Part shown: piece after piece, positions 1 through 64,000 of the stretch
Numbering within the stretch: the stretch's first letter is position 1
How the letters are laid out: every line of letters starts with the position of its first letter
NCBI GenBank assembly: GCA_964389455.1
Contig: CAYMEE010000001.1
Coordinates: forward strand, 83,891-147,890
Length of the DNA: 64,000 nt
Direction of reading: 5' to 3'
From: an uncultured Methylophaga sp.
Lineage (GTDB): Bacteria > Pseudomonadota > Gammaproteobacteria > Nitrosococcales > Methylophagaceae
Translations under genes and position numbers: made by a program
The notes under the pieces: generated by a model
The model's database searches: none
Told to the model about the DNA's origin: nothing
Seen by the model: the letters and a program-made list of their open reading frames with translations, nothing else

Positions 1-292
1 TGTAGGCATTTAAAGGGCCGAACACCGAGAGGTCCGTTTTCGATAATGACATGACCAGAAACAACGTGCCGGCCATATCAAGCAGTGCGGCAAAAAAGAT
101 ATTGATCCAGAAAGGGCTTGATAGCTGAAACGGATTAAACGCGAACAGCAGCGGCAGAGAGATGACTGCCAGCACCACATAAGACGCAAAAACGATAAAA
201 AAAGGGTGCAACCCCCGGTGTGTCAGCTGTTTCTGAAAAACATTAGCAAACGCCGAGAACAGCAGGCGCCCCAGCACCACAAGGATTTCCAA
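1..292 (-). CDS. DMT/EamA-like permease, N-terminal part (gene runs off the left edge)
   Basis: The minus-strand frame is open from a TTG at 290-292 to the window edge. It is absent from the ORF track because there is no stop in the window. My translation is LEILVVLGRLLFSAFANVFQKQLTHRGLHPFFIVFASYVVLAVISLPLLFAFNPFQLSSPFWINIFFAALLDMAGTLFLVMSLSKTDLSVFGPLNAY, which is multi-TM and EamA-like. It begins 6 nt after the DUF411 stop. Confidence 0.45.
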   Translation of the reverse strand, partial: MEILVVLGRLLFSAFANVFQKQLTHRGLHPFFIVFASYVVLAVISLPLLFAFNPFQLSSPFWINIFFAALLDMAGTLFLVMSLSKTDLSVFGPLNAY

Positions 293-298
293 TGGTGA

Positions 299-808
299 TC
301 ACTCCCCGGTGGAAACGCTGCGATACTGCTGATCGGGACCGACTTCGTAACGGTTGAAAATACGGAATTGATTGTCTTTGTCGAAGGTGACGACCGTGAA
401 CAAATCTTTTTTGGCACCCATTTCCATACCCGGCGTGCCGACAGGCATTTCGGGTACCGACAGCCCCGTTATTGGCGGTTTTTCAACCAGCAGACGCTTG
501 ATATCCTGCGCCGGTACATGACCTTCAATCAGATAGCCATTGACCACGGCGGTGTGGCAGGAGCGCATCACGGTCGGTACTTGCTGTCGTGGCGCAACGG
601 CCTCCAGGTTATGGGTGACCTGATCGTCGACGGTGAAGTTGTGTTTGCGCAGATGCTCAATCCATTTGTGGCAGCACTGACAGTTCGGGCTGCGATAAAC
701 CGTGATCTGCGTCGGCTCGCTTAGTGCCTTCTGGACCTTATCCCACTCACTGTCAGCGGCCAGCGGCAGGCTGACCAGCATCATCAAAGCAATTAGATAG
801 TTCTTCAT
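299..808 (-). CDS. DUF411 (CopG-like) periplasmic metal-binding protein
   Basis: 169 aa with a signal peptide (LMMLVSLPLAADS). Motifs are YRSPNCQCCHKW, RSCHTAVVNGYLIEGHVPAQDIKRLL and PEMPVGTPGME, typical of the DUF411 family. Confidence 0.8.
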   Translation of the reverse strand: MKNYLIALMMLVSLPLAADSEWDKVQKALSEPTQITVYRSPNCQCCHKWIEHLRKHNFTVDDQVTHNLEAVAPRQQVPTVMRSCHTAVVNGYLIEGHVPAQDIKRLLVEKPPITGLSVPEMPVGTPGMEMGAKKDLFTVVTFDKDNQFRIFNRYEVGPDQQYRSVSTGE

Positions 809-1056
809 AAGTACTCAACAAAAATTTCTTTATCGCGGCTCTGGCTTTCGACATGCGCCAGTGCGGCCATCACAGCTTTTTCATTGGCAGCATCGGTCTC
901 TTCCGGTAATGCATTAACCGCAATACCCGCCTGTTTGAAGAGTTCTAAATCAGACTCATTTTTCAGGCCCGGGTTCAGCCACAATTCGGCTTGATGGTTG
1001 AGGATTTCCTGTTGCGCTTCCTGCAACCCCTCAGCCGTGAAGATAATAAACAGCAT
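805..1056 (-). CDS. hypothetical acidic 83-aa protein
   Basis: The ORF overlaps the upstream gene by 1 nt and the downstream gene by 4 nt, which indicates translational coupling. I recognise no family and see no signal peptide. Confidence 0.55.
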   Translation of the reverse strand: MLFIIFTAEGLQEAQQEILNHQAELWLNPGLKNESDLELFKQAGIAVNALPEETDAANEKAVMAALAHVESQSRDKEIFVEYL

Positions 1057-2159
1057 TAGTTGTTCTCAATCGCGAGATAGGACTTCTCGGAAATCGCTGT
1101 CCAGGCGTCGTCCTTGTTACGGAAAGTCTGATAAGCCTCATAAATGCGTTTGAAAGCCGGATTGGCGGCGGCTTCTTCTTCCAGCGTTTCCTTAGTCATC
1201 GACTGGAGTCTGGCCAGCACATCATCCGGGAAGCGTTTGATCTCAATGTCATCACGGGCCTGGAGTTCTTTCAGGGCTGCCAGGTTTTTCTGTTCCATTT
1301 CCGACAGCATCAGGACATTTTCTGACTCGGCGGCATGGGTAATGATCGCCTGCAGATCCGGCGTCAGACTGTCCCAGGCACGCTTGTTAACGGTGAGTTC
1401 GAGCACCGTGCCCGGCTCATGCCAGCCTGGATAGTAATAGTGTTTGGCTGCGCGATACAGACCCAAACGCTGATCATGATAAGGGCCTATCCATTCAGTG
1501 GCATCAATGGTGTTGCGTTCCAGCGCAGTGTATACCTCGCTACCGGCCAGCAGTACCGGGTTACCGCCAGCCTTGGCAAAGACCTTACCGCCGAGGCCGG
1601 GAATGCGCATTTTCAGGCCTTCCAAATCTTCAACCGAATTGATTTCCTTATTGAACCAGCCGCCCATCTGCACACCGGTATTACCCAGCGGGAAGGGGAC
1701 CACATGGAAAGGCTCATACACTTCACGCCACAGTTCCAGACCACCACCGTGATAGAGCCAGGCGTTCATACCACGGGGCGTCATGCCAAAGGGCACTGTG
1801 GAAAAAAACTGGGCTTCCGGCACTTTGCCGGCCCAGTAATAGGCACTGCCATGACCCATTTCCACAGTGCCCTGAGATACCGCATCAAAAGTCTGCAGGG
1901 CTGGAATCAGTTCACCACCGGCATAGACCTTGATGTTGATGCGGCCATTGGACATCGCATGAACATGCTCTGCAAAGCGTTCCGCACCTTCCTGTAATAC
2001 CGGGAAACCGGGCGGCCAGGTGGTCACCATTTTCCAGTTATAGGTTTTGCCGTTGTCTACTGCAGCACTGTTCTCTGTCTGGTCTTCAGGACCGCAGGCA
2101 GTCAGCAGCAGCGCCAGCAGGCCCGGCAGCAAATAACGCAGAAAAGCAGGCTTTGACAT
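1056..2159 (-). CDS. TRAP-transporter solute-binding protein (DctP-type), lipoprotein
   Basis: 367 aa with a lipobox (LLLTAC). The run YNWKMVTTWPPGFPVLQEGAERFAEHVHAMSNGRINIKVYAGGELIPALQTFDAVSQGTVEMGHG is typical of DctP-family receptors. There is no dctQ or dctM in the window. Confidence 0.85.
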   Translation of the reverse strand: MSKPAFLRYLLPGLLALLLTACGPEDQTENSAAVDNGKTYNWKMVTTWPPGFPVLQEGAERFAEHVHAMSNGRINIKVYAGGELIPALQTFDAVSQGTVEMGHGSAYYWAGKVPEAQFFSTVPFGMTPRGMNAWLYHGGGLELWREVYEPFHVVPFPLGNTGVQMGGWFNKEINSVEDLEGLKMRIPGLGGKVFAKAGGNPVLLAGSEVYTALERNTIDATEWIGPYHDQRLGLYRAAKHYYYPGWHEPGTVLELTVNKRAWDSLTPDLQAIITHAAESENVLMLSEMEQKNLAALKELQARDDIEIKRFPDDVLARLQSMTKETLEEEAAANPAFKRIYEAYQTFRNKDDAWTAISEKSYLAIENN

Positions 2160-2169
2160 GGTTGTTTCC

Positions 2170-4341
2170 TTATAAGACTTCTAACTTAGCATAAGCCAGC
2201 ACCAGCCACTTGCTGCCGGCATGTTTAAAATTGACCTGTACCCTAGCATTTTTTCCGGCGCCTTCGGTATCAATGACAGTGCCCGGACCGAATTTCTGGT
2301 GCATGACCTGCTGGCCGGTTTTGAGTCCGGCCTCGTTGAGTTCGATAGCACCGGCGTTGCTGACGGTTCTGAGCCCTGGGGTAATGCGGTTACTGCGGGC
2401 ACGCACTTCTTCAATACAGTCGAGCGGTAATTCACCGAGGAAACGAGAGGGGCGCTGGATCAGTTCCTGGCCGTAAAGAAAACGCTGTTCAGTGTAGAGC
2501 AGATACAAGGTCTGGCGAGCCCGGGTCATGCCGACATAGCACAGGCGGCGCTCTTCAGCGAGACGTAGTGGATCATCGCTGGATTTCTGGCCGGGGAACA
2601 GGCCTTCTTCCATGCCCACCATAAAGACCACCGGAAATTCCAGACCCTTGGCCGAGTGCAGGGTCATCAGCTGGACACAATCTTCCCAACGATCGCCTTG
2701 ATTCTCTCCAGCTTCGAGCGCTGCATGAGCCAGGAAGGCATCCAGCTCAGTCAGGTTTTCGACTTCCTCGTCCTGCGGCCGGACAAACTGACGAGTGGCG
2801 CTGATGAGCTCATCGAGGTTTTCGATGCGGCCCTGGCCTTTTTCGGTTTTGTCCTTGGCAAAATGCGCGCGCAGACCGGACTCATCAATCACCAGCTGGG
2901 TCAGCTCATGCAGGGGCATATCCGGCTGCTCTGGCGTCAATGAATCAATCAGTGTCAGAAAGCCAGCCAGTGCATTACCAGCCCGGGCAGCGAAGGCTTT
3001 AGCCTCGAGCATTTCCTGCGCGCTATGCCACATCGACAGATTACGTTCGCGGGCGTACTGACGCAGTTGAGTCAGGGTGGCCGCACCAATGCCACGGGTG
3101 GGGGTGTTGACGATACGCTCAAACGCCGCATCATCCTGTCGGTTGGCAATAAGGCGAAGGTAAGACAGCACATCCTTAATTTCGGCCCGCTCGAAAAAGC
3201 GCAAACCACCATAAACCCGGTAGGGCATGGCGACTTGTAACAAGGCTTCTTCAATCACCCGTGACTGGGCATTGGAACGGTACAACACGGCACAATCACT
3301 GCGACGTCCGCCATCATCGACCCACTTCTGCACCTGACCGACCAGGTAGGAAGCTTCATCGCGTTCATTGAAAGCGTTGTAGACCTGGATCGGGCAGCCA
3401 TCCTCATCCTCAGTCCACAGCTCTTTACCCAGCCGTTCGCTGTTATTGGCAATGACGGCATTGGCCGCTTTCAGAATATTGCCGGTGGAGCGATAGTTCT
3501 GTTCCAGGCGGATGGTGGCAGCCCCCTGGTAGTCTTTGTCGAACTGCTGGATGTTTTCGATACGGGCGCCACGCCAACCATAGATAGACTGATCATCATC
3601 GCCGACAATAAACATCTTGCCGCTGTCGCCGGCTAATAGCCGCAACCAGGCGTACTGGAGGGTATTCGTGTCCTGAAATTCGTCGACCAGGATCTGACTG
3701 AAACGCTGCTGGTACTGGGCGAGTATATCCGGGCGCTTGAGCCAGAGCTCATGACAGCGCAGCAGAATCTCACCGAAATCGATGACCCCAGCGCGCTGAC
3801 AAGCTTCTTCATAGGCTTTGTAGATGGCCAGCATTTTCTGTGAGTAGGGATCGTTACCGGCCTGAATATCTTTAGCCCGCAGACCTTCATCTTTCTGTAC
3901 ATTGATATACCACTGTGCCTGCTTCGGCGGCCACTGAGCCTCATCCAGTTCCATGGCGCGGATGATGCGCTTGAGCATACGGAGTTGATCGTCGCTGTCG
4001 AGGATCTGAAAGCTTTGCGGCAAACCGGCATCTTTCCAGTGGGCGCGCAGCAGTCGATGGGCCAGTCCATGGAACGTGCCAACCCACATGCCTCCGGGCG
4101 GATATCCGAGCATTTCTTCAATACGGCCACGCATTTCCGCTGCGGCTTTGTTGGTGAAGGTCACGGCCAGAATATTGGCGGGTGAGAACCCCTCAGCCTG
4201 AATCAGCCAGGCAATACGGTGCACCAGAACACGGGTTTTACCACTGCCGGCACCGGCCAGAATACGGGCATGGCCCAAAGGCGCGGCAACCGCTTCACGC
4301 TGGGGTTTGTTCAGGTCGTTAAGTAGCTCGGAAACATCCAT
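2170..4341 (-). CDS. uvrD: DNA helicase II UvrD
   Basis: 723 aa. Shows Walker A (AGAGSGKTRVLVHR), the DEFQDT motif, and full-length UvrD/Rep-type helicase motifs. Confidence 0.93.
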   Translation of the reverse strand: MDVSELLNDLNKPQREAVAAPLGHARILAGAGSGKTRVLVHRIAWLIQAEGFSPANILAVTFTNKAAAEMRGRIEEMLGYPPGGMWVGTFHGLAHRLLRAHWKDAGLPQSFQILDSDDQLRMLKRIIRAMELDEAQWPPKQAQWYINVQKDEGLRAKDIQAGNDPYSQKMLAIYKAYEEACQRAGVIDFGEILLRCHELWLKRPDILAQYQQRFSQILVDEFQDTNTLQYAWLRLLAGDSGKMFIVGDDDQSIYGWRGARIENIQQFDKDYQGAATIRLEQNYRSTGNILKAANAVIANNSERLGKELWTEDEDGCPIQVYNAFNERDEASYLVGQVQKWVDDGGRRSDCAVLYRSNAQSRVIEEALLQVAMPYRVYGGLRFFERAEIKDVLSYLRLIANRQDDAAFERIVNTPTRGIGAATLTQLRQYARERNLSMWHSAQEMLEAKAFAARAGNALAGFLTLIDSLTPEQPDMPLHELTQLVIDESGLRAHFAKDKTEKGQGRIENLDELISATRQFVRPQDEEVENLTELDAFLAHAALEAGENQGDRWEDCVQLMTLHSAKGLEFPVVFMVGMEEGLFPGQKSSDDPLRLAEERRLCYVGMTRARQTLYLLYTEQRFLYGQELIQRPSRFLGELPLDCIEEVRARSNRITPGLRTVSNAGAIELNEAGLKTGQQVMHQKFGPGTVIDTEGAGKNARVQVNFKHAGSKWLVLAYAKLEVL

Positions 4342-4458
4342 TCTTTGATTTGCGTTGACTTTAGTTAAATGCCGTTGCCGGATCGGCGGGAGGGCACGGC
4401 GAATTGATAGACTGGCGCAGACAAGCGGGGGTTCCGCGCCAAATCAGCTGCAGGGCAG

Positions 4459-4480
4459 CCCCACACCCGCAGGTGTGGGG
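4459..4480 (-). terminator. GC-rich hairpin downstream of trxA (no U-tract)
   Basis: CCCCACACC-cgca-GGTGTGGGG gives a 9-bp stem 12 nt after the trxA stop. No T-run follows on either strand. Confidence 0.35.
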
Positions 4481-4491
4481 AAAGGACATCA

Positions 4492-4818
4492 TTACAGATT
4501 GCTGTCCAGGAAAGCGGCCAGCTGGGACTTGGTTAAAGCGCCCACTTTGGTTGCTTCCACTTCGCCGTCTTTAAACAGCATCAGAGTCGGGATACCACGG
4601 ATACCATAACGCGGTGGTGTGTCCTGGTTTTCGTCGATGTTCAGCTTGGCAACTTTCAGTTTGCCAGCATATTCAGCGCCGATTTCTTCCAGCACGGGTG
4701 CAATCATTTTGCATGGACCACACCATTCTGCCCAGTAGTCAACCAAGACAGGGATGTCGGACTGTAGTACTTGGCTGTCAAAGTCGCCATCGGTCACGTT
4801 GGTGACGTTATCGCTCAT
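4492..4818 (-). CDS. trxA: thioredoxin 1
   Basis: 108 aa with the WCGPC active site ([13 protein letters not shown]). It is divergent from rhlB, as in E. coli. Confidence 0.97.
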
Positions 4819-4974
4819 GTTTCATCTCCAGTGGTATATAAAGTATCGTTGGATTATACCGGGCCTGGCGAGGTTATATGTTCAAACCTGCATTTCAGGC
4901 CGACTTAGGTATATACTCCCATGCGATAGAGCCTAACATTTTTTCCTATCATCAACGCTAATGCAAGTATTTAT

Positions 4975-6288
4975 ATGAGTGCACATCTAACTGACCAGGC
5001 CTTCAAAACCCTGCCTCTAAACCCCGCATTGCAGGCTGGCCTGGACCAGGCAGGTTTCGAGTTCTGTACCCCGATTCAAGCGCAATCCCTGCCTTTACTG
5101 CTGCAGGACAGGGATGTGGCCGGCCAGGCCCAGACCGGTACCGGTAAAACCATCGCTTTTCTGCTGGCCACGTTTCAACGGCTATTGGAAAAAGCCCCGC
5201 CTGAGAACTGGGACGGCAAACAGCCGCGCGCGCTGATACTGGCACCAACCCGTGAGCTGGCGATTCAAATCATGAAAGACGCCAAACTGCTCAACACCGA
5301 AGCCAATCTGCGGATTGCGATTGCCCACGGCGGCAAGGATTACCAGAAACAGCGTGATGCATTGAATGAAGGCTGTGATGTTTTGGTAGGCACGCCAGGA
5401 CGGTTGCTGGATTATCATAAGCAGCGTGTGTTCAGTCTGAAATTCATCGATGCGATGGTGTTGGATGAAGCCGATCGCATGTTTGATCTGGGCTTTATTA
5501 AAGATGTGCGTTATTTCCTGCGTCGAATTCCGGCACCGGACAAACGCCTGGGCATGCTGTTCTCGGCCACGCTCAGCTACAAGGTCAGCGAGCTGGCCTA
5601 TGAGCATATGAACAACCCTGAAAAAGTTCAGGTCGAGCCGGAAAAAATGATGGGTGATCGCATTGAAGAATGGGTTTATTACCCGGCCAATGAAGAGAAA
5701 ATCCCGCTGCTGCTGGCATTGATTGAGAGACTGCAGCCTGAGCGCAGTATTATTTTTGTTAATACTAAACAGACGGCTGATGCGGTCTGGGGCTATCTGG
5801 AAGGCAATGGTCACAAGGCATCGCTGCTGTCAGGTGATGTGCCTCAGAAAAAACGCGAGCGGCTGTTACAGCATTTTCAGGACGGTGAATTCCCGTTTCT
5901 GGTGGCAACAGATGTGGCGGCACGTGGCCTGCACATTCCGGCCGTAAGTCATGTATTCAACTTTGACCTGCCTCAGGATGTCGAAGATTATGTGCATCGT
6001 ACCGGGCGAACCGCGCGGGCCGGTGCCAGCGGTGTGGCCATCAGCTTTGCCTGCGAGGAATTTGTGTTCTCGCTGCCTGATATTGAAACTTATATCAAAC
6101 ATAAACTGCCTATTGCCTCGACCGCTGATGAAACCCTGATCGAGCCCAAACCGCCGGTGAAGCGTGAGAAGAAACCTGCGCAGCACCGCGGCAGAAAAGA
6201 GGAAGGCAGGCGTCGTCGTCCGCGTCGGGCAGGAAACCGGCAGGGCAAGGCCGCGGCCTCGATGAACAAACATGCAAATAAACAGTAA
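4975..6288 (+). CDS. rhlB: ATP-dependent RNA helicase RhlB
   Basis: 437 aa with the DEAD box (VLDEADRMF), AQTGTGKT, SAT and HRTGRTARAG motifs, plus an Arg-rich C-tail. It is collinear with E. coli RhlB and sits next to trxA. Confidence 0.92.
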   Translation: MSAHLTDQAFKTLPLNPALQAGLDQAGFEFCTPIQAQSLPLLLQDRDVAGQAQTGTGKTIAFLLATFQRLLEKAPPENWDGKQPRALILAPTRELAIQIMKDAKLLNTEANLRIAIAHGGKDYQKQRDALNEGCDVLVGTPGRLLDYHKQRVFSLKFIDAMVLDEADRMFDLGFIKDVRYFLRRIPAPDKRLGMLFSATLSYKVSELAYEHMNNPEKVQVEPEKMMGDRIEEWVYYPANEEKIPLLLALIERLQPERSIIFVNTKQTADAVWGYLEGNGHKASLLSGDVPQKKRERLLQHFQDGEFPFLVATDVAARGLHIPAVSHVFNFDLPQDVEDYVHRTGRTARAGASGVAISFACEEFVFSLPDIETYIKHKLPIASTADETLIEPKPPVKREKKPAQHRGRKEEGRRRRPRRAGNRQGKAAASMNKHANKQ

Positions 6289-6613
6289 CCGCCCCGCTGA
6301 TTTTTATCCGCTGGTTCCGGTTGATAACCGGAACAGCGCACGGGCGCCGGTCATTTTTGAAGTTGAGCAAGTCAACAGCAACCTGAGCCCGGAGCGTGCC
6401 GACAATACTTCGGTGGTTATTGCTCCCGAGAGCAGCCGGGATGGCCAACAGGCCCGTTTTGTCAGAAACTTTATCAGCAGTGACCGTCGTTTTGATGGTG
6501 ACAATGAGCAGGCGGCATTTCTGCCACGCGCCGTGCAGCAGTATCTCTTTATTAATGAAATACCGGCACAATCCTCAGCGGACAGAGGTCAGTTTCTGGA
6601 TGAAATGGTTTAG
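6272..6613 (+). CDS. uncertain 113-codon ORF in the rhlB-lipoprotein spacer
   Basis: This is the only sizeable ORF in a 311-nt gap. It overlaps the rhlB end by 17 nt and the next gene by 14 nt. It has no obvious Shine-Dalgarno sequence and contains a strong hairpin at 6314-6334. It may not be translated. Confidence 0.3.
   Translation: MQINSNRPADFYPLVPVDNRNSARAPVIFEVEQVNSNLSPERADNTSVVIAPESSRDGQQARFVRNFISSDRRFDGDNEQAAFLPRAVQQYLFINEIPAQSSADRGQFLDEMV
6314..6334 (+). terminator. hairpin just after rhlB (possible terminator or processing site)
   Basis: GTTCCGGTT-gat-AACCGGAAC forms a 9-bp perfect stem 26 nt after the rhlB stop. No U-tract follows. Confidence 0.35.
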
Positions 6614-7286
6614 TCTGCTGTTGGTAACACTGTTGATGACGGGCTGCGTGACAGCCTCGGGCAACAGCAATAATGGCCTTGAAAGACTGGCAAAAAGCGA
6701 TATTGATGAGGTCATCGAGCTGCACCAGCAGGTCGTCATGCGTGACCTGAAAAAACTGATGGTCAAGCTCTACAAGCGTAATCCGGGACTGCGATATGAC
6801 CGGGAGCTCAGAGATATCAAAGCCAGCGTCGAGCTGACCTTTTCACGTCCTTTTAATTTTAACTATGCTGAATACAGTCATATCAGGCGACCCACTGATA
6901 TCGTGCGTCTTTCGCTAGATGAAACTTACCAGGGCGATCGGGTTCTGGCCTTTATCGTCGGCCTGCGGCGCATGCTGATGGCTTCTTATGACAACAAGAC
7001 TGAGTTTTTCTACCTGACTAGCATCGACCAGCAAAAGCTATATAACAGTGCCCGCAATATCGAGATTGCCGCCTGGCTGCTGGCAAAAAGCCGTGATAAA
7101 GAGGGTAACTTACTCATGCTCAGTGACAGCCTCGCTGATGAAAAACGCAACCTGAGCTACCAGCGGCTAATAGGCAGAATGATTGCGACCCAGGATAACC
7201 TGGCCGAAATCATCTCTCAGAAAACCGGCCGTATCATCAAAACCGTGGTGGTGCGGGCGGCGACGGTCATGTTTCTGCCCATCTAG
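6600..7286 (+). CDS. hypothetical lipoprotein
   Basis: The start is trimmed to the internal ATG at 6600, which gives MKWFSLLLVTLLMTGC, a classic lipobox. The longer track ORF starting at 6396 has an implausible N-terminus. I recognise no family. Confidence 0.7.
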   Translation: MKWFSLLLVTLLMTGCVTASGNSNNGLERLAKSDIDEVIELHQQVVMRDLKKLMVKLYKRNPGLRYDRELRDIKASVELTFSRPFNFNYAEYSHIRRPTDIVRLSLDETYQGDRVLAFIVGLRRMLMASYDNKTEFFYLTSIDQQKLYNSARNIEIAAWLLAKSRDKEGNLLMLSDSLADEKRNLSYQRLIGRMIATQDNLAEIISQKTGRIIKTVVVRAATVMFLPI

Positions 7287-7885
7287 TCCTGGCTGCCATT
7301 GTGGCCAGCCACACCGGCGGTCAACACAAAACGCATGGCCTGTTCCATGGTCATATTCACCGGTCGTACCCGGCTTTTGGGCATCATGACCGGATAACCG
7401 CCGATGTTGTAGCTCATGGGTAGAAATACCAACACCCGTTCTTCACCATCTTCAGATTCAATGGGCAATGACTCCGAACTGTCCAGCGTAATGAATCCAA
7501 TCAATTCCATCCCGTTTTCCAGCTTGACCGCCACCACCTGCTCAAATTCGCTTTGACGGGTCGGTGAAAAATACTGGAAAAAGTCACGAATTGCGCCATA
7601 CACCGATTTGATCAAGGGCATGTGATACAGCAGCTGCTCTACGTAACGAAATAAAGCCTTCACCACATAAAGTTGCATCAACATACCGATCATAAAAATC
7701 AGCAGCAGGGCAGCGATGAACCCCATCCCGGGCCAATACAGGTAATCCGGCAAAATAAACTTAATCACACCACTGAGCGCTTTCTCAGTCGAGACAATAA
7801 ACCAGTAAATCAGGTAGGCGGTTAATGTCAGCGGTAGAATCGTGATGAGTCCGGTCAGGAACTGGCGGGAAATAAAGCCAATCAT
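7283..7885 (-). CDS. DUF502 family membrane protein
   Basis: The start is trimmed to MIGFISRQFLTGLITILPLTLTAYLIYW. It has two N-terminal TM helices followed by a soluble domain, as in DUF502. Confidence 0.7.
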   Translation of the reverse strand: MIGFISRQFLTGLITILPLTLTAYLIYWFIVSTEKALSGVIKFILPDYLYWPGMGFIAALLLIFMIGMLMQLYVVKALFRYVEQLLYHMPLIKSVYGAIRDFFQYFSPTRQSEFEQVVAVKLENGMELIGFITLDSSESLPIESEDGEERVLVFLPMSYNIGGYPVMMPKSRVRPVNMTMEQAMRFVLTAGVAGHNGSQD

Positions 7886-7973
7886 GAATCTTCTCCGTTT
7901 ACAGTTAAGAGCCAGTATTGGCTTGTTGGCCACCGGGGGTCAAATGCCGGATGAGAGGCAGTTCACAGTAAGG

Positions 7974-9191
7974 TCATTGTGAGTGACGATGCTCGGCCTG
8001 GCTCAACGGCGGGGTGGCAAAAGGGCGGCTCGCTGCCTGATGCATAAACAGATTTTTCAGCCAGGGGCTGTGATTAACACCGCGCAGACCAAACTGACGC
8101 AGCCATCTCACTGGGGCCAGTTGACTGCTGAATACCCGTTTGAACATATCCATACTGAACTGCATCAGTAGATTATCGGCGTGACGCTGGCGCTGATATT
8201 TCTGCAGGGTATGCAGACTGCCGATATGGCGGCCATGCCGGTGGGCATTCAAAATGACCTCAGTCAAAGTGGCGGCATCCAGCAAACCGATATTAACGCC
8301 CTGACCGGCAAGCGGATGAATGATGTGTGCAGCATCGCCTACCAGAGCCAGGCCCGGCTTGATGTAGCTGTCAGCATGACGTAACTGCAATGGAAAAGCT
8401 GCGCGCTCACTGATGGCGGTGATGCGGGCAGGTTTAAGCTGGCAGGCCTCGTTGAGCTCTGCAATGAATTCCGCCTCCGACATAGCCAGTAAGCGATCGG
8501 TACTGCTGCTGTTAAGCGACCAGACTATCGAGCATTGATTCAGTTCGGGCAGTGGCAGCAGCGCCAGTGGGCCCTCGCTCAAAAAACGCTGCCAGGCGGT
8601 ATGCTGATGACTCTGTTCGGTGGTGACAGTCGCAACCAGTCCCTTTTGATCATAGGACCAGCCTTTGAGTTTGATGCCTGCCCATTCACGGAGAGGCGAT
8701 TGGGCACCATCGGCTGCGACAATTAAATTGGCCTGCAGCACGTCGCCGTTATCCAGCGTGACCTGATGGGGTTCATAATGACTCGGCTGTGCCGGGCTTA
8801 TGACTTTGATATTGGGCATGCGCTGACATTGGGCCATGCTGGTGGACTGCAGCACCCGGTTTTCCAGCAGATGCCCCAGCCAAGGCTCTCCCAGATCGGC
8901 ACTGTTGAAGTGCAGCTCGTTAGCTTCATTTTCCCAGACCCGCATATCGGTAAAAGCACTCACGCGATCTGCCGGTAGCTGCGACCACAGTTCCAGGTTG
9001 GTCAGCAGTGTTTCGCTGCTGCGGGTGAGGGCACTGACGCGAAGATCGTAGGGTGAACCGGGTGCCGGGGCTTCAGGTAATTGCGCCTCAACCAGCGCAA
9101 TTTTCAATGTCGGTTCGGTAGCCAGCGCCACCGCCAACGTGGCACCGACCATGCCACCACCGACAATGACAACATCAAAAGTCTGATTCAT
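7974..9191 (-). CDS. ubiI: FAD-dependent ubiquinone-biosynthesis hydroxylase (UbiI/VisC-like)
   Basis: 405 aa with the GXGXXG motif (VVIVGGGMVGA) and the DAAHIIHPLAGQGVN motif. It is third in a pepP-ubiH-ubiI order, as in E. coli, and overlaps ubiH by 4 nt. Confidence 0.75.
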   Translation of the reverse strand: MNQTFDVVIVGGGMVGATLAVALATEPTLKIALVEAQLPEAPAPGSPYDLRVSALTRSSETLLTNLELWSQLPADRVSAFTDMRVWENEANELHFNSADLGEPWLGHLLENRVLQSTSMAQCQRMPNIKVISPAQPSHYEPHQVTLDNGDVLQANLIVAADGAQSPLREWAGIKLKGWSYDQKGLVATVTTEQSHQHTAWQRFLSEGPLALLPLPELNQCSIVWSLNSSSTDRLLAMSEAEFIAELNEACQLKPARITAISERAAFPLQLRHADSYIKPGLALVGDAAHIIHPLAGQGVNIGLLDAATLTEVILNAHRHGRHIGSLHTLQKYQRQRHADNLLMQFSMDMFKRVFSSQLAPVRWLRQFGLRGVNHSPWLKNLFMHQAASRPFATPPLSQAEHRHSQ

Positions 9192-10420
9192 AAGCTCAAG
9201 CCTCTACCCAGACGCGGTTGTTTCTGCCCCAGGCCCATACTCCGTTGTGCCAATAGATGTTTCGCGACAGGCATCGTATCGAGCAGGGCCAGCCCCGCCC
9301 CGCGAAGATGGCCCAGCAGGCTGATGTCATTACTGAACAACCTCACGAGCTTATCAGTCGCCTGCACCACCTGGTCCTGATCTTTCTGGCGCCAGTCCTG
9401 ATAGCGTTGAAGCAGCGTCATCTCACCGCAGTCTTCACCAGCACCTGCCAGGCATTCTGCCAGAACGGCCACATCACGAAGCCCCAGGTTGAAGCCCTGA
9501 CCGGCAATTGGATGCAGGCTGTGCGCAGCATTACCAATAAACACGACACGCTGTTGTACCGGCATGTCGGATTGCATCAGCGTTAAAGGATGACTGTGGC
9601 GCTGACCAACCCGGATAAAACGACCGGCCCGGTAACCAAAACGCTGTTGAAGCCGTTCAAGAAAGTCGTTATCGCTCAGTTTCAGCAGTGCCTGTTCATC
9701 TCCACTACGAACGGTCCAGACCAGACTGCTGCGGTTATCAGACATTGGCAGCAGTGCCATCGGGCCACTGTCAGTAAAGCGTTCATAGGCCCAGCCCTGA
9801 TGGGGCTTATCCGTACTGATATTGGCGGTGACAGCCGTTTGCTGGTACTGCTGCTCCCAGGCCCCCAGTTTCAATAGCTGGCGGATGGTGGAATCGCGGC
9901 CGTCGGCGGCAACAAGCAGACGAGTTCGAATCTTCTCGCTGTTATCCAGGGTGAGGGTGACATGATCACAATGCTGTTCAAGTGCTGTCACCTGGGCCGG
10001 GCACAGCAGTTTCAGACGCGTCATTTGCTGTAAGCGCTGATTCAAGGTTCGACCCAGATCTCTCGCTGTCATAACCTGACCCAGGGCCGGGACACGTTCT
10101 TTGTCAGCAGACAGGCGGGTGACGCCAAAACGGCCGCGGTCAGAAATATGAATGTATTTGATAGCGGTGGCAAAAGGAGCGATGTCTGGCCACAGGCCCA
10201 TGCTTTGAAAAATGCGCTGCGAGCCATAACTCAAGGCGATGCCGCGGTCATCAAAGCTGGGCTGGCTGTTGCTTTGCAGTGGCTGCGCTTCCACCAGGCC
10301 GATATTGAGTGAGGACTGTTCCAGGGCAACAGCCAGGCAGGCACCAACCATACCGCCGCCGACAATCAAAAGATCGAAGTCTTTGTCAGTGGCTTTTATC
10401 GCGCTGTCAGCCTGATTCAT
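9188..10420 (-). CDS. ubiH: 2-octaprenyl-6-methoxyphenol hydroxylase-like (UbiH)
   Basis: 410 aa with LLIVGGGMVGA and GNAAHSLHPIAGQGFNLG motifs. It lies immediately downstream of pepP. Confidence 0.78.
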   Translation of the reverse strand: MNQADSAIKATDKDFDLLIVGGGMVGACLAVALEQSSLNIGLVEAQPLQSNSQPSFDDRGIALSYGSQRIFQSMGLWPDIAPFATAIKYIHISDRGRFGVTRLSADKERVPALGQVMTARDLGRTLNQRLQQMTRLKLLCPAQVTALEQHCDHVTLTLDNSEKIRTRLLVAADGRDSTIRQLLKLGAWEQQYQQTAVTANISTDKPHQGWAYERFTDSGPMALLPMSDNRSSLVWTVRSGDEQALLKLSDNDFLERLQQRFGYRAGRFIRVGQRHSHPLTLMQSDMPVQQRVVFIGNAAHSLHPIAGQGFNLGLRDVAVLAECLAGAGEDCGEMTLLQRYQDWRQKDQDQVVQATDKLVRLFSNDISLLGHLRGAGLALLDTMPVAKHLLAQRSMGLGQKQPRLGRGLSL

Positions 10421-10433
10421 TGTTTACCCTTTA

Positions 10434-11759
10434 TTAAGCGGCTGAGGCTGAAAAGGCTTCAGCCATTAATGCCTCAATCTCATCAATTTCCTTGGGCGCA
10501 GCTTCTGTCAGGACTTCACAGCCGTCTTTGGTCACCAGCACATCATCTTCGATGCGAATGCCGGTGAAATGCCACTTTTTATCAACATGCTGCGGGTCGC
10601 GGATATATAGACCGGGCTCAACGGTTAATACCATCCCCGGCTCCAGCAGGCGCCACTCTTCATCAATCTTGTAATCACCGACATCGTGAACATCCATGCC
10701 CAGCCAGTGACCGGTTCGGTGCATAAAAAATTCGCGGTAGGCGTTATCGTCGATGAGTTGCTGTAACTCACCTGTGAGCAGCCCCAGATCAATCAAGCCC
10801 TGGGTAAGCACTTCGACCGCCGCTTCATGAGGCTGATTCCAGTGGTTGCCGGGTTTGACTGCTGCAATGGCGGCCTTCTGGGCATCCAATACCACCTGAT
10901 AAAGCCGGCGCTGCGCTTCAGTAAACTTGCCGTTGACTGGGAATGTCCGGGTGATATCGGCAGCGTAGCATTGATATTCGGCACCGGCATCAATCAGCAA
11001 GAGGTCATTATTTTTCAGCTTGCTGTTGTTTTCGATGTAATGCAGGATACAGCCGTTTTCGCCGCCGCCGACGATAGAAGGATAGGCGGGGGAGCGGCAA
11101 CCGTGTTTCATGAACTCATGAATCAGCTCCGCTTCGACTTCATATTCCCATTTACCCGGGCGGGTGAACTGCATCGCACGGATATGGGCTTTTACCGAAG
11201 CTTCGGCGGCATGACGCATGGCCTTAATTTCGGCACCGGATTTAAACAGCCGGAGTTCATTGAGGCTGTATTCCAGATCGACGATTTCATGCGGTGAGTG
11301 TTTGCCGGCGCGGGCTGCCTGACGAAGATGATTGAGCCAGGACACCATGTGTTGATCAAAGGCGGGCTGATTACCCATGGTGTAATAGACTTTCTCCTTG
11401 CCTTCCAGCAGGCCGGGCAAAATATCATCCATATCGCTAATGGGATAGGAGTCATCAGCGCCATAGATTTCAATGACGCCTTCCTGACCGGCGCGGTAAC
11501 CATCCCAGATTTCTTTGTCCAGATCCCGCTCGCGGCAGAACAGGATATATTCGCCATGTGCACGGCCCGGGATCAGCACCATTACTGAGTCCGGTTCATC
11601 AAAACCGGTCAGATAATGAAAGTGACTGTCGCTGCGGTAGGGAAAGTCGACATCGCGGTTACGCGGTGCAATAGGGGCATTGGGCAATACAGCAATACTG
11701 TCTTCGCCCATGATTTCCATCAGACGCTGGCGGCGTTTGGCGAATTCTTTTTTCAACAT
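10434..11759 (-). CDS. pepP: Xaa-Pro aminopeptidase
   Basis: 441 aa. M24B metallopeptidase motifs are present (DAGAEY, HRTGHWLGMDVHD, VLTVEPGLY, IRIEDD). Confidence 0.93.
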   Translation of the reverse strand: MLKKEFAKRRQRLMEIMGEDSIAVLPNAPIAPRNRDVDFPYRSDSHFHYLTGFDEPDSVMVLIPGRAHGEYILFCRERDLDKEIWDGYRAGQEGVIEIYGADDSYPISDMDDILPGLLEGKEKVYYTMGNQPAFDQHMVSWLNHLRQAARAGKHSPHEIVDLEYSLNELRLFKSGAEIKAMRHAAEASVKAHIRAMQFTRPGKWEYEVEAELIHEFMKHGCRSPAYPSIVGGGENGCILHYIENNSKLKNNDLLLIDAGAEYQCYAADITRTFPVNGKFTEAQRRLYQVVLDAQKAAIAAVKPGNHWNQPHEAAVEVLTQGLIDLGLLTGELQQLIDDNAYREFFMHRTGHWLGMDVHDVGDYKIDEEWRLLEPGMVLTVEPGLYIRDPQHVDKKWHFTGIRIEDDVLVTKDGCEVLTEAAPKEIDEIEALMAEAFSASAA

Positions 11760-11820
11760 AGGGCCTGTTTAATCTGTTATGCCTGTCTCACTGCTATTCA
11801 CTGAGGCAGGCGGTTTGTGG

Positions 11821-12372
11821 TTAATGCTCAGTGTTTTTTTCTTCAGTCGGATCGACAGGTTGCAGCTCACCGTAGAGCAGGAATAAACCCATCCGAAGGT
11901 ATTCGACCAGTTCTTCAAAGTTGGCTTTTTCTTCTTCGCTATCCTGAATTTCATCAAAGCTGACCTGGCTGATCTTAATAGCATCGGTCACAAATTCACG
12001 ACAATCATCCGACAGATCGGTTTCATTGGTCATTCCACTGATACCCAGACCGTAAACCAGTCCCTGGCACCAGTCGGCCATAGCCGACAGTCTCGAGGCC
12101 AGTGGCGCATCGTCATCCGGCAGTTCCATCTCAAACTCGAAGTCCAGACTGTTCAGCGATTGCATCGTTTCGTCAAACAGATGGGTCAGATCCTGCTTCT
12201 CCTCTTCGCTGGGGCTGAAATCTTCAAACAACTGTTTATACCAGTTGGTGCGATCGGCAACCGAATCCATGCATAGCAGACCGCAAAGCGCACCCTGCAG
12301 TTCTGCCAGCGTGGCGGGGGCATCTCCAGTCTGTTTACCCGGAGCAAGCGAAGGGAAGTAAAGTTGTGACAT
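11821..12372 (-). CDS. ygfB: UPF0149 family protein YgfB
   Basis: The start is trimmed to MSQLYFPS. The protein is acidic and carries the ADWCQGLVYGLG motif. It holds the conserved position upstream of pepP. Confidence 0.8.
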   Translation of the reverse strand: MSQLYFPSLAPGKQTGDAPATLAELQGALCGLLCMDSVADRTNWYKQLFEDFSPSEEEKQDLTHLFDETMQSLNSLDFEFEMELPDDDAPLASRLSAMADWCQGLVYGLGISGMTNETDLSDDCREFVTDAIKISQVSFDEIQDSEEEKANFEELVEYLRMGLFLLYGELQPVDPTEEKNTEH

Positions 12373-12499
12373 AAAGCTTAAGGTCCTGAATTTAATAACT
12401 AGCCGGCCGGGCGTTGCAATCACGCTGTGGCCCTGAATTAGCCACTATTATGACAGTTGTTGACCCGATTGGCAGGGCGCGTCTATAGTTATAGCCGTG

Positions 12500-12555
12500 T
12501 TACCCCCAATCTGCAGCCCTGAGATATGTTTCAGGCGGCTTTCAGTTGGGGGTAA
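12500..12555. repeat. 10-bp inverted repeat in the ygfB/zapA divergent region
   Basis: TTACCCCCAA (12500-12509) pairs with TTGGGGGTAA (12546-12555). The arms are separated by 36 nt. Confidence 0.4.
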
Positions 12556-12597
12556 ATTGATTATTCTCATTCTCGCATAGCCAAGAACTCACAATAA

Positions 12598-12807
12598 ATG
12601 GATAAACACGCGATTCAACAATTGGAACAGCAAGTCGATGAACTGCTTCGTACCAGTCGCCGTTTGCGAGAAGAGAACATGCTGCTCAAATCTCAACAGG
12701 CAGCCTGGCTGAGCGAAAGGGCTCAACTGATTGAAAAAACCGATGTGGCTCGAAACCGTATTGAAAAAATGGTCAGTCGTCTGAAAGAATTGGATAATGA
12801 ATTATGA
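12598..12807 (+). CDS. small coiled-coil protein upstream of zapA (ZapB-like; family unverified)
   Basis: 69 aa with heptad-rich sequence (LEQQVDELLRTSRRLREENMLLKSQQAAWLSERAQLIEK). It overlaps the zapA start by 4 nt. Confidence 0.7.
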   Translation: MDKHAIQQLEQQVDELLRTSRRLREENMLLKSQQAAWLSERAQLIEKTDVARNRIEKMVSRLKELDNEL

Positions 12808-13109
12808 GTTCACCGGTTACCGTCAACATCCTGGGTAAGGAGTATCAGATTGCCTGCCCGGAAGAAGAAAAAGAGGCATTGATTGCCTCAGCGCGCATGG
12901 TTCACGAGAACATGGAAAAGATCCGCCAGAGTGGCAAGGTGGTCGGTGTCGATCGCATTGCAGTGATGGCGGCGCTCAATATTGCGCATGAGCTGATTCA
13001 AATCCAGCATGATGAGAGTCATGACCTGGAAAAAGTGAACAATAAAATTTTGCAGCTCAAAGAGCGGGTTAGTGCATTTCTGGATGAAGATCGCCAGCTC
13101 GAACTGTAA
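12804..13109 (+). CDS. zapA: cell division protein ZapA
   Basis: 101 aa. The N-terminus VTVNILGKEYQIACPEEEKEALIASARMVHENMEKIR matches the ZapA family. ssrS follows, as in E. coli. Confidence 0.9.
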   Translation: MSSPVTVNILGKEYQIACPEEEKEALIASARMVHENMEKIRQSGKVVGVDRIAVMAALNIAHELIQIQHDESHDLEKVNNKILQLKERVSAFLDEDRQLEL

Positions 13110-13154
13110 AAAAATTTGAGCTTAGCGAATTAATATTGCGTATCATTTAGTTAT

Positions 13155-13336
13155 GTCCCTGCGGTGCTCGACAGCGACACTGTGTGTCTTGAGCCGATAA
13201 GCAAATGCTTAGGAAACCAAAATCTCGAAGTCGAAAAACAGGCCCGCTTTGACGGGAAGTTTGCCGGCTTCATGCGGTTTCCCTCTTGGACCCGATGGTT
13301 CAAGAACCCCCGTCGCATCGACACTGTGGGGCTTCA
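13155..13336 (+). ncRNA. ssrS: 6S RNA
   Basis: It lies directly downstream of zapA, the conserved gammaproteobacterial locus. It contains GAGCCGAUA and GGUUCAAG segments like E. coli 6S RNA. The 5' end (CCCUGCGGUGCUCGACAGCGAC) pairs with the 3' end (GUCGCAUCGACACUGUGGGG) to form a closing stem. The ends are approximate, within about 10 nt. Confidence 0.75.
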
Positions 13337-13347
13337 TTTTTCCCCTT

Positions 13348-13420
13348 ATCCTCATCTACTGTGAAAGCAGTCATAACCAACAAGTAATAATGGCTGAGCA
13401 GTGTGATGAGGATATTTTTT
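13348..13420 (+). terminator. long imperfect hairpin plus T6 after 6S RNA
   Basis: ATCCTCATC..ACTG pairs with CAGT..GATGAGGAT, with an inner CAGTCAT/ATGGCTG pairing. TTTTTT follows at 13415-13420. Confidence 0.55.
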
Positions 13421-13446
13421 ATCTCGCATTTCCGAGTTCAATCACG

Positions 13447-14265
13447 CTACTGATCCCGAATTAGTGCCATCACACTTTGTGTATCAGGCATAACTCCCCG
13501 CCAGAGCCGGAATGCTTCCGCAGCCTGTTCAACCAACATGCCGAGACCGTCAATGGCCTTAGCCGAATCATGTTGTTTGGCCCAGGTGATAAAAGCAGTA
13601 TCGGCATCGCTGTACATCATGTCGTAGCAGGCCGCATTGTCCGCGAGCAGATCCTCGGGTAGAGGCGGGACTTCTCCCTGCAGGCTGGCGGCAGTGGCGT
13701 TAATAACTACATCAAATGGCGGCTTGATGTCTTCAAAACCGCCGCCGCGGATGTGACCAAGGTCACTGAACAGATCCGCCAGCGCGTGGGCTTTACTGGC
13801 CGTGCGGTTGGCCACGAACAGCTCAAGCGGGTCATAACTCAACAATGGCTCAATCACACCCCGCGCGGCACCACCAGCGCCCAGGAGGAGAACGCGTTTG
13901 CCTCTGAGTTCAATGCCATTGTTCTCGGTCAGATCCCGACACAGGCCAACACCGTCGGTGTTGTCGCCATAGATTGAACCATCCTCATTAAATACCAGGG
14001 TGTTAATCGCACCAGCCCGCTTGGCCCGGTTTGACTGATTCTGGACCAGTTGCCATGCCTTTTCCTTGAAGGGCACAGTAATATTGATGCCTTTGAGTTT
14101 GAGAATGTCGCGCAGCTGGCTCAGGCTGCTTTCCAGTTGGTCCTGCGGGACCTCAATCGCCGTGTATTCGAGAGCCTGTTCGGTCTGCTTGGCAAACTCA
14201 CTGTGAATCAGAGGTGACTTACTGTGGCTGATGGGGTTGCCTATCACGGCGTACTTGTCGGTCAT
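13447..14265 (-). CDS. aroE: shikimate dehydrogenase
   Basis: 272 aa. Motifs are VIGNPISHSKSPLIH, NITVPFK, GDNTDG and LLLGAGGAARG. Confidence 0.93.
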   Translation of the reverse strand: MTDKYAVIGNPISHSKSPLIHSEFAKQTEQALEYTAIEVPQDQLESSLSQLRDILKLKGINITVPFKEKAWQLVQNQSNRAKRAGAINTLVFNEDGSIYGDNTDGVGLCRDLTENNGIELRGKRVLLLGAGGAARGVIEPLLSYDPLELFVANRTASKAHALADLFSDLGHIRGGGFEDIKPPFDVVINATAASLQGEVPPLPEDLLADNAACYDMMYSDADTAFITWAKQHDSAKAIDGLGMLVEQAAEAFRLWRGVMPDTQSVMALIRDQ

Positions 14266-14271
14266 AAAAGC

Positions 14272-15436
<1,165 letters not shown>

Positions 15437-15456
15437 ACATCTGGTGGAGGTCTCCC

Positions 15457-16587
15457 TTGCGAACGAGTGCATTACTTGCTCTTGAAGACGGCACGGTCTA
15501 TCACGGCGAATCGATTGGAGCCATAGGCCAGTCAGTCGGTGAAGTTGTGTTTAACACAGCAATGACTGGCTATCAGGAAATCCTGACCGATCCTTCCTAT
15601 ACCCGTCAAATAGTGACTTTGACCTATCCGCACATCGGTAATACCGGTGTTAATGCGGAAGATGAAGAGTCTGATCAGGTTTATGCGAGTGGTTTGATCA
15701 TCCGCGATTTGTCTCCGGTGGTCAGTACATGGCGAAGTGAAGAATCTTTGGATGCTTACCTGACCCGTAATAATGTGGTCGGTCTGGCTGGCATTGATAC
15801 CCGCGCCCTTACACGCCGACTGCGTGAGAAAGGCGCGATGAATGGCTGCATCGTGGCCGGCGATAATATTGATGTGAATGCGGCTATCGAAGCAGCCAAA
15901 TCCTTCGAAGGCCTGAAAGGCATGGACCTGGCCAAAGTGGTCAGCACCAAGGATAGCTACAGCTGGGATGACGGCATTTGGCATCTGGACGGCCAACCGA
16001 AAGCGACAGAACCCCGTTTTCATGTCGTGGCTTATGATTACGGTGCCAAGAAAAACATCCTGCGCATGCTGGTGGAACGGGGTTGTAAGCTGACTGTCGT
16101 TCCGGCTCAGACCTCTGCTGAAGAGGTCCTGGCCCTGAACCCCGACGGTGTGTTCCTGTCAAACGGACCCGGTGATCCTGAACCCTGTGATTACGCGATT
16201 GAAGCGATCCAGACGCTGTTGGAAAAAGAACTGCCGATTTTCGGTATCTGTCTGGGTCACCAGTTGCTGGGCCTGGCCTGTGGTGCCAAGTCGGTCAAAA
16301 TGAAATTTGGCCATCACGGTGCCAACCATCCGGTTCAGGAACTGCTGGCAGGACTGGTCATGATCACCAGTCAGAATCACAGTTTTGCGATTGATGAGGC
16401 AACACTGCCTGAGACCCTGACTGCGACCCATCGCTCGCTGTTTGACGGTACCCTTCAGGGCATTCATCACACCAGCAAGCCGGCATTCAGTTTCCAGGGG
16501 CACCCTGAAGCCAGTCCGGGCCCGCAAGACGCGGCTCCACTTTTTGATCACTTTATCGATTTACTCGAACAAGCGACAGGTAAATAA
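15457..16587 (+). CDS. carA: carbamoyl-phosphate synthase small subunit
   Basis: 376 aa with a TTG start 6 nt after GGAGG. The glutamine amidotransferase motif GICLGHQLL and the N-terminal CPSase small-chain domain are present. Confidence 0.96.
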
Positions 16588-16593
16588 CTCACG

Positions 16594-19500
16594 ATGGCGA
16601 AACGTACTGATATTCAAAGTATTCTGATTCTGGGCGCAGGTCCGATTGTTATCGGCCAGGCCTGTGAATTCGACTATTCCGGTGCTCAGGCATGTAAAGC
16701 CCTCAAAGAGGAAGGCTATCGGGTCATCCTGGTGAACTCTAACCCGGCCACCATCATGACCGACCCTAATATGGCTGATGCCACCTACATTGAGCCTATT
16801 AACTGGCAAGCAGTAAAAAAGGTCATTGAAGCCGAACGTCCTGACGCCATCCTGCCCACCATGGGTGGCCAAACAGCGCTGAACTGTGCATTGGATCTGG
16901 AGAAAAACGGCGTTCTGGCCGAATTCGGCGTGGAAATGATTGGTGCCGACAGCGAAGCCATCAACAAAGCCGAAGACCGTGACCTGTTCCGCGAAGCGAT
17001 GCGTAAAATCGGTCTTGATATGCCTCAGTCCGACATTGCCCACAGCCTCGATGAAGCGCTGTCTGTGCAGGAAAAATTTGGCTTTCCGGTCATCATTCGT
17101 CCGTCATTCACCATGGGCGGCAGCGGTGGTGGTATCGCCTACAACAAGCAGGACTTTGTTGAGATTTGTCAGCGTGGTCTTTACCTGAGCCCGACCCACG
17201 AACTGCTGATTGAAGAATCGATCATCGGTTGGAAAGAATATGAAATGGAAGTGGTGCGTGACCGCAAGGACAACGCCATCATTATCTGTTCGATTGAAAA
17301 CCTGGATCCGATGGGGGTTCATACTGGTGACTCCATTACGGTAGCGCCGGCCCAGACCCTGACTGACAAAGAGTATCAAATCATGCGTAACGCCTCGCTG
17401 GCGGTACTGCGTGAGATTGGTGTCGATACCGGTGGTTCCAACGTGCAGTTTGCGGTGAACCCGGAAACCGGTCGTCTGATTATTATTGAAATGAACCCGC
17501 GGGTATCACGTTCATCTGCTCTGGCCTCTAAAGCCACGGGCTTCCCGATTGCCAAGGTCGCTGCCAAGCTGGCGGTAGGTTATACCCTGGATGAATTGCA
17601 GAACGAAATCACCGGTAACGCGACACCGGCTTCGTTTGAGCCTTCCATAGATTACGTCGTCACCAAGGTGCCGCGATTTACTTTCGAGAAATTCCCACAG
17701 GCTGATAATCGTCTGAGCACACAGATGAAATCTGTCGGTGAAGTCATGGCGATTGGTCGCAGCTTCCAGGAATCATTGCAAAAAGCGCTGCGCGGTCTGG
17801 AAATTGATCGTGATGGCCTGAATGAAATTCTGGATCTGACTGTTGAAGGCGTGGAGGAAACCCTGCGCCGTGAGCTGAGCCTGCCCGGCTCTGATCGCCT
17901 GTGGTACGTGGCTGATGCTTTCCGCTATGGATTCAGCTTCGAGGAAGTTCAGCGTCTGACGCACATCGATCCCTGGTTCCTGATTCAAATCCAGGAAATC
18001 GTCGAGATCGAAAACAACCTGAAAGAGCGCTCGCTTAACGATCTGGATCAGAACGAAATGTTCCGCCTCAAGCGAAAAGGCTTTGCCGACTCACGTCTGG
18101 CTAAACTGCTGCAGAAAACCGAAAAGCAGGTGCGCGAATACCGACAGGAAATGCAGGTGCGTCCTATCTATAAACGCGTCGATACCTGTGCCGCGGAGTT
18201 TGCGACAACGACTGCATACATGTACTCAAGCTACGATATCGAATGCGAAGCTGAGCCAAGCGATCGTGACAAAATCATGATTCTGGGTGGTGGCCCTAAC
18301 CGTATCGGTCAGGGCATCGAATTCGATTATTGCTGTGTCCATGCGGCACTGGCTTTGCGAGAAGACGGTTATGAAACGATCATGGTCAACTGTAACCCGG
18401 AAACCGTCTCTACCGATTACGATACCTCTGATCGTCTCTACTTCGAATCATTGACGCTGGAAGATGTGCTGGAAATCGTTGACCTGGAAAAACCCAAAGG
18501 CGTGATTGTTCAGTTCGGCGGTCAGACACCGTTGAAACTGGCGCGAGCACTGGAAGCAGCCGGTGTCCCGATTATTGGTACCTCACCGGACGCCATCGAC
18601 CATGCTGAAGACCGTGAACGTTTCCAGCAGATGGTCGAGAAACTGGGGCTGTTGCAGCCGCCTAACCGACTGGCGCACTCGATTGACAATGCAGTCAATC
18701 TGGCTGCAGAAATCGGTTATCCGCTGGTGGTACGCCCGTCATACGTTCTGGGTGGCCGCGCGATGGAAATTGTCTACAATGAGGAAGAGCTGCAGCGCTA
18801 TATGCTGAATGCGGTGAAGGTCTCCAATGATTCACCGGTGCTGCTGGATCGTTTCCTGGATGATGCCATTGAAGTGGATGTCGATGCCATTTGTGATGGT
18901 AAAGAAGTCCTGATCGGCGGCATCATGGAACATATCGAACAGGCCGGTGTTCACTCGGGTGACTCTGCCTGTGCGATTCCGCCATACAGCTTGAGTAACG
19001 CGGTTCAGGATCAGATGCGTGAGCAGGTACGTCAGATGGCACTGGAACTGGGTGTTAAAGGTCTGATGAATACGCAGTTTGCAATCAAGGGTGAAGAAAT
19101 TTATATCCTCGAAGTCAACCCGCGTGCTTCCCGTACCGTGCCTTATGTCTCCAAATCTATCGGTGTGCCGCTGGCTAAAGTCGCCGCTCGTGCCATGGCC
19201 GGCCGAACACTGCAGGATCAGGACGTCACCAAGGAAGTGATTCCAAGCTACTACTCGGTGAAAGAAGCGGTATTCCCGTTCATCAAGTTCCAGAACGTGG
19301 ATCCAATTCTGGGACCAGAAATGAAATCCACCGGTGAAGTCATGGGTGTGGGGCGTACCTTCGGGGAAGCTTTTGCCAAATCGCAGCTGGCAGCCTCAGT
19401 GGTTCTGCCAACGGGCGGTACTGCCTTTATTAGTGTGCGTGAGGCTGATAAGGTAGCCGTAGTGCAGATTGCCAAAGACTTGGCAGCACTGGGCTTCTCT

Positions 19501-19812
19501 TTGCTCGCAACACGCGGCACACAGAAAGTACTGGTCGAGGCCGGTGTCGATTGTGCGCCGGTCAACAAAGTGGCTGAAGGTCAGCCGCACATCGTTGACA
19601 TGATCAAAAACGACGAAATCAATCTGATCGTCAATACCACTGAAGGACGTCAATCCGTTGCCGATTCGCGGGAGATTCGTCGTGCCGCATTGCACCATCA
19701 GGTGAACTACACCACCACCTTGGCTGCGGCGCGTGCAACAGTGCAAGCCCTTAATAGTGAAGACATTGTTTCTGTGAACAGACTGCAATCTTTGCATGGA
19801 GAATTACATTAA
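16594..19812 (+). CDS. carB: carbamoyl-phosphate synthase large subunit
   Basis: 1072 aa. It has duplicated ATP-grasp halves and an MGS-like C-terminal domain. Confidence 0.97.
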
Positions 19813-20288
19813 TGGCTGTACCTATTACTTCGCGCGGTGCCGAAGCACTGAAGGACGAACTGAAACAACTGAAAACCGTTGCCCGGCCGCAGGTCGTGGC
19901 CGCAATCGCGGAAGCACGTGAGCACGGTGATTTGAAAGAAAACGCCGAGTATCACGCTGCCCGTGAGCAGCAGAGCTTTATTGAGGGCCGTATTCAGGAG
20001 CTGGAAGGCACACTGTCGCAATCACAGATCATCGATCCGGCCTCTCTGCCTAAAGATGGTCGTGTGGTTTTCGGCGTCACAGTCACCTTGCTCAATATTG
20101 ATAACGATGCTGAGGTTAAATATCAGATAGTAGGCGACTATGAGTCTGATATTAAGCTGAACCGGATTTCGGTCTCGTCACCGATTGCCCGTGCGCTGAT
20201 CGGCAAGGAAATCGATGATGTTGTCACGGTTCAGGCTCCGGGCGGTAATATCGAATATGAAATCGTCGATATCAGCTACGAGAGCTGA
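19812..20288 (+). CDS. greA: transcription elongation factor GreA
   Basis: 158 aa with the N-terminus [18 protein letters not shown]. The TAATG junction overlaps the carB stop. Confidence 0.95.
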
Positions 20289-20296
20289 AGCCTAAG

Positions 20297-20758
20297 ATGT
20301 TCTCAGGTTACAGTGGTGAACGCTTACTGCTCACTTTGTGGGTGGGCAGTCTCTGGGCTATCGGCTATCTTGCGGTGCCCATGGCCTTTGCCAACCTGGA
20401 AGTGCATATTGCCGGCAATTATGCCGGCAAACTATTTTATGCGGTTAATATCATTGGTGTGGTGTCAGCGACTATTCTGCTGATCAGCCGTCTGTTTGTT
20501 TTCGGTGTTCGTGCGTTTCCACGATATTGGCGCAGTTGGTTGATTTTGCTGATGCTGCTGGTGAGTCTTGCCTTTGTCGGCTTTATCCAGCCGGAAATGC
20601 AGGCTTTAAAACAAATAGGCCTGGAGCAGGGCAGTAACATCGAACGTTTCAATGATCTGCATAAACTGAGTGAAAATCTCTATTTGCTGTTGAGCCTGTT
20701 TGGGTTAATGTTGGTATTAACCACTGACAAACGTGCTGAAGCAGCCAACGAAGGCTGA
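20297..20758 (+). CDS. DUF4149-like membrane protein
   Basis: 153 aa with four predicted TM helices. It occupies the position after greA, as in Pseudomonas. Confidence 0.6.
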   Translation: MFSGYSGERLLLTLWVGSLWAIGYLAVPMAFANLEVHIAGNYAGKLFYAVNIIGVVSATILLISRLFVFGVRAFPRYWRSWLILLMLLVSLAFVGFIQPEMQALKQIGLEQGSNIERFNDLHKLSENLYLLLSLFGLMLVLTTDKRAEAANEG

Positions 20759-20761
20759 GTT

Positions 20762-21379
20762 ATGGCCAGAAGTAAATCCAGTCAAGGCTGGCTCAAAGAA
20801 CACTTTGATGACCAGTATGTCAAAAAAGCCCAGCAGGCGGGCCACCGCTCGCGCGCCACTTTCAAGCTCGAAGAAATCGATAAAAAGGATAAGCTGGTCA
20901 AACCCGGCATGAGTGTGGTTGATCTGGGTGCCGCACCGGGTGGCTGGTCTGATTATGCCCTGGGTAAAGTCGGTGACAAAGGCACCGTGGTTGCGCTCGA
21001 CATCTTGGAAATGACACCGCTGACCGGTGTTCACTTCATTCAGGGTGACTTCCGTGAGGATGAAGTGCTGGATGAACTCAATAAGGTACTGGATGGTCGA
21101 CAGATAGACCTTGTTTTATCGGATATGGCCCCCAATATGACAGGAGTAGGATCAATTGATCAGCCTTCCAGCATGCATCTGGTGGAACTGGCATTGGATT
21201 TTGCCGTCACCAACCTGAGTAAACAGGGCAGTTTTCTGGTCAAAGTGTTTCAGGGTGAGGGCTTTGATGAATTTCTTAAGGACATGCGGGACAGCTTCAA
21301 TAAAGTTGTCACCCGCAAGCCTGATGCGTCCAGAGCGAGGAGTCGTGAAGTCTACCTGCTCGGTCGCGGACTAAAATAG
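20762..21379 (+). CDS. rlmE: 23S rRNA 2'-O-ribose U2552 methyltransferase
   Basis: 205 aa. Motifs are [27 protein letters not shown] and VLSDMAPN. It lies upstream of ftsH. Confidence 0.95.
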
Positions 21380-21408
21380 CGTTTAATGGTAACCAGAGGT
21401 ACCAAACA

Positions 21409-23319
21409 TTGAATGACATGATGAAAAATATTGTTTTGTGGGTGGTCATCGCCATCGTGTTGATGTCCGTGTTCAACAATTTCGGCCCGCAAAGCAGTTC
21501 GTCCAATGAAATGGATTACTCGACCTTTATCAGCAACGTCAAAAATGGCGGTGTGTCTAACGTCGAAATTCAGGGTCGGGAAATCCAGGGTAAGCTCACC
21601 GATGGCAGTAAGTTCATCACTTACAGCCCGGATTACGATCCGGGTCTGATTGGTGACCTGCTGGATAACGGTGTCAGCATTCAGGCTGAGCCCGTAGAGA
21701 AAACCAGTCTGCTGATGCAGATATTTATCTCCTGGTTCCCGATGCTGCTGCTGATTGCGGTATGGATTTTCTTCATGCGTCAGATGCAGGGCGGTGGCGG
21801 CAAAAACCCGATGTCCTTCGGTAAAAGTAAAGCCCGCATGCTCAGCGATGACCAGGTGAAGGTGACATTCAAAGATGTGGCCGGTGTCGAGGAAGCCAAA
21901 GAAGAAGTAGCTGAACTGGTCGACTTTCTGCGTGATCCGAGTAAATTCCAGAAACTGGGTGGTCGTATTCCACGCGGTATTTTGATGGTGGGGTCACCCG
22001 GTACCGGTAAAACCCTGTTGGCTAAAGCGATTGCCGGCGAAGCGAAAGTCCCGTTCTTTACGATTTCCGGTTCTGACTTCGTTGAGATGTTTGTCGGTGT
22101 CGGTGCGTCGCGTGTCCGTGACATGTTCGAACAGGCTAAAAAGCATGCACCTTGCATCATCTTTATTGATGAGATTGATGCGGTAGGCCGTCATCGTGGT
22201 GCCGGTCTCGGCGGCGGTAATGACGAACGCGAACAGACATTGAACCAGTTACTGGTGGAAATGGATGGGTTCGAAGGTAACGAAGGCGTGATTGTGATTG
22301 CCGCGACTAACCGTCCTGACGTACTGGATCCCGCCTTGCTGCGTCCGGGTCGTTTTGACCGCCAGGTAGTGGTACCACTGCCTGATATCCGTGGCCGTGA
22401 GCAAATCATTAATGTTCACCTGCGCAAAGTACCTGCGGCTGAAGATGTGGAAGCCCGCGTGATTGCACGGGGTACCCCCGGTTTTTCCGGTGCCGATCTG
22501 GCGAACCTGGTTAACGAGGCGGCCCTGTTTGCCGCACGTGCCAATAAGCGCCTTGTGGGTATGGAAGAACTGGAACTGGCCAAAGATAAAATCATGATGG
22601 GCGCAGAACGCCGTTCCATGGTCATGAGCGACAAGGAAAAAGAACTGACCGCCTACCATGAAGCCGGTCATGCCATTGTCGGTCGTCTGGTGCCGGGACA
22701 CGATCCTGTGTACAAGGTCAGTATCATTCCACGTGGCCGTGCCCTGGGTGTGACCATGTTCCTGCCGACCGAGGATAAATACAGCTTCACCAAGCAGCAG
22801 CTGGAAAGTCAGATCTCCAGTCTCTATGGCGGTCGTTTGGCGGAAGAAATGATCTTTGGTGCCGAAGCGGTTACGACCGGTGCCTCTAATGATATTCAAC
22901 GGGCGACAGAGCTGGCGCATAACATGGTCACCAAGTGGGGCCTGTCCGACAATATGGGGCCGATGTCTTACGGTGAAGATGAAGGTGAGGTGTTCCTGGG
23001 CCGCAGCGTGACGCAGCATAAAGCGATGTCGGATCTGACCGCGAAACAGATTGATGAAGATGTGCGTGCGGTCATCAACCGTAACTACCAGCGTGCCCAA
23101 ACCCTGCTGGATGAAAACATGGACAAGCTGCATAAGATGGCGCAGCTGTTGATGAAATATGAAACTATCGACAGTGATCAGATCGACGCGATTATGGAAG
23201 GTCGTGAACCGGGTGAACCGAAAGACTGGAATGACCGCTCCAACACGCCACCCTCTGCCACTGCGGAGTCTGGTGATGAGCAGGCACCTTCCGGCAAGCC
23301 GGCTGATCAACTGCACTAG
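21409..23319 (+). CDS. ftsH: ATP-dependent zinc metalloprotease FtsH
   Basis: 636 aa with Walker A (GSPGTGKT), the SRH region, and the HEAGH zinc motif. The TTG at 21409 is the longest start. The ATG at 21418 or 21421 is an alternative. Confidence 0.96.
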
Positions 23320-23333
23320 AAGGATTAGCATTT

Positions 23334-24173
23334 ATGCTGTTTGACTGCGCGGGCAAGTCTTTGGACTTGTCCGCTCCCCGTATTATGGGCATCGTCAACG
23401 TGACCCCCGATTCCTTCTCGGACGGGGGTAAATTTTTTTCACGCGATGCTGCACTCCGCCAAGCTGTAAAACTGGTTGAAGATGGCGCAGATATTCTCGA
23501 TATCGGCGGTGAATCCACAAGACCCGGATCCAGTCCGGTAGAGCTGCAGGAAGAAATTGATCGCGTGGCGCCGGTCATTGAAGCCATCAGCTCAGAACTC
23601 GATGTGCCCATTTCTATCGATACCATGAAGGCTGAGGTGATGCGCGCTGCGGTTGCTGTGGGTGCCGGGCTGATTAATGATGTTAATGCACTGCGTGCTG
23701 ATGGTGCGCTGCAGGCTGCAGCAGAACTCAAAGTTCCGGTTTGCCTGATGCATATGCAGGGCATGCCACAGACCATGCAGAAAGAGCCCGACTATCAGGA
23801 TGTTGTCAGTGAAGTCGAAACTTTCCTGCTGGATCGGATTGCTGCCTGTGAACAGGCCGGTATTCCGGCGGAACGCATTATGCTGGATCCCGGGTTTGGC
23901 TTTGGCAAACGTGCACGGCATAATTTACGGTTGATGAAACACTTGTCGAGACTGACGGCTTTGCCATATCCGGTGTTGGTCGGTGTCTCTCGCAAATCGA
24001 TTATCGGCGATATGCTGAAAGTGGATGTTAACGAACGCCTCGCCGGTAGTCTGGCACTGGCTTCCATTGCCGTCTGGCAGGGCGCTAAACTAATAAGAAC
24101 ACATGATGTGCGTGAAACCGCACAGGCAGTGAAACTGACACAACATGTGCAGCAGGTAGAAGATTTTGACTAA
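23334..24173 (+). CDS. folP: dihydropteroate synthase
   Basis: 279 aa. Motifs are [25 protein letters not shown] and GVSRKS. Confidence 0.95.
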
Positions 24174-25512
24174 ACAAAGACGTTATTTCGGCACCGACGG
24201 TATACGCGGTCGGGTCGGTGATGGGGTAGTGACGCCCGATTTTGTGCTCAAGCTCGGTTGGGCCGTGGGCAGGGTGCTGGCGAATGGCAAAAACAGCCGT
24301 GTCATTATCGGTAAAGACACCCGAATCTCCGGTTATATGTTTGAATCCGCCCTGCAAGCCGGTTTGTCTGCAGCCGGGGTGGATATCTATTTGTTGGGCC
24401 CGATGCCGACGCCTGCAGTTGCCTACCTGACACGGACCTTCCATGCGCAGGCAGGCATTGTGATCAGCGCTTCACATAATCCTTATCACGATAACGGTAT
24501 TAAGTTTTTCTCGGCGCAAGGCACCAAGCTGCCAGACGATATCGAACTCGAAATTGAAGCGATGCTGGAACAACCGCTGCAGACTGTTGAATCAATCCGC
24601 CTGGGTAAAGCCCACCGTATCGGCGATGCAGCAGGACGTTATATTGAATTCTGTAAAAGCACAATTCCCAGCGGCATCGATCTGAGTAAATTGAAAATCG
24701 TGGTTGATTGCGCAAATGGCGCCACTTACCACGTGGCACCGGATGTATTCCGAGAACTCGGCGCCGAGGTGGTGGTAATGGGGGCTGAACCTGATGGCCT
24801 CAATATCAATCAGAACTGTGGCTCTACCGAGCCACGATTACTGCAGCAAGCTGTACTCAAGAATAAAGCAGATCTGGGCATTGCCCTCGATGGTGATGGG
24901 GATCGCATCATCATGGTCGATCACCGTGGTGAAATCGTCGATGGTGATGAATTGCTGTTTATCATTGCCCGTGCCCGCCAGCGCAGTGGTGATAAGCAGA
25001 CCCACATCGTCGGTACGCAAATGACCAATCTGGGGCTGGAACATGCGCTGGCCGAATTCGATATGTCGCTGCATCGTGCTAAAGTCGGTGACCGCTATGT
25101 GATGGAAATGCTGCAAGAGGTGGGCGGCCAGATCGGCGGCGAAGCCTCAGGGCACATTATCTGCCTCGACAAAACGACAACGGGTGATGGCATTGTCGCC
25201 GCCCTGCAGGTGCTGGCTGAAATTCAGCAGACAGGTAACAGTCTTCATTCACTACGCTCAGTGGTGACCAAGTACCCGCAGCAGCTGATCAATGTGCGGG
25301 TGGATAAGATGGTCGACATTGATGCCAATCCTGAGATTACCGAAGCAGTCGCAGAAGTTGAGAAGCAACTGGGTAGTGAGGGTCGGGTCCTGCTGAGACC
25401 GTCTGGTACTGAGCCCGTGATTCGTGTCATGGTGGAAGGGCGTGACGCCCCACTGACCAAGCAACTGGCGCAGCAACTGGCCGATGTGATCGAAACGGTG
25501 CTCAATGCCTGA
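24166..25512 (+). CDS. glmM: phosphoglucosamine mutase
   Basis: 448 aa with a TTG start overlapping folP by 8 nt. It has [12 protein letters not shown], the active-site SASHNP motif, and DGDGDR. Confidence 0.95.
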
Positions 25513-25643
25513 GCCTTCAGGTTTTTGCTGCCAGTGAATTGTTATACAATGAACGGATTCATTGAACAGCCCGAACTGCTGAGTTTTAGCCGCAGTTCAC
25601 GGGCAAGGTTAATTTCTGTTTTTACTTTCGAGAGACCGTATTC

Positions 25644-26429
25644 GTGCGTAAGCCGCTAATTGCTGGTAATTGGAAAATGAACGGCTCTAGCGAGAGTAAC
25701 AAGGCCTTACTCACAGGCATTCTTGCCCAGGCTGAGAGTTTTTCCTCGGTCGATGTGGCTTTGTTTCCACCGGCGGTATATCTGCAGCAGGTACAGCAGA
25801 CGCTGAGTGGCACCGGGCTCTACTGGGGCACGCAGAACCTGTCACAGTTCAAGCAGGGCGCCTATACCGGTGAAATCTCGGCCGCGATGCTGGCTGATTT
25901 CGGCTGTCATTATGTATTGATAGGCCATTCCGAACGCCGCTGCCTCTATGCTGAACTGGATCTGGACCAGCGGGTACTGGATCGCATTGTGGCCGAGAAA
26001 TATGAAATGGCCGTTCGCGAAGGCATCACCCCGATTATCTGTATCGGTGAAAGTCCGGATGAGCATGCTGTCGGCCGCACCGAAGAAGTCGTGGCGCGTC
26101 TGCTTGATACCGTTATTGCCTATTCCGGCGTAAAAGGACTTGCGCATACGGTACTGGCTTACGAGCCAGTATGGGCGATTGGTACCGGACGTTCAGCAAC
26201 CCCTGAGTGGGCTCAGGATGTCCATCATTTCATGCGTCAGCGCGTGGCCAAGCACGATGCAAAAATCGCGCAGAACTTGAGAATACTTTACGGCGGCAGC
26301 ATAAACAGTGATAATGCTGCGCCATTGTTTTTACAACCTGATGTGGATGGTGGACTGGTCGGCGGTGGATCGCTGCATGCCGATGAGTTTGTCAAAATCT
26401 GTCAGGCCGCAGTTCTAAAATTAGGTTAA
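25644..26429 (+). CDS. tpiA: triosephosphate isomerase
   Basis: 261 aa with a GTG start. Motifs are AGNWKMNG, IGHSERR, AYEPVWAIGTG and YGGS. Confidence 0.95.
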   Translation: MRKPLIAGNWKMNGSSESNKALLTGILAQAESFSSVDVALFPPAVYLQQVQQTLSGTGLYWGTQNLSQFKQGAYTGEISAAMLADFGCHYVLIGHSERRCLYAELDLDQRVLDRIVAEKYEMAVREGITPIICIGESPDEHAVGRTEEVVARLLDTVIAYSGVKGLAHTVLAYEPVWAIGTGRSATPEWAQDVHHFMRQRVAKHDAKIAQNLRILYGGSINSDNAAPLFLQPDVDGGLVGGGSLHADEFVKICQAAVLKLG

Positions 26430-26433
26430 TAAA

Positions 26434-26766
26434 ATGCACGCTTTAATTTTGACGATACATATTATTGTCTGTCTGATGCTGGTCGGTCTGGTACTGATTC
26501 AGCACGGTAAAGGCGCTGATGCCGGTGCGGCATTCGGTGGCGGTGCAGGTGGCGGTGGTGCTTCCGGCAGCCTGTTCGGCAGCCGTGGTTCAGCCTCTTT
26601 TCTGAGTCGCAGCAGTGCGATTCTGGCGGCGATATTCTTTGCCACCAGCCTGACGCTGGCTTATTTCTCCGTCGACAGACCGGAAAAAGCCAAAAGCGTG
26701 ACCGAGTCAGTCCCTGCAGAACAAACACAAGAACAAACTCCTGCAGATTTGCCGGAATTGCCGTAA
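26434..26766 (+). CDS. secG: preprotein translocase subunit SecG
   Basis: 110 aa with two TM helices flanking a Gly-rich loop. tRNA-Leu follows, as in E. coli secG-leuU. Confidence 0.9.
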   Translation: MHALILTIHIIVCLMLVGLVLIQHGKGADAGAAFGGGAGGGGASGSLFGSRGSASFLSRSSAILAAIFFATSLTLAYFSVDRPEKAKSVTESVPAEQTQEQTPADLPELP

Positions 26767-26782
26767 AATACCCGCTTTTAAA

Positions 26783-26868
26783 GCCGACGTGGTGAAATTG
26801 GTAGACACGCCATCTTGAGGGGGTGGTGGGCATAGCCCGTGGCGGTTCGACTCCGCCCGTCGGTACCA
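26783..26868 (+). tRNA. leuU: tRNA-Leu (anticodon GAG)
   Basis: Manual cloverleaf: acceptor stem GCCGACG/CGTCGGT, anticodon stem CCATC/GGTGG with loop TTGAGGG, a long variable arm, T-arm GGCGG-TTCGACT-CCGCC, and an encoded CCA. It is very similar to E. coli leuU. Confidence 0.93.
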
Positions 26869-26872
26869 AACA

Positions 26873-26901
26873 AAAAAGCTCGAATTAATCGGGCTTTTTT
26901 T
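26873..26901 (+). terminator. rho-independent terminator after leuU
   Basis: GCTCGA-attaa-TCGGGC forms a 6-bp stem with one mismatch. T7 follows. Confidence 0.7.
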
Positions 26902-27008
26902 ATGTCTGAAATATGGCAAAGTAGTACAATTAGCGACGCTGTAGAATCCTGTTAAAGCGAAGGCGGTATCAGCCGTTATTATTAGAGCGCAAGGTCAAGG
27001 ATTCAGAC

Positions 27009-28952
27009 ATGGCAAAACTGCCTAAAGAGCACAGAGCACATCATGACAAGCCGCCACAGCCCTGGATGCCGGCACTGAAAATCTCACTGATCTATGCGCT
27101 GTTTGCCGCGCTGTGGATCATTTTCTCCGACCACGCTATCGATCTGATTTCCCTGAGCAAAAGCATGCTGTCTGCACTGCAGACCTGGAAAGGTCTGTTT
27201 TTTGTGTTCATCACTTCCATACTGGTGTTTGTTCTTGGCCAGTACTATTTCCGGCGCCAGGTTCAGCTCATTAATGATCTGCACAGTAATCAGCAACGTC
27301 TCAACCTGATTCTGGATACTGTGCCAGACGGGATTCAGGAAAATGATCTTGAAGGCCGCATAACCTACAGCAATCCAGGACATCATAAAATTCTGGGTTA
27401 CCCCAATGGTGCGCTGGTCGGTTATCACATCTGGGACTTTCAGACTAATCAGACCGATCAGAAACAGATGCGGGACTACTTCTTTTATCTGGTCAAGCAG
27501 CAACCGGCACCTGAGCCTATCATCACCCGGAATCAGACGCGCAACGGCCAGGAACGTATTCTGGAAGTCAGCTGGGATTACCAGCGTGATAATGAAGGTG
27601 AACTGACCGGTTTCATTTCAGTGATTTCCGATATCACGCATTCGCGGGAGCAGGAAGAGGAAATTCTGCATCTGGCTTATTTTGATCCACTTACCGATTT
27701 ACCCAATCGTTTCCGAGCCCTGGAAAACCTGGGCTCGATGATAAAAGCTGCCCGGAAAGCCAATCAGCATGTGGCGGTGTTGATGCTGGACGTGGATCAT
27801 TTCAAGAAAATTAACGATACCTTGGGTCATGATACTGGCGATCGCCTGTTGCAGCAGCTTGTGAGCAGGCTCAGGGAAGTGGTGACTCAGGATCACGTTC
27901 TGGGTCGTCTGGGAGGGGACGAGTTTATTATTCTCCAGCATCAAACTACGCATCGTGATCACTTACCAGCGCTGCTGGAGGCAGTAGAGGCCTTGTTCAG
28001 AAGACCATTTATGATCGATCAGCGTGAGATGTTGCTGACCGCTAGTATCGGCATTGCGATTTATCCTAATGATGGCTCGACGGCGACTGAATTGCTGAGA
28101 AATGCTGATTCCGCGATGTTTCACGCGAAAGAGAGCGGTCGCAACACCTGTAGCTATTTCACCCGAGCCATGAATCTGGATGTGACCCGCCGTTTCACGA
28201 TTGAAGAGCAACTACACTCGGCACTGGAAAGTAACGAATTAACTCTGCTGTATCAACCCCAGGTAGATCTGCAGAGCCAGGGAATCAATGGTGCTGAGGC
28301 CCTGCTGCGCTGGAATAATCCGGTGTTGGGACAAGTGTCGCCGGAGGAGTTTATTCCGGTGGCAGAACAGAGCAGTTTGATTCTGCCTATTGGTCGTTTT
28401 GTGTTGGAACAGGCTCTGAAAGTGCTGGCACAGATTCAATTGAGTCAGCCCCATTTCCGGATGGCGATTAATCTGTCTCCGGTTCAGTTTCGAGATTTTG
28501 GTCTCATTGATAGCCTCGGCCAGCTAATTCGTCAGTATCAGATACGACCATCCAATATCGAGCTGGAAATTACCGAAGGCGTCTTATTAGGTGGCTCATC
28601 GGTGGTCAGAGAAATGCTGGAGGCCCTCCATCAGATGGGCATTACCCTGGCGATGGATGATTTTGGTACCGGCTATTCTTCACTCAGTTATTTACGCAGT
28701 TATCCCTTTGATGTGCTCAAAATTGATCGCAGCTTTGTGCATGATATTTTCAACAAGCCAGCCGACAGAGAGTTGATCAATGCCATTGTCGCTATGTCAG
28801 ACGGACTGGGTTTGAAGGTCGTGGCAGAAGGGGTGGAAAACCGGGAGCAGTGTGAGTTTCTGCAAACGGTGGGTTGTGATTACGGTCAGGGTTATTTTTT
28901 CAGCAAACCCATCACCGGGGCAGACTTACTGAGCAAACTCGATTCTGTTTAA
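27009..28952 (+). CDS. membrane-anchored PAS-GGDEF-EAL c-di-GMP turnover protein
   Basis: 647 aa with two N-terminal TM helices and a PAS segment. The GGDEF motif is intact (LGRLGGDEFIIL) and I see no RxxD I-site. The EAL domain is intact (GAEALLRW, ELEITE, DDFGTGYSS, KIDRSF, AEGVE, QGYFFSKP). Confidence 0.9.
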   Translation: MAKLPKEHRAHHDKPPQPWMPALKISLIYALFAALWIIFSDHAIDLISLSKSMLSALQTWKGLFFVFITSILVFVLGQYYFRRQVQLINDLHSNQQRLNLILDTVPDGIQENDLEGRITYSNPGHHKILGYPNGALVGYHIWDFQTNQTDQKQMRDYFFYLVKQQPAPEPIITRNQTRNGQERILEVSWDYQRDNEGELTGFISVISDITHSREQEEEILHLAYFDPLTDLPNRFRALENLGSMIKAARKANQHVAVLMLDVDHFKKINDTLGHDTGDRLLQQLVSRLREVVTQDHVLGRLGGDEFIILQHQTTHRDHLPALLEAVEALFRRPFMIDQREMLLTASIGIAIYPNDGSTATELLRNADSAMFHAKESGRNTCSYFTRAMNLDVTRRFTIEEQLHSALESNELTLLYQPQVDLQSQGINGAEALLRWNNPVLGQVSPEEFIPVAEQSSLILPIGRFVLEQALKVLAQIQLSQPHFRMAINLSPVQFRDFGLIDSLGQLIRQYQIRPSNIELEITEGVLLGGSSVVREMLEALHQMGITLAMDDFGTGYSSLSYLRSYPFDVLKIDRSFVHDIFNKPADRELINAIVAMSDGLGLKVVAEGVENREQCEFLQTVGCDYGQGYFFSKPITGADLLSKLDSV

Positions 28953-31624
28953 CCAAGCAGGCTGTCGATGGTCTGTTCCAGCTCATCAAAATGAATCGGT
29001 TTGGTGAGATAACGATCAAAGCCCGCTTCAAGGCCTTTTTCAATATCGTCATTCATGGCATTGGCTGATAGTGCAATCACTTTAATGTAACGGGTGATCG
29101 CAGACTGTTTCAACTGCTTAAGCGCTTCAAAGCCATCCTTTCCGGGCAGGTTAATATCCATCAGGATAATATCGGGTTCCAGTTCGAACGCGAGCTCAAG
29201 TCCGGTCTCTGCATCCACAGCCGTGCTCAGCCTGATATCACGACGGCGGCTGAAAAACTGCTTTATTAAATCAAGGTTAGTCGGGTTGTCTTCAATACAA
29301 AGCACATGCGTCTGCGTAGCACGACTGGCGGTTGCTTGCGGGGCATCTAAACCCTGGCTGTCTGGCTGTGAGCCAGGCACTGAGACTGTGCTTGTGTTGA
29401 ACTCAACCCAGAAAGTAGAGCCCACATCGAGGTTGCTGTCGAAACCAAAGCGGCCTTTCATCAGTTTGACCAGTTCATGACTGATAGCAAGACCGATACC
29501 GGTACCGGGGATATTGGAGCGTTCTTTGTCGAGTCGGTTGAAAGGTTCAAACAGCCGAGACTGCATTTCATCATCGATGCCATAACCCGTATCTTCGACA
29601 GCTATACGGATATTCTCACGCTGGTGACTGACTCTCAGCCGAATCTGGCCATGCGGCCGGTTATACTTGGCGGCATTGGACAGCAAGTTCAGCAGAACCT
29701 GCTTGAGTTTGACGTAGTCGGCACGGACAAAAACGGAGTCGATATCCTCCGGATAATCCGTTTCCAGGGTCAGCGATAATGGGGTCAGTTGGACTTCGAC
29801 CAGGGGCAGTAAATGATCAATCAGCGGTTTGAGCGCGACATCCTCGACTGAAATGGTCATATGGCCACTTTCAATCCGGGATAAATCCAATACATCATTA
29901 ATGAGACTCAAAAGGTGGCTGCCTGAGCTTTCAATCATATTGACCGATTCACGCTGGTCAGCCTCAAGCTCTTCGAGCTTCAATAGCTGGGAAAAGCCGA
30001 TAATGGCATTCAGCGGAGTGCGCAGCTCATGGCTCATTTTGGCCAGAAACTCACTTTTGGCCCGGTTGGCCTGTTCCGCCTGACGCATCGCATCGATGAG
30101 TTCCTGCTGATATTGATGTCGCTCTGAGATATCGCGAATAACGCCGATAAAATACTTGCGGTGACCGAACTGCATCGGCGAGACATTGAGTTCAATCGGA
30201 AACAGACTGCCGTCCTTACGTCGTCCCTGTAGGGCCCGTGTGCGGTGGATGACTTTGGGCGCATGCAGTGCAGAATGGGCGAGATAGTGGTCGTGCTGAC
30301 TGCGTTCATCCTCGGGCAGTAATATCGATACCGGCTGACCAAGCAGTTCAGTTTCTGTATAGCCAAAAAGGGTGCAGACAGCGGGATTGACCATGTTAAT
30401 CATGCCTTGATCATCGATAGTGACAAAGCCGTCATCTGTCTGGTTGATGATGGCATCACGCTGTTGCAAGGTGGCCATTCTTTGCATGGTAGAGCGGCGA
30501 TAAAGCAGGGTGCCGAGGGCTGTCATTGCGATAACCACGACAATGCTGAAGATCACACTGTAAAGCAGTGAGCGGTAGAGCTTGTAGACCTCAGCCACTT
30601 CAGTTTCAGTGGCGATGCCCATATTCAGTTCTTCATCCCAACGCCAGGCACCGATGACTTCAACACCACGGTAATCACGGTAGCCCTCAATATCGATACC
30701 CGACGCTTGTCTGGTCAGAGATTGCGCCATTCTGGTTAATGGAAACTCACTATATTGTCGGGCATTAACGGGGATGTCGGCTTTGAGCAGATTATTGTCT
30801 GGGCGACGGACAGTCAGTTTGAGGTCAGCATGAGGATGCGTCGTGCTCAGCAGACCTGCGGTAACAAGCTGTGAACTGAATTTGCTCTCAGTCAGTAACA
30901 ATCCATCGCGATCGATAGCGTAGCTATGCCCGGTGTTACCAACCTGATTCTGATGAAAGGCCGGTATGAATAGCCGATCTGGATTCATCTCAAAGGCAAA
31001 AAAGCCGACTGTTTCTCCAAACCAGTCAATGACTGGGGCCACAAACATCATCGTTGCCAGCCCTTCTCGGATATGGCCATCCATGTCCTGCCATAGCTGC
31101 TGGCTTTCAAAAGGTTGACTGACGGCAACGTCCCCGGAACGAGCTTCCCGCAGCAATGATGACGGCAGGTTAAAGCTTTTGGGGTGGTCCTCGACACCAT
31201 CCCGACCGGATAACAGTAGCTCACCGCCAAGGTTGAACAGTTTGTAGTCACGGTAATGCTCGGATTCGGTAATCGCAGTCAGTGTGGTATCGAGCCGGCG
31301 ATAGAGATCGTCTTCCACAGACTCAGAGCCGCCAGCCTCAATAATCTGCGTTATCTGGCGAAGAGACAGGTTTTCAGACCAGTATCGTGCGTTACGTTTG
31401 TGTGTCTGAATGTCATTCTTGGCACGGCTAATAGAGGCTTCCAGGGTGTCGTTGAGCCGACTTTTGACATCAGTCTGTATTAGAGAAAACAAATAAGCAG
31501 CCGCAATACTGGCGCAACTAATGGCAATCAGAATCAGTACGCCAGCAACAGCGACGGGTTTGGTAAACAGTTTGTTCTTATTCACTGAAAAGGTGGGGGT
31601 CCCGGGTTTAATGGAAAATACCAA
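28949..31624 (-). CDS. hybrid sensor histidine kinase (periplasmic Cache-like, PAS, HisKA, HATPase, REC)
   Basis: 891 aa with a TTG start. Two TM helices bracket a periplasmic domain of about 300 aa. The H-box is MSHELRTPLNAI, the N-box is LSNAAKYN, and the G-boxes are EDTGYGI and GTGIGLA. The C-terminal receiver carries LMDINLPGKDG. Confidence 0.9.
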   Translation of the reverse strand: MVFSIKPGTPTFSVNKNKLFTKPVAVAGVLILIAISCASIAAAYLFSLIQTDVKSRLNDTLEASISRAKNDIQTHKRNARYWSENLSLRQITQIIEAGGSESVEDDLYRRLDTTLTAITESEHYRDYKLFNLGGELLLSGRDGVEDHPKSFNLPSSLLREARSGDVAVSQPFESQQLWQDMDGHIREGLATMMFVAPVIDWFGETVGFFAFEMNPDRLFIPAFHQNQVGNTGHSYAIDRDGLLLTESKFSSQLVTAGLLSTTHPHADLKLTVRRPDNNLLKADIPVNARQYSEFPLTRMAQSLTRQASGIDIEGYRDYRGVEVIGAWRWDEELNMGIATETEVAEVYKLYRSLLYSVIFSIVVVIAMTALGTLLYRRSTMQRMATLQQRDAIINQTDDGFVTIDDQGMINMVNPAVCTLFGYTETELLGQPVSILLPEDERSQHDHYLAHSALHAPKVIHRTRALQGRRKDGSLFPIELNVSPMQFGHRKYFIGVIRDISERHQYQQELIDAMRQAEQANRAKSEFLAKMSHELRTPLNAIIGFSQLLKLEELEADQRESVNMIESSGSHLLSLINDVLDLSRIESGHMTISVEDVALKPLIDHLLPLVEVQLTPLSLTLETDYPEDIDSVFVRADYVKLKQVLLNLLSNAAKYNRPHGQIRLRVSHQRENIRIAVEDTGYGIDDEMQSRLFEPFNRLDKERSNIPGTGIGLAISHELVKLMKGRFGFDSNLDVGSTFWVEFNTSTVSVPGSQPDSQGLDAPQATASRATQTHVLCIEDNPTNLDLIKQFFSRRRDIRLSTAVDAETGLELAFELEPDIILMDINLPGKDGFEALKQLKQSAITRYIKVIALSANAMNDDIEKGLEAGFDRYLTKPIHFDELEQTIDSLLG

Positions 31625-31912
31625 TCAACATGAACACGGACTGAGCTCAATTGTCATTTATCAGGCTGGGGTGATTTGCTGTTAGCTGGCAAAGCCCCGG
31701 TCACGAAAGATGTTAATTGCATCACAATGAGATTTTGGCTGTCCAATCTTATTAAGTAAACAAAAAGCCGATATTTATGCCGCGATTCGGCTTCTCATGA
31801 GCCGCGAGAGTGTGTAGTATCGGATTCGATATTTGCCCATCGCAGGGTGTATTCAGGCGCATGATTGAACCCATCAATCTTGCTCAGACTAATTGACCGT
31901 AAGGAAGGCAGT

Positions 31913-32269
31913 ATGCTGGAGAATTATCTCCCGATATTGTTATTTATCATCATCGGCATTGGCTTCGGCGTAATGCCGTTGCTGGCCGGTTTTATTCTGG
32001 GGCCACGCAACCCTGATGATGAAAAACGCTCTGCCTACGAATGCGGTTTTGAACCGTTTGAAGATACCCACGGCAAATTTGATGTGCGTTATTACCTGGT
32101 CGCCATTTTGTTCATCATTTTCGATCTGGAGATTGCTTTCCTGTTTCCCTGGGCCATTGTGCTCGATGAAATAGGTGTCTTCGGTCTGCTGTCGATGTTT
32201 CTATTTCTTGCCATTCTGGTGGTCGGGTTCATTTACGAGTGGAAGAAGGGGGCACTTGAGTGGGAATAG
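31913..32269 (+). CDS. nuoA: NADH-quinone oxidoreductase subunit A
   Basis: The start is trimmed to the ATG at 31913 after AAGGAAGG, giving 118 aa. The YECGF motif is present. Confidence 0.93.
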
Positions 32270-32748
32270 AAGGTGTACTGGAAAAAGGCGTCGTCACCAC
32301 CTCTGCCGATAAACTGATTAACTGGGCCCGTACCGGGTCGTTGTGGCCGATGACTTTTGGCCTGGCCTGCTGTGCAGTCGAAATGATGCATGCGGGTGCC
32401 GCCCGTTATGATTTGGATCGCTTCGGTATCGTTTTCCGCCCCAGTCCACGACAGTCTGATGTGATGATTGTGGCCGGTACCCTCGTGAACAAAATGGCAC
32501 CGGCATTGCGTAAGGTTTATGACCAGATGTCTGAACCACGCTGGGTGATCTCGATGGGCTCCTGTGCCAATGGGGGCGGTTATTACCATTATTCCTATTC
32601 GGTGGTGCGCGGCTGTGACCGTATCGTACCGGTCGATATCTATGTGCCGGGCTGCCCACCCACGGCGGAGTCACTGCTATACGGCATCCTGCAACTGCAG
32701 AAAAAAATTCAAAGAACCAATACCATCGCCAAACCGGCAGCAGGTTGA
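32260..32748 (+). CDS. nuoB: NADH-quinone oxidoreductase subunit B
   Basis: 162 aa with a GTG start. Motifs are [17 protein letters not shown] and [13 protein letters not shown]. Confidence 0.95.
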
Positions 32749-32759
32749 GCAGGAACCGG

Positions 32760-33419
32760 ATGATGCAAGACTTGAAAGCCCGATTGGAGCAGGATTTTGC
32801 GGATGAGCTACTTGACGCGGAGCTGGATCGCGATGAACTCACACTGGTGGTTGCCGCTGAACATATAAGCACTGTCTGTCGCCGACTCCGCGATAACTAC
32901 GACTTTGAGCAGTTAATGGATCTCTGCGGTGTTGATTATTCTGACTATGGTGGCAGCAGTTGGGAAACCAAGCAGTCCACGGAGTTTGGTTTCAGTCGTG
33001 CTGTCGATGGTCTGGGACACAGTGAACCGCTTGAAGGCGGTTATCGGTTTGCGGTCGTCTATCAGTTACTGTCTATTCAACACAATCAGCGAATTCGTCT
33101 TAAAGTCCGACTAGAGGATGAAAACCCGGTTATCGCCACCGTCACAAATATCTGGAACAGTGCCGAATGGTACGAGCGCGAAGCCTTTGATATGTTCGGT
33201 ATTCTGTTTGACGGTCATAAGGACCTGCGGCGCATTCTCACAGACTATGGTTTTGTCGGTCATCCTTTCCGTAAGGATTTCCCGCTGATTGGCAATGTTG
33301 AAATGCGCTATGACCCGGAGAAAAAACGCGTAGTCTACGAGCCGGTCAGTATCGAACCACGCACGCTGGTCCCCAAAGTCATCCGCGACGACAACCGCTA
33401 CTGGCAGGAGGAAGGCTGA
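32760..33419 (+). CDS. nuoC: NADH-quinone oxidoreductase subunit C (not fused to NuoD)
   Basis: The ATG at 32760 lies 5 nt after AGGA. A TTG at 32745 is also possible. The [14 protein letters not shown]-like motif ([16 protein letters not shown]) is present. Confidence 0.9.
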
Positions 33420-33420
33420 C

Positions 33421-34674
33421 GTGGCCGAGATTAAGAATTACACGCTCAACTTCGGCCCCCAGCATCCGGCTGCACACGGCGTATTACGGCTGATTCTGGA
33501 AATGGACGGTGAGGTGATTGAACATGCCGATCCGCATATCGGTCTGCTGCATCGCGGCACCGAGAAACTGGCAGAATCCAAGCCCTTCAACCAGAGCATC
33601 GGCTACATGGACCGTCTCGACTATGTGTCGATGATGTGTAACGAGCATGCCTATGTCATGGCGATAGAAAAATTACTGGGGCTGGAGATTCCGGTGCGGG
33701 CCCAGTATATCCGCGTGATGTTCGATGAGATTACCCGCATTCTGAACCACCTGATGTGGCTCGGCGCCCATGGTCTTGATATTGGGGCGATGACGGTTTT
33801 CCTCTACTGCTTCCGCGAGCGGGAAGATCTGATGGATGTGTATGAGGCCGTTTCCGGTGCCCGCATGCATGCCACCTATTATCGTCCGGGCGGTGTTTAC
33901 CGGGATCTGCCGGATCGCATGCCGCAGTACCAGGCTTCCAAGTGGCATAGCGAGAAAGAGGTCAAACACAAAAATCGTAACCGCGAAGGCAGCCTGCTGG
34001 ATTTTATCGAGGATTTCACGCAGCGCTTTCCAAAATGTGTCGACGAGTATGAAACGCTGCTGACCGATAACCGCATCTGGAAACAGCGCACTGTCGGTAT
34101 TGGTGTGGTCAGTCCGGAGCGTGCGCTTCAGTTGGGCTTCAGTGGCCCGATGCTGCGTGGCAGCGGGATCGAATGGGATCTGCGTCGCAAGCAGCCTTAT
34201 GCGGTATACGACCAGCTGGATTTTGATATCCCGGTGGGCAGCGAGGGTGACTGCTATGACCGCTATCTGGTCCGGATCGAAGAAATGCGCCAGTCCAACC
34301 GCATCATCAAACAATGTATTGACTGGCTGCGTGCCAACCCGGGCCCCGTGCAGGCAGCCAACAGCAAGGTGGTGCCGCCCAAACGCGATGTGATGAAAAA
34401 CGATATGGAAGCGATGATTCATCACTTTAAATTATTTACCGAAGGCTACTGCGTGCCGGAAGGTGAGGTTTATGCCACGGTTGAGCACCCGAAAGGTGAG
34501 TTCGGCATTTATCTGGTTTCAGACGGCGCCAACAAACCCTACCGGGTCAAAATCCGTGCCCCCGGTTTTCCGCATCTGGCGGCGATGAACGAAATGGCCA
34601 AAGGTCATATGCTGGCGGATGTGGTCGCCATCATCGGCACCATGGATATTGTATTTGGTGAGATTGATCGATGA
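33421..34674 (+). CDS. nuoD: NADH-quinone oxidoreductase subunit D
   Basis: 417 aa with a GTG start. The run [15 protein letters not shown] and the C-terminal DIVFGEIDR are present. Confidence 0.96.
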
Positions 34675-35183
34675 CACAGATGTTACTGACCGGCCCCAAA
34701 GAGGAATTATTCAGCGACCGCCTGCGTGAGCAGATGGATAAGTGGATTGCCAAGTATCCGGAAGGTCAGGCGCAGTCTGCCGTTATTCCCTGTCTGCATA
34801 TTCTGCAGGATGCCAATGACGGCTGGCTTAGCCGTGGCATCATGGATGCGCTGGCGGATTATCTCGATATCCCGGCCATTAGCGTGTATGAAGTGGCGAC
34901 CTTCTACACCATGTTTGAACTGGAACCGATCGGTAAACACAAAATCAGTGTCTGCACCAATATTTCCTGCCTGCTGTGTGGTTCGGAAAAAATCATGGAC
35001 CACCTGCAGAACAAGCTCAATATTAAACCCGGTGAAACCACTGAAGATGGCCTGTTTACGCTGAAAGAGGTGGAATGTCTCGGGGCTTGCGTTGGAGCCC
35101 CCATGATGCTGCTGGACCGGGATTATCACGAATACCTGACGCCGGAAAAAATCGACGACATTCTGGACGGACTGGCCTCATGA
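34671..35183 (+). CDS. nuoE: NADH-quinone oxidoreductase subunit E
   Basis: 170 aa with 2Fe-2S cysteines ([10 protein letters not shown] ... ECLGAC). Confidence 0.93.
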
Positions 35184-36457
35184 AACTGGATCAAGTTTGT
35201 TTCCGCACCTCGCATCTGACGCCTTCCTGGACGCTGGAGGCTTATCGCTCTGTCGGTGGCTACCAGGTGCTGGAAAGTGTGCTCAAAAATCAGATGCGGC
35301 CGGAAGAGATTATCGAACAGGTTAAAAACTCGGCCCTGCGCGGACGTGGCGGTGCGGGCTTCCCGACCGGGCTCAAATGGAGCTTTATGCCGCGGCGATT
35401 GCCCGGCGATAAATACATTGTCTGTAACTCTGATGAGGGCGAACCGGGCACCTGCAAGGATCGCGATATTTTGCGATACAACCCGCATCAGCTTATCGAG
35501 GGCATGATTATCTCCGGTTATGCGATTGGTGCTCAGACTGGTTATAACTATATCCGAGGTGAATTCTACGAGCCCATCGAGCGCTTTGAAGCCGCACTCG
35601 AAGAAGCAAGGGAAGCCGGCTACCTGGGCCGGGATATTCTGGGTAGCGGTTTTCATTTTGAACTGCATACCCATATCGGCGCCGGGGCTTATATCTGCGG
35701 TGAAGAAACCGCCTTGCTGGAGTCGCTGGAAGGCAAAAAGGGTCAGCCGCGTTACAAGCCACCGTTTCCGGCAGGTTACGGGCTTTATGGCAAACCCACG
35801 ACCATCAACAACACCGAGAGTCTGGCGTCGATTCCGGTGATTCTGCAATACGGCGCCGACTGGTTCCATGAGCTGGGCACGCCCAATAACGGCGGCAGCA
35901 AGATTTTCTGCATGACCGGGCATGTGAATAAACCCGGTAATTACGAAGTGCCCTTGGGTACGCCCTTCGCTGACTTACTGGAACTGGCTGGTGGGATGCG
36001 CAATGGCAACAAAATCAAGGCCGTGATTCCCGGTGGCAGTTCCACGCCAGTAGTGCCGGGTGAACGCATGATGGAACTGGATATGAGTTATGACGGCATC
36101 GGCAAGGGCGGTTCGATGCTGGGCGCGGGCTCGGTCATTGTGATGGACGAAACCACCTGCATGGTCAAAGCGCTGCAGCGCATTGCCTATTTCTATTACG
36201 AAGAATCCTGCGGCCAGTGCACGCCCTGTCGCGAGGGAACTGGCTGGCTCTATCGCGTCATTAAGCGAATCGAGGAAGGCCAGGGCCGGCAGGAAGATCT
36301 GGACAAGCTGGTGGATATGGCCGAAAACATCAACGGTAATACCATTTGTGCGCTGGGCGATGCCGCGGCGGCGCCGGTGATAAGCTTTATCAAACACTTC
36401 CGTGATGAATTCCAGTATCACATCGATCATGGACGTTGCATGGATAACACGGCTTAG
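35180..36457 (+). CDS. nuoF: NADH-quinone oxidoreductase subunit F
   Basis: The start is trimmed to the ATG at 35180, which overlaps the nuoE stop (ATGA). Motifs are [10 protein letters not shown] and [12 protein letters not shown]. The track ORF starting at 35075 is an artefactual extension. Confidence 0.95.
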
Positions 36458-36461
36458 ACTT

Positions 36462-38798
36462 ATGGTTAATATCGAAATTGACGGCATTCCACTCAAAGTG
36501 GACCCCACCAAAATGATTATCCAGGCCGCGGATGAGGCTGGGATCGATATTCCGCGTTTCTGTTATCACAAGAAACTGTCGATCGCTGCCAACTGCCGCA
36601 TGTGTCTGGTCGAGGTGGACAAAGCGCGTAAACCGCTGCCGGCCTGTTCCACCCCGGTGTCGGATGGCATGAAGGTCTTCACGGACTCCAAGATTGCCGT
36701 TAATGCCCAGCGCAGTGTGATGGAGTTTTTGCTGATTAACCACCCGCTTGATTGTCCTATTTGCGATCAGGGCGGTGAATGCGAACTTCAGGATCTATCG
36801 ATGGGCTACGGTGAAGGTATCAGCCGTTTCACCGAGCGTAAGCGGGCGGTGAAAGACAAAGACATCGGGCCGTTGATTCAGACCGATATGACCCGCTGTA
36901 TTCACTGCACCCGCTGTGTGCGTTTCGGCCAGGAAATTGCCGGAATCAAGGAGCTGGGTGCCACCGGTCGCGGCGAGCATATGGAAATCGGTACCTATGT
37001 CGAGCACAGCCTGGTGTCGGAACTGTCTGGCAATATCATTGATCTGTGTCCGGTCGGCGCCCTCACCTCCAAACCTTTCCGTTACAAAGCGCGAGCCTGG
37101 GAAATGCAGGCAAGGCCGTCAATCGCACCGCATGATGCGGTGGGCTCCAATATCGAGCTGCATATCCGCAAGAACGATGTGATGCGGGTGGTGCCGCGTG
37201 ACAATGAAGACGTCAATGAATCCTGGCTGTCGGACCGCGATCGATTCAGTTATCTGGGCATGAACAGTGAAGCCCGGCTCAGCGAGCCGATGATTAAAGT
37301 GGATAATCAGTGGCAGGTGGTCGACTGGCAGACGGCGCTGGAAAAAACGGTGGAGGGTCTAAAAGGCGTCATTAACAAATTCGGTGCGGAAGAAGTCGCC
37401 GGTCTGATTTCGCCTACCGCCACACTCGAAGAAGCCTACCTGTTCCAGAAATGGTTACGCGGGCTGGGCAGCGATAATATTGATCATCGCCTGCGGCAGC
37501 AGGATTTTGCCGACAGTGGCATGGATATCACGCTGAAGGACTGGCAACTGGCTGATATTGACGACAGTGATGCGATTGTACTGCTGGGCACCAATATCCG
37601 CAGCGAGCAGCCTATTATTGCTCACCGCATCCGCCAGGCCTCATTGGCTGGCGCTACGGTCAGCAGTATCAACCTGTTTAAACGGGATTTACTGATGCCG
37701 GTCGATCGCCAAATCGCCGTCAACAGCAAGCAAATGGTGCAGACCCTCGCTGGTATTGCCAAAGCCCTGCTGGCAGCAGCCAGACAGGAGGCTGATGAGT
37801 GGCTGGATCTATTACCTGACCGCTCACCTTCGCCTTTCGAGCAGAATGTGGCATTGCAGCTCTCCAATGCGATGAATGCCAGCCTGTTTGTCGGCGACCT
37901 GATCAATCACCAGCCACAGGCGAGCACTTTGCGCTCACTGGCGAGACTGGTAGCTGAGCTCAGTGACAGCAGGCTGGTGATTCTGCCGGCGGCCAATAGT
38001 CAGGCTCACCGGCGTGCCGGTACAGTCCCCGTCAATAAAGGACTGAATGCCAGACAAAGCTGGGAGCGGGCCCTGCGGGGTTACGTGCTGATGGGCTTTG
38101 ATCCAATGCTGGATACCGCGCAGCCGACGATTGTGCGTGATGCCCTGCGCAGAGCCAGCTTTGTTGTTTCCATCAGCAGTTTTGATAATGACTGGGTCAG
38201 GCAGTATGCCAACGTGATCCTGCCGATGGCCTGTTTTGCCGAAACCTCCGGCACTTTCATTGGTATCGACGAGCGTCCGCAGCAGTTTGCCGGTGCGGTT
38301 GCCCCTCGCGGTGACAGTCGTCCCGGCTGGAAGATTCTGAGAGTGCTGGGCAATGTCAGCAAGCTTAATGGTTTTGACTATATCTCTTCACAGGATGTGG
38401 TGGATGAAATAGACAGCCCGCTTCGCAATACAGAGAAAAACAGTGAGCACCGATTTATTCCTGAATCACTGGAAATTGAGTCAGACTTGATGCTGATCTC
38501 TGAAGTGCCGATGTATGCCACAGACAGCACGGTGCGTCACAGTGAAGCGCTGCAGCAGACACCGGAAAGCCGGTCTAATGGCTTTGCCCGAATCAATGCA
38601 AAAGAAGCCGAACAACGCGGTCTGGATCCGCAGCATGAAGTGGTAATCAGTCAGGACGACCGTCAGGTCACTGTGCCGCTGGAAATTGACGACGATATCG
38701 CAGACGGCTGTATTTATCTGGCCGCGGCGACGCCCATCAGTGCGCAATTGGGCAGTCTATTCAGCCAGGTTCAGGTAGCTCAGGCGGGAGCACAGTAA
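36462..38798 (+). CDS. nuoG: NADH-quinone oxidoreductase subunit G
   Basis: The start is trimmed to [11 protein letters not shown] (778 aa). It has an N-terminal 2Fe-2S site, 4Fe-4S cysteine clusters ([20 protein letters not shown]), and a molybdopterin-like domain. Confidence 0.95.
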
Positions 38799-39853
38799 TG
38801 GATATCCTGCTCGATCACATTCTGCCCACATTGCTCAAAATCATGTTGATTGTGGGGCCGCTGATGCTGGCGGTGGCCTATCTGACCTATGCCGAACGCA
38901 AAGTGATTGGCTATATTCAGACCCGGATCGGGCCTAACCGGGTTGGTCCCTGGGGACTGCTGCAACCGATTGCCGACGGCCTCAAGCTGTTGATGAAAGA
39001 GGTCATCTTTCCGGCGCGCTCCAATCTGTACCTGTTTCTGATTGCCCCGGTGCTTGCCATTGGCCCGGCTCTGGCGGCCTGGGCGGTGATTCCCTTCGAT
39101 GCCGAACTGGTACTGGCCGATATTAACGCCGGTTTGCTGTATGTGCTGGCGATTACCTCAATGAGTGTTTATGGGGTAGTGATTGCCGGCTGGGCTTCGA
39201 ACTCCCGTTATGCCTTCCTCGGTGGCCTGCGCAGTGCAGCCCAGGTAGTGTCCTACGAGATCGCGATGGGCTTTGCCCTGGTGGGGGTGCTGGTGGCGGC
39301 CGGCAGTCTGAATCTGAGTGAAATCGTGCTGGCACAGCAGGGCGGGATTCTGCACTGGTACTGGCTACCGTTGTTGCCGCTGTTTGTGGTTTATTTTGTA
39401 TCCGGCGTTGCCGAAACCAACCGCGCGCCGTTTGATATCGCCGAGGGGGAATCGGAGATCGTGGCCGGTTTCCATGTGGAATATTCGGGTATGGCCTTCG
39501 CCGTTTTCTTCCTGGCCGAATATGCCGACATGATCCTGATTTCTATTCTGGCGGCGACCCTGTTTATGGGCGGCTGGTTATCGCCTTTTGAGGGCATACC
39601 GGTTCTGGAAGGTTTATTTTCCTGGGTGCCGGGCCTGATCTGGTTGCTCGCCAAGACCGCTTTTTTCCTGTTTATTTACCTGTGGCTACGGGCTACGTTC
39701 CCGCGTTATCGTTATGATCAGATTATGCGTCTGGGCTGGAAAGTGTTTATCCCCGTCACCTTGGTGTGGCTGGTGATTATTTCTATCGCTCAGGTAATGG
39801 ATATTGGTCCTTGGTTTACAGAAACAGCAGCATTGGCTGCGGGAGGGGCGTGA
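38798..39853 (+). CDS. nuoH: NADH-quinone oxidoreductase subunit H
   Basis: 351 aa and polytopic. Motifs are [19 protein letters not shown] and AETNRAPFD. Confidence 0.96.
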
Positions 39854-40341
39854 TGCGTCAGATACGCCATTTCTTCAAAAGCTTTTTCCTGTGGGAGTTG
39901 ATACAGGGGCTGCGGCTGACCGGCCGTTATCTGTTTGCCCGTAAAGTGACGGTGCAATACCCGGAAGAGAAAACCCCACAATCGCCGCGTTTCCGGGGGC
40001 TGCATGCCTTGCGGCGTTATCCCAACGGTGAGGAGCGCTGCATTGGTTGCAAATTGTGCGAGGCGGTTTGCCCGGCACTGGCAATCACCATTGATACCGA
40101 GCCGCGTGATGATGGGACCCGGCGTACCACTCGTTACGATATTGATTTGTTTAAATGCATTTACTGTGGTTTCTGCGAAGAGTCCTGTCCAGTGGACTCA
40201 ATCGTTGAAACCCGCCAATTCGAGTTTCATTTTGAAGCGCGCGGCGACCACATTATTACCAAGGACAAGTTGCTGGCGGTCGGGGATAAATATGAAAAAC
40301 AAATCGCTGCAGACAGGGAGGCGGATGCACCGTATCGCTAG
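39853..40341 (+). CDS. nuoI: NADH-quinone oxidoreductase subunit I
   Basis: The start is trimmed to the ATG at 39853, which overlaps the nuoH stop. Two CxxCxxCxxxCP ferredoxin motifs are present ([24 protein letters not shown]). Confidence 0.95.
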
Positions 40342-40938
40342 ATGAATTCGCTGATTTTTTACAGTTTTGCTGCCATTTTAATCTTTGCCGCCGTGATGGT
40401 GATTACCGTTCGTAATCCCGTCAAGGCAGCTTTGTTTCTGGTATTGGCTTTTTTCACCAGTGCCGGTATCTGGCTGATGCTGCATGCTGAGTTTCTGGCG
40501 ATTAGCCTGGTGCTCGTTTATGTCGGCGCAGTACTGGTGTTGTTCCTGTTCGTGGTGATGATGCTGGATATTGATGTCGCACCGCTGAAAGAGGGTTTTG
40601 CCCGTTATTTGCCGCTGGGCATTCTGGTGGCGGCGCTGATTGTGGTAGAGATGATCACGGTACTCAATGCACCGGCCTTTAATATTGCCGCGCCTGAAGT
40701 GGTGGAAGAGAGCAACACCAAGCAACTGGGTCGCTTGCTCTACACCGTTTATGTGTATCCATTCGAGATTGCCTCGGTGATTCTGACGGTGGCGATTGTC
40801 GCCGCGATTACCCTGACTCTGCGCGAGCACAGTCGCAAACTGCAGGATATCGGTAAACAGGTTGCCGTGCGCCGTGAAGACCGTGTGCGTCTGGTTAACC
40901 TGCGCAAAAAACAGGATGAAGGAGACCAAGCCTCATGA
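40342..40938 (+). CDS. nuoJ: NADH-quinone oxidoreductase subunit J
   Basis: 198 aa with five TM helices. Assignment rests on operon position. Confidence 0.9.
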
Positions 40939-41240
40939 TTGTGCTTTCGGACTATCTTATCCTGGCGGCGCTGCTGTTCAGTCTGGCAGTGGCCGGTATT
41001 TTTCTGAACCGAAAAAACATCATCATTCTGTTGATGTGTATTGAACTGATGCTGTTGGCCGTGAACCTCAACTTCATTGCTTTCTCGCATTTCTCCGGGG
41101 ATCCGGCGGGGCAGGTGTTTGTCTTCTTTATTCTGACCGTGGCTGCCGCCGAAGCTGCCATTGGCCTGGCCATTCTGGTGCTGCTGTTTCGTAATCTCAG
41201 CACCATTAATGTGTCTGATCTCGACAGGCTGAAGGGGTAG
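40935..41240 (+). CDS. nuoK: NADH-quinone oxidoreductase subunit K
   Basis: 101 aa with three TM helices. The [15 protein letters not shown] motif is present. Confidence 0.93.
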
Positions 41241-41243
41241 TTG

Positions 41244-43184
41244 ATGAAAAGTTTGCTGCTCGCCATCGTTCTTGCCCCGTTGATTGGCAGCATTATTGCC
41301 GGTTTTTTCGGTAATCGAATCGGCCGTGACTGGTCGCACCGTGTCACCATTGCCGGGGTTGGCATCGCCTTCCTGCTGTCTTTGTGGGTGTTCAAGCTGG
41401 TGGTGGCCGATGGCGTTTATTTCAATGACAGTGTCTATCAATGGTTGCAGGCCGGGTCACTGACACTGGAAATCGGCTTTATGGTCGATTCCCTGACTGC
41501 CGTGATGATGGCGGTAGTGACCTTCGTGTCGCTGATGGTACATATCTACACCATCGGTTACATGCACGATGATGACGGTTACTGCCGTTTCTTCAGTTAT
41601 ATCTCGCTGTTTACCTTCGCCATGCTGATGCTGGTGATGGCCAACAACTTCATGCAGCTTTTCTTCGGCTGGGAAGCTGTGGGGCTGGTGTCTTACCTGT
41701 TGATTGGCTTCTGGTACAAAAAGCCGACCGCGATCTATGCCAACCTCAAGGCCTTTCTGGTCAACCGTGTCGGTGACTTCGGCTTCCTGCTCGGTATCGC
41801 GGCGGTGCTGATGTATGCCGGTAGTCTGGATTATGTTCAGGTATTCACCCAGGCCCCGACCATGGCCGAAAAATCGATAGCCCTGTTTGGTGATGCCCAG
41901 TGGTCGGTGATTACCGTGACCTGCATCCTGCTGTTTATCGGTGCGATGGGTAAATCGGCCCAGGTACCTTTACATGTCTGGCTGCCTGATTCAATGGAAG
42001 GCCCGACGCCAATATCCGCGCTTATCCATGCCGCGACGATGGTCACTGCGGGGATCTTTATGGTGGCGCGTATGTCACCGCTGTTTGAGCTGTCTGAAAC
42101 CGCGTTGTCTTTCATTCTGATAATCGGTGCCGTCACCGCCTTGTTTATGGGCCTGCTGGGCCTGGTGCAGCATGACATCAAACGCGTGATTGCCTATTCC
42201 ACGTTGTCACAGCTTGGCTATATGACTGTGGCGCTGGGCGCCTCGGCTTATGCCGCCGGAATCTTCCATCTGCTAACCCATGCTTTTTTCAAGGCCCTGT
42301 TATTTCTGGCGGCAGGCTCGGTCATTATCGCCCTGCATCATCAACAGGACATTCGGCATATGGGTGGCCTGAAAAAGTATATGCCAATTACTTACTGGAC
42401 CAGCCTGATTGGTTCACTGGCTTTAATCGGATTTCCCGGCCTGGCTGGATTTTTTTCCAAGGATGCCATTATCGAAGCCGTGCATGCTTCTGAAATCGCC
42501 GGCAGTGATTTTGCCTACTTTGCCGTACTGGTCGGGGTGTTTGTCACCGCGCTCTACAGTTTCCGGCTGTTTTTCCTGGTGTTCCATGGCAAAGAACGTT
42601 TTGACAGCCATGGCCATGCGCCGCATGAATCACCCAAGGTGGTCACCGTGCCACTGATTCTGCTGGCGATACCGTCGGTGCTGGCCGGTTATTTTATTGG
42701 TGATGTGGTGTTCGGCCGTTTCTTTGGCAATGCCATTTTTGTCGCCGGGCCGCATCATGTGCTGGGTGAACTGGGCAGCCATTATCACGGTGTCTGGGCA
42801 TTTATGCTGCATGGCCTGCAGGCGCTGCCATTCTGGCTGGCACTGGCCGGCGTTGCGATGGCCTGGTATTTGTATCTGCACCGGCCAGAAATACCGGGCA
42901 TGCTTAAGGACAAATTGCATGGCCTACACCGCTTGCTTGAAAATAAATATGGTTTTGACGATTTCAATGACAAAGTCTTCGCCGGAGGTTCACGCGGACT
43001 CGGCGGACTGTTGTGGCGGGTCGGTGACCGTTTCCTGATAGATGGTGCGATTGTAAATGGCTCTGCCAAGTCGGTTTACTGGCTGGCCAGGTTTGTGCGC
43101 CATGTGCAGTCGGGTTATCTGTATCACTATGCATTTGCAATGATTGTGGGGGTATGGCTGCTGCTGACCCTGTTTGTGGGTTAA
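41244..43184 (+). CDS. nuoL: NADH-quinone oxidoreductase subunit L
   Basis: About 646 aa and antiporter-like. The ATG at 41244 follows GAAGGGG. The TTG at 41241 is the longest start. Confidence 0.95.
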   Translation: MKSLLLAIVLAPLIGSIIAGFFGNRIGRDWSHRVTIAGVGIAFLLSLWVFKLVVADGVYFNDSVYQWLQAGSLTLEIGFMVDSLTAVMMAVVTFVSLMVHIYTIGYMHDDDGYCRFFSYISLFTFAMLMLVMANNFMQLFFGWEAVGLVSYLLIGFWYKKPTAIYANLKAFLVNRVGDFGFLLGIAAVLMYAGSLDYVQVFTQAPTMAEKSIALFGDAQWSVITVTCILLFIGAMGKSAQVPLHVWLPDSMEGPTPISALIHAATMVTAGIFMVARMSPLFELSETALSFILIIGAVTALFMGLLGLVQHDIKRVIAYSTLSQLGYMTVALGASAYAAGIFHLLTHAFFKALLFLAAGSVIIALHHQQDIRHMGGLKKYMPITYWTSLIGSLALIGFPGLAGFFSKDAIIEAVHASEIAGSDFAYFAVLVGVFVTALYSFRLFFLVFHGKERFDSHGHAPHESPKVVTVPLILLAIPSVLAGYFIGDVVFGRFFGNAIFVAGPHHVLGELGSHYHGVWAFMLHGLQALPFWLALAGVAMAWYLYLHRPEIPGMLKDKLHGLHRLLENKYGFDDFNDKVFAGGSRGLGGLLWRVGDRFLIDGAIVNGSAKSVYWLARFVRHVQSGYLYHYAFAMIVGVWLLLTLFVG

Positions 43185-43193
43185 GGGACTGAC

Positions 43194-44705
43194 ATGTTTG
43201 CAGAGTTACCTTTACTGAGTGTACTAATCTGGCTGCCGATTCTGGGCGGCATTATCGCGATTATGCTGGGCGACCAGCGGAATCTGCTGAAACCGTTCGC
43301 GCTGGGCATCGCCACCGTCACCATGTTGTTGTCATTCGGCCTCTACACCGGCTTTGACAGCAACACACATCAGATGCAGTTTGTCGAAAAGCTGCCGTGG
43401 ATAGAGACTTTCAATGTTTTCTATCACCTTGGTGTTGATGGTTTTTCGATGCCGCTCATTATTCTGACCACGATTTCCACCTTGCTGGTGGTGGTCGCTG
43501 CCTGGGAAGTGATTCAGTACCGGCCCAGTCAGTACCTGGCCGCTTTTCTAATCATGGAAGGCCTGATGATCGCCGTGTTCTCAGCGTTGGATGCGGTGCT
43601 GTTTTATGTGTTTTTTGAAGCTATGCTGATACCGCTGTTTCTGGTGATTGGCATTTGGGGTGGTCCGAACCGGGTTTATGCGACGCTGAAGTTCTTTCTC
43701 TACACCTTCTTCGGATCGGTGTTTCTGCTGGTGGCGCTGCTGTATCTGCGCCATGTCAGTGACAGTTTTGCCATTCTCGATTTCCATGATGTTGCGCTGA
43801 GTCTGGATGAGCAGATCTGGCTGCTGTTGGCGTTCCTGATTGCCTTTGCGGTCAAGGTGCCGATGTGGCCGGTGCATACCTGGCTGCCGGATGCCCACGT
43901 GGAGGCACCGACTGGTGGTTCGGTGATACTGGCGGCGATTACGCTTAAAATCGGCGGTTATGGTTTCCTGCGTTTTGCCTTGCCGATCGCGCCGGATGCC
44001 AGCCTGGCACTGGACTGGCTCATTATCACCCTGTCTCTGATCGCGGTGGTGTATATCGGTTTTGTCGCGCTGGCACAGACCGATCTGAAAAAGCTGATTG
44101 CCTACTCCAGTATTGCCCATATGGGTTTTGTGACCCTGGGTCTGTTTATCGTGTTTGATATATTTGCCAATGCGTCAACGGGGAGTGGGGCGGTACTGGC
44201 GATTGAAGGCGCGATGGTGCAGATGATTTCACACGGTTTTATCTCAGCAGCGATGTTCCTTGCGGTTGGCGTCTTGTATGACCGTATGCATACGCGGGAA
44301 ATCAATGCCTATGGTGGGGTGGTCAACACCATGCCTAAATTTGCAGCGTTTGCCGTGTTTTTTGCCATGGCCAATGCCGGTCTGCCGGGTACCTCCGGTT
44401 TTGTCGGCGAATTTATGGTGATTCTGGCAGCTTTCCAGGCCAACTTCTGGTTTGCTTTTCTGGCTGCGACGACCCTGATTCTGGGCGCGGCTTATACCTT
44501 GTGGATGGTCAAACGGGTGTTTTTCGGTGAGGTTGCCAATGATGAAGTGAAGGCACTGTCCGATATCAACCGCCGTGAATTCTGGATGCTGGCATCACTG
44601 GCGGTAATTGTGCTGCTGATCGGTGTCTGGCCGGATCCGTTACTGGGCGTGATGCATGCATCGGTCGAGCATTTACTGACCCAAGTGTCGCAATCCAAGC
44701 TGTAG
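43194..44705 (+). CDS. nuoM: NADH-quinone oxidoreductase subunit M
   Basis: 503 aa, antiporter-like subunit ([11 protein letters not shown]). Confidence 0.95.
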
Positions 44706-44722
44706 AGAGAGGATCAGACTTC

Positions 44723-46153
44723 ATGTTTCAGGTTCCCAATATGCTGTTTGCACTGCCGGAGATGCTGATGCTGGGCATGGCCTGTGTCATTTTGCTGGTG
44801 GTAGCATTCACCGGGGCGCGCAGAACACAATGGGTTTACGGTCTCAGCCAGCTGACCCTGTTGGCAACTGCCGTAGTGGTGGTCTGGTTTATTGGTGAGG
44901 GCGGCCTGACCTTTGCCGACACTTACATCAAAGATAATCTCAGCGACTTGCTTAAACTGTTTATCTGCCTGGTGAATATGCTCGTACTGCTGTATTCACA
45001 GGCCTACCTCAAAGCCCGCCGGTTATTGCAGGGCGAGTTTTTTGTATTGGCTATTTTCTCCACGCTAGGCATGCTGATCATGGTGTCGGCTTATCATATG
45101 CTGACCCTGTACCTGGGTCTGGAACTGATGTCACTGTGCCTCTATGCCATGGTGGCGATGCAGCGAGACTCCGGGGTGGCGACCGAAGCTGCCATGAAGT
45201 ATTTCATTCTTGGCAGTATCGCCTCGGGCATGCTGCTTTATGGCATGTCGATTATTTATGGTGTTACCGGCAGCCTGTCGATGAATGAGATTGCCCAGGC
45301 CGTGGCCACGGGCAATGGCGATGAGACGATTTTGAGCTTTGGTATTGTCTTCCTGGTTATCGGGATAGGCTTTAAATTCGGGGCCGTGCCGTTTCATATG
45401 TGGTTACCGGATGTCTATCATGGCGCGCCCACTGCGATGACCTTGTTTATTGCAGCGGCTCCGAAAATTGCGGCCTTTGCCATGATCATTCGATTATTGG
45501 CAGAAGGGCTGATAGACTTGCAGCATCACTGGCAGGATATGCTGGTTCTGCTCGCGGTATTGTCGATGATTGTCGGCAATGTCGTGGCGATTGCGCAGAG
45601 CAATCTGAAACGTATGCTGGCCTATTCCACTATTTCCCACGTCGGTTTTCTGCTGATGGGGGTATTATCCGGTACACAGGAAGGTTTCTCGGCGGCGCTG
45701 TTTTATACGCTGATTTATGCCCTGATGACACTGGGTGCTTTCGGTATGATCTTGCTATTGAGCCGGCAGGGCTTTGAAGCTGAGAATATCGATGATTTCA
45801 AAGGGCTCAGTGAGCGCCAGCCCTGGTTTGCGCTGATGATGCTGATCCTGATGTTTTCCATGGCCGGGATTCCGCCACTGGCGGGGTTTTATGCCAAGTT
45901 AACTGTGATTAAAGCGGTGATAGATGTTGACCTGCTTTTTGTAGCGCTGGTTGCGGTGCTCACCTCCGTTATCGGTGCCTTCTATTACCTGCGGGTTATT
46001 AAGGTCATGTATTTCGACAAACCGGTGGTAGACCACAAGCTGGAAGCAGGCAGCATGATGCAGATTATGCTGAGTGCCAATGCGCTGATGGTGCTGGGTC
46101 TGGGGATTGTTCCCGGCATTTTGATGAAAATCTGTACCATTGTTTTTGCCTAG
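44723..46153 (+). CDS. nuoN: NADH-quinone oxidoreductase subunit N
   Basis: 476 aa, antiporter-like subunit ([14 protein letters not shown]). Confidence 0.95.
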
Positions 46154-46168
46154 AGGTATAACAAAATC

Positions 46169-46471
46169 ATGTCTGTCTGGCTGATGATAGGGCTGTTTGT
46201 GCTGATTGCGAATCTGCCGTGGATAGGTAACCGTGTCTTTTTTATCTGGCCGTTGCAACCAAAGCCGGTGTGGATAAGACTTGTCGAGTTACTGGTTTAT
46301 TACTTCATCAGTCTGCTGATTGGTATCGCATTTGAAATTCGTTTTTCCGGTGATGTCTACACTCAGCAATGGGAGTTTTTTGTCACCACCCTGAGTTTAT
46401 TTCTGGTGCTGGCGGTGCCAGGTGTGGTCTATCGCTACCAATGGCTGCCGATGCAGAAAAAATTCAAATAA
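46169..46471 (+). CDS. DUF2818-like small membrane protein following nuoN
   Basis: 100 aa with 3-4 TM helices. Motifs are NLPWIGNRVF, QQWEFF and PGVVYRY. It starts 15 nt after nuoN. Confidence 0.65.
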   Translation: MSVWLMIGLFVLIANLPWIGNRVFFIWPLQPKPVWIRLVELLVYYFISLLIGIAFEIRFSGDVYTQQWEFFVTTLSLFLVLAVPGVVYRYQWLPMQKKFK

Positions 46472-46676
46472 GCCGGTGTTAACGGCGCAATAAAGACAGG
46501 CTAAACGCCAGTCAGGTAAAGAAAAAATCCCCCTAAACGGCGGCAGACAACAATCTGTCACGTCTTTCATGAATAATGGATGCAAGTTCCGTCGAACTAG
46601 TTTAGAATTGGCGGGTTTAACTACCGTGTAATTGCACGACACTGTTCAATTAACATCAATTTAGAGACATAGGATT

Positions 46677-48767
46677 ATGGCTTCCGATTTATCCAAGTAC
46701 AGAAACATAGGTATCTTCGCGCACGTTGACGCGGGTAAAACCACCACAACTGAGCGTATCCTGAAACTGACCGGTAAAATCCACAAAACAGGTGAAGTTC
46801 ACGAAGGTGAATCCACCATGGACTTCATGGATCAGGAAGCCGAACGTGGTATCACCATTCAGTCTGCTGCGACTACCTGTGCCTGGAACGGTCATCGTCT
46901 GAACGTTATCGATACCCCGGGACACGTTGACTTCACCATCGAAGTTTATCGTTCACTGAAAGTACTTGACGGTGGTGTAGGTGTTTTCTGTGGTAGTGGT
47001 GGTGTTGAGCCTCAATCTGAAACCAACTGGCGTTACGCTAACGAATCAGAAGTCTCTCGTCTGATCTTCGTTAACAAACTGGACCGCATGGGTGCTGATT
47101 TCTACCGTGTTGTTAAGCAGGTTGAAGATGTTCTGGCTGCGACCCCGCTGGTCATGGTGCTGCCAATCGGTATTGAAGACGAATTCAAAGGTGTTGTTGA
47201 CCTGCTGACTCGCAAAGCCTGGATCTGGGAAGACGAGAAAGATGCAGAGAAATACAGCATCGAAGAGCCACCTGCAGAGATGGCTGATCAAATTGAAGAG
47301 TGGCGTGAAAAACTGATCGAAACTGCGGTTGAGCAGGACGATGATCTGATGGAAAAATACCTTGAAGGTGAAGAGCCATCAATCGACGACCTGAAAGACT
47401 GCATCCGTAAAGGGACATTGAACCTGTCGTTCTTCCCGACTTACTGCGGCTCTGCTTTCAAAAACAAAGGTATTCAGCTGCTGCTGGACGCCGTTGTCGA
47501 CTATCTGCCTGACCCAACTCAGGTTGATCCACAACCAGAAGTTGATCTGGAAGGTAACGAAACCGGTAAAGTTGCGACCGTTGATATCAACGGCCCACTT
47601 CGTGCACTGGCATTCAAGATTATGGATGACCGTTTCGGTGCCCTGACCTTTATCCGTATCTACTCCGGTGAAATCCGTAAGGGTGACACCATCATGAACA
47701 CCTTCACCGGCAAGACCGAACGTGTTGGTCGGATGGTGGAAATGCACGCGAATGACCGTAACGAGCTCGATTATGCTCATGCCGGTGATATCGTTGCCGT
47801 CATCGGTATGAAAGATGTACAAACCGGTCACACGCTGTGTGATCCTAAAAACCCAGCCACCCTGGAGCCAATGGTGTTCCCGGATCCTGTTATCTCTATT
47901 GCGATTGCGCCTAAAGATAAAGGTTCTGCTGAAAAGCTCGGCATCGCACTGGGTAAAATGATCAAAGAAGATCCTTCGTTCCGGGTTGAAACTGACGAAG
48001 ACAGTGGCGAAACCATTATGAAAGGTATGGGTGAGCTTCACCTGGATATCAAAGTTGATATCCTCAAACGTACCCACAATATTGATGTTATCGTTGGTGA
48101 GCCTCAAGTTGCCTACCGTGAAACTATCACCAAACCGGTGACTGATACTTACACCCATAAGAAACAAACCGGTGGTTCTGGTCAGTTCGCCCGTATCGAT
48201 TACACCATCGAGCCAGGCGAAGCCGGCAGTGGTTTCACATTTGAGTCAACTGTGACCGGTGGTAACGTACCTCGTGAATTCTGGCCTGCAGTTCAAAGCG
48301 GCTTCAAGAAAATGATGGACCGTGGTGTTCTGGCTGGCTTCCCTTGCCTGGACGTGAAAGTCAACCTGCAAGACGGTGCTTTCCACGCGGTTGACTCCTC
48401 TGCTGTAGCTTACGAACTGGCTTCACAGGCGGCTTACCGTCAATCCATGCCGAAAGCCGGTCCGCAACTGCTGGAACCGATCATGAAAGTCGACGTGTTC
48501 TCACCTGAAGATAATGTTGGTGATGTCATCGGTGATCTTAACCGTCGCCGTGGCATGATCAAGTCTCAGGAGCCGGGCGCAACAGGTGTTCGTATCAAAG
48601 CTGATGTGCCGCTGAGCGAAATGTTCGGTTACATCGGTACGCTGCGTACCATGACTTCTGGTCGTGGTCAGTTCTCTATGGAATTCCAGCAATACAGCCC
48701 ATGTCCTCGTAACGTGGCTGATGAAGTCATTAAGGAAGTTCAGGAGCGCGAAGCTGCCAAGAAATAA
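46677..48767 (+). CDS. fusA: elongation factor G, second-paralogue type (stand-alone, outside the str operon)
   Basis: 696 aa. The G-domain motifs are [17 protein letters not shown] and NKLD. The N-terminus ([39 protein letters not shown]) resembles the EF-G 2 form of Vibrio-type genomes rather than canonical EF-G. Confidence 0.88.
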
Positions 48768-48790
48768 TCTGATTATTTCTGAATAATTAA

Positions 48791-48820
48791 AAGGGCTGAT
48801 ATTTATCAGCCCTTTTTTTT
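48791..48820 (+). terminator. rho-independent terminator after the EF-G paralogue
   Basis: AAGGGCTGAT-attt-ATCAGCCCTT forms a 10-bp perfect stem. T8 follows. Confidence 0.85.
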
Positions 48821-48893
48821 GTCTGTGATAAAGGGAACCAAGCGTGTTCATAAGCACCCTAGTTAATGTAGCACTGGATTCAGGAGCTAGCTT

Positions 48894-49274
48894 ATGGAAC
48901 TGAAAAAACACGGCTTGAATATAGGTATTGAGCGTTGTGGTGAACAGTTTTATCTTTTTCTAAAAGTGAGCGGCAAACTGACGCATGAAGATTACCAAAG
49001 CATGACACCTATGCTCGAAGCGGCTCTGGCTGAGATTAGATCTCCACGAGTCAATGCGTTCATTGATGCTGTGGAGCTTGAAGGCTGGGAGCCAAGAGCC
49101 GCCTGGGATGATTTCAAGCTGGGACTGAAACACGGCAACGAGTTCGATAGAGTTGCCATTTATGGTTATAAAAAATGGCAGTCTGTGGCTGCGAAGCTGG
49201 CTAGCTGGTTTATTTCCGGTGAAGTGAAATTTTTCGACGATCCGAAACAAGCATTACAGTGGTTGAACCAATAA
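48894..49274 (+). CDS. STAS/SpoIIAA-like protein (DUF3478-like)
   Basis: 126 aa. The pattern VSGKLTHEDY...EGWEPRAAWDDFKLGLKHGNEFDRVAIYGYKKWQ...FF matches SpoIIAA-like family members. Confidence 0.6.
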   Translation: MELKKHGLNIGIERCGEQFYLFLKVSGKLTHEDYQSMTPMLEAALAEIRSPRVNAFIDAVELEGWEPRAAWDDFKLGLKHGNEFDRVAIYGYKKWQSVAAKLASWFISGEVKFFDDPKQALQWLNQ

Positions 49275-49289
49275 TCCAATGGAGGTCTT

Positions 49290-49901
49290 ATGACTAAAGT
49301 GCTGGTGGTTTATTACAGTATGTACGGACACATAGAAACGATGGCTAAAGCGGTGGCAGAAGGTGCCGGAAAGGTCGAAGGTACCGAGGTGACGCTCAAG
49401 CGTGTGCCTGAACTGATGACAAAAGAGCAGGCGGAAAACGCTGGCGCCAAACTGGATCAGGATGCACCGCTGGCAAGCCCACAGGAACTGGCTGATTATG
49501 ATGCCATTATTTTCGGCACACCTACCCGATACGGCAATATGTGCGCTCAGATGCGTCAGTTTCTGGATCAGACCGGCGGGCTCTGGGCTAAAGGTAAACT
49601 GATAGGTAAGGTCGGCAGCGTGTTTACCTCGACCGGAAGCCAGCATGGCGGTCAGGAGACCACATTGACCTCTTTTCACACCAATCTGTTTCACTTCGGC
49701 ATGGTGGTGGTTGGTGTGCCTTATTCGGTGCCTGAGCTCACCAATATGGACGAAATCACGGGGGGTACCCCTTATGGCGCAAGCACGCTGGCAGGCGCTG
49801 ATGGTAGCCGTCAGCCGACTGAAAATGAAGTCAAGATTGCTCGTTTCCAGGGTGAGCACGTGGCCAAAGTCGCCAGAAAGCTTCAGCGTGGGCTGGATTA
49901 G
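49290..49901 (+). CDS. wrbA: NAD(P)H:quinone oxidoreductase WrbA
   Basis: 203 aa with a flavodoxin-like N-terminus ([17 protein letters not shown]) and the [10 protein letters not shown] motif. Confidence 0.92.
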
Positions 49902-49924
49902 TCCTGGAAATTGAGTACAGATCA

Positions 49925-49946
49925 CTTCAGGGCGACTGTCCTGAAG
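49925..49946 (+). terminator. hairpin after wrbA (weak U-tract)
   Basis: CTTCAGG-gcgactgt-CCTGAAG forms a 7-bp stem 24 nt after the stop. Confidence 0.3.
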
Positions 49947-50004
49947 GCTGTCTTAGGGTCTGGATATTTCAATCGAGAGCGTGTTTACTTATAGTCACTG
50001 ACTG

Positions 50005-50081
50005 CGGAGTGTAGCTCAGCCTGGTAGAGCACTGCCTTCGGGAGGCAGGGGGCGGAGGTTCAAATCCTCTCACTCCGACCA
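50005..50081 (+). tRNA. proK: tRNA-Pro (anticodon CGG)
   Basis: Manual cloverleaf: acceptor stem CGGAGTG/CACTCCG, anticodon stem CTGCC/GGCAG with loop TTCGGGA, T-arm GGAGG-TTCAAAT-CCTCT, discriminator A, and an encoded CCA. It is close to E. coli proK. Confidence 0.92.
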
Positions 50082-50183
50082 GTCATATTGCTCACACGTT
50101 TTGGCTATCCTGCTGTCCCCAGCCTGTCTTGTTGCGAGAGAGGAGTGCGCTGTACTTAATCGTACCAGTCCGGGCGTTAATCA

Positions 50184-50771
50184 TCAGTCAAATTGCCAGC
50201 GTAACCAGCCCAGGAAGACATTGCCTTTGTTACGGGTACCCGGTACATACGTTGCCTGAAAAGTCAGGCTTTTATAGCCTATTGACCCCAGTGGCAGCAC
50301 ATAGGGAACAGGCACATAATTCCAGTTTTCACGCATAGTCATCCCTGCGGTCAGGCCCAGTCCGAGCCGAAAGTCCTGCTGCTGTTCAAGTGGTCGCCAT
50401 ATTTTTTCGTAGCCATAGCCAGCCACCGGTTCCCACTCATCCTGCGAATCCCGAAAAGCCATCAAATACAGGCCATGCCAGTTGCCATCGTTATCATAGC
50501 GCGTCAGGCCATAGCCGGCGCCCCATGCCTGTTCATTGTATGCTTTGCGGCGATCATTATCCCAGGCGAAAGGCACATGCCAGCTGAACAAAGGCAAATA
50601 AAGTTCATGATGATCGGGCGAGTGCCATGTCTCAATGCTGCTGGTCTTCAGCCGATCCCAGAGTATGACGGGCAGGGGAGATGTGTTCGAAGCAGGTTTA
50701 TCTTCTACCTGATCGGCAAAGAGGGGGAAACACGCCAATAACAGAAACAGCGCTTGTTTGCCTGAATGCAT
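50184..50771 (-). CDS. pagP: lipid A palmitoyltransferase PagP (outer-membrane beta-barrel)
   Basis: The ATG at 50771 lies 6 nt after AGGAGG. The protein is collinear with E. coli PagP. Examples are HELYLPLFSWHVPFAWD, YNEQAWGAGYGLTRYDNDGNWHGLYLMAFRDS, WEPVAGYGYE, NWNYVPVPYVLPLGSIGY, and TFQATYVPGT..GNV. Confidence 0.85.
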   Translation of the reverse strand: MHSGKQALFLLLACFPLFADQVEDKPASNTSPLPVILWDRLKTSSIETWHSPDHHELYLPLFSWHVPFAWDNDRRKAYNEQAWGAGYGLTRYDNDGNWHGLYLMAFRDSQDEWEPVAGYGYEKIWRPLEQQQDFRLGLGLTAGMTMRENWNYVPVPYVLPLGSIGYKSLTFQATYVPGTRNKGNVFLGWLRWQFD

Positions 50772-50906
50772 AGCCAACCTCCTGTGGATGTGACTATCAC
50801 GATTTCATCTTACGTCAGAAACTAAGCCTCTCAAAGCACGTCGAAAACCTGAATGTAGTCTAGAAATGAATTATTTAGTCAGGTATATAGAAAAAGGAGA
50901 ATGAGC

Positions 50907-51413
50907 ATGTTGCCTCAGCCAGCTAAGTCACCTAAGTCTGGCCATTTCTGCTTATGGCTCATGATGTTGGGGGTTATGAGTATGGCCAGTCTTGTCAGAG
51001 CGGAAGGTGATCTGACCCGTCAGGCACCGATAGAGGTGGAAGTGCAACTGGGTGTCGCTAACGAGCATAAATTCTCACCCAGTCACCTCGAGTTTGAAAC
51101 CGGCAAGCTTTATAAGCTGGTATTAATCAACAACAGCAAAGTTAAGCACTACTTTACGTCATATGGACTGGCGAAACGGGTATTTTCACGCAAGGTACAG
51201 GTGATGAAAGAAAGCGCTGAAGGCTTCAGTCGTACCGCTGAAATCAAGGGCGACATCAGCGAGATAGAGGTATTTCCGGGACATCGGGTTGAATGGTGGT
51301 TTGTACCCGTCCAGACCGGTGAACTGCATGACCTGCATTGTCATGTGGATGATGAGGCGTCAGGTATGACTCATGCTGAATTGGGGATGACGGGCAGCAT
51401 ACAGATTCGTTGA
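50907..51413 (+). CDS. secreted cupredoxin-like copper-binding protein
   Basis: The ATG at 50907 lies 7 nt after AAGGAG. The signal peptide ends in VRAEG. Candidate type-1 Cu ligands are KHYF ... LHCHV ... GMTG, in a beta-rich domain of about 130 aa. Confidence 0.6.
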   Translation: MLPQPAKSPKSGHFCLWLMMLGVMSMASLVRAEGDLTRQAPIEVEVQLGVANEHKFSPSHLEFETGKLYKLVLINNSKVKHYFTSYGLAKRVFSRKVQVMKESAEGFSRTAEIKGDISEIEVFPGHRVEWWFVPVQTGELHDLHCHVDDEASGMTHAELGMTGSIQIR

Positions 51414-51450
51414 ATTGATAAGTCGTTTTTACTGCTGAGCTGACAGTTGA

Positions 51451-52965
51451 TCAACTGGCCGTTTTCGCATCATCCTGGCTGACAAGGCTGCGTGCCTTTA
51501 ATTGTTCATAAATTACAAAGGCATCATTCAGGTAAGCTTCTCTCGCCGAGTTGCTGCTGTAATCACTGCGCTGAGGTTTCACCTCAAGCCGGGTTTGCTG
51601 CTGAATCAATTTGTCCGGGTGCTCCAGGTCAAGGAAAGCGGCCAGCTGAGTCAGTATTTTCTCAGGCTCCCGGCAGAGGGCATCATAGTCCAGAAAGACA
51701 ATATTCTGGTGCGTCTTATTCAATAGATGCCGGTAAGCACAAGTCCAGTAATAGAGCCAGAAGTTGATGTCAGAGGCAGGTGGTAATTCATCCTGGTCCA
51801 GCCAGTTATCAAAATTAACCGGACGGAGATTGGCGCCAAAGTCAAAGTGTCCGATTCCAGCCATATAGTGGCGGGCAAAGGCATCATTCTCATGTATGGA
51901 TAAAAAGCGGAGATGCTGGCGCTGCAAAGACGCTGTGTGACTGAGGGGGTGTCTGAACGGCACCACTATTTTGGCTGTGGGCAGGTGTCTGAGCAGCCAG
52001 TCGATGCGGGCGATATTCAGATTGTTTTTGGATATATAGCGAATCGCTGGTGTGGGCGAATTCCTGTTATGAAGGTGAACCACCTTGCGCATGTGGTGAC
52101 GGAAAAAGCGCAGAAAGTCTTCTTTGTCGCCCGTCTCCCAAGGGCTGATATGGTGTTTGTGGTAGGGCTTTTCCCAATGGGCCATCCAAAGCATTTCCTC
52201 AAAAGCTTCCGGGCTGTCTTCATTGACCAGCATGCCGTCACCATGTGCCCGTTCCTGTGCTTCTCCGGTGGTCTGCATCGACTTGGTCAGTCGCTGCCAG
52301 AACAGGGGGGTAAACACGAATGGCATATAGCGATAGCTATGTGTAGCAAATTCACCCGTGGCATAACATAGCTCTAGCAGCAGCGTGGTCCCGGCCCGTG
52401 GCAGCGAAGTGATGAACACCGGGTGATCGGCTGACTCGGCACTGGTCTGTTTGAGGTAAAGCTTGTCTTCCAGGTCCGCCAGCACCAGTTGTGCCGGAAC
52501 ACTGGCAAAGGCCAGGTTGTGCAGCAGGCGGGTACTGCCCGAATAGCGGTTTTCAAAAGACGACGCTGTCTTGCTTTGGCGATGTTGCCGACGAAATACG
52601 AGCCAGAAATAGATGATGGTGATGACCGTGGCAGTCAGCAGGAACGGCCATGAAGAGGCCATCAGCATGGTGGCTTCCAGCGATATCAGGCCGACCCTAT
52701 CCAGTCCCCACAGAATCACGACTGGTAAACCTGCAGCCATGCTGGTTCCCAGCAGCAGCCCGGCAATAGCTTTAATCAGGCTGAGGCTGTGACGACGTAA
52801 GTTCTGTTCCTTTTCATCATCGTCGATGTCCCGGCGGCTGATTTCAAACAGGGACAGCCGGGACAGGCTCAGCGCGTTTCTGGCTTGCGCCATCAAGTTC
52901 AGTATTCTGAACAGTATCAGAAAGCCGATGACCAGAAAGGAGGCGCCCAGGAGTTCGATTAGCAT
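51451..52965 (-). CDS. membrane-anchored PAPS-type sulfotransferase family protein
   Basis: 504 aa. Three predicted N-terminal TM helices span about residues 1-125. A soluble domain follows with a 5'-PSB-like loop (SLPRAGTTLLLE) and a 3'-PB-like segment (RYISKNNLNIARIDWLLRHL). Confidence 0.65.
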   Translation of the reverse strand: MLIELLGASFLVIGFLILFRILNLMAQARNALSLSRLSLFEISRRDIDDDEKEQNLRRHSLSLIKAIAGLLLGTSMAAGLPVVILWGLDRVGLISLEATMLMASSWPFLLTATVITIIYFWLVFRRQHRQSKTASSFENRYSGSTRLLHNLAFASVPAQLVLADLEDKLYLKQTSAESADHPVFITSLPRAGTTLLLELCYATGEFATHSYRYMPFVFTPLFWQRLTKSMQTTGEAQERAHGDGMLVNEDSPEAFEEMLWMAHWEKPYHKHHISPWETGDKEDFLRFFRHHMRKVVHLHNRNSPTPAIRYISKNNLNIARIDWLLRHLPTAKIVVPFRHPLSHTASLQRQHLRFLSIHENDAFARHYMAGIGHFDFGANLRPVNFDNWLDQDELPPASDINFWLYYWTCAYRHLLNKTHQNIVFLDYDALCREPEKILTQLAAFLDLEHPDKLIQQQTRLEVKPQRSDYSSNSAREAYLNDAFVIYEQLKARSLVSQDDAKTAS

Positions 52966-52970
52966 GTCAG

Positions 52971-53198
52971 TCAGCCGGGCTGATCAGGGTTGTCAGTTTC
53001 AGTCTGGCGTGCCCGCCATTTTTTACGTAAACGCTTAATCGGATACCAGAGAAAACCAAAAAACAGCACCACGACCACGGCGATGACGGCAATGATGGCG
53101 CCGATGGCTGTGAGTCCGCCGCCAGGGCCGATATAGGCATGGGCCGGCTGCAGCAGATTAGATAACAGTAAGATAAAAGTAGCGAGAGCTCTAATCAT
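52971..53198 (-). CDS. 75-aa membrane protein with YIGPGGG motif
   Basis: It has a signal-like segment ending in AHA, then YIGPGGG, one TM helix (LTAIGAIIAVIAVVVVLFFGFLW), and a basic tail (KRLRKKWRARQ). It lies 5 nt upstream of the sulfotransferase gene and 18 nt downstream of the ASST-like gene. Confidence 0.6.
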   Translation of the reverse strand: MIRALATFILLLSNLLQPAHAYIGPGGGLTAIGAIIAVIAVVVVLFFGFLWYPIKRLRKKWRARQTETDNPDQPG

Positions 53199-53216
53199 AG
53201 TCGGATTCCATTATTG

Positions 53217-54554
53217 TCAGTTGGAAGAGTCGATTTCAGATGTTGGCGCTGATTGTGAAGTCTTTTTCAGTTCGTTGAAAAACGCAGGGGAGAAATGGTC
53301 AGACAGCCTCTGTGCGGTTTCGACAAAACCCACGACGCCTTCCCTGACAATATTGTTGTATTCCCAGATGATTTGACCGTCAGGTGTGACCTCAATCACC
53401 CTGCCGTTACGCGAGTCAGAAATCAGAATATTGTCATTACTCAGCCATTCATGCTTACCCAGAAGGAAAGAGAAAAAGGGTTCTTCTTCAGTGCCTGTAT
53501 AGGCAACGGAGACTTCACCGCTGGGAGCATCCTGAAGCAGAATTCTGCTTTGCACACCTGATTCCGCCGGGGCTGAGTCATTATTGTCATAAATTGAAAT
53601 GGTATCGCCATCGACAAAGTCCGGATCATGCTGACGCACAAACGGCCCGATGGAGACGAACTTCTTCTGCCAGTTGTCTGTGTCAAAGACCAGCACAGTA
53701 TTGATATTACGCATTGACAGCATGATGTCGCCCGGCCCGAAAAAGCCGGGTTCCATATTCTCGGGGAACAGCTCAATATCATTCAAATGCAGCGTGTCGC
53801 CCTTGGATTCGGGGTGGAGGCCGAGCGAAGAGAGATAGAGCAGGCCCTGAAGCTGATTGTCCTGAAACAGGGTATGCAAGGAGATTTCCTGAAGAATTTT
53901 GCCATTATCCGGATCGACTTCCAGAATGGTGAACTCATCAAAATTGGGTTTATAGAAGGGGAGATCATCCAGAGGCTTGTCGTGGGTAATCATACCCGGC
54001 ACCCAGAGGTGGCCATCTTCTGACTGGTAAAGTGAATGATGAGTGCGATATGGCAGGCGCCAGATGACCTCATTGTTGGCGTCGACACGCACCATACCCA
54101 GTCCATCATAATTAAAGACTAAACTGCCATCCTTCATCAGCACCATGCCATGTATATGGCTGCCAGGTGGTTCCTTGGGGTTCAGGTGATCAGGCAGGTG
54201 GTTTGCATTAGGCCAGATATCAAACCAGTCGAGTGACCAGTGATGAATCACATTACCATCGGCGTCTATGACCTCCGCGATGAGTTTGTCATCCTTGCCG
54301 ACCCGGCTAATCAGAGTGAGTCCCGGTGCCATTTTGTCAGGATAATTGTTCACGATTTTACGGGTTTTGTCCGTTTCCCAGTACTGGAACGGCAGGCTAT
54401 CGTCGGTCAACTTCAGTGCTTCCTTGAGTCCGTTCTGCATAAAATAGACGAAATCTGCCGGAAACCAGTGATGACGATGACTGAAAAAGCCATAGACATA
54501 AATGGCGATGATGAGTGAAATGAGGAAAAGCCACTTGGCGATTTTTTCAGTCAT
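53217..54554 (-). CDS. membrane-anchored arylsulfotransferase (ASST)-like beta-propeller protein
   Basis: 445 aa with a single N-terminal TM helix (KWLFLISLIIAIYVYGFF). Repeated propeller-type motifs are HLNDIE, GDIMLSMRNINTVLVFD, RQHDPDF, ISIYDNN and GRVIEVTPDGQIIWEY, which I associate with the ASST family. This was not verified by search. Confidence 0.55.
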   Translation of the reverse strand: MTEKIAKWLFLISLIIAIYVYGFFSHRHHWFPADFVYFMQNGLKEALKLTDDSLPFQYWETDKTRKIVNNYPDKMAPGLTLISRVGKDDKLIAEVIDADGNVIHHWSLDWFDIWPNANHLPDHLNPKEPPGSHIHGMVLMKDGSLVFNYDGLGMVRVDANNEVIWRLPYRTHHSLYQSEDGHLWVPGMITHDKPLDDLPFYKPNFDEFTILEVDPDNGKILQEISLHTLFQDNQLQGLLYLSSLGLHPESKGDTLHLNDIELFPENMEPGFFGPGDIMLSMRNINTVLVFDTDNWQKKFVSIGPFVRQHDPDFVDGDTISIYDNNDSAPAESGVQSRILLQDAPSGEVSVAYTGTEEEPFFSFLLGKHEWLSNDNILISDSRNGRVIEVTPDGQIIWEYNNIVREGVVGFVETAQRLSDHFSPAFFNELKKTSQSAPTSEIDSSN

Positions 54555-54590
54555 ACCTTTTTCTCAATGTGAATAAGGACAGTAGATTAA

Positions 54591-54602
54591 CCAGCATGCT
54601 GG
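54591..54602. promoter_or_regulatory. perfect 12-bp palindrome upstream of the ASST-like gene
   Basis: CCAGCATGCTGG lies 37 nt upstream of the start codon at 54554. Confidence 0.3.
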
Positions 54603-54625
54603 CGGACCGCTGTTGATATTTTCTG

Positions 54626-54650
54626 TTAGCTACCTTAGCTCAGTTAAGCT
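54626..54650. repeat. three direct TTAGCT-like repeats at 9-nt spacing
   Basis: TTAGCTacc TTAGCTcag TTAAGCT, in the opgH / ASST-like intergenic spacer. Confidence 0.3.
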
Positions 54651-54733
54651 TGGACTTATGTGACTCAAAGCCCCTTTTTCGGAAAATTCGATAGTGAGCG
54701 GCCGGCCATATACGACGGATGCCATCCAAAACT

Positions 54734-56848
54734 TTAGTGCTGTGTTACCAAGCCGTTATCGCGTAATTTCTGGATATGCGTATGTTGTGATAGCAAGGCC
54801 ATCATCTCAGCAGGGTCCAGCCAGGATTGGAGCTCCTGCAAAGTGGCTGCCTGCTCCAGCTTCCATTTTGCTGTGACAGTGGGCGCATGAAATTCCCCCG
54901 GCTTGTGTGAATCGAGTAAAGGCAGTTGTGCCAGATGCCATGAGAACAGGGCATGGTTATTCTCAAGACATTCCAGAGGCGAATCCACGGGCGGCACTGG
55001 CTGTAAATGTTTTGTGTTGTCGCGAAAGGTCTTCACAATGTTGCTTGGCTGCTTTTCTTCCGGCGCCCTGAATAGACCCAGCCAGGTGAAAAGCTGTCCT
55101 CGCTTTTTGCCACCGCTGAGCCATGACAATGGAATAGACAGCATCAGGCAGCCAGCGATGGGAATTAACCATAAAAACAGCTTGAAACTGATCATATAGG
55201 CAAGTCCGCCAAGGGCGACACCAAATACCGTGTGGCCCCGATGAGCCAGGTAAGCCTGCTGTAATGAGAGTGCACCATCATCGCGGGATTGTGGACTCCA
55301 GCCGCTGTCTTTACCTCGGAAGATTTTATACACCACAGTGCATTGAGCCAGCATCAGAATGGGCGCGTATAGTGCAGAAAAAACGATTTCAAACAAGGTA
55401 CTGGCTGTCAGCAGAAGCGGTCCACCGAAATGCCTGCATTTTCTGAAGTTGACCAGCGCACTGAACCAGCCGAACAGCTTGGGTGCCAGTAGCACAAACA
55501 TGGAGATGACGAACAGTCTCAGCGCCCGCTCCGCATCAAAGACCGGCCAGGTCGGGAACAGTGAGGGGTCAGAAAAATATTCCGGCCTGACAAACTGGGC
55601 CTGTACGGCGATGGCAAGGCCGGTGATTATCAGTGCCAGCCAGAATACGGCACTAAGATAAGACATAATACCGGAGAGAATATGCAGCCGGGTGGGCACC
55701 ACCAGATCATGGGCCAACAGCAGGCGGCTATGTTGCAGGTTGCCCTGACACCAACGGCGGTCACGGGTCAACACCGTATCAAGTGAGGGGGGCGCCTCCT
55801 CATAAGAGCATTGGATATCGGTATCAAATCTGACGCCCCAGCCTTTGCGTCTCAGCATGGCGGCTTCAATAAAGTCATGACTGAGGATATGACCACCGAA
55901 AGGCGGTGTACCAGGCAATAGAGGCAGGCCACAGGACTCGGCAAAGGCGCGGGTTCGGATAATGGCATTGTGACCCCAGAAATTGGATGACAACCCATGC
56001 CATGCTGACAGGCCAGCTGCGTATATAGGCCCGTAACAGTGATTGGCAAATTGTTGTAAACGCCCATACAAGCTGCTGGCATTGATGATCGTGGGCAGGG
56101 TTTGAATCAGGCCCATCTCGGGTGCAGCAGCCAGACGTCGCGACAAGGAGATCATGCTGTCAGCACTCATAATACTGTCGGCATCGAGCACAATCATGGC
56201 TTCGTAATCACCGCCCCAATTAGTCACCCAGTCAGCGATATTGCCGGCCTTGCGTTCTTTGTTATTGGCCCGGCGCCGGTAATAAACCGGACAGGCATGT
56301 TGGTCGTTATCGAATAGCGGCATCAGGGCCTGTTCTTCAGCTAGCCAGGCCTCAGCCTGATTGGTATCACTGAGAATAAAAAAGGCATATTTACCGGGCG
56401 CTTTAATCAGCAATTCCTGCCGCATGGTTCTGACTGCTGCGGCGATACGAGCGGGCTCTTCCTTGTAAATCGGTACCAGAATCGCTGTTCTGAAAGGGGC
56501 ATCAGCAGCCTCAGGTACACGCAGAAGCCTGGGCTTAAGCGTTAAAAGAAATCCCAGAAAGGCCTGCGAAAAAGCAAAAGAAATCCAGATAAAGTTGATA
56601 CTGAACAGGCTCAGGAACAGCCATTGCAACAGCGTGACGGTAGTGGTACTCAACACGCTGTACATCTCGCTGATGCCATAAGCTGACAATGCCAGTGTAG
56701 AGACCAGGATAAAAAAACGGGCCAGCAATGTGCTCAGGGGGAAAAGGAACTGCCGCTGATGCCGTTTTAATGTAAACCCTTTTTCATTGACCCGGTGGCG
56801 AGGCATATCCAGCGGGGCAAGCTCAGGGAGTGCGCGCTCTGCTTTCAT
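54734..56848 (-). CDS. opgH: glucans biosynthesis glucosyltransferase H
   Basis: 704 aa. It is a polytopic GT2 enzyme with DADS, ILSHDFIEAA and QRxRW (RDRRWCQGNLQH) motifs. It overlaps opgG by 4 nt. Confidence 0.92.
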   Translation of the reverse strand: MKAERALPELAPLDMPRHRVNEKGFTLKRHQRQFLFPLSTLLARFFILVSTLALSAYGISEMYSVLSTTTVTLLQWLFLSLFSINFIWISFAFSQAFLGFLLTLKPRLLRVPEAADAPFRTAILVPIYKEEPARIAAAVRTMRQELLIKAPGKYAFFILSDTNQAEAWLAEEQALMPLFDNDQHACPVYYRRRANNKERKAGNIADWVTNWGGDYEAMIVLDADSIMSADSMISLSRRLAAAPEMGLIQTLPTIINASSLYGRLQQFANHCYGPIYAAGLSAWHGLSSNFWGHNAIIRTRAFAESCGLPLLPGTPPFGGHILSHDFIEAAMLRRKGWGVRFDTDIQCSYEEAPPSLDTVLTRDRRWCQGNLQHSRLLLAHDLVVPTRLHILSGIMSYLSAVFWLALIITGLAIAVQAQFVRPEYFSDPSLFPTWPVFDAERALRLFVISMFVLLAPKLFGWFSALVNFRKCRHFGGPLLLTASTLFEIVFSALYAPILMLAQCTVVYKIFRGKDSGWSPQSRDDGALSLQQAYLAHRGHTVFGVALGGLAYMISFKLFLWLIPIAGCLMLSIPLSWLSGGKKRGQLFTWLGLFRAPEEKQPSNIVKTFRDNTKHLQPVPPVDSPLECLENNHALFSWHLAQLPLLDSHKPGEFHAPTVTAKWKLEQAATLQELQSWLDPAEMMALLSQHTHIQKLRDNGLVTQH

Positions 56849-58428
56849 AATCGATCCGAAAATAAAGTGGGTTTAATCCAGCGATAAAGCCAGGTTTCGG
56901 TGAAGGCCTGTTGCTGCTTTTTCAATTGCACCCGGAACTCGATAACGTTGGCATCCTGATTATCAAAACTCAGAAAAACACGGGCGCCACCGGTTTCAGA
57001 ATTATGCTGGATGCGGGAATCCAGCAGTTGGCCCTGATCCAGTGAGACGTCGATACTAATGTCTTTGATATCTTTCGCCTTGATATTGCTGTAATCGATA
57101 ACGATTTCACGCTGATTGTCATTCAGGCGCAGGCCACTGGCACTTCTGATGACTTTTGTTTTGTCACTCAATGGTTTGAGGTTGTCAGGCCAGGTTAAAC
57201 GATAGGCGTAACGGTATTTCTGACCTTTTTTGAGGATCGCAGCCGGCCGCCAGTAAACAACGATATTGTCGTTGGTTTCGTTTTCAGAGGGAATCTCGAC
57301 TAATTGCAGCTGACCTTTCCCCCAGTCACCGAGGGGTTTGACCCAGACAGAGGGGCGCTTGTGATACATCGCTTCCAAATCCTGGTAGTGATGGAACTGT
57401 CGATTGCGCTGAATCAGTCCAAAGCCCTTCGGGTTTTCATCAATAAAGGCGCTTATCTGCAAGGAGTCAGGATTCGTCAATGGCCGCCAGAGCCGCTCAT
57501 TATTTCCCCGGACCACAGCCAGGCCCTCCGAGTCATGCACGGCCGGTCGGTAGTCGGGCTTATCAGCAGCCTGCATTTCACCATGCATAAACATTGAGGT
57601 CAGTGGCGCAATACCGACATGCTCAAGGTCCCGGCGAGGGAAAAGAATCACGTTCACATCCATTCTGGTGGGATTATCAGGATAAATACCAAAACGGTAG
57701 GCACCCGTGACGCCGGGGCTGTCGAGCAGGGCGTGCACTACGATGGCTTTCTGATCTTTGCCCGGCCGCTCAACCCAGAATCGTCTGAAGATGGGATGTT
57801 CTTCACCTTGTGGTTCAGCGACATCAATCGCGAGGCCACGGGCAGAAATCCCGTATAGTTGATCTTTGGACACTGCGCGGAAATAACTGGCACCCTGAAA
57901 AACCAGAAACTCGTCTTTGTAATCGGCACTGTTAAGCGGGAAATGCAGACGTATACCGGCATATTTTCCGACATCAGCCAAGATTTTAGCCATGGTCTCC
58001 CGGGGCACGCTGAACGAATCTTCAGTCAGACCCACCGAATAAGCCATACCGTCTTCAACAATATCTATATCAATCAGGTGTTCGTACAGATAGCCCGGCG
58101 CAAACAACTGAATCGAAAACAGCGCAGGACTGTTACCCCATATGGCAGCCCGTTGCTGGAAGTTGATTTTACGATAGGCAGAATAGCTGAGATTGGTCAG
58201 CGACTCTGGCGCTGTTTGGGGTGCCTCAAAGGCTTCTTCCGAAAGGGCTTTAGCAAGCTCAATCACAGTCTGATGGGTGAACGGCGTGCCTGTTTGAGAA
58301 TCAGTTAAGCTTGGCTTGGCATGACCCAAGGGCAGGTTGAATAGCTGCGTCAGGAGGATCATGAATATACCGGCGGTGAGGAATCTGAAGGGTGGTTGCT
58401 TGGTGTTGTGCTTGAACACGCGGTTCAA
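56845..58428 (-). CDS. opgG: glucans biosynthesis protein G (periplasmic)
   Basis: 527 aa with a Sec-type signal peptide and no twin-arginine motif. MdoG-family motifs are present (YAGIRLHFPLN, EFLVFQGASYFRAV, RGLAIDV, FRRFWVERP). Confidence 0.9.
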   Translation of the reverse strand: MNRVFKHNTKQPPFRFLTAGIFMILLTQLFNLPLGHAKPSLTDSQTGTPFTHQTVIELAKALSEEAFEAPQTAPESLTNLSYSAYRKINFQQRAAIWGNSPALFSIQLFAPGYLYEHLIDIDIVEDGMAYSVGLTEDSFSVPRETMAKILADVGKYAGIRLHFPLNSADYKDEFLVFQGASYFRAVSKDQLYGISARGLAIDVAEPQGEEHPIFRRFWVERPGKDQKAIVVHALLDSPGVTGAYRFGIYPDNPTRMDVNVILFPRRDLEHVGIAPLTSMFMHGEMQAADKPDYRPAVHDSEGLAVVRGNNERLWRPLTNPDSLQISAFIDENPKGFGLIQRNRQFHHYQDLEAMYHKRPSVWVKPLGDWGKGQLQLVEIPSENETNDNIVVYWRPAAILKKGQKYRYAYRLTWPDNLKPLSDKTKVIRSASGLRLNDNQREIVIDYSNIKAKDIKDISIDVSLDQGQLLDSRIQHNSETGGARVFLSFDNQDANVIEFRVQLKKQQQAFTETWLYRWIKPTLFSDRL

Positions 58429-58654
58429 TCCTCCCTGGTTGGAATGAGAGTCATTTCTCCATCTTGGAGCCTCATGACTGTAGAGAGTGAGACTAATATT
58501 TCATATGAACAACGCATCATCAATCGAGATGCGCAGCAATATCGGAATAATGTGAAACAGCCTGCATTAAAACTCGGCTAATAGAGGCTTTCAGTGCTCG
58601 AGCAGCTTTACTCAGCACGGATTAGACTCTTAGTATGCCGATAAATTCAGAATA

Positions 58655-58713
58655 TTTGAAACCCCTTTTGATAGGGGGAAGAAGGGCGAGCTCAGATCAA
58701 GCTGATCTGAGCT
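58655..58713 (-). terminator. tandem hairpins after the UPF0210 gene
   Basis: On the minus strand, AGCTCAGATC-agctt-GATCTGAGCT forms a 10-bp stem 10 nt after the stop. CCCCT-atcaaa-AGGGG follows, and then TTTCAAATATT. Confidence 0.5.
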
Positions 58714-58723
58714 GCGTTAATGC

Positions 58724-60097
58724 TTAGTTGACGAGGCTCTGGATGGGGGCAGGGATACGACCACCCAGCCGCACAAAACGATTTTCCTGACTACCCATGT
58801 TGACTGTCATCACCGGCCCTTCTCCCAGCAGGCCACCGAAGAAGACATGATCACCAGCTTGTTTTCCCGGTGCGGGAATTAATCGTGCTGCCGTGGTTTT
58901 CTTGTTGATGACACCAATGGCCATCTCATCGGCAATAATCGCTGACAGCATTTCTGCCGAGGTATCACCAGGCAAGGCGATCATATCGAGACCCACCGAG
59001 CAGACTGCGGTCATCGCTTCCAGTTTTTCCAGCGCCAGCGTGCCCTCTGCGGCTGAGCGGGCGATAGTCAGATCTTCACAGACCGGGATAAAGGCACCGC
59101 TTAAGCCCCCTACATGGGAGCTGGCAAAGGCGCCGCCTTTTTTAACCGCATCATTGAGCATGGCCAGAAATGCGGTACTGCCGGGCGCGCCGATCGCAGG
59201 CAGACCGATGGCCTCAAAGATTTCACCGACACTGTCATTTTCATTTGGTGTCGGTGCCAATGACAGATCGACAATGCCAAATGGCAGGCCCAGAATCTGG
59301 GCGACCTCACGGCCCACCAGTTCACCGGCACGGGTGAGACGGGCTGCAGTTTGTTTAATCACATCGGCAGCGCGACTGAGATCCAAATTATCTTCTTCGG
59401 CCATGGCCCTTTCCAGCGCCGCTTTCACCACGCCGGGACCACTGACACCAACACTGACTACAGCATCGGCTTCACCAATACCCAGATATGCACCAGCCAT
59501 AAATGGTACGTCCTGCGGAATATTGGCAAATACCACCAGTTTGGCGGCAGCCAGACCATCGTCCTCGGCAGTCATTTCCGCGGCCTGTTTAATCACCAGC
59601 CCCATTCGCTTGATGGCATCCATATTGAGACCAGCCCGGGTACTGGCGACATTAACCGAAGAGCAGACCCGCTGGCTTTCTGTTAAAGCTTGTGGAATCG
59701 CATCAATCAGTGCCTGATCACCGCGGCTAAAGCCTTTTTCGACCAGGGCGCTGAAACCACCCACAAAATCGACGCCTAACTCAATCGCTGCCTTGTCCAG
59801 CGTCAGTGCAATTTCGACCATTTGATCAGCATTAAACGGGGCGCCAACCACGCCTATCGGGCTGACCGAAATACGCTTATTGGCCACTTCGATACCATAA
59901 CGGCGTTCAATGCGGTTGCAGGTCGCGACCAGTTGCCCCGCGGTACGGGTAATTTTGTCGTAAATCTTGCGTTTGAAGGTCTCGATATCGTCGCTGACAC
60001 AGTCCGTCAAATTAATGCCGACGGTAACGGTACGCAGGTCCAGGTTTTCCTCACGGACCATTTGCAGGGTGGAAATAATCTCTTTTGGCGTAAGCAT
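58724..60097 (-). CDS. UPF0210 (DUF711, PFL-like) family protein
   Basis: 457 aa. The N-terminus is TLQMVREENLDLRTVTVGINL, with Gly-rich conserved blocks (GGLSGAFIPVCED, SVGLDMIALPGDT). It is paired with an upstream ACT protein, as this family usually is. Confidence 0.75.
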   Translation of the reverse strand: MLTPKEIISTLQMVREENLDLRTVTVGINLTDCVSDDIETFKRKIYDKITRTAGQLVATCNRIERRYGIEVANKRISVSPIGVVGAPFNADQMVEIALTLDKAAIELGVDFVGGFSALVEKGFSRGDQALIDAIPQALTESQRVCSSVNVASTRAGLNMDAIKRMGLVIKQAAEMTAEDDGLAAAKLVVFANIPQDVPFMAGAYLGIGEADAVVSVGVSGPGVVKAALERAMAEEDNLDLSRAADVIKQTAARLTRAGELVGREVAQILGLPFGIVDLSLAPTPNENDSVGEIFEAIGLPAIGAPGSTAFLAMLNDAVKKGGAFASSHVGGLSGAFIPVCEDLTIARSAAEGTLALEKLEAMTAVCSVGLDMIALPGDTSAEMLSAIIADEMAIGVINKKTTAARLIPAPGKQAGDHVFFGGLLGEGPVMTVNMGSQENRFVRLGGRIPAPIQSLVN

Positions 60098-60121
60098 ACT
60101 GAGTCCTGATTTAACGACGGG

Positions 60122-60688
60122 TTAATTGAGAATATTGCTGACAGATTCGAATATCCTGCGGTGCTGGACATTGATTTCAAGGTCCAGTCTGGCCGCAATC
60201 GCATCCAATGCATCGCGCAGGTCATTCATTACCGTGGCTCGGGGCACATCAACTTCAAACACCATCAGGTTATCCATCGGGTTTTTACCGCCTTTGAAAA
60301 TAGCCTGAATATTGCTGATGTTGACACCATGCTTGAATAATTCGCCGGCGATTTCAGCCACCAGTCCCTGACGGTCAGGACCAATCGCGGTGACGATATA
60401 AGGCTGGGTTTCAGGTTTGTTCTGATGCCAGTCTGAAGGGGCATCCTGCCAGGGGTGGACCCGGATATACAGGTTCATTCCCTGAGTCTGATCCTGCAAG
60501 GACTGCTGGAGCTTATCGGCACTGTCATCTTCCGCGAGGTTGGCCATCAGCAACGCACCGAACACGTTATCCAAGAGTGTCTGGCTCAGGTTCTCAATAT
60601 TACCGTTGTGCTGATTGATGATGCTGGCCACCTTAGCCATTATCCCGGGCTGGTCACTACCCAGAACAGAAATTAAAACTTTATTCAT
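60122..60688 (-). CDS. tandem ACT-domain protein (UPF0237-like, duplicated)
   Basis: 188 aa. ACT-like units begin at VLISVLGSDQPGIMAKVASII and YIVTAIGPDRQGLVAEIAGEL. It ends 24 nt upstream of the UPF0210 gene. Confidence 0.7.
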   Translation of the reverse strand: MNKVLISVLGSDQPGIMAKVASIINQHNGNIENLSQTLLDNVFGALLMANLAEDDSADKLQQSLQDQTQGMNLYIRVHPWQDAPSDWHQNKPETQPYIVTAIGPDRQGLVAEIAGELFKHGVNISNIQAIFKGGKNPMDNLMVFEVDVPRATVMNDLRDALDAIAARLDLEINVQHRRIFESVSNILN

Positions 60689-60765
60689 TTGTGATAATCC
60701 AGAACTCAGAGTGCAATTAATCCGACCGATCTAGCGGATAAAGACAGGCTGGCCGCGATGCAAGT

Positions 60766-60924
60766 TCAGCGCTTGGCAATAATCCAGACCGCATGAACGA
60801 TTCCCGGAATGTAACCGAGCAGGGTCAGAAGAATATTGAGCCAGAAGGCCCCGCCCAGTCCGACTTGCAGAAATACACCGAGTGGTGGCAATAGGATCGC
60901 AACAAGAACGCGGATAAAATCCAT
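60766..60924 (-). CDS. YqaE/Pmp3 family proteolipid
   Basis: The start is trimmed to MDFIRVLVAILLPPLGVFL after GGGAGA (52 aa). It has two TM helices, typical of UPF0057. Confidence 0.8.
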   Translation of the reverse strand: MDFIRVLVAILLPPLGVFLQVGLGGAFWLNILLTLLGYIPGIVHAVWIIAKR

Positions 60925-60946
60925 GAAAATCTCCCTGTTAAAAATA

Positions 60947-61405
60947 TCAGTATCCCTGGATACGTGACCACAACAGACCAATCAGCCAGCCCATTAACAT
61001 CACGACCAGGGCGAGAATTATTAAGATAGCCAGAATAAACAGCATATTCTCCAGCAGTGAGCGACGCACGGTTTGCTGCGGTGCCTGCTCATAATGAGCG
61101 AGTAACGCACTGTTCTTCTGATTGGCTTTCCAGACAAAATCAAACAGGTCCCCGACCAGAGGCAGGCTGCCCAGCCCGGTATCAACCAGCACATTAATTA
61201 CCATTCTCAGCAGTACGCTGCGCGGCACGCCCAATTGATTGGCTTTGATCACAATCAGAGAAGACAAGAGACCACTGAAAAAATCGCCTACACCCGGGAT
61301 CAGTCCGATAAAGCCGTCGAGGCCGATTCGGTAGCCGCCCGGTAGCGGAATACTGTTATCGAGAAGCCAACTCAGTTTTTCATGAAAGCGTCTTTTTGCT
61401 GTCAT
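60947..61405 (-). CDS. DUF4112 membrane protein
   Basis: 152 aa. Motifs are IGLDGFIGLIPGVGDFFS and PLVGDLFDFVWKAN. It overlaps the rluD stop by 4 nt. Confidence 0.7.
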   Translation of the reverse strand: MTAKRRFHEKLSWLLDNSIPLPGGYRIGLDGFIGLIPGVGDFFSGLLSSLIVIKANQLGVPRSVLLRMVINVLVDTGLGSLPLVGDLFDFVWKANQKNSALLAHYEQAPQQTVRRSLLENMLFILAILIILALVVMLMGWLIGLLWSRIQGY

Positions 61406-62367
61406 TCCTCATCCCGTGCAGCATCTTCGGCCAGCTCGGCCAGGATCTGCTGCATATCCTGCGGTAAATCCACCTGCCAACTGACATCTTCTCCGGTGGA
61501 TGGATGCTTGAAGCCTAACACACCGGCATGCAGTGCCTGACGCCGGAAGCCCTGAATCGCCTCACGGCATTTTTCCGACATGCCCTTGGGAATCTTGAAA
61601 CGGCCGCCATAGACCGGGTCGCCGAGCAGCGGGTGGCGGATATGCGCCATATGCACCCGAATCTGATGGGTGCGGCCGGTTTCCAGCTTACAGCGGATAT
61701 AGGTGTGGGCGCGGAAACGCTGTTCGACCCGGTAATGGGTCACCGCCGGCTTGCCGCCCTGACTGATAGCCATGCGTTTACGATCGATATGATGGCGGCC
61801 AATGGGCTCATCGACCGTACCGCCGGCAGTCATAACCCCAACCGCGATAGCCTGATATTCACGCACCACGGTACGGGCCTGCAATTGTGACACCAGCGAG
61901 TTGTGAGCCTGCAGGGTTTTAGCCACCATCAGTAAGCCTGTGGTGGCTTTATCGATACGATGCACTATGCCGGCGCGAGGTATATTGGCCAGTTGCGGCG
62001 CATGAGCGAGCAGGGCGTTGACCAGCGTACCCTGCTGATTACCGGCACCGGGGTGAACCACCATGCCTGCGGGTTTGTTAAGAATAATGACATCGTCATC
62101 TTCATAGACAATATCCAGCGAAATGGCCTCGGCCTGCCAGCTGTCGTCCTGACTTTCCAGGATGGTGTGAATCCTGACCTGTTCACCGCCTGAGACACTG
62201 TCTCGGGGGCGAAGCTGATTATCATCGACAGTGACATCACCGGCCTTGATCCACTTTGTCAGCTGACCTCGGGAGAACTCGGGAAACATCCTGGCGAGGG
62301 CCTGATCCAGGCGCATGCCATTGAGTTCTTCGGGGATAAAATCATCAAGTTGAATTTTTTCTGACAT
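61402..62367 (-). CDS. rluD: 23S rRNA pseudouridine(1911/1915/1917) synthase
   Basis: 321 aa with an S4 domain and the catalytic HRIDKATTGLL motif. Confidence 0.92.
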   Translation of the reverse strand: MSEKIQLDDFIPEELNGMRLDQALARMFPEFSRGQLTKWIKAGDVTVDDNQLRPRDSVSGGEQVRIHTILESQDDSWQAEAISLDIVYEDDDVIILNKPAGMVVHPGAGNQQGTLVNALLAHAPQLANIPRAGIVHRIDKATTGLLMVAKTLQAHNSLVSQLQARTVVREYQAIAVGVMTAGGTVDEPIGRHHIDRKRMAISQGGKPAVTHYRVEQRFRAHTYIRCKLETGRTHQIRVHMAHIRHPLLGDPVYGGRFKIPKGMSEKCREAIQGFRRQALHAGVLGFKHPSTGEDVSWQVDLPQDMQQILAELAEDAARDEE

Positions 62368-62451
62368 AGTTGAAGGGCGAGAGCCATAAGCAGGTGAATA
62401 AATCGCAATTATAACGTAGGCTAAGCTTAGAGTTTGGATTAGGAGAGCAGG

Positions 62452-62748
62452 ATGTTGTTATCCCGGCTGCCACTGGCCTGTATTTTAATGCTTGCCTGTA
62501 TGACTGTGCAGGCAGAAGGACGCAATGCCGCATTGCTCGCTTCCAGCTGCGCCGCCTGTCATGGTACTCAGGGTCATAGTGTCGGTGGTACGCCCAGCCT
62601 GGCCGGTCTGGACAGGCTTTATTTCATTAAGCAGATGCAGCAGTTTCAAAATGGTGAGCGTCCCGCTACCGTGATGATGCAGCATGCCCAAGGTTATACC
62701 GAAGAGGAAATCCGCTTACTGGCAGATTATTTCGCTGATCAGAAGTAA
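62452..62748 (+). CDS. monohaem class I c-type cytochrome
   Basis: 98 aa with a signal peptide (ACMTVQAEG) and a single CAACH haem motif. A distal Met candidate lies in ATVMMQHA. Confidence 0.8.
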   Translation: MLLSRLPLACILMLACMTVQAEGRNAALLASSCAACHGTQGHSVGGTPSLAGLDRLYFIKQMQQFQNGERPATVMMQHAQGYTEEEIRLLADYFADQK

Positions 62749-62769
62749 TTCAGGCTGCCGTCAGTCTGA

Positions 62770-63588
62770 TTATCGAGGCTGACATTGGCTGCAATAGTAA
62801 GTCGCTCTCTGTGCCTGGCGAATACAGACAATCGGCTGTTCACAAAGCAGACAAGGTTGATCCTGACGCCCGTAAACATGCAGTTCCTGAGTGAAGTAAC
62901 CCGGTTTGCCATCGCTTTTACGAAAATCACGCAGCGTAGTGCCGCCGGCCAGCAGGGCTTTCTCCAGTACCAGTTTGATGGCTTCTACCAGTTTGTGCAT
63001 TTTGGCCTTACTGATTTTGCCCGCCGCTTTGGCCGGGTGGATGCCGGACAGGAATAAAGCTTCATTGGCATAAATATTACCGACGCCAACAACAATTTCG
63101 CCATTCATGATAAAGCTTTTGATATTACTGCTGCGGCCTTTGGCACGCTGATACAGGTAATCGCCGTCAAAATCTTCTGATAGCGGTTCCGGACCCAGAT
63201 GATGTATGAGCGGATGTTGATCCGGTTTGTCTTCACACCAAAGTACCGCGCCGAAACGTCTCGGATCGGTAAAGCGAAGTACTTTGCCGTTACTGAAATA
63301 GATATCGACGTGATCATGCTTGGCGATATTGTCATCATTGTCCAGAACCCGGAGCCGGCCGGACATGCCCAGATGAATCATCAGGGTGCCAGTGTCGCAT
63401 TGCAGCAGCAGATATTTGGCACGGCGTGAGACCTGATGTACTATCTGACCGATTAGCAGTTGCTCTAAACCTTCAGGCACCGGCCAGCGCAGGCCTCTGT
63501 GACGCACAGTCATATTATTGATAGTTTCACCCTCGACAAAGGGCTGGATACCACGGCGGGTGGTTTCGACTTCAGGTAATTCAGGCAT
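62770..63588 (-). CDS. mutM: formamidopyrimidine-DNA glycosylase
   Basis: 272 aa with the N-terminus PELPEVET, an H2TH region, and a C-terminal zinc finger (CLLCEQP..YYCSQCQ). Confidence 0.95.
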   Translation of the reverse strand: MPELPEVETTRRGIQPFVEGETINNMTVRHRGLRWPVPEGLEQLLIGQIVHQVSRRAKYLLLQCDTGTLMIHLGMSGRLRVLDNDDNIAKHDHVDIYFSNGKVLRFTDPRRFGAVLWCEDKPDQHPLIHHLGPEPLSEDFDGDYLYQRAKGRSSNIKSFIMNGEIVVGVGNIYANEALFLSGIHPAKAAGKISKAKMHKLVEAIKLVLEKALLAGGTTLRDFRKSDGKPGYFTQELHVYGRQDQPCLLCEQPIVCIRQAQRATYYCSQCQPR

Positions 63589-63591
63589 GTT

Positions 63592-64000
63592 TTATTGTTT
63601 CGGTGGTGATGGCAGCAGCTGGCTTTTGATGGCCAGGGGGAAATCATACTGCAGCCTCAGAGCAGGGTTAATCAGCTGCAAAGTCTGACCGTTCTGACGC
63701 ATCAGCAACTGCATCGGTTCTGCTTGATCAGCAAGCCAGAGCTTAATATGTGGTTCTGTCATGGCGTTGAGCTGCGCATTCGGCAGATAACGCACCTGCA
63801 TTGCATAGGCATGCTGCCAGCTGTCGACCAGGGTTTTGATAGCGTCAGTGGAGAGTTCGCTGTTATCGCTGTGCCATTCTCCTTCCTGCAGAGAGAAACG
63901 GACTTTTTGCTCATCATCTGCCGCGGGCAGAGTCAGTCGGGTCAGCTGATTACTCTCTGGAATCAGGCGGTTATCAACAAAACTGCCGGCGGACGCAGTC
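63592..64000 (-). CDS. hypothetical protein, C-terminal part (5' end beyond the window)
   Basis: My reading shows the frame open from the stop at 63592 to the window edge. The track only lists the internal Met at 63801. It ends 3 nt before the mutM start. I recognise no family. Confidence 0.5.
   Translation of the reverse strand, partial: TASAGSFVDNRLIPESNQLTRLTLPAADDEQKVRFSLQEGEWHSDNSELSTDAIKTLVDSWQHAYAMQVRYLPNAQLNAMTEPHIKLWLADQAEPMQLLMRQNGQTLQLINPALRLQYDFPLAIKSQLLPSPPKQ

Follow-up and report, generated by a model that had tools for sequence, protein, structure and literature searches.

Two-step sulfation, in which a PAPS-dependent and a PAPS-independent enzyme act in turn, is an established concept in bacteria. 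In the caprazamycin/liposidomycin system, as outlined by Tang et al. 2013 (cited in PMC4257720), the PAPS-dependent sulfotransferase Cpz8 loads a triketide pyrone carrier provided by Cpz6, from which the group is passed to the ASST-type enzyme Cpz4. The preferred acceptors of Cpz4 are sugar hydroxyls. Another related system is the three-gene assT-dsbL-dsbI cluster of E. coli (UPEC), which includes a membrane protein and encodes a periplasmic beta-propeller (EcAST). Tyrosines at acidic sites of proteins are sulfated in the Golgi lumen by the human enzymes TPST1/2, which receive PAPS through a transporter, and in bacteria RaxST sulfates a tyrosine of the co-encoded peptide RaxX. Golgi PAPS transporters and luminal sulfotransferases face the same topological problem as the locus described here, namely that activated sulfate is confined to the cytosol while the acceptors lie outside it, and in eukaryotes it is the nucleotide donor that crosses the membrane.

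The locus lies in a window of 64,000 nt (the whole stretch of DNA analysed) and consists of a three-gene module that may represent a bacterial route to sulfation of molecules outside the cytoplasm. Like the Cpz system, it co-encodes a PAPS-dependent sulfotransferase and a PAPS-independent ASST-type enzyme. In contrast to that system, no carrier synthase (e.g. a type III PKS) is conserved with it, its two enzymes are both membrane-tethered and predicted on opposite sides of the membrane, an extra 3-TM module and a small protein with a predicted N-terminal tyrosine (Tyr-1) are present, and it is found outside an antibiotic gene cluster and spread over many phyla. The partners of EcAST are disulfide oxidoreductases, whereas here the partner is a PAPS enzyme, and the window holds no DsbL or DsbI genes; EcAST is also soluble, longer (598 aa), dimeric and equipped with an N-terminal beta-sandwich, with ~13% identity to its counterpart in the module. 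A polypeptide is co-encoded as in RaxST/RaxX, here with an invariant Tyr, but the module has no RaxB-type peptide-export ABC system. Nor does it include a nucleotide-sugar-type transporter and, with the PAPS enzyme predicted inside, in contrast to the luminal TPSTs, the implication is that something other than the nucleotide donor passes through the membrane. The sequence-only reading had held that no bacterial system of this architecture was described, which stands for the membrane split, the 3-TM module and the Tyr-1 protein, all undescribed, but not for the two-step concept, which is known in soluble form (Cpz8, pyrone, Cpz4) and is therefore not wholly new.

Families and folds of the three gene products

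Exactly three minus-strand ORFs make up the module: 53217-54554 (ORF (i), 445 aa), 52971-53198 (ORF (ii), 75 aa) and 51451-52965 (ORF (iii), 504 aa). By their coordinates they are 18 and 5 nt apart, the junction sequence was inspected, and the ORF list agrees with the co-directional arrangement described earlier. The motifs picked out in the sequence-only reading were likewise all found, namely HLNDIE, GDIMLSMRNINTVLVFD, RQHDPDF, ISIYDNN, GRVIEVTPDGQIIWEY and MTEKIAK in ORF (i), YIGPGGG in ORF (ii), and SLPRAGTTLLLE and RRQHRQSK in ORF (iii). Each ORF has hundreds of homologues, and many phyla share the arrangement; all three are real genes rather than chance frames. Their features are as follows.

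53217-54554, minus strand: ASST-like (Cpz4-like) PAPS-independent sulfotransferase, 445 aa; N-terminal signal-anchor, then a beta-propeller predicted to face the periplasm
54483-54533, minus strand: single TM anchor of the ASST-like protein, W8-F24 (AF2 helix 3-28)
53628-54041, minus strand: active-site block of the ASST-like protein, H172, H256-x-N258, R282, H309
52971-53198, minus strand: small bitopic 75-aa protein with a Sec-type signal peptide, a GPGGG motif, a single TM and a basic cytoplasmic tail; Tyr22 is the predicted mature N-terminus
53115-53135, minus strand: Y-I-G-P-G-G-G motif; Tyr22 codon at 53133-53135, right after an A-H-A signal-peptidase site
52579-52965, minus strand: 3-TM module, residues 1-129 of the fusion with the sulfotransferase; N-out by prediction, cytoplasmic loop with a D-x-x-K-E motif
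51454-52539, minus strand: PAPS-type sulfotransferase domain, residues 143-504, TPST/Stf-like; predicted cytoplasmic
52381-52404, minus strand: 5'-phosphosulfate-binding loop L-P-R-A-G-T-T-L, residues 188-195 (from conservation and TPST alignment)
51928-51954, minus strand: 3'-phosphate-binding segment R338...S346 (F-R-H-P-L-S-H-T-A-S; from conservation and TPST1 alignment)

ORF (i) had been proposed to be an arylsulfate sulfotransferase, and both profile and structure searches bear this out. It matches Arylsulfotran_2 (PF14269, 2.6e-32) and Arylsulfotrans (PF05935, 1.8e-10) above the Pfam gathering thresholds, and with its AF2 model (pLDDT 87) the top Foldseek matches are Cpz4 (9kf6, 3.5e-14), the nearest solved structure, and E. 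coli ASST (4p04, 3.8e-11). The motifs SxRN, QHD, S(V/I)xDN and LPNGN are shared with Cpz4, the first three falling within the Cpz4 alignment. Residues H172, H256, N258, R282 and H309 are invariant in 205/205 homologues, and they and their sequence contexts are those of His252, His356, Asn358, Arg374 and His436 in EcAST; H309, within RQHDPDF, is the predicted sulfo-histidine nucleophile.

The assignment of ORF (iii) to the PAPS-type sulfotransferases is upheld by Pfam, structure and profile searches together. Sulfotransfer_3 (1.7e-17) and Sulfotransfer_1 (5e-7) are both matched above gathering thresholds, and the Foldseek matches of the sulfotransferase domain (AF2 model of the ORF, pLDDT 87.6) are Stf9, TPST1, TPST2 and Stf1. 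The mycobacterial enzymes, also of the Sulfotransfer_3 family, are the top fold matches (2z6v, 1.9e-5; 2zq5, 3.1e-5), but these soluble enzymes lack dedicated partners of the 3-TM, small-protein or ASST kind. Against PDB sequences the family profile finds TPST1 best (1e-4). The LPRAGTTL loop aligns with TPST 'GVPRSGTTLM', and in the sulfotransferase alignment seven of its residues (L188, P189, R190, A191, G192, T194, L195) are invariant, with T193 conserved to at least 90%. Also invariant are R338, P340, H343 and S346, with the same R-x7-S spacing as in TPST1 'MVRDGRASVHS', although that aligned segment is itself sub-threshold (about -1 bit). With both the PR(S/A)GTTL-type and R-x7-S motifs of TPST1/2 in place, and with TPST1, TPST2 and Stf as best PDB matches, the enzyme looks PAPS-dependent.

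Three TM helices and a sulfotransferase had been read as one protein; both parts are present, but they are two modules, encoded separately in many genomes. AF2 places helices of the 3-TM module at residues 2-21, 24-43, 49-90, 96-103 and 106-129, and in many loci it is a gene of its own of ~125 aa. Its homologues form 381 representative clusters, of which the best 150 are either ~125-aa stand-alone proteins or the N-terminal part of ~500-aa proteins; seven matches of intermediate length among these 150 were read, and five were truncated fusions with PRAGTT.

ORF (ii) matched no Pfam or NCBIfam family, and the source names of its homologues are all 'hypothetical'. Its Tyr is nonetheless kept in 122/122 distinct homologues, in which position -1 is A, G, S or C (118/119) and position -3 is A (94/119) or V (13/119), so that the invariant Tyr is the predicted mature N-terminus after signal-peptidase cleavage.

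Predicted opposite sidedness and co-inheritance

Relative to the inner membrane, the PAPS enzyme is predicted on the cytoplasmic side and the ASST-like enzyme on the outer one; computational topology thus agrees with the earlier reading, which had set the two catalytic domains apart in the same way. The prediction draws on charge bias, on the split sulfotransferases and on a pair of cysteines. In ASST-like homologues the stretch ahead of the TM has a mean K+R of 2.67 and the 15 aa that follow the TM have 1.59, while in the 3-TM module the mean is 0.04 in the N-tail, 7.3 in loop 1, 0.87 in loop 2 and 3.1 after TM3. Sulfotransferases encoded as separate genes begin at the catalytic domain and carry no signal peptide, and two Cys columns of the ASST-like family covary (both present in 142, neither in 17, one in 4), which fits a periplasmic disulfide.

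The three genes are co-conserved, as had been put forward as a check on the module. The full triad is present in 45 of 63 evaluable loci seeded with the ASST-like gene, and every one of the 27 evaluable sulfotransferase-seeded loci has the small gene, 23 of them the ASST-like gene as well; these loci span at least eight phyla, and homologues of the small protein occur in nearly every locus with the sulfotransferase. Co-inheritance is tight, the genes often overlap by 1-4 nt and are, apparently, translationally coupled, and no further neighbour is conserved in the loci examined. Fourteen of the 63 ASST-like loci have neither the small gene nor the sulfotransferase locally, and in two genomes (L012/L017, L014/L022) the full triad is found elsewhere; in two loci (L111, L112) the sulfotransferase and the small gene lack an outer enzyme nearby. 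Two non-orthologous replacements, one on each side of the membrane, keep the sulfuryl theme: a Sulfotransfer_1 enzyme takes the place of Sulfotransfer_3 (L055), and an anchored sulfatase-family protein stands in for the ASST-like protein (L133, L158, L159). The latter has a Thr-type motif instead of the Cys/Ser formylglycine motif, which, by EptA/MCR-1, we take to be transferase-like.

Proposed passage of the sulfuryl group

As a proposal, a trans-membrane sulfuryl relay is well motivated by these observations. Our preferred explanation, which as a whole we give about an even chance of being right, is a self-contained sulfation machine of four parts across the inner membrane, here packed into three genes, with the small protein as carrier; the passage of sulfuryl between the two enzymes, its direction, its carrier and its final acceptor are what we infer. 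The TPST-like enzyme, tethered in the cytoplasm by (elsewhere partnered with) the dedicated 3-TM protein, would use PAPS to form an aryl sulfate ester, which would reach the outer face of the inner membrane. There the anchored Cpz4/ASST-like propeller would take the sulfuryl group onto His309 in a ping-pong reaction and hand it on outside the cytoplasm; the likeliest acceptor would be a sugar hydroxyl or a phenol on a molecule that is secreted or belongs to the envelope. The small protein, at 75 aa, would probably be inserted post-translationally, the invariant Tyr of its precursor being O-sulfated in the cytoplasm before export; signal peptidase would then bare the sulfated Tyr as N-terminal residue, and the tethered sulfo-Tyr at the membrane surface would be the aryl-sulfate donor. 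Support for the Tyr as carrier comes from its invariance directly after an AxA site and from the action of known ASSTs on Tyr-containing peptides, e.g. Leu-enkephalin, dermorphin and kyotorphin, in all of which Tyr is the first residue. Its surroundings (A-x-A-Y-[IV]-G-P-G, with the Tyr ending outside) differ from TPST substrates and their typical acidic context, and the invariant Tyr-GPG could instead be purely structural, e.g. an interfacial aromatic and a turn. A Tyr-1 sulfated before export would, moreover, be single-use and costly, which fits poorly with the apparently 1:1 coupling of small gene and sulfotransferase. The 14 ASST-like loci without local partners, and L111 and L112 with their missing outer enzyme, also speak against the scheme.

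Multiple turnovers would be allowed if the carrier were a membrane-soluble small phenol, e.g. a respiratory quinol, sulfated at the inner face, an arrangement that we consider possible, if on the unlikely side. The charged aryl sulfate would then cross by a conduit or flippase made up of the 3-TM module and the small protein, the ASST-like enzyme would unload the carrier outside, and the free phenol would return as a catalytic shuttle. Respiratory quinols occur across the phyla concerned, and such a carrier accounts both for the lack of a conserved nearby synthesis gene such as the Cpz6 type III PKS and for the strict co-occurrence of 3-TM module, small protein and sulfotransferase; the caprazamycin precedent also has a small aryl carrier. 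However, the four TM helices of a protomer would make a small transporter for charged head groups, the best matches of the sulfotransferase are protein-tyrosine sulfotransferases, sulfated quinols are hypothetical, and a Tyr that never varies and sits exactly at the signal-peptidase site would stay unexplained.

Co-localisation calls for no more than a shared pathway, and the two enzymes may have an envelope target in common on which they work one after the other or each on its own, with no relay between them, which we judge unlikely. The inner enzyme would sulfate a lipid-linked or exported precursor, and the propeller would move, trim or remove the sulfate (as trans-sulfatase, editor or sulfatase-like enzyme), or else would draw on environmental aryl sulfates as donors. 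The sulfatase-family substitution, the sulfatase-like hydrolysis shown by ASSTs without an acceptor and the existence of orphan ASST-like paralogues are in line with this, but the substituting protein has the transferase-like Thr-type motif, the module has no conserved association with genes for a glycosyltransferase, flippase or lipid carrier, and an outer enzyme passing on sulfate from an exported sulfated molecule would itself be a relay.

That the small protein is instead the end product, a tethered N-terminal sulfotyrosine serving as signal, receptor ligand or surface charge, with the enzymes as writer and eraser or re-writer, seems to us quite improbable: the invariant Tyr, the TPST-like writer and the RaxST/RaxX precedent speak for it, but only seven residues are exposed and these are nearly identical across phyla, which better suits a machine part, no receptor or protease is conserved, and a transferase-competent ASST active site would not be needed. 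Reverse flow, with sulfuryl harvested outside from environmental aryl sulfates and passed inward to PAP to give PAPS without ATP, is very improbable, for although PAPS-type aryl sulfotransferases can run backwards on aryl sulfates (as exploited for PAPS regeneration), many hosts are marine and sulfated phenolics occur in the sea, seawater sulfate is so abundant that little would be gained, an inward relay meets the same membrane-crossing step, and the Tyr of the small protein cannot go back to the cytoplasm.

Genomic neighbourhood in Methylophaga

The module lies directly downstream of opgG-opgH, which the sequence-only reading did not mention.

56845-58428, minus strand: opgG (MdoG, 4.6e-179), immediately upstream of the module
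54734-56848, minus strand: opgH (MdoH, NCBIfam model NF003958, 779 bits against a 419-bit cut-off), immediately upstream of the module

Among the loci examined, this adjacency is restricted to three from close Methylophaga relatives (L001, L003, L080; 74-89% identical); neither Methylophaga sp. OBS4 (L002) nor any further taxon among them shows it. We regard opgG-opgH as genomic context and a possible acceptor pathway, rather than as a conserved part of the module.

Two sulfotransferase-type enzymes in one module

Three co-directional ORFs on the minus strand of the window had been read, from sequence alone, as pairing an arylsulfate sulfotransferase (ASST)-like enzyme and a small protein with a PAPS-type sulfotransferase (ST) behind three transmembrane (TM) helices. 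The ORF listing and junction sequence bore out this arrangement, with gaps of 18 and 5 nt, and HMM searches placed ORF (i) and ORF (iii) in the proposed sulfotransferase families, above curated thresholds.

53217-54554, minus strand: ORF (i), ASST-like enzyme, 445 aa
52971-53198, minus strand: ORF (ii), small protein, 75 aa
51451-52965, minus strand: ORF (iii), 3-TM module fused to ST, 504 aa

Against Pfam, ORF (i) matched Arylsulfotran_2 (PF14269; 2.6e-32, 112.8 bits, cut-off 27) and Arylsulfotrans (PF05935; 1.8e-10, 40.9 bits, cut-off 24.2). Single-sequence searches of the PDB gave nothing useful, and profile and fold searches were required. The AF2 model of ORF (i), built with 23 homologues as input (pLDDT 87.4), has an N-terminal helix (residues 3-28), a second helix and then an all-beta propeller. 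The top five Foldseek matches in the PDB were all Cpz4, from caprazamycin biosynthesis, or E. coli ASST (EcAST), at 3.5e-14 to 8.7e-11 and TM ~0.52-0.54 (Cpz4 9kf6 and 9kf4, 3.5e-14; EcAST 4p04, 3ett and 4p05, ~1e-10), followed by generic propellers, so that the propeller fold suspected earlier was confirmed in the model. EcAST has a beta-sandwich domain, which ORF (i) lacks.

The active site of EcAST comprises His436, the sulfo-histidine nucleophile, with His252, His356, Asn358, Arg374 and Thr501 (2026 review). Taking CFT073 assT as the EcAST reference (mature numbering = precursor numbering - 27), we found counterparts in ORF (i) for all of these except Thr501, for which no equivalent was identified in this comparison.

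Active-site residues of EcAST and their counterparts in ORF (i), paired by sequence motifs and not by 3-D superposition
EcAST His252, ADAT-H-ES: ORF (i) H172, PYRT-H172-HS
EcAST His356/Asn358, NWA-H-V-N-SI: ORF (i) H256/N258, DTL-H256-L-N258-DI
EcAST Arg374, ILSS-R-HQGVV: ORF (i) R282, MLSM-R282-NINTV
EcAST His436, YTQ-H-TAW...GTLTIFDNG: ORF (i) H309, VRQ-H309-DPDF...DTISIYDNN

H172, H256, N258, R282 and H309 are invariant in 205/205 ORF (i) homologues. The equivalence is based on motif contexts because the hhalign comparison of the family alignment (A1) with EcAST was weak (probability 0.5); the same alignment pairs H172 with His252, and the SxRN, QHD and S(V/I)xDN motifs of ORF (i) also align to Cpz4. 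We conclude that ORF (i) encodes a short ASST-type transferase like Cpz4, predicted to be catalytically competent.

Residues ~181-474 of ORF (iii) matched Sulfotransfer_3 (PF13469; 1.7e-17, 64.9 bits, cut-off 27) and Sulfotransfer_1 (5e-7). Its AF2 model (pLDDT 87.6) shows helices at 2-21, 24-43, 49-90, 96-103 and 106-129, a disordered linker (131-139) and then a sulfotransferase fold; the top Foldseek matches were mycobacterial Stf9 and Stf1 and human TPST1 and TPST2 (2e-5 to 5e-5), and TPST1 was also the top sequence match of the family-profile PDB search (1e-4). In the ST family alignment (A2), L188, P189, R190, A191, G192, T194, L195, R338 and S346 are invariant and T193 is at least 90% conserved. 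The 5'-phosphosulfate loop, LPRAGTTL, aligns to GVPRSGTTLM of TPST, and the invariant R338-x7-S346 aligns to RDGRASVHS of TPST1 in a sub-threshold segment only.

The 3-TM part of ORF (iii) is an independent module. At many loci it is a separate gene of ~125 aa between the small gene and the ST gene; the ST gene then encodes the catalytic domain from its very start, and overlaps of 1-8 nt occur. An exhaustive search recovered 381 representative clusters, the best 150 of which are mostly ~125 aa long, the rest matching at the N-terminus of ~500-aa proteins. Of seven matches of intermediate length that we read, five were truncated fusions carrying PRAGTT and none had a different fusion partner; among the matches listed, the module is fused to nothing except ST. 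No Pfam or NCBIfam family was found for it.

Sidedness and co-inheritance

The evidence on sidedness is computational throughout, and it supports the earlier topology with the PAPS enzyme inside and the ASST-like enzyme outside, through K+R bias, signal-less split STs and cysteine covariation. Across 120 homologues of the 3-TM module, mean K+R was 0.04 in the N-tail, 7.3 in loop 1, 0.87 in loop 2 and 3.1 after TM3, a pattern that implies an N-out topology with the catalytic domain in the cytoplasm. In addition, the split ST proteins, from loci with a separate 3-TM gene, have no signal peptide; the ST catalytic domain is thus predicted to be cytoplasmic, with access to PAPS. The anchor of the ASST-like protein carries a mean K+R of 2.67 before the TM segment versus 1.59 after it. 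Two cysteine columns of this family co-occur (both present in 142 sequences, neither in 17, including Methylophaga, and one only in 4), matching the expectation for a periplasmic disulfide, and the enzyme is predicted to be extracytoplasmic, held by an N-terminal signal-anchor.

Co-occurrence of the genes across genomes, which the sequence-only reading had proposed as a check, held from both sides. Seeding with the ASST-like protein, one genome per species, yielded 79 loci, 63 of them with enough flank, and 45 of these 63 hold the adjacent triad of ASST-like, small and ST genes. Of the rest, four have a partial or variant set and 14 hold orphan ASST-like paralogues. Reciprocal seeding with ST in metagenomes gave 27 evaluable loci, in part redundant, in which the small gene adjoins ST on its upstream side in 27/27 and the ASST-like gene is present in 23/27. 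The order small gene to ST is kept in 65/68 triads. Two orphan-bearing genomes also hold a full triad (L012/L017 on OY843751.1 and L014/L022 on CAXXMD010000003.1, ~0.4 Mb apart), so that one inner donor system might serve several outer transferases.

Hosts span Pseudomonadota (including Methylophaga, Vibrio, Alteromonas and Roseobacter), Verrucomicrobiota, Planctomycetota, Bacteroidota, Cyanobacteriota, Acidobacteriota, Gemmatimonadota and Desulfobacterota, and a named homologue of the ASST-like protein occurs in Chloroflexota. Cultured hosts, which make the module testable, include Vibrio breoganii, Vibrio brasiliensis LMG 20546, Alteromonas sp. KUL42, Desulfobacter curvatus DSM 3379 and Roseovarius litorisediminis CECT 8287. 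In V. breoganii the triad stands alone amid housekeeping genes. When the flanking ORFs of the 79 genome loci were clustered all against all, no further gene emerged as conserved beside the module, and in particular no PKS or other biosynthetic gene; the clusters were of generic families only (SDR, response regulator, ABC ATPase).

The small protein as a candidate sulfuryl carrier

PAPS enzymes depend on cytoplasmic PAPS, and we know of no route by which bacteria deliver activated sulfate beyond the cytoplasm. ASSTs take the sulfuryl group from aryl sulfates only, passing it through a histidine in a ping-pong mechanism; which donors and acceptors the bacterial enzymes use in nature, and what their physiological roles are, is unknown (2026 review). 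The closest precedent is caprazamycin biosynthesis, in which Cpz8, a PAPS enzyme, produces the aryl sulfate from which the ASST-type Cpz4 is supplied (PMC4257720). Like the module, the Cpz8/Cpz6/Cpz4 system co-encodes a PAPS-dependent sulfotransferase with an ASST-type transferase, and the module would in principle work as that system does; it differs in lacking a dedicated aryl-carrier synthase (a type III PKS in the Cpz system) and in having its two enzymes predicted on opposite sides of the membrane. Given this opposite sidedness and the obligatory partnership of the genes, the simplest reading is that the module may extend the Cpz-style two-step logic across the membrane.

What could carry the sulfuryl group is suggested by the small protein, for which no Pfam or NCBIfam family was found and whose homologues are called 'hypothetical' wherever any name exists. 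Its layout is a Sec-type signal peptide ending in A-x-A, a Y-[IV]-G-P-G-x-G motif, one TM helix and, at the cytoplasmic end, GF-x-W-[YF]-P-x-K-R; the stretch across the signal-peptidase cleavage site reads LLQPAHAYIGPGGGL. The Tyr is present in 122/122 distinct homologues (119 with GPGxG and 3 with GPGxx). Position -1 to it is A, G, S or C in 118/119, and position -3 is A in 94/119 and V in 13/119. Since the cleavage site is conserved exactly before the Tyr, the mature protein is predicted to start with it, and an N-terminal Tyr should thus be displayed at the outer membrane surface. At the second aromatic position (in WYP) the residue varies among Y, F, L and Q.

Among possible carriers we favour this Tyr, as it is the sole invariant phenol in the system and can do without a further biosynthetic gene, the inner enzyme bears its closest resemblance to protein-tyrosine sulfotransferases, and a 75-aa protein is likely inserted post-translationally, leaving a window for cytoplasmic modification. 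Enkephalin, dermorphin and kyotorphin start with Tyr. These are among the tyrosine-containing peptides on which ASSTs act, a further point in favour. The TPST-like enzyme would sulfate Tyr22 of the small protein prior to export, signal peptidase would expose an N-terminal sulfotyrosine at the outer face, and the ASST-like enzyme would take this as donor and sulfate envelope or secreted molecules. That a protein-bound tyrosine O-sulfate acts in this way, as a trans-membrane sulfuryl carrier feeding the ASST-like enzyme, we hold only tentatively, as less likely than not, yet with a substantial chance of being a categorically new mechanism. In TPST and RaxST-RaxX systems the enzyme sulfates a defined Tyr of a partner polypeptide; ST and the small protein are only a candidate pair of this kind, ST having TPST1 as its top PDB profile match and the small protein an invariant Tyr in a context that is not acidic. 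Against the Tyr carrier stands its single-use stoichiometry. A membrane phenol, e.g. a quinol, shuttled via an assembly of the 3-TM module and the small protein, is the main rival. Membership of ORF (i) in an assT-dsbL-dsbI system such as that of CFT073 was rejected, as no DsbL/DsbI pair lies beside it and the small protein and sulfotransferase stand in their place.

No description of the module, the small protein or the 3-TM family was found in the literature, and the module is a concrete candidate, compact in its genetics, for the roles of ASSTs and for extracytoplasmic sulfate delivery. A relay of this kind, if true, would provide a physiological donor for ASSTs, would explain sulfation of periplasmic or surface molecules by marine and soil bacteria, and might serve biocatalytic sulfation as an in vivo donor system driven by PAPS. 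Were the Tyr-sulfate carrier true, it would make the first case of a bacterial pathway for extracytoplasmic sulfation, and a new answer to a problem that eukaryotes handle with Golgi PAPS transporters.

Variant loci and genomic surroundings

The four partial or variant loci each retain the ASST-like and small genes. L009 and L016 also have the 3-TM gene, and a sulfotransferase lies 5-8 kb off; L069 has the ASST-like and small genes only. At L055 (a Halieaceae MAG, 11263-14109), ASST-like, small and divergent 3-TM-like genes are followed by a Sulfotransfer_1 enzyme (PF00685, 2.2e-38), which carries an N-terminal hydrophobic segment of its own, and an Acyl_transf_3 protein comes next; here Sulfotransfer_1 is a non-orthologous replacement of the Sulfotransfer_3 inner PAPS enzyme.

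The outer position varies as well. Three metagenomic loci have, in place of the ASST-like gene and directly upstream of the small gene, a gene for an N-anchored protein of ~800 aa (812 aa) with a C-terminal Sulfatase-family domain (PF00884, ~1e-44).

L133, 2-2317: sulfatase-family replacement region
L158, 2-2128: sulfatase-family replacement region
L159, 2950-5388 (and 813-2966): sulfatase-family replacement region

The nucleophile region of this protein, SQATKTRPSIPSLMTS, resembles the Thr-type motif of EptA/LtaS transferases, not the Cys/Ser formylglycine motif, and the protein may be an alternative outer sulfuryl-handling enzyme. A Phosphodiest protein is also found at these loci (in L159 of 717 aa and adjacent).

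At only four loci do ASST-like genes have a HAD-UbiA prenyltransferase fusion as neighbour, accompanied by an SDR in L009, L016 and L073.

L009, 12078-14327: HAD-UbiA region
L016, 12119-15198: HAD-UbiA region
L046, 11417-12868: HAD-UbiA region
L073, 2766-6264: HAD-UbiA region

This gene set resembles a decaprenyl-phosphoribose-type lipid-sugar pathway, a likeness that hints at an envelope-glycan context.

The window is read as part of a Methylophaga-like chromosome, since its nearest homologues bear the name Methylophaga and the surroundings are housekeeping genes (e.g. nuo, EF-G, fpg).

56845-58428, minus strand: opgG, upstream of the module, beyond opgH
54734-56848, minus strand: opgH, directly upstream of the module
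50184-50777: pagP, downstream of the module
50005-50078, plus strand: tRNA gene (Rfam 65.9 bits), between the WrbA-like gene and pagP
49290-49901: WrbA-like flavodoxin gene

A 179-nt gap separates opgG-opgH from the module on the same strand, with no convincing terminator in between; a promoter/terminator scan gave counts not above shuffled sequence, and the tRNA was the sole match in an Rfam scan of 49-60 kb. The opgG-opgH adjacency recurs only in L001, L003 and L080, which are close Methylophaga relatives, and is absent from Methylophaga sp. OBS4 and all other taxa in the set, so that opgGH was dropped as a conserved link to the module. As Cpz4 prefers sugar hydroxyls as acceptors, this preference and the local opgGH context together make a glycan a plausible final acceptor, including, by way of speculation, periplasmic glucans in Methylophaga; we found nothing on sulfated periplasmic glucans in the literature, and these, if real, would be new.

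Divergently placed beside the ST gene is an ORF at 50901-51413 (plus strand, 170 aa) whose N-terminus has a hydrophobic segment resembling a signal peptide and which gives a weak, sub-threshold cupredoxin-like match (PF13473, 1.5e-4); no counterpart was found in the related loci inspected. Elsewhere in the window, AT skew is strongly negative at 38000-46000 (down to -0.29), overlapping large plus-strand ORFs from 36402 to 46153, of which the sole one checked in this stretch, 41241-43184, matches PF00361 and PF00662, domains of complex I chain-5/Mrp-type membrane subunits. If the stretch is a nuo membrane-subunit block, as ORF sizes suggest, T-rich hydrophobic codons would make the negative skew ordinary.
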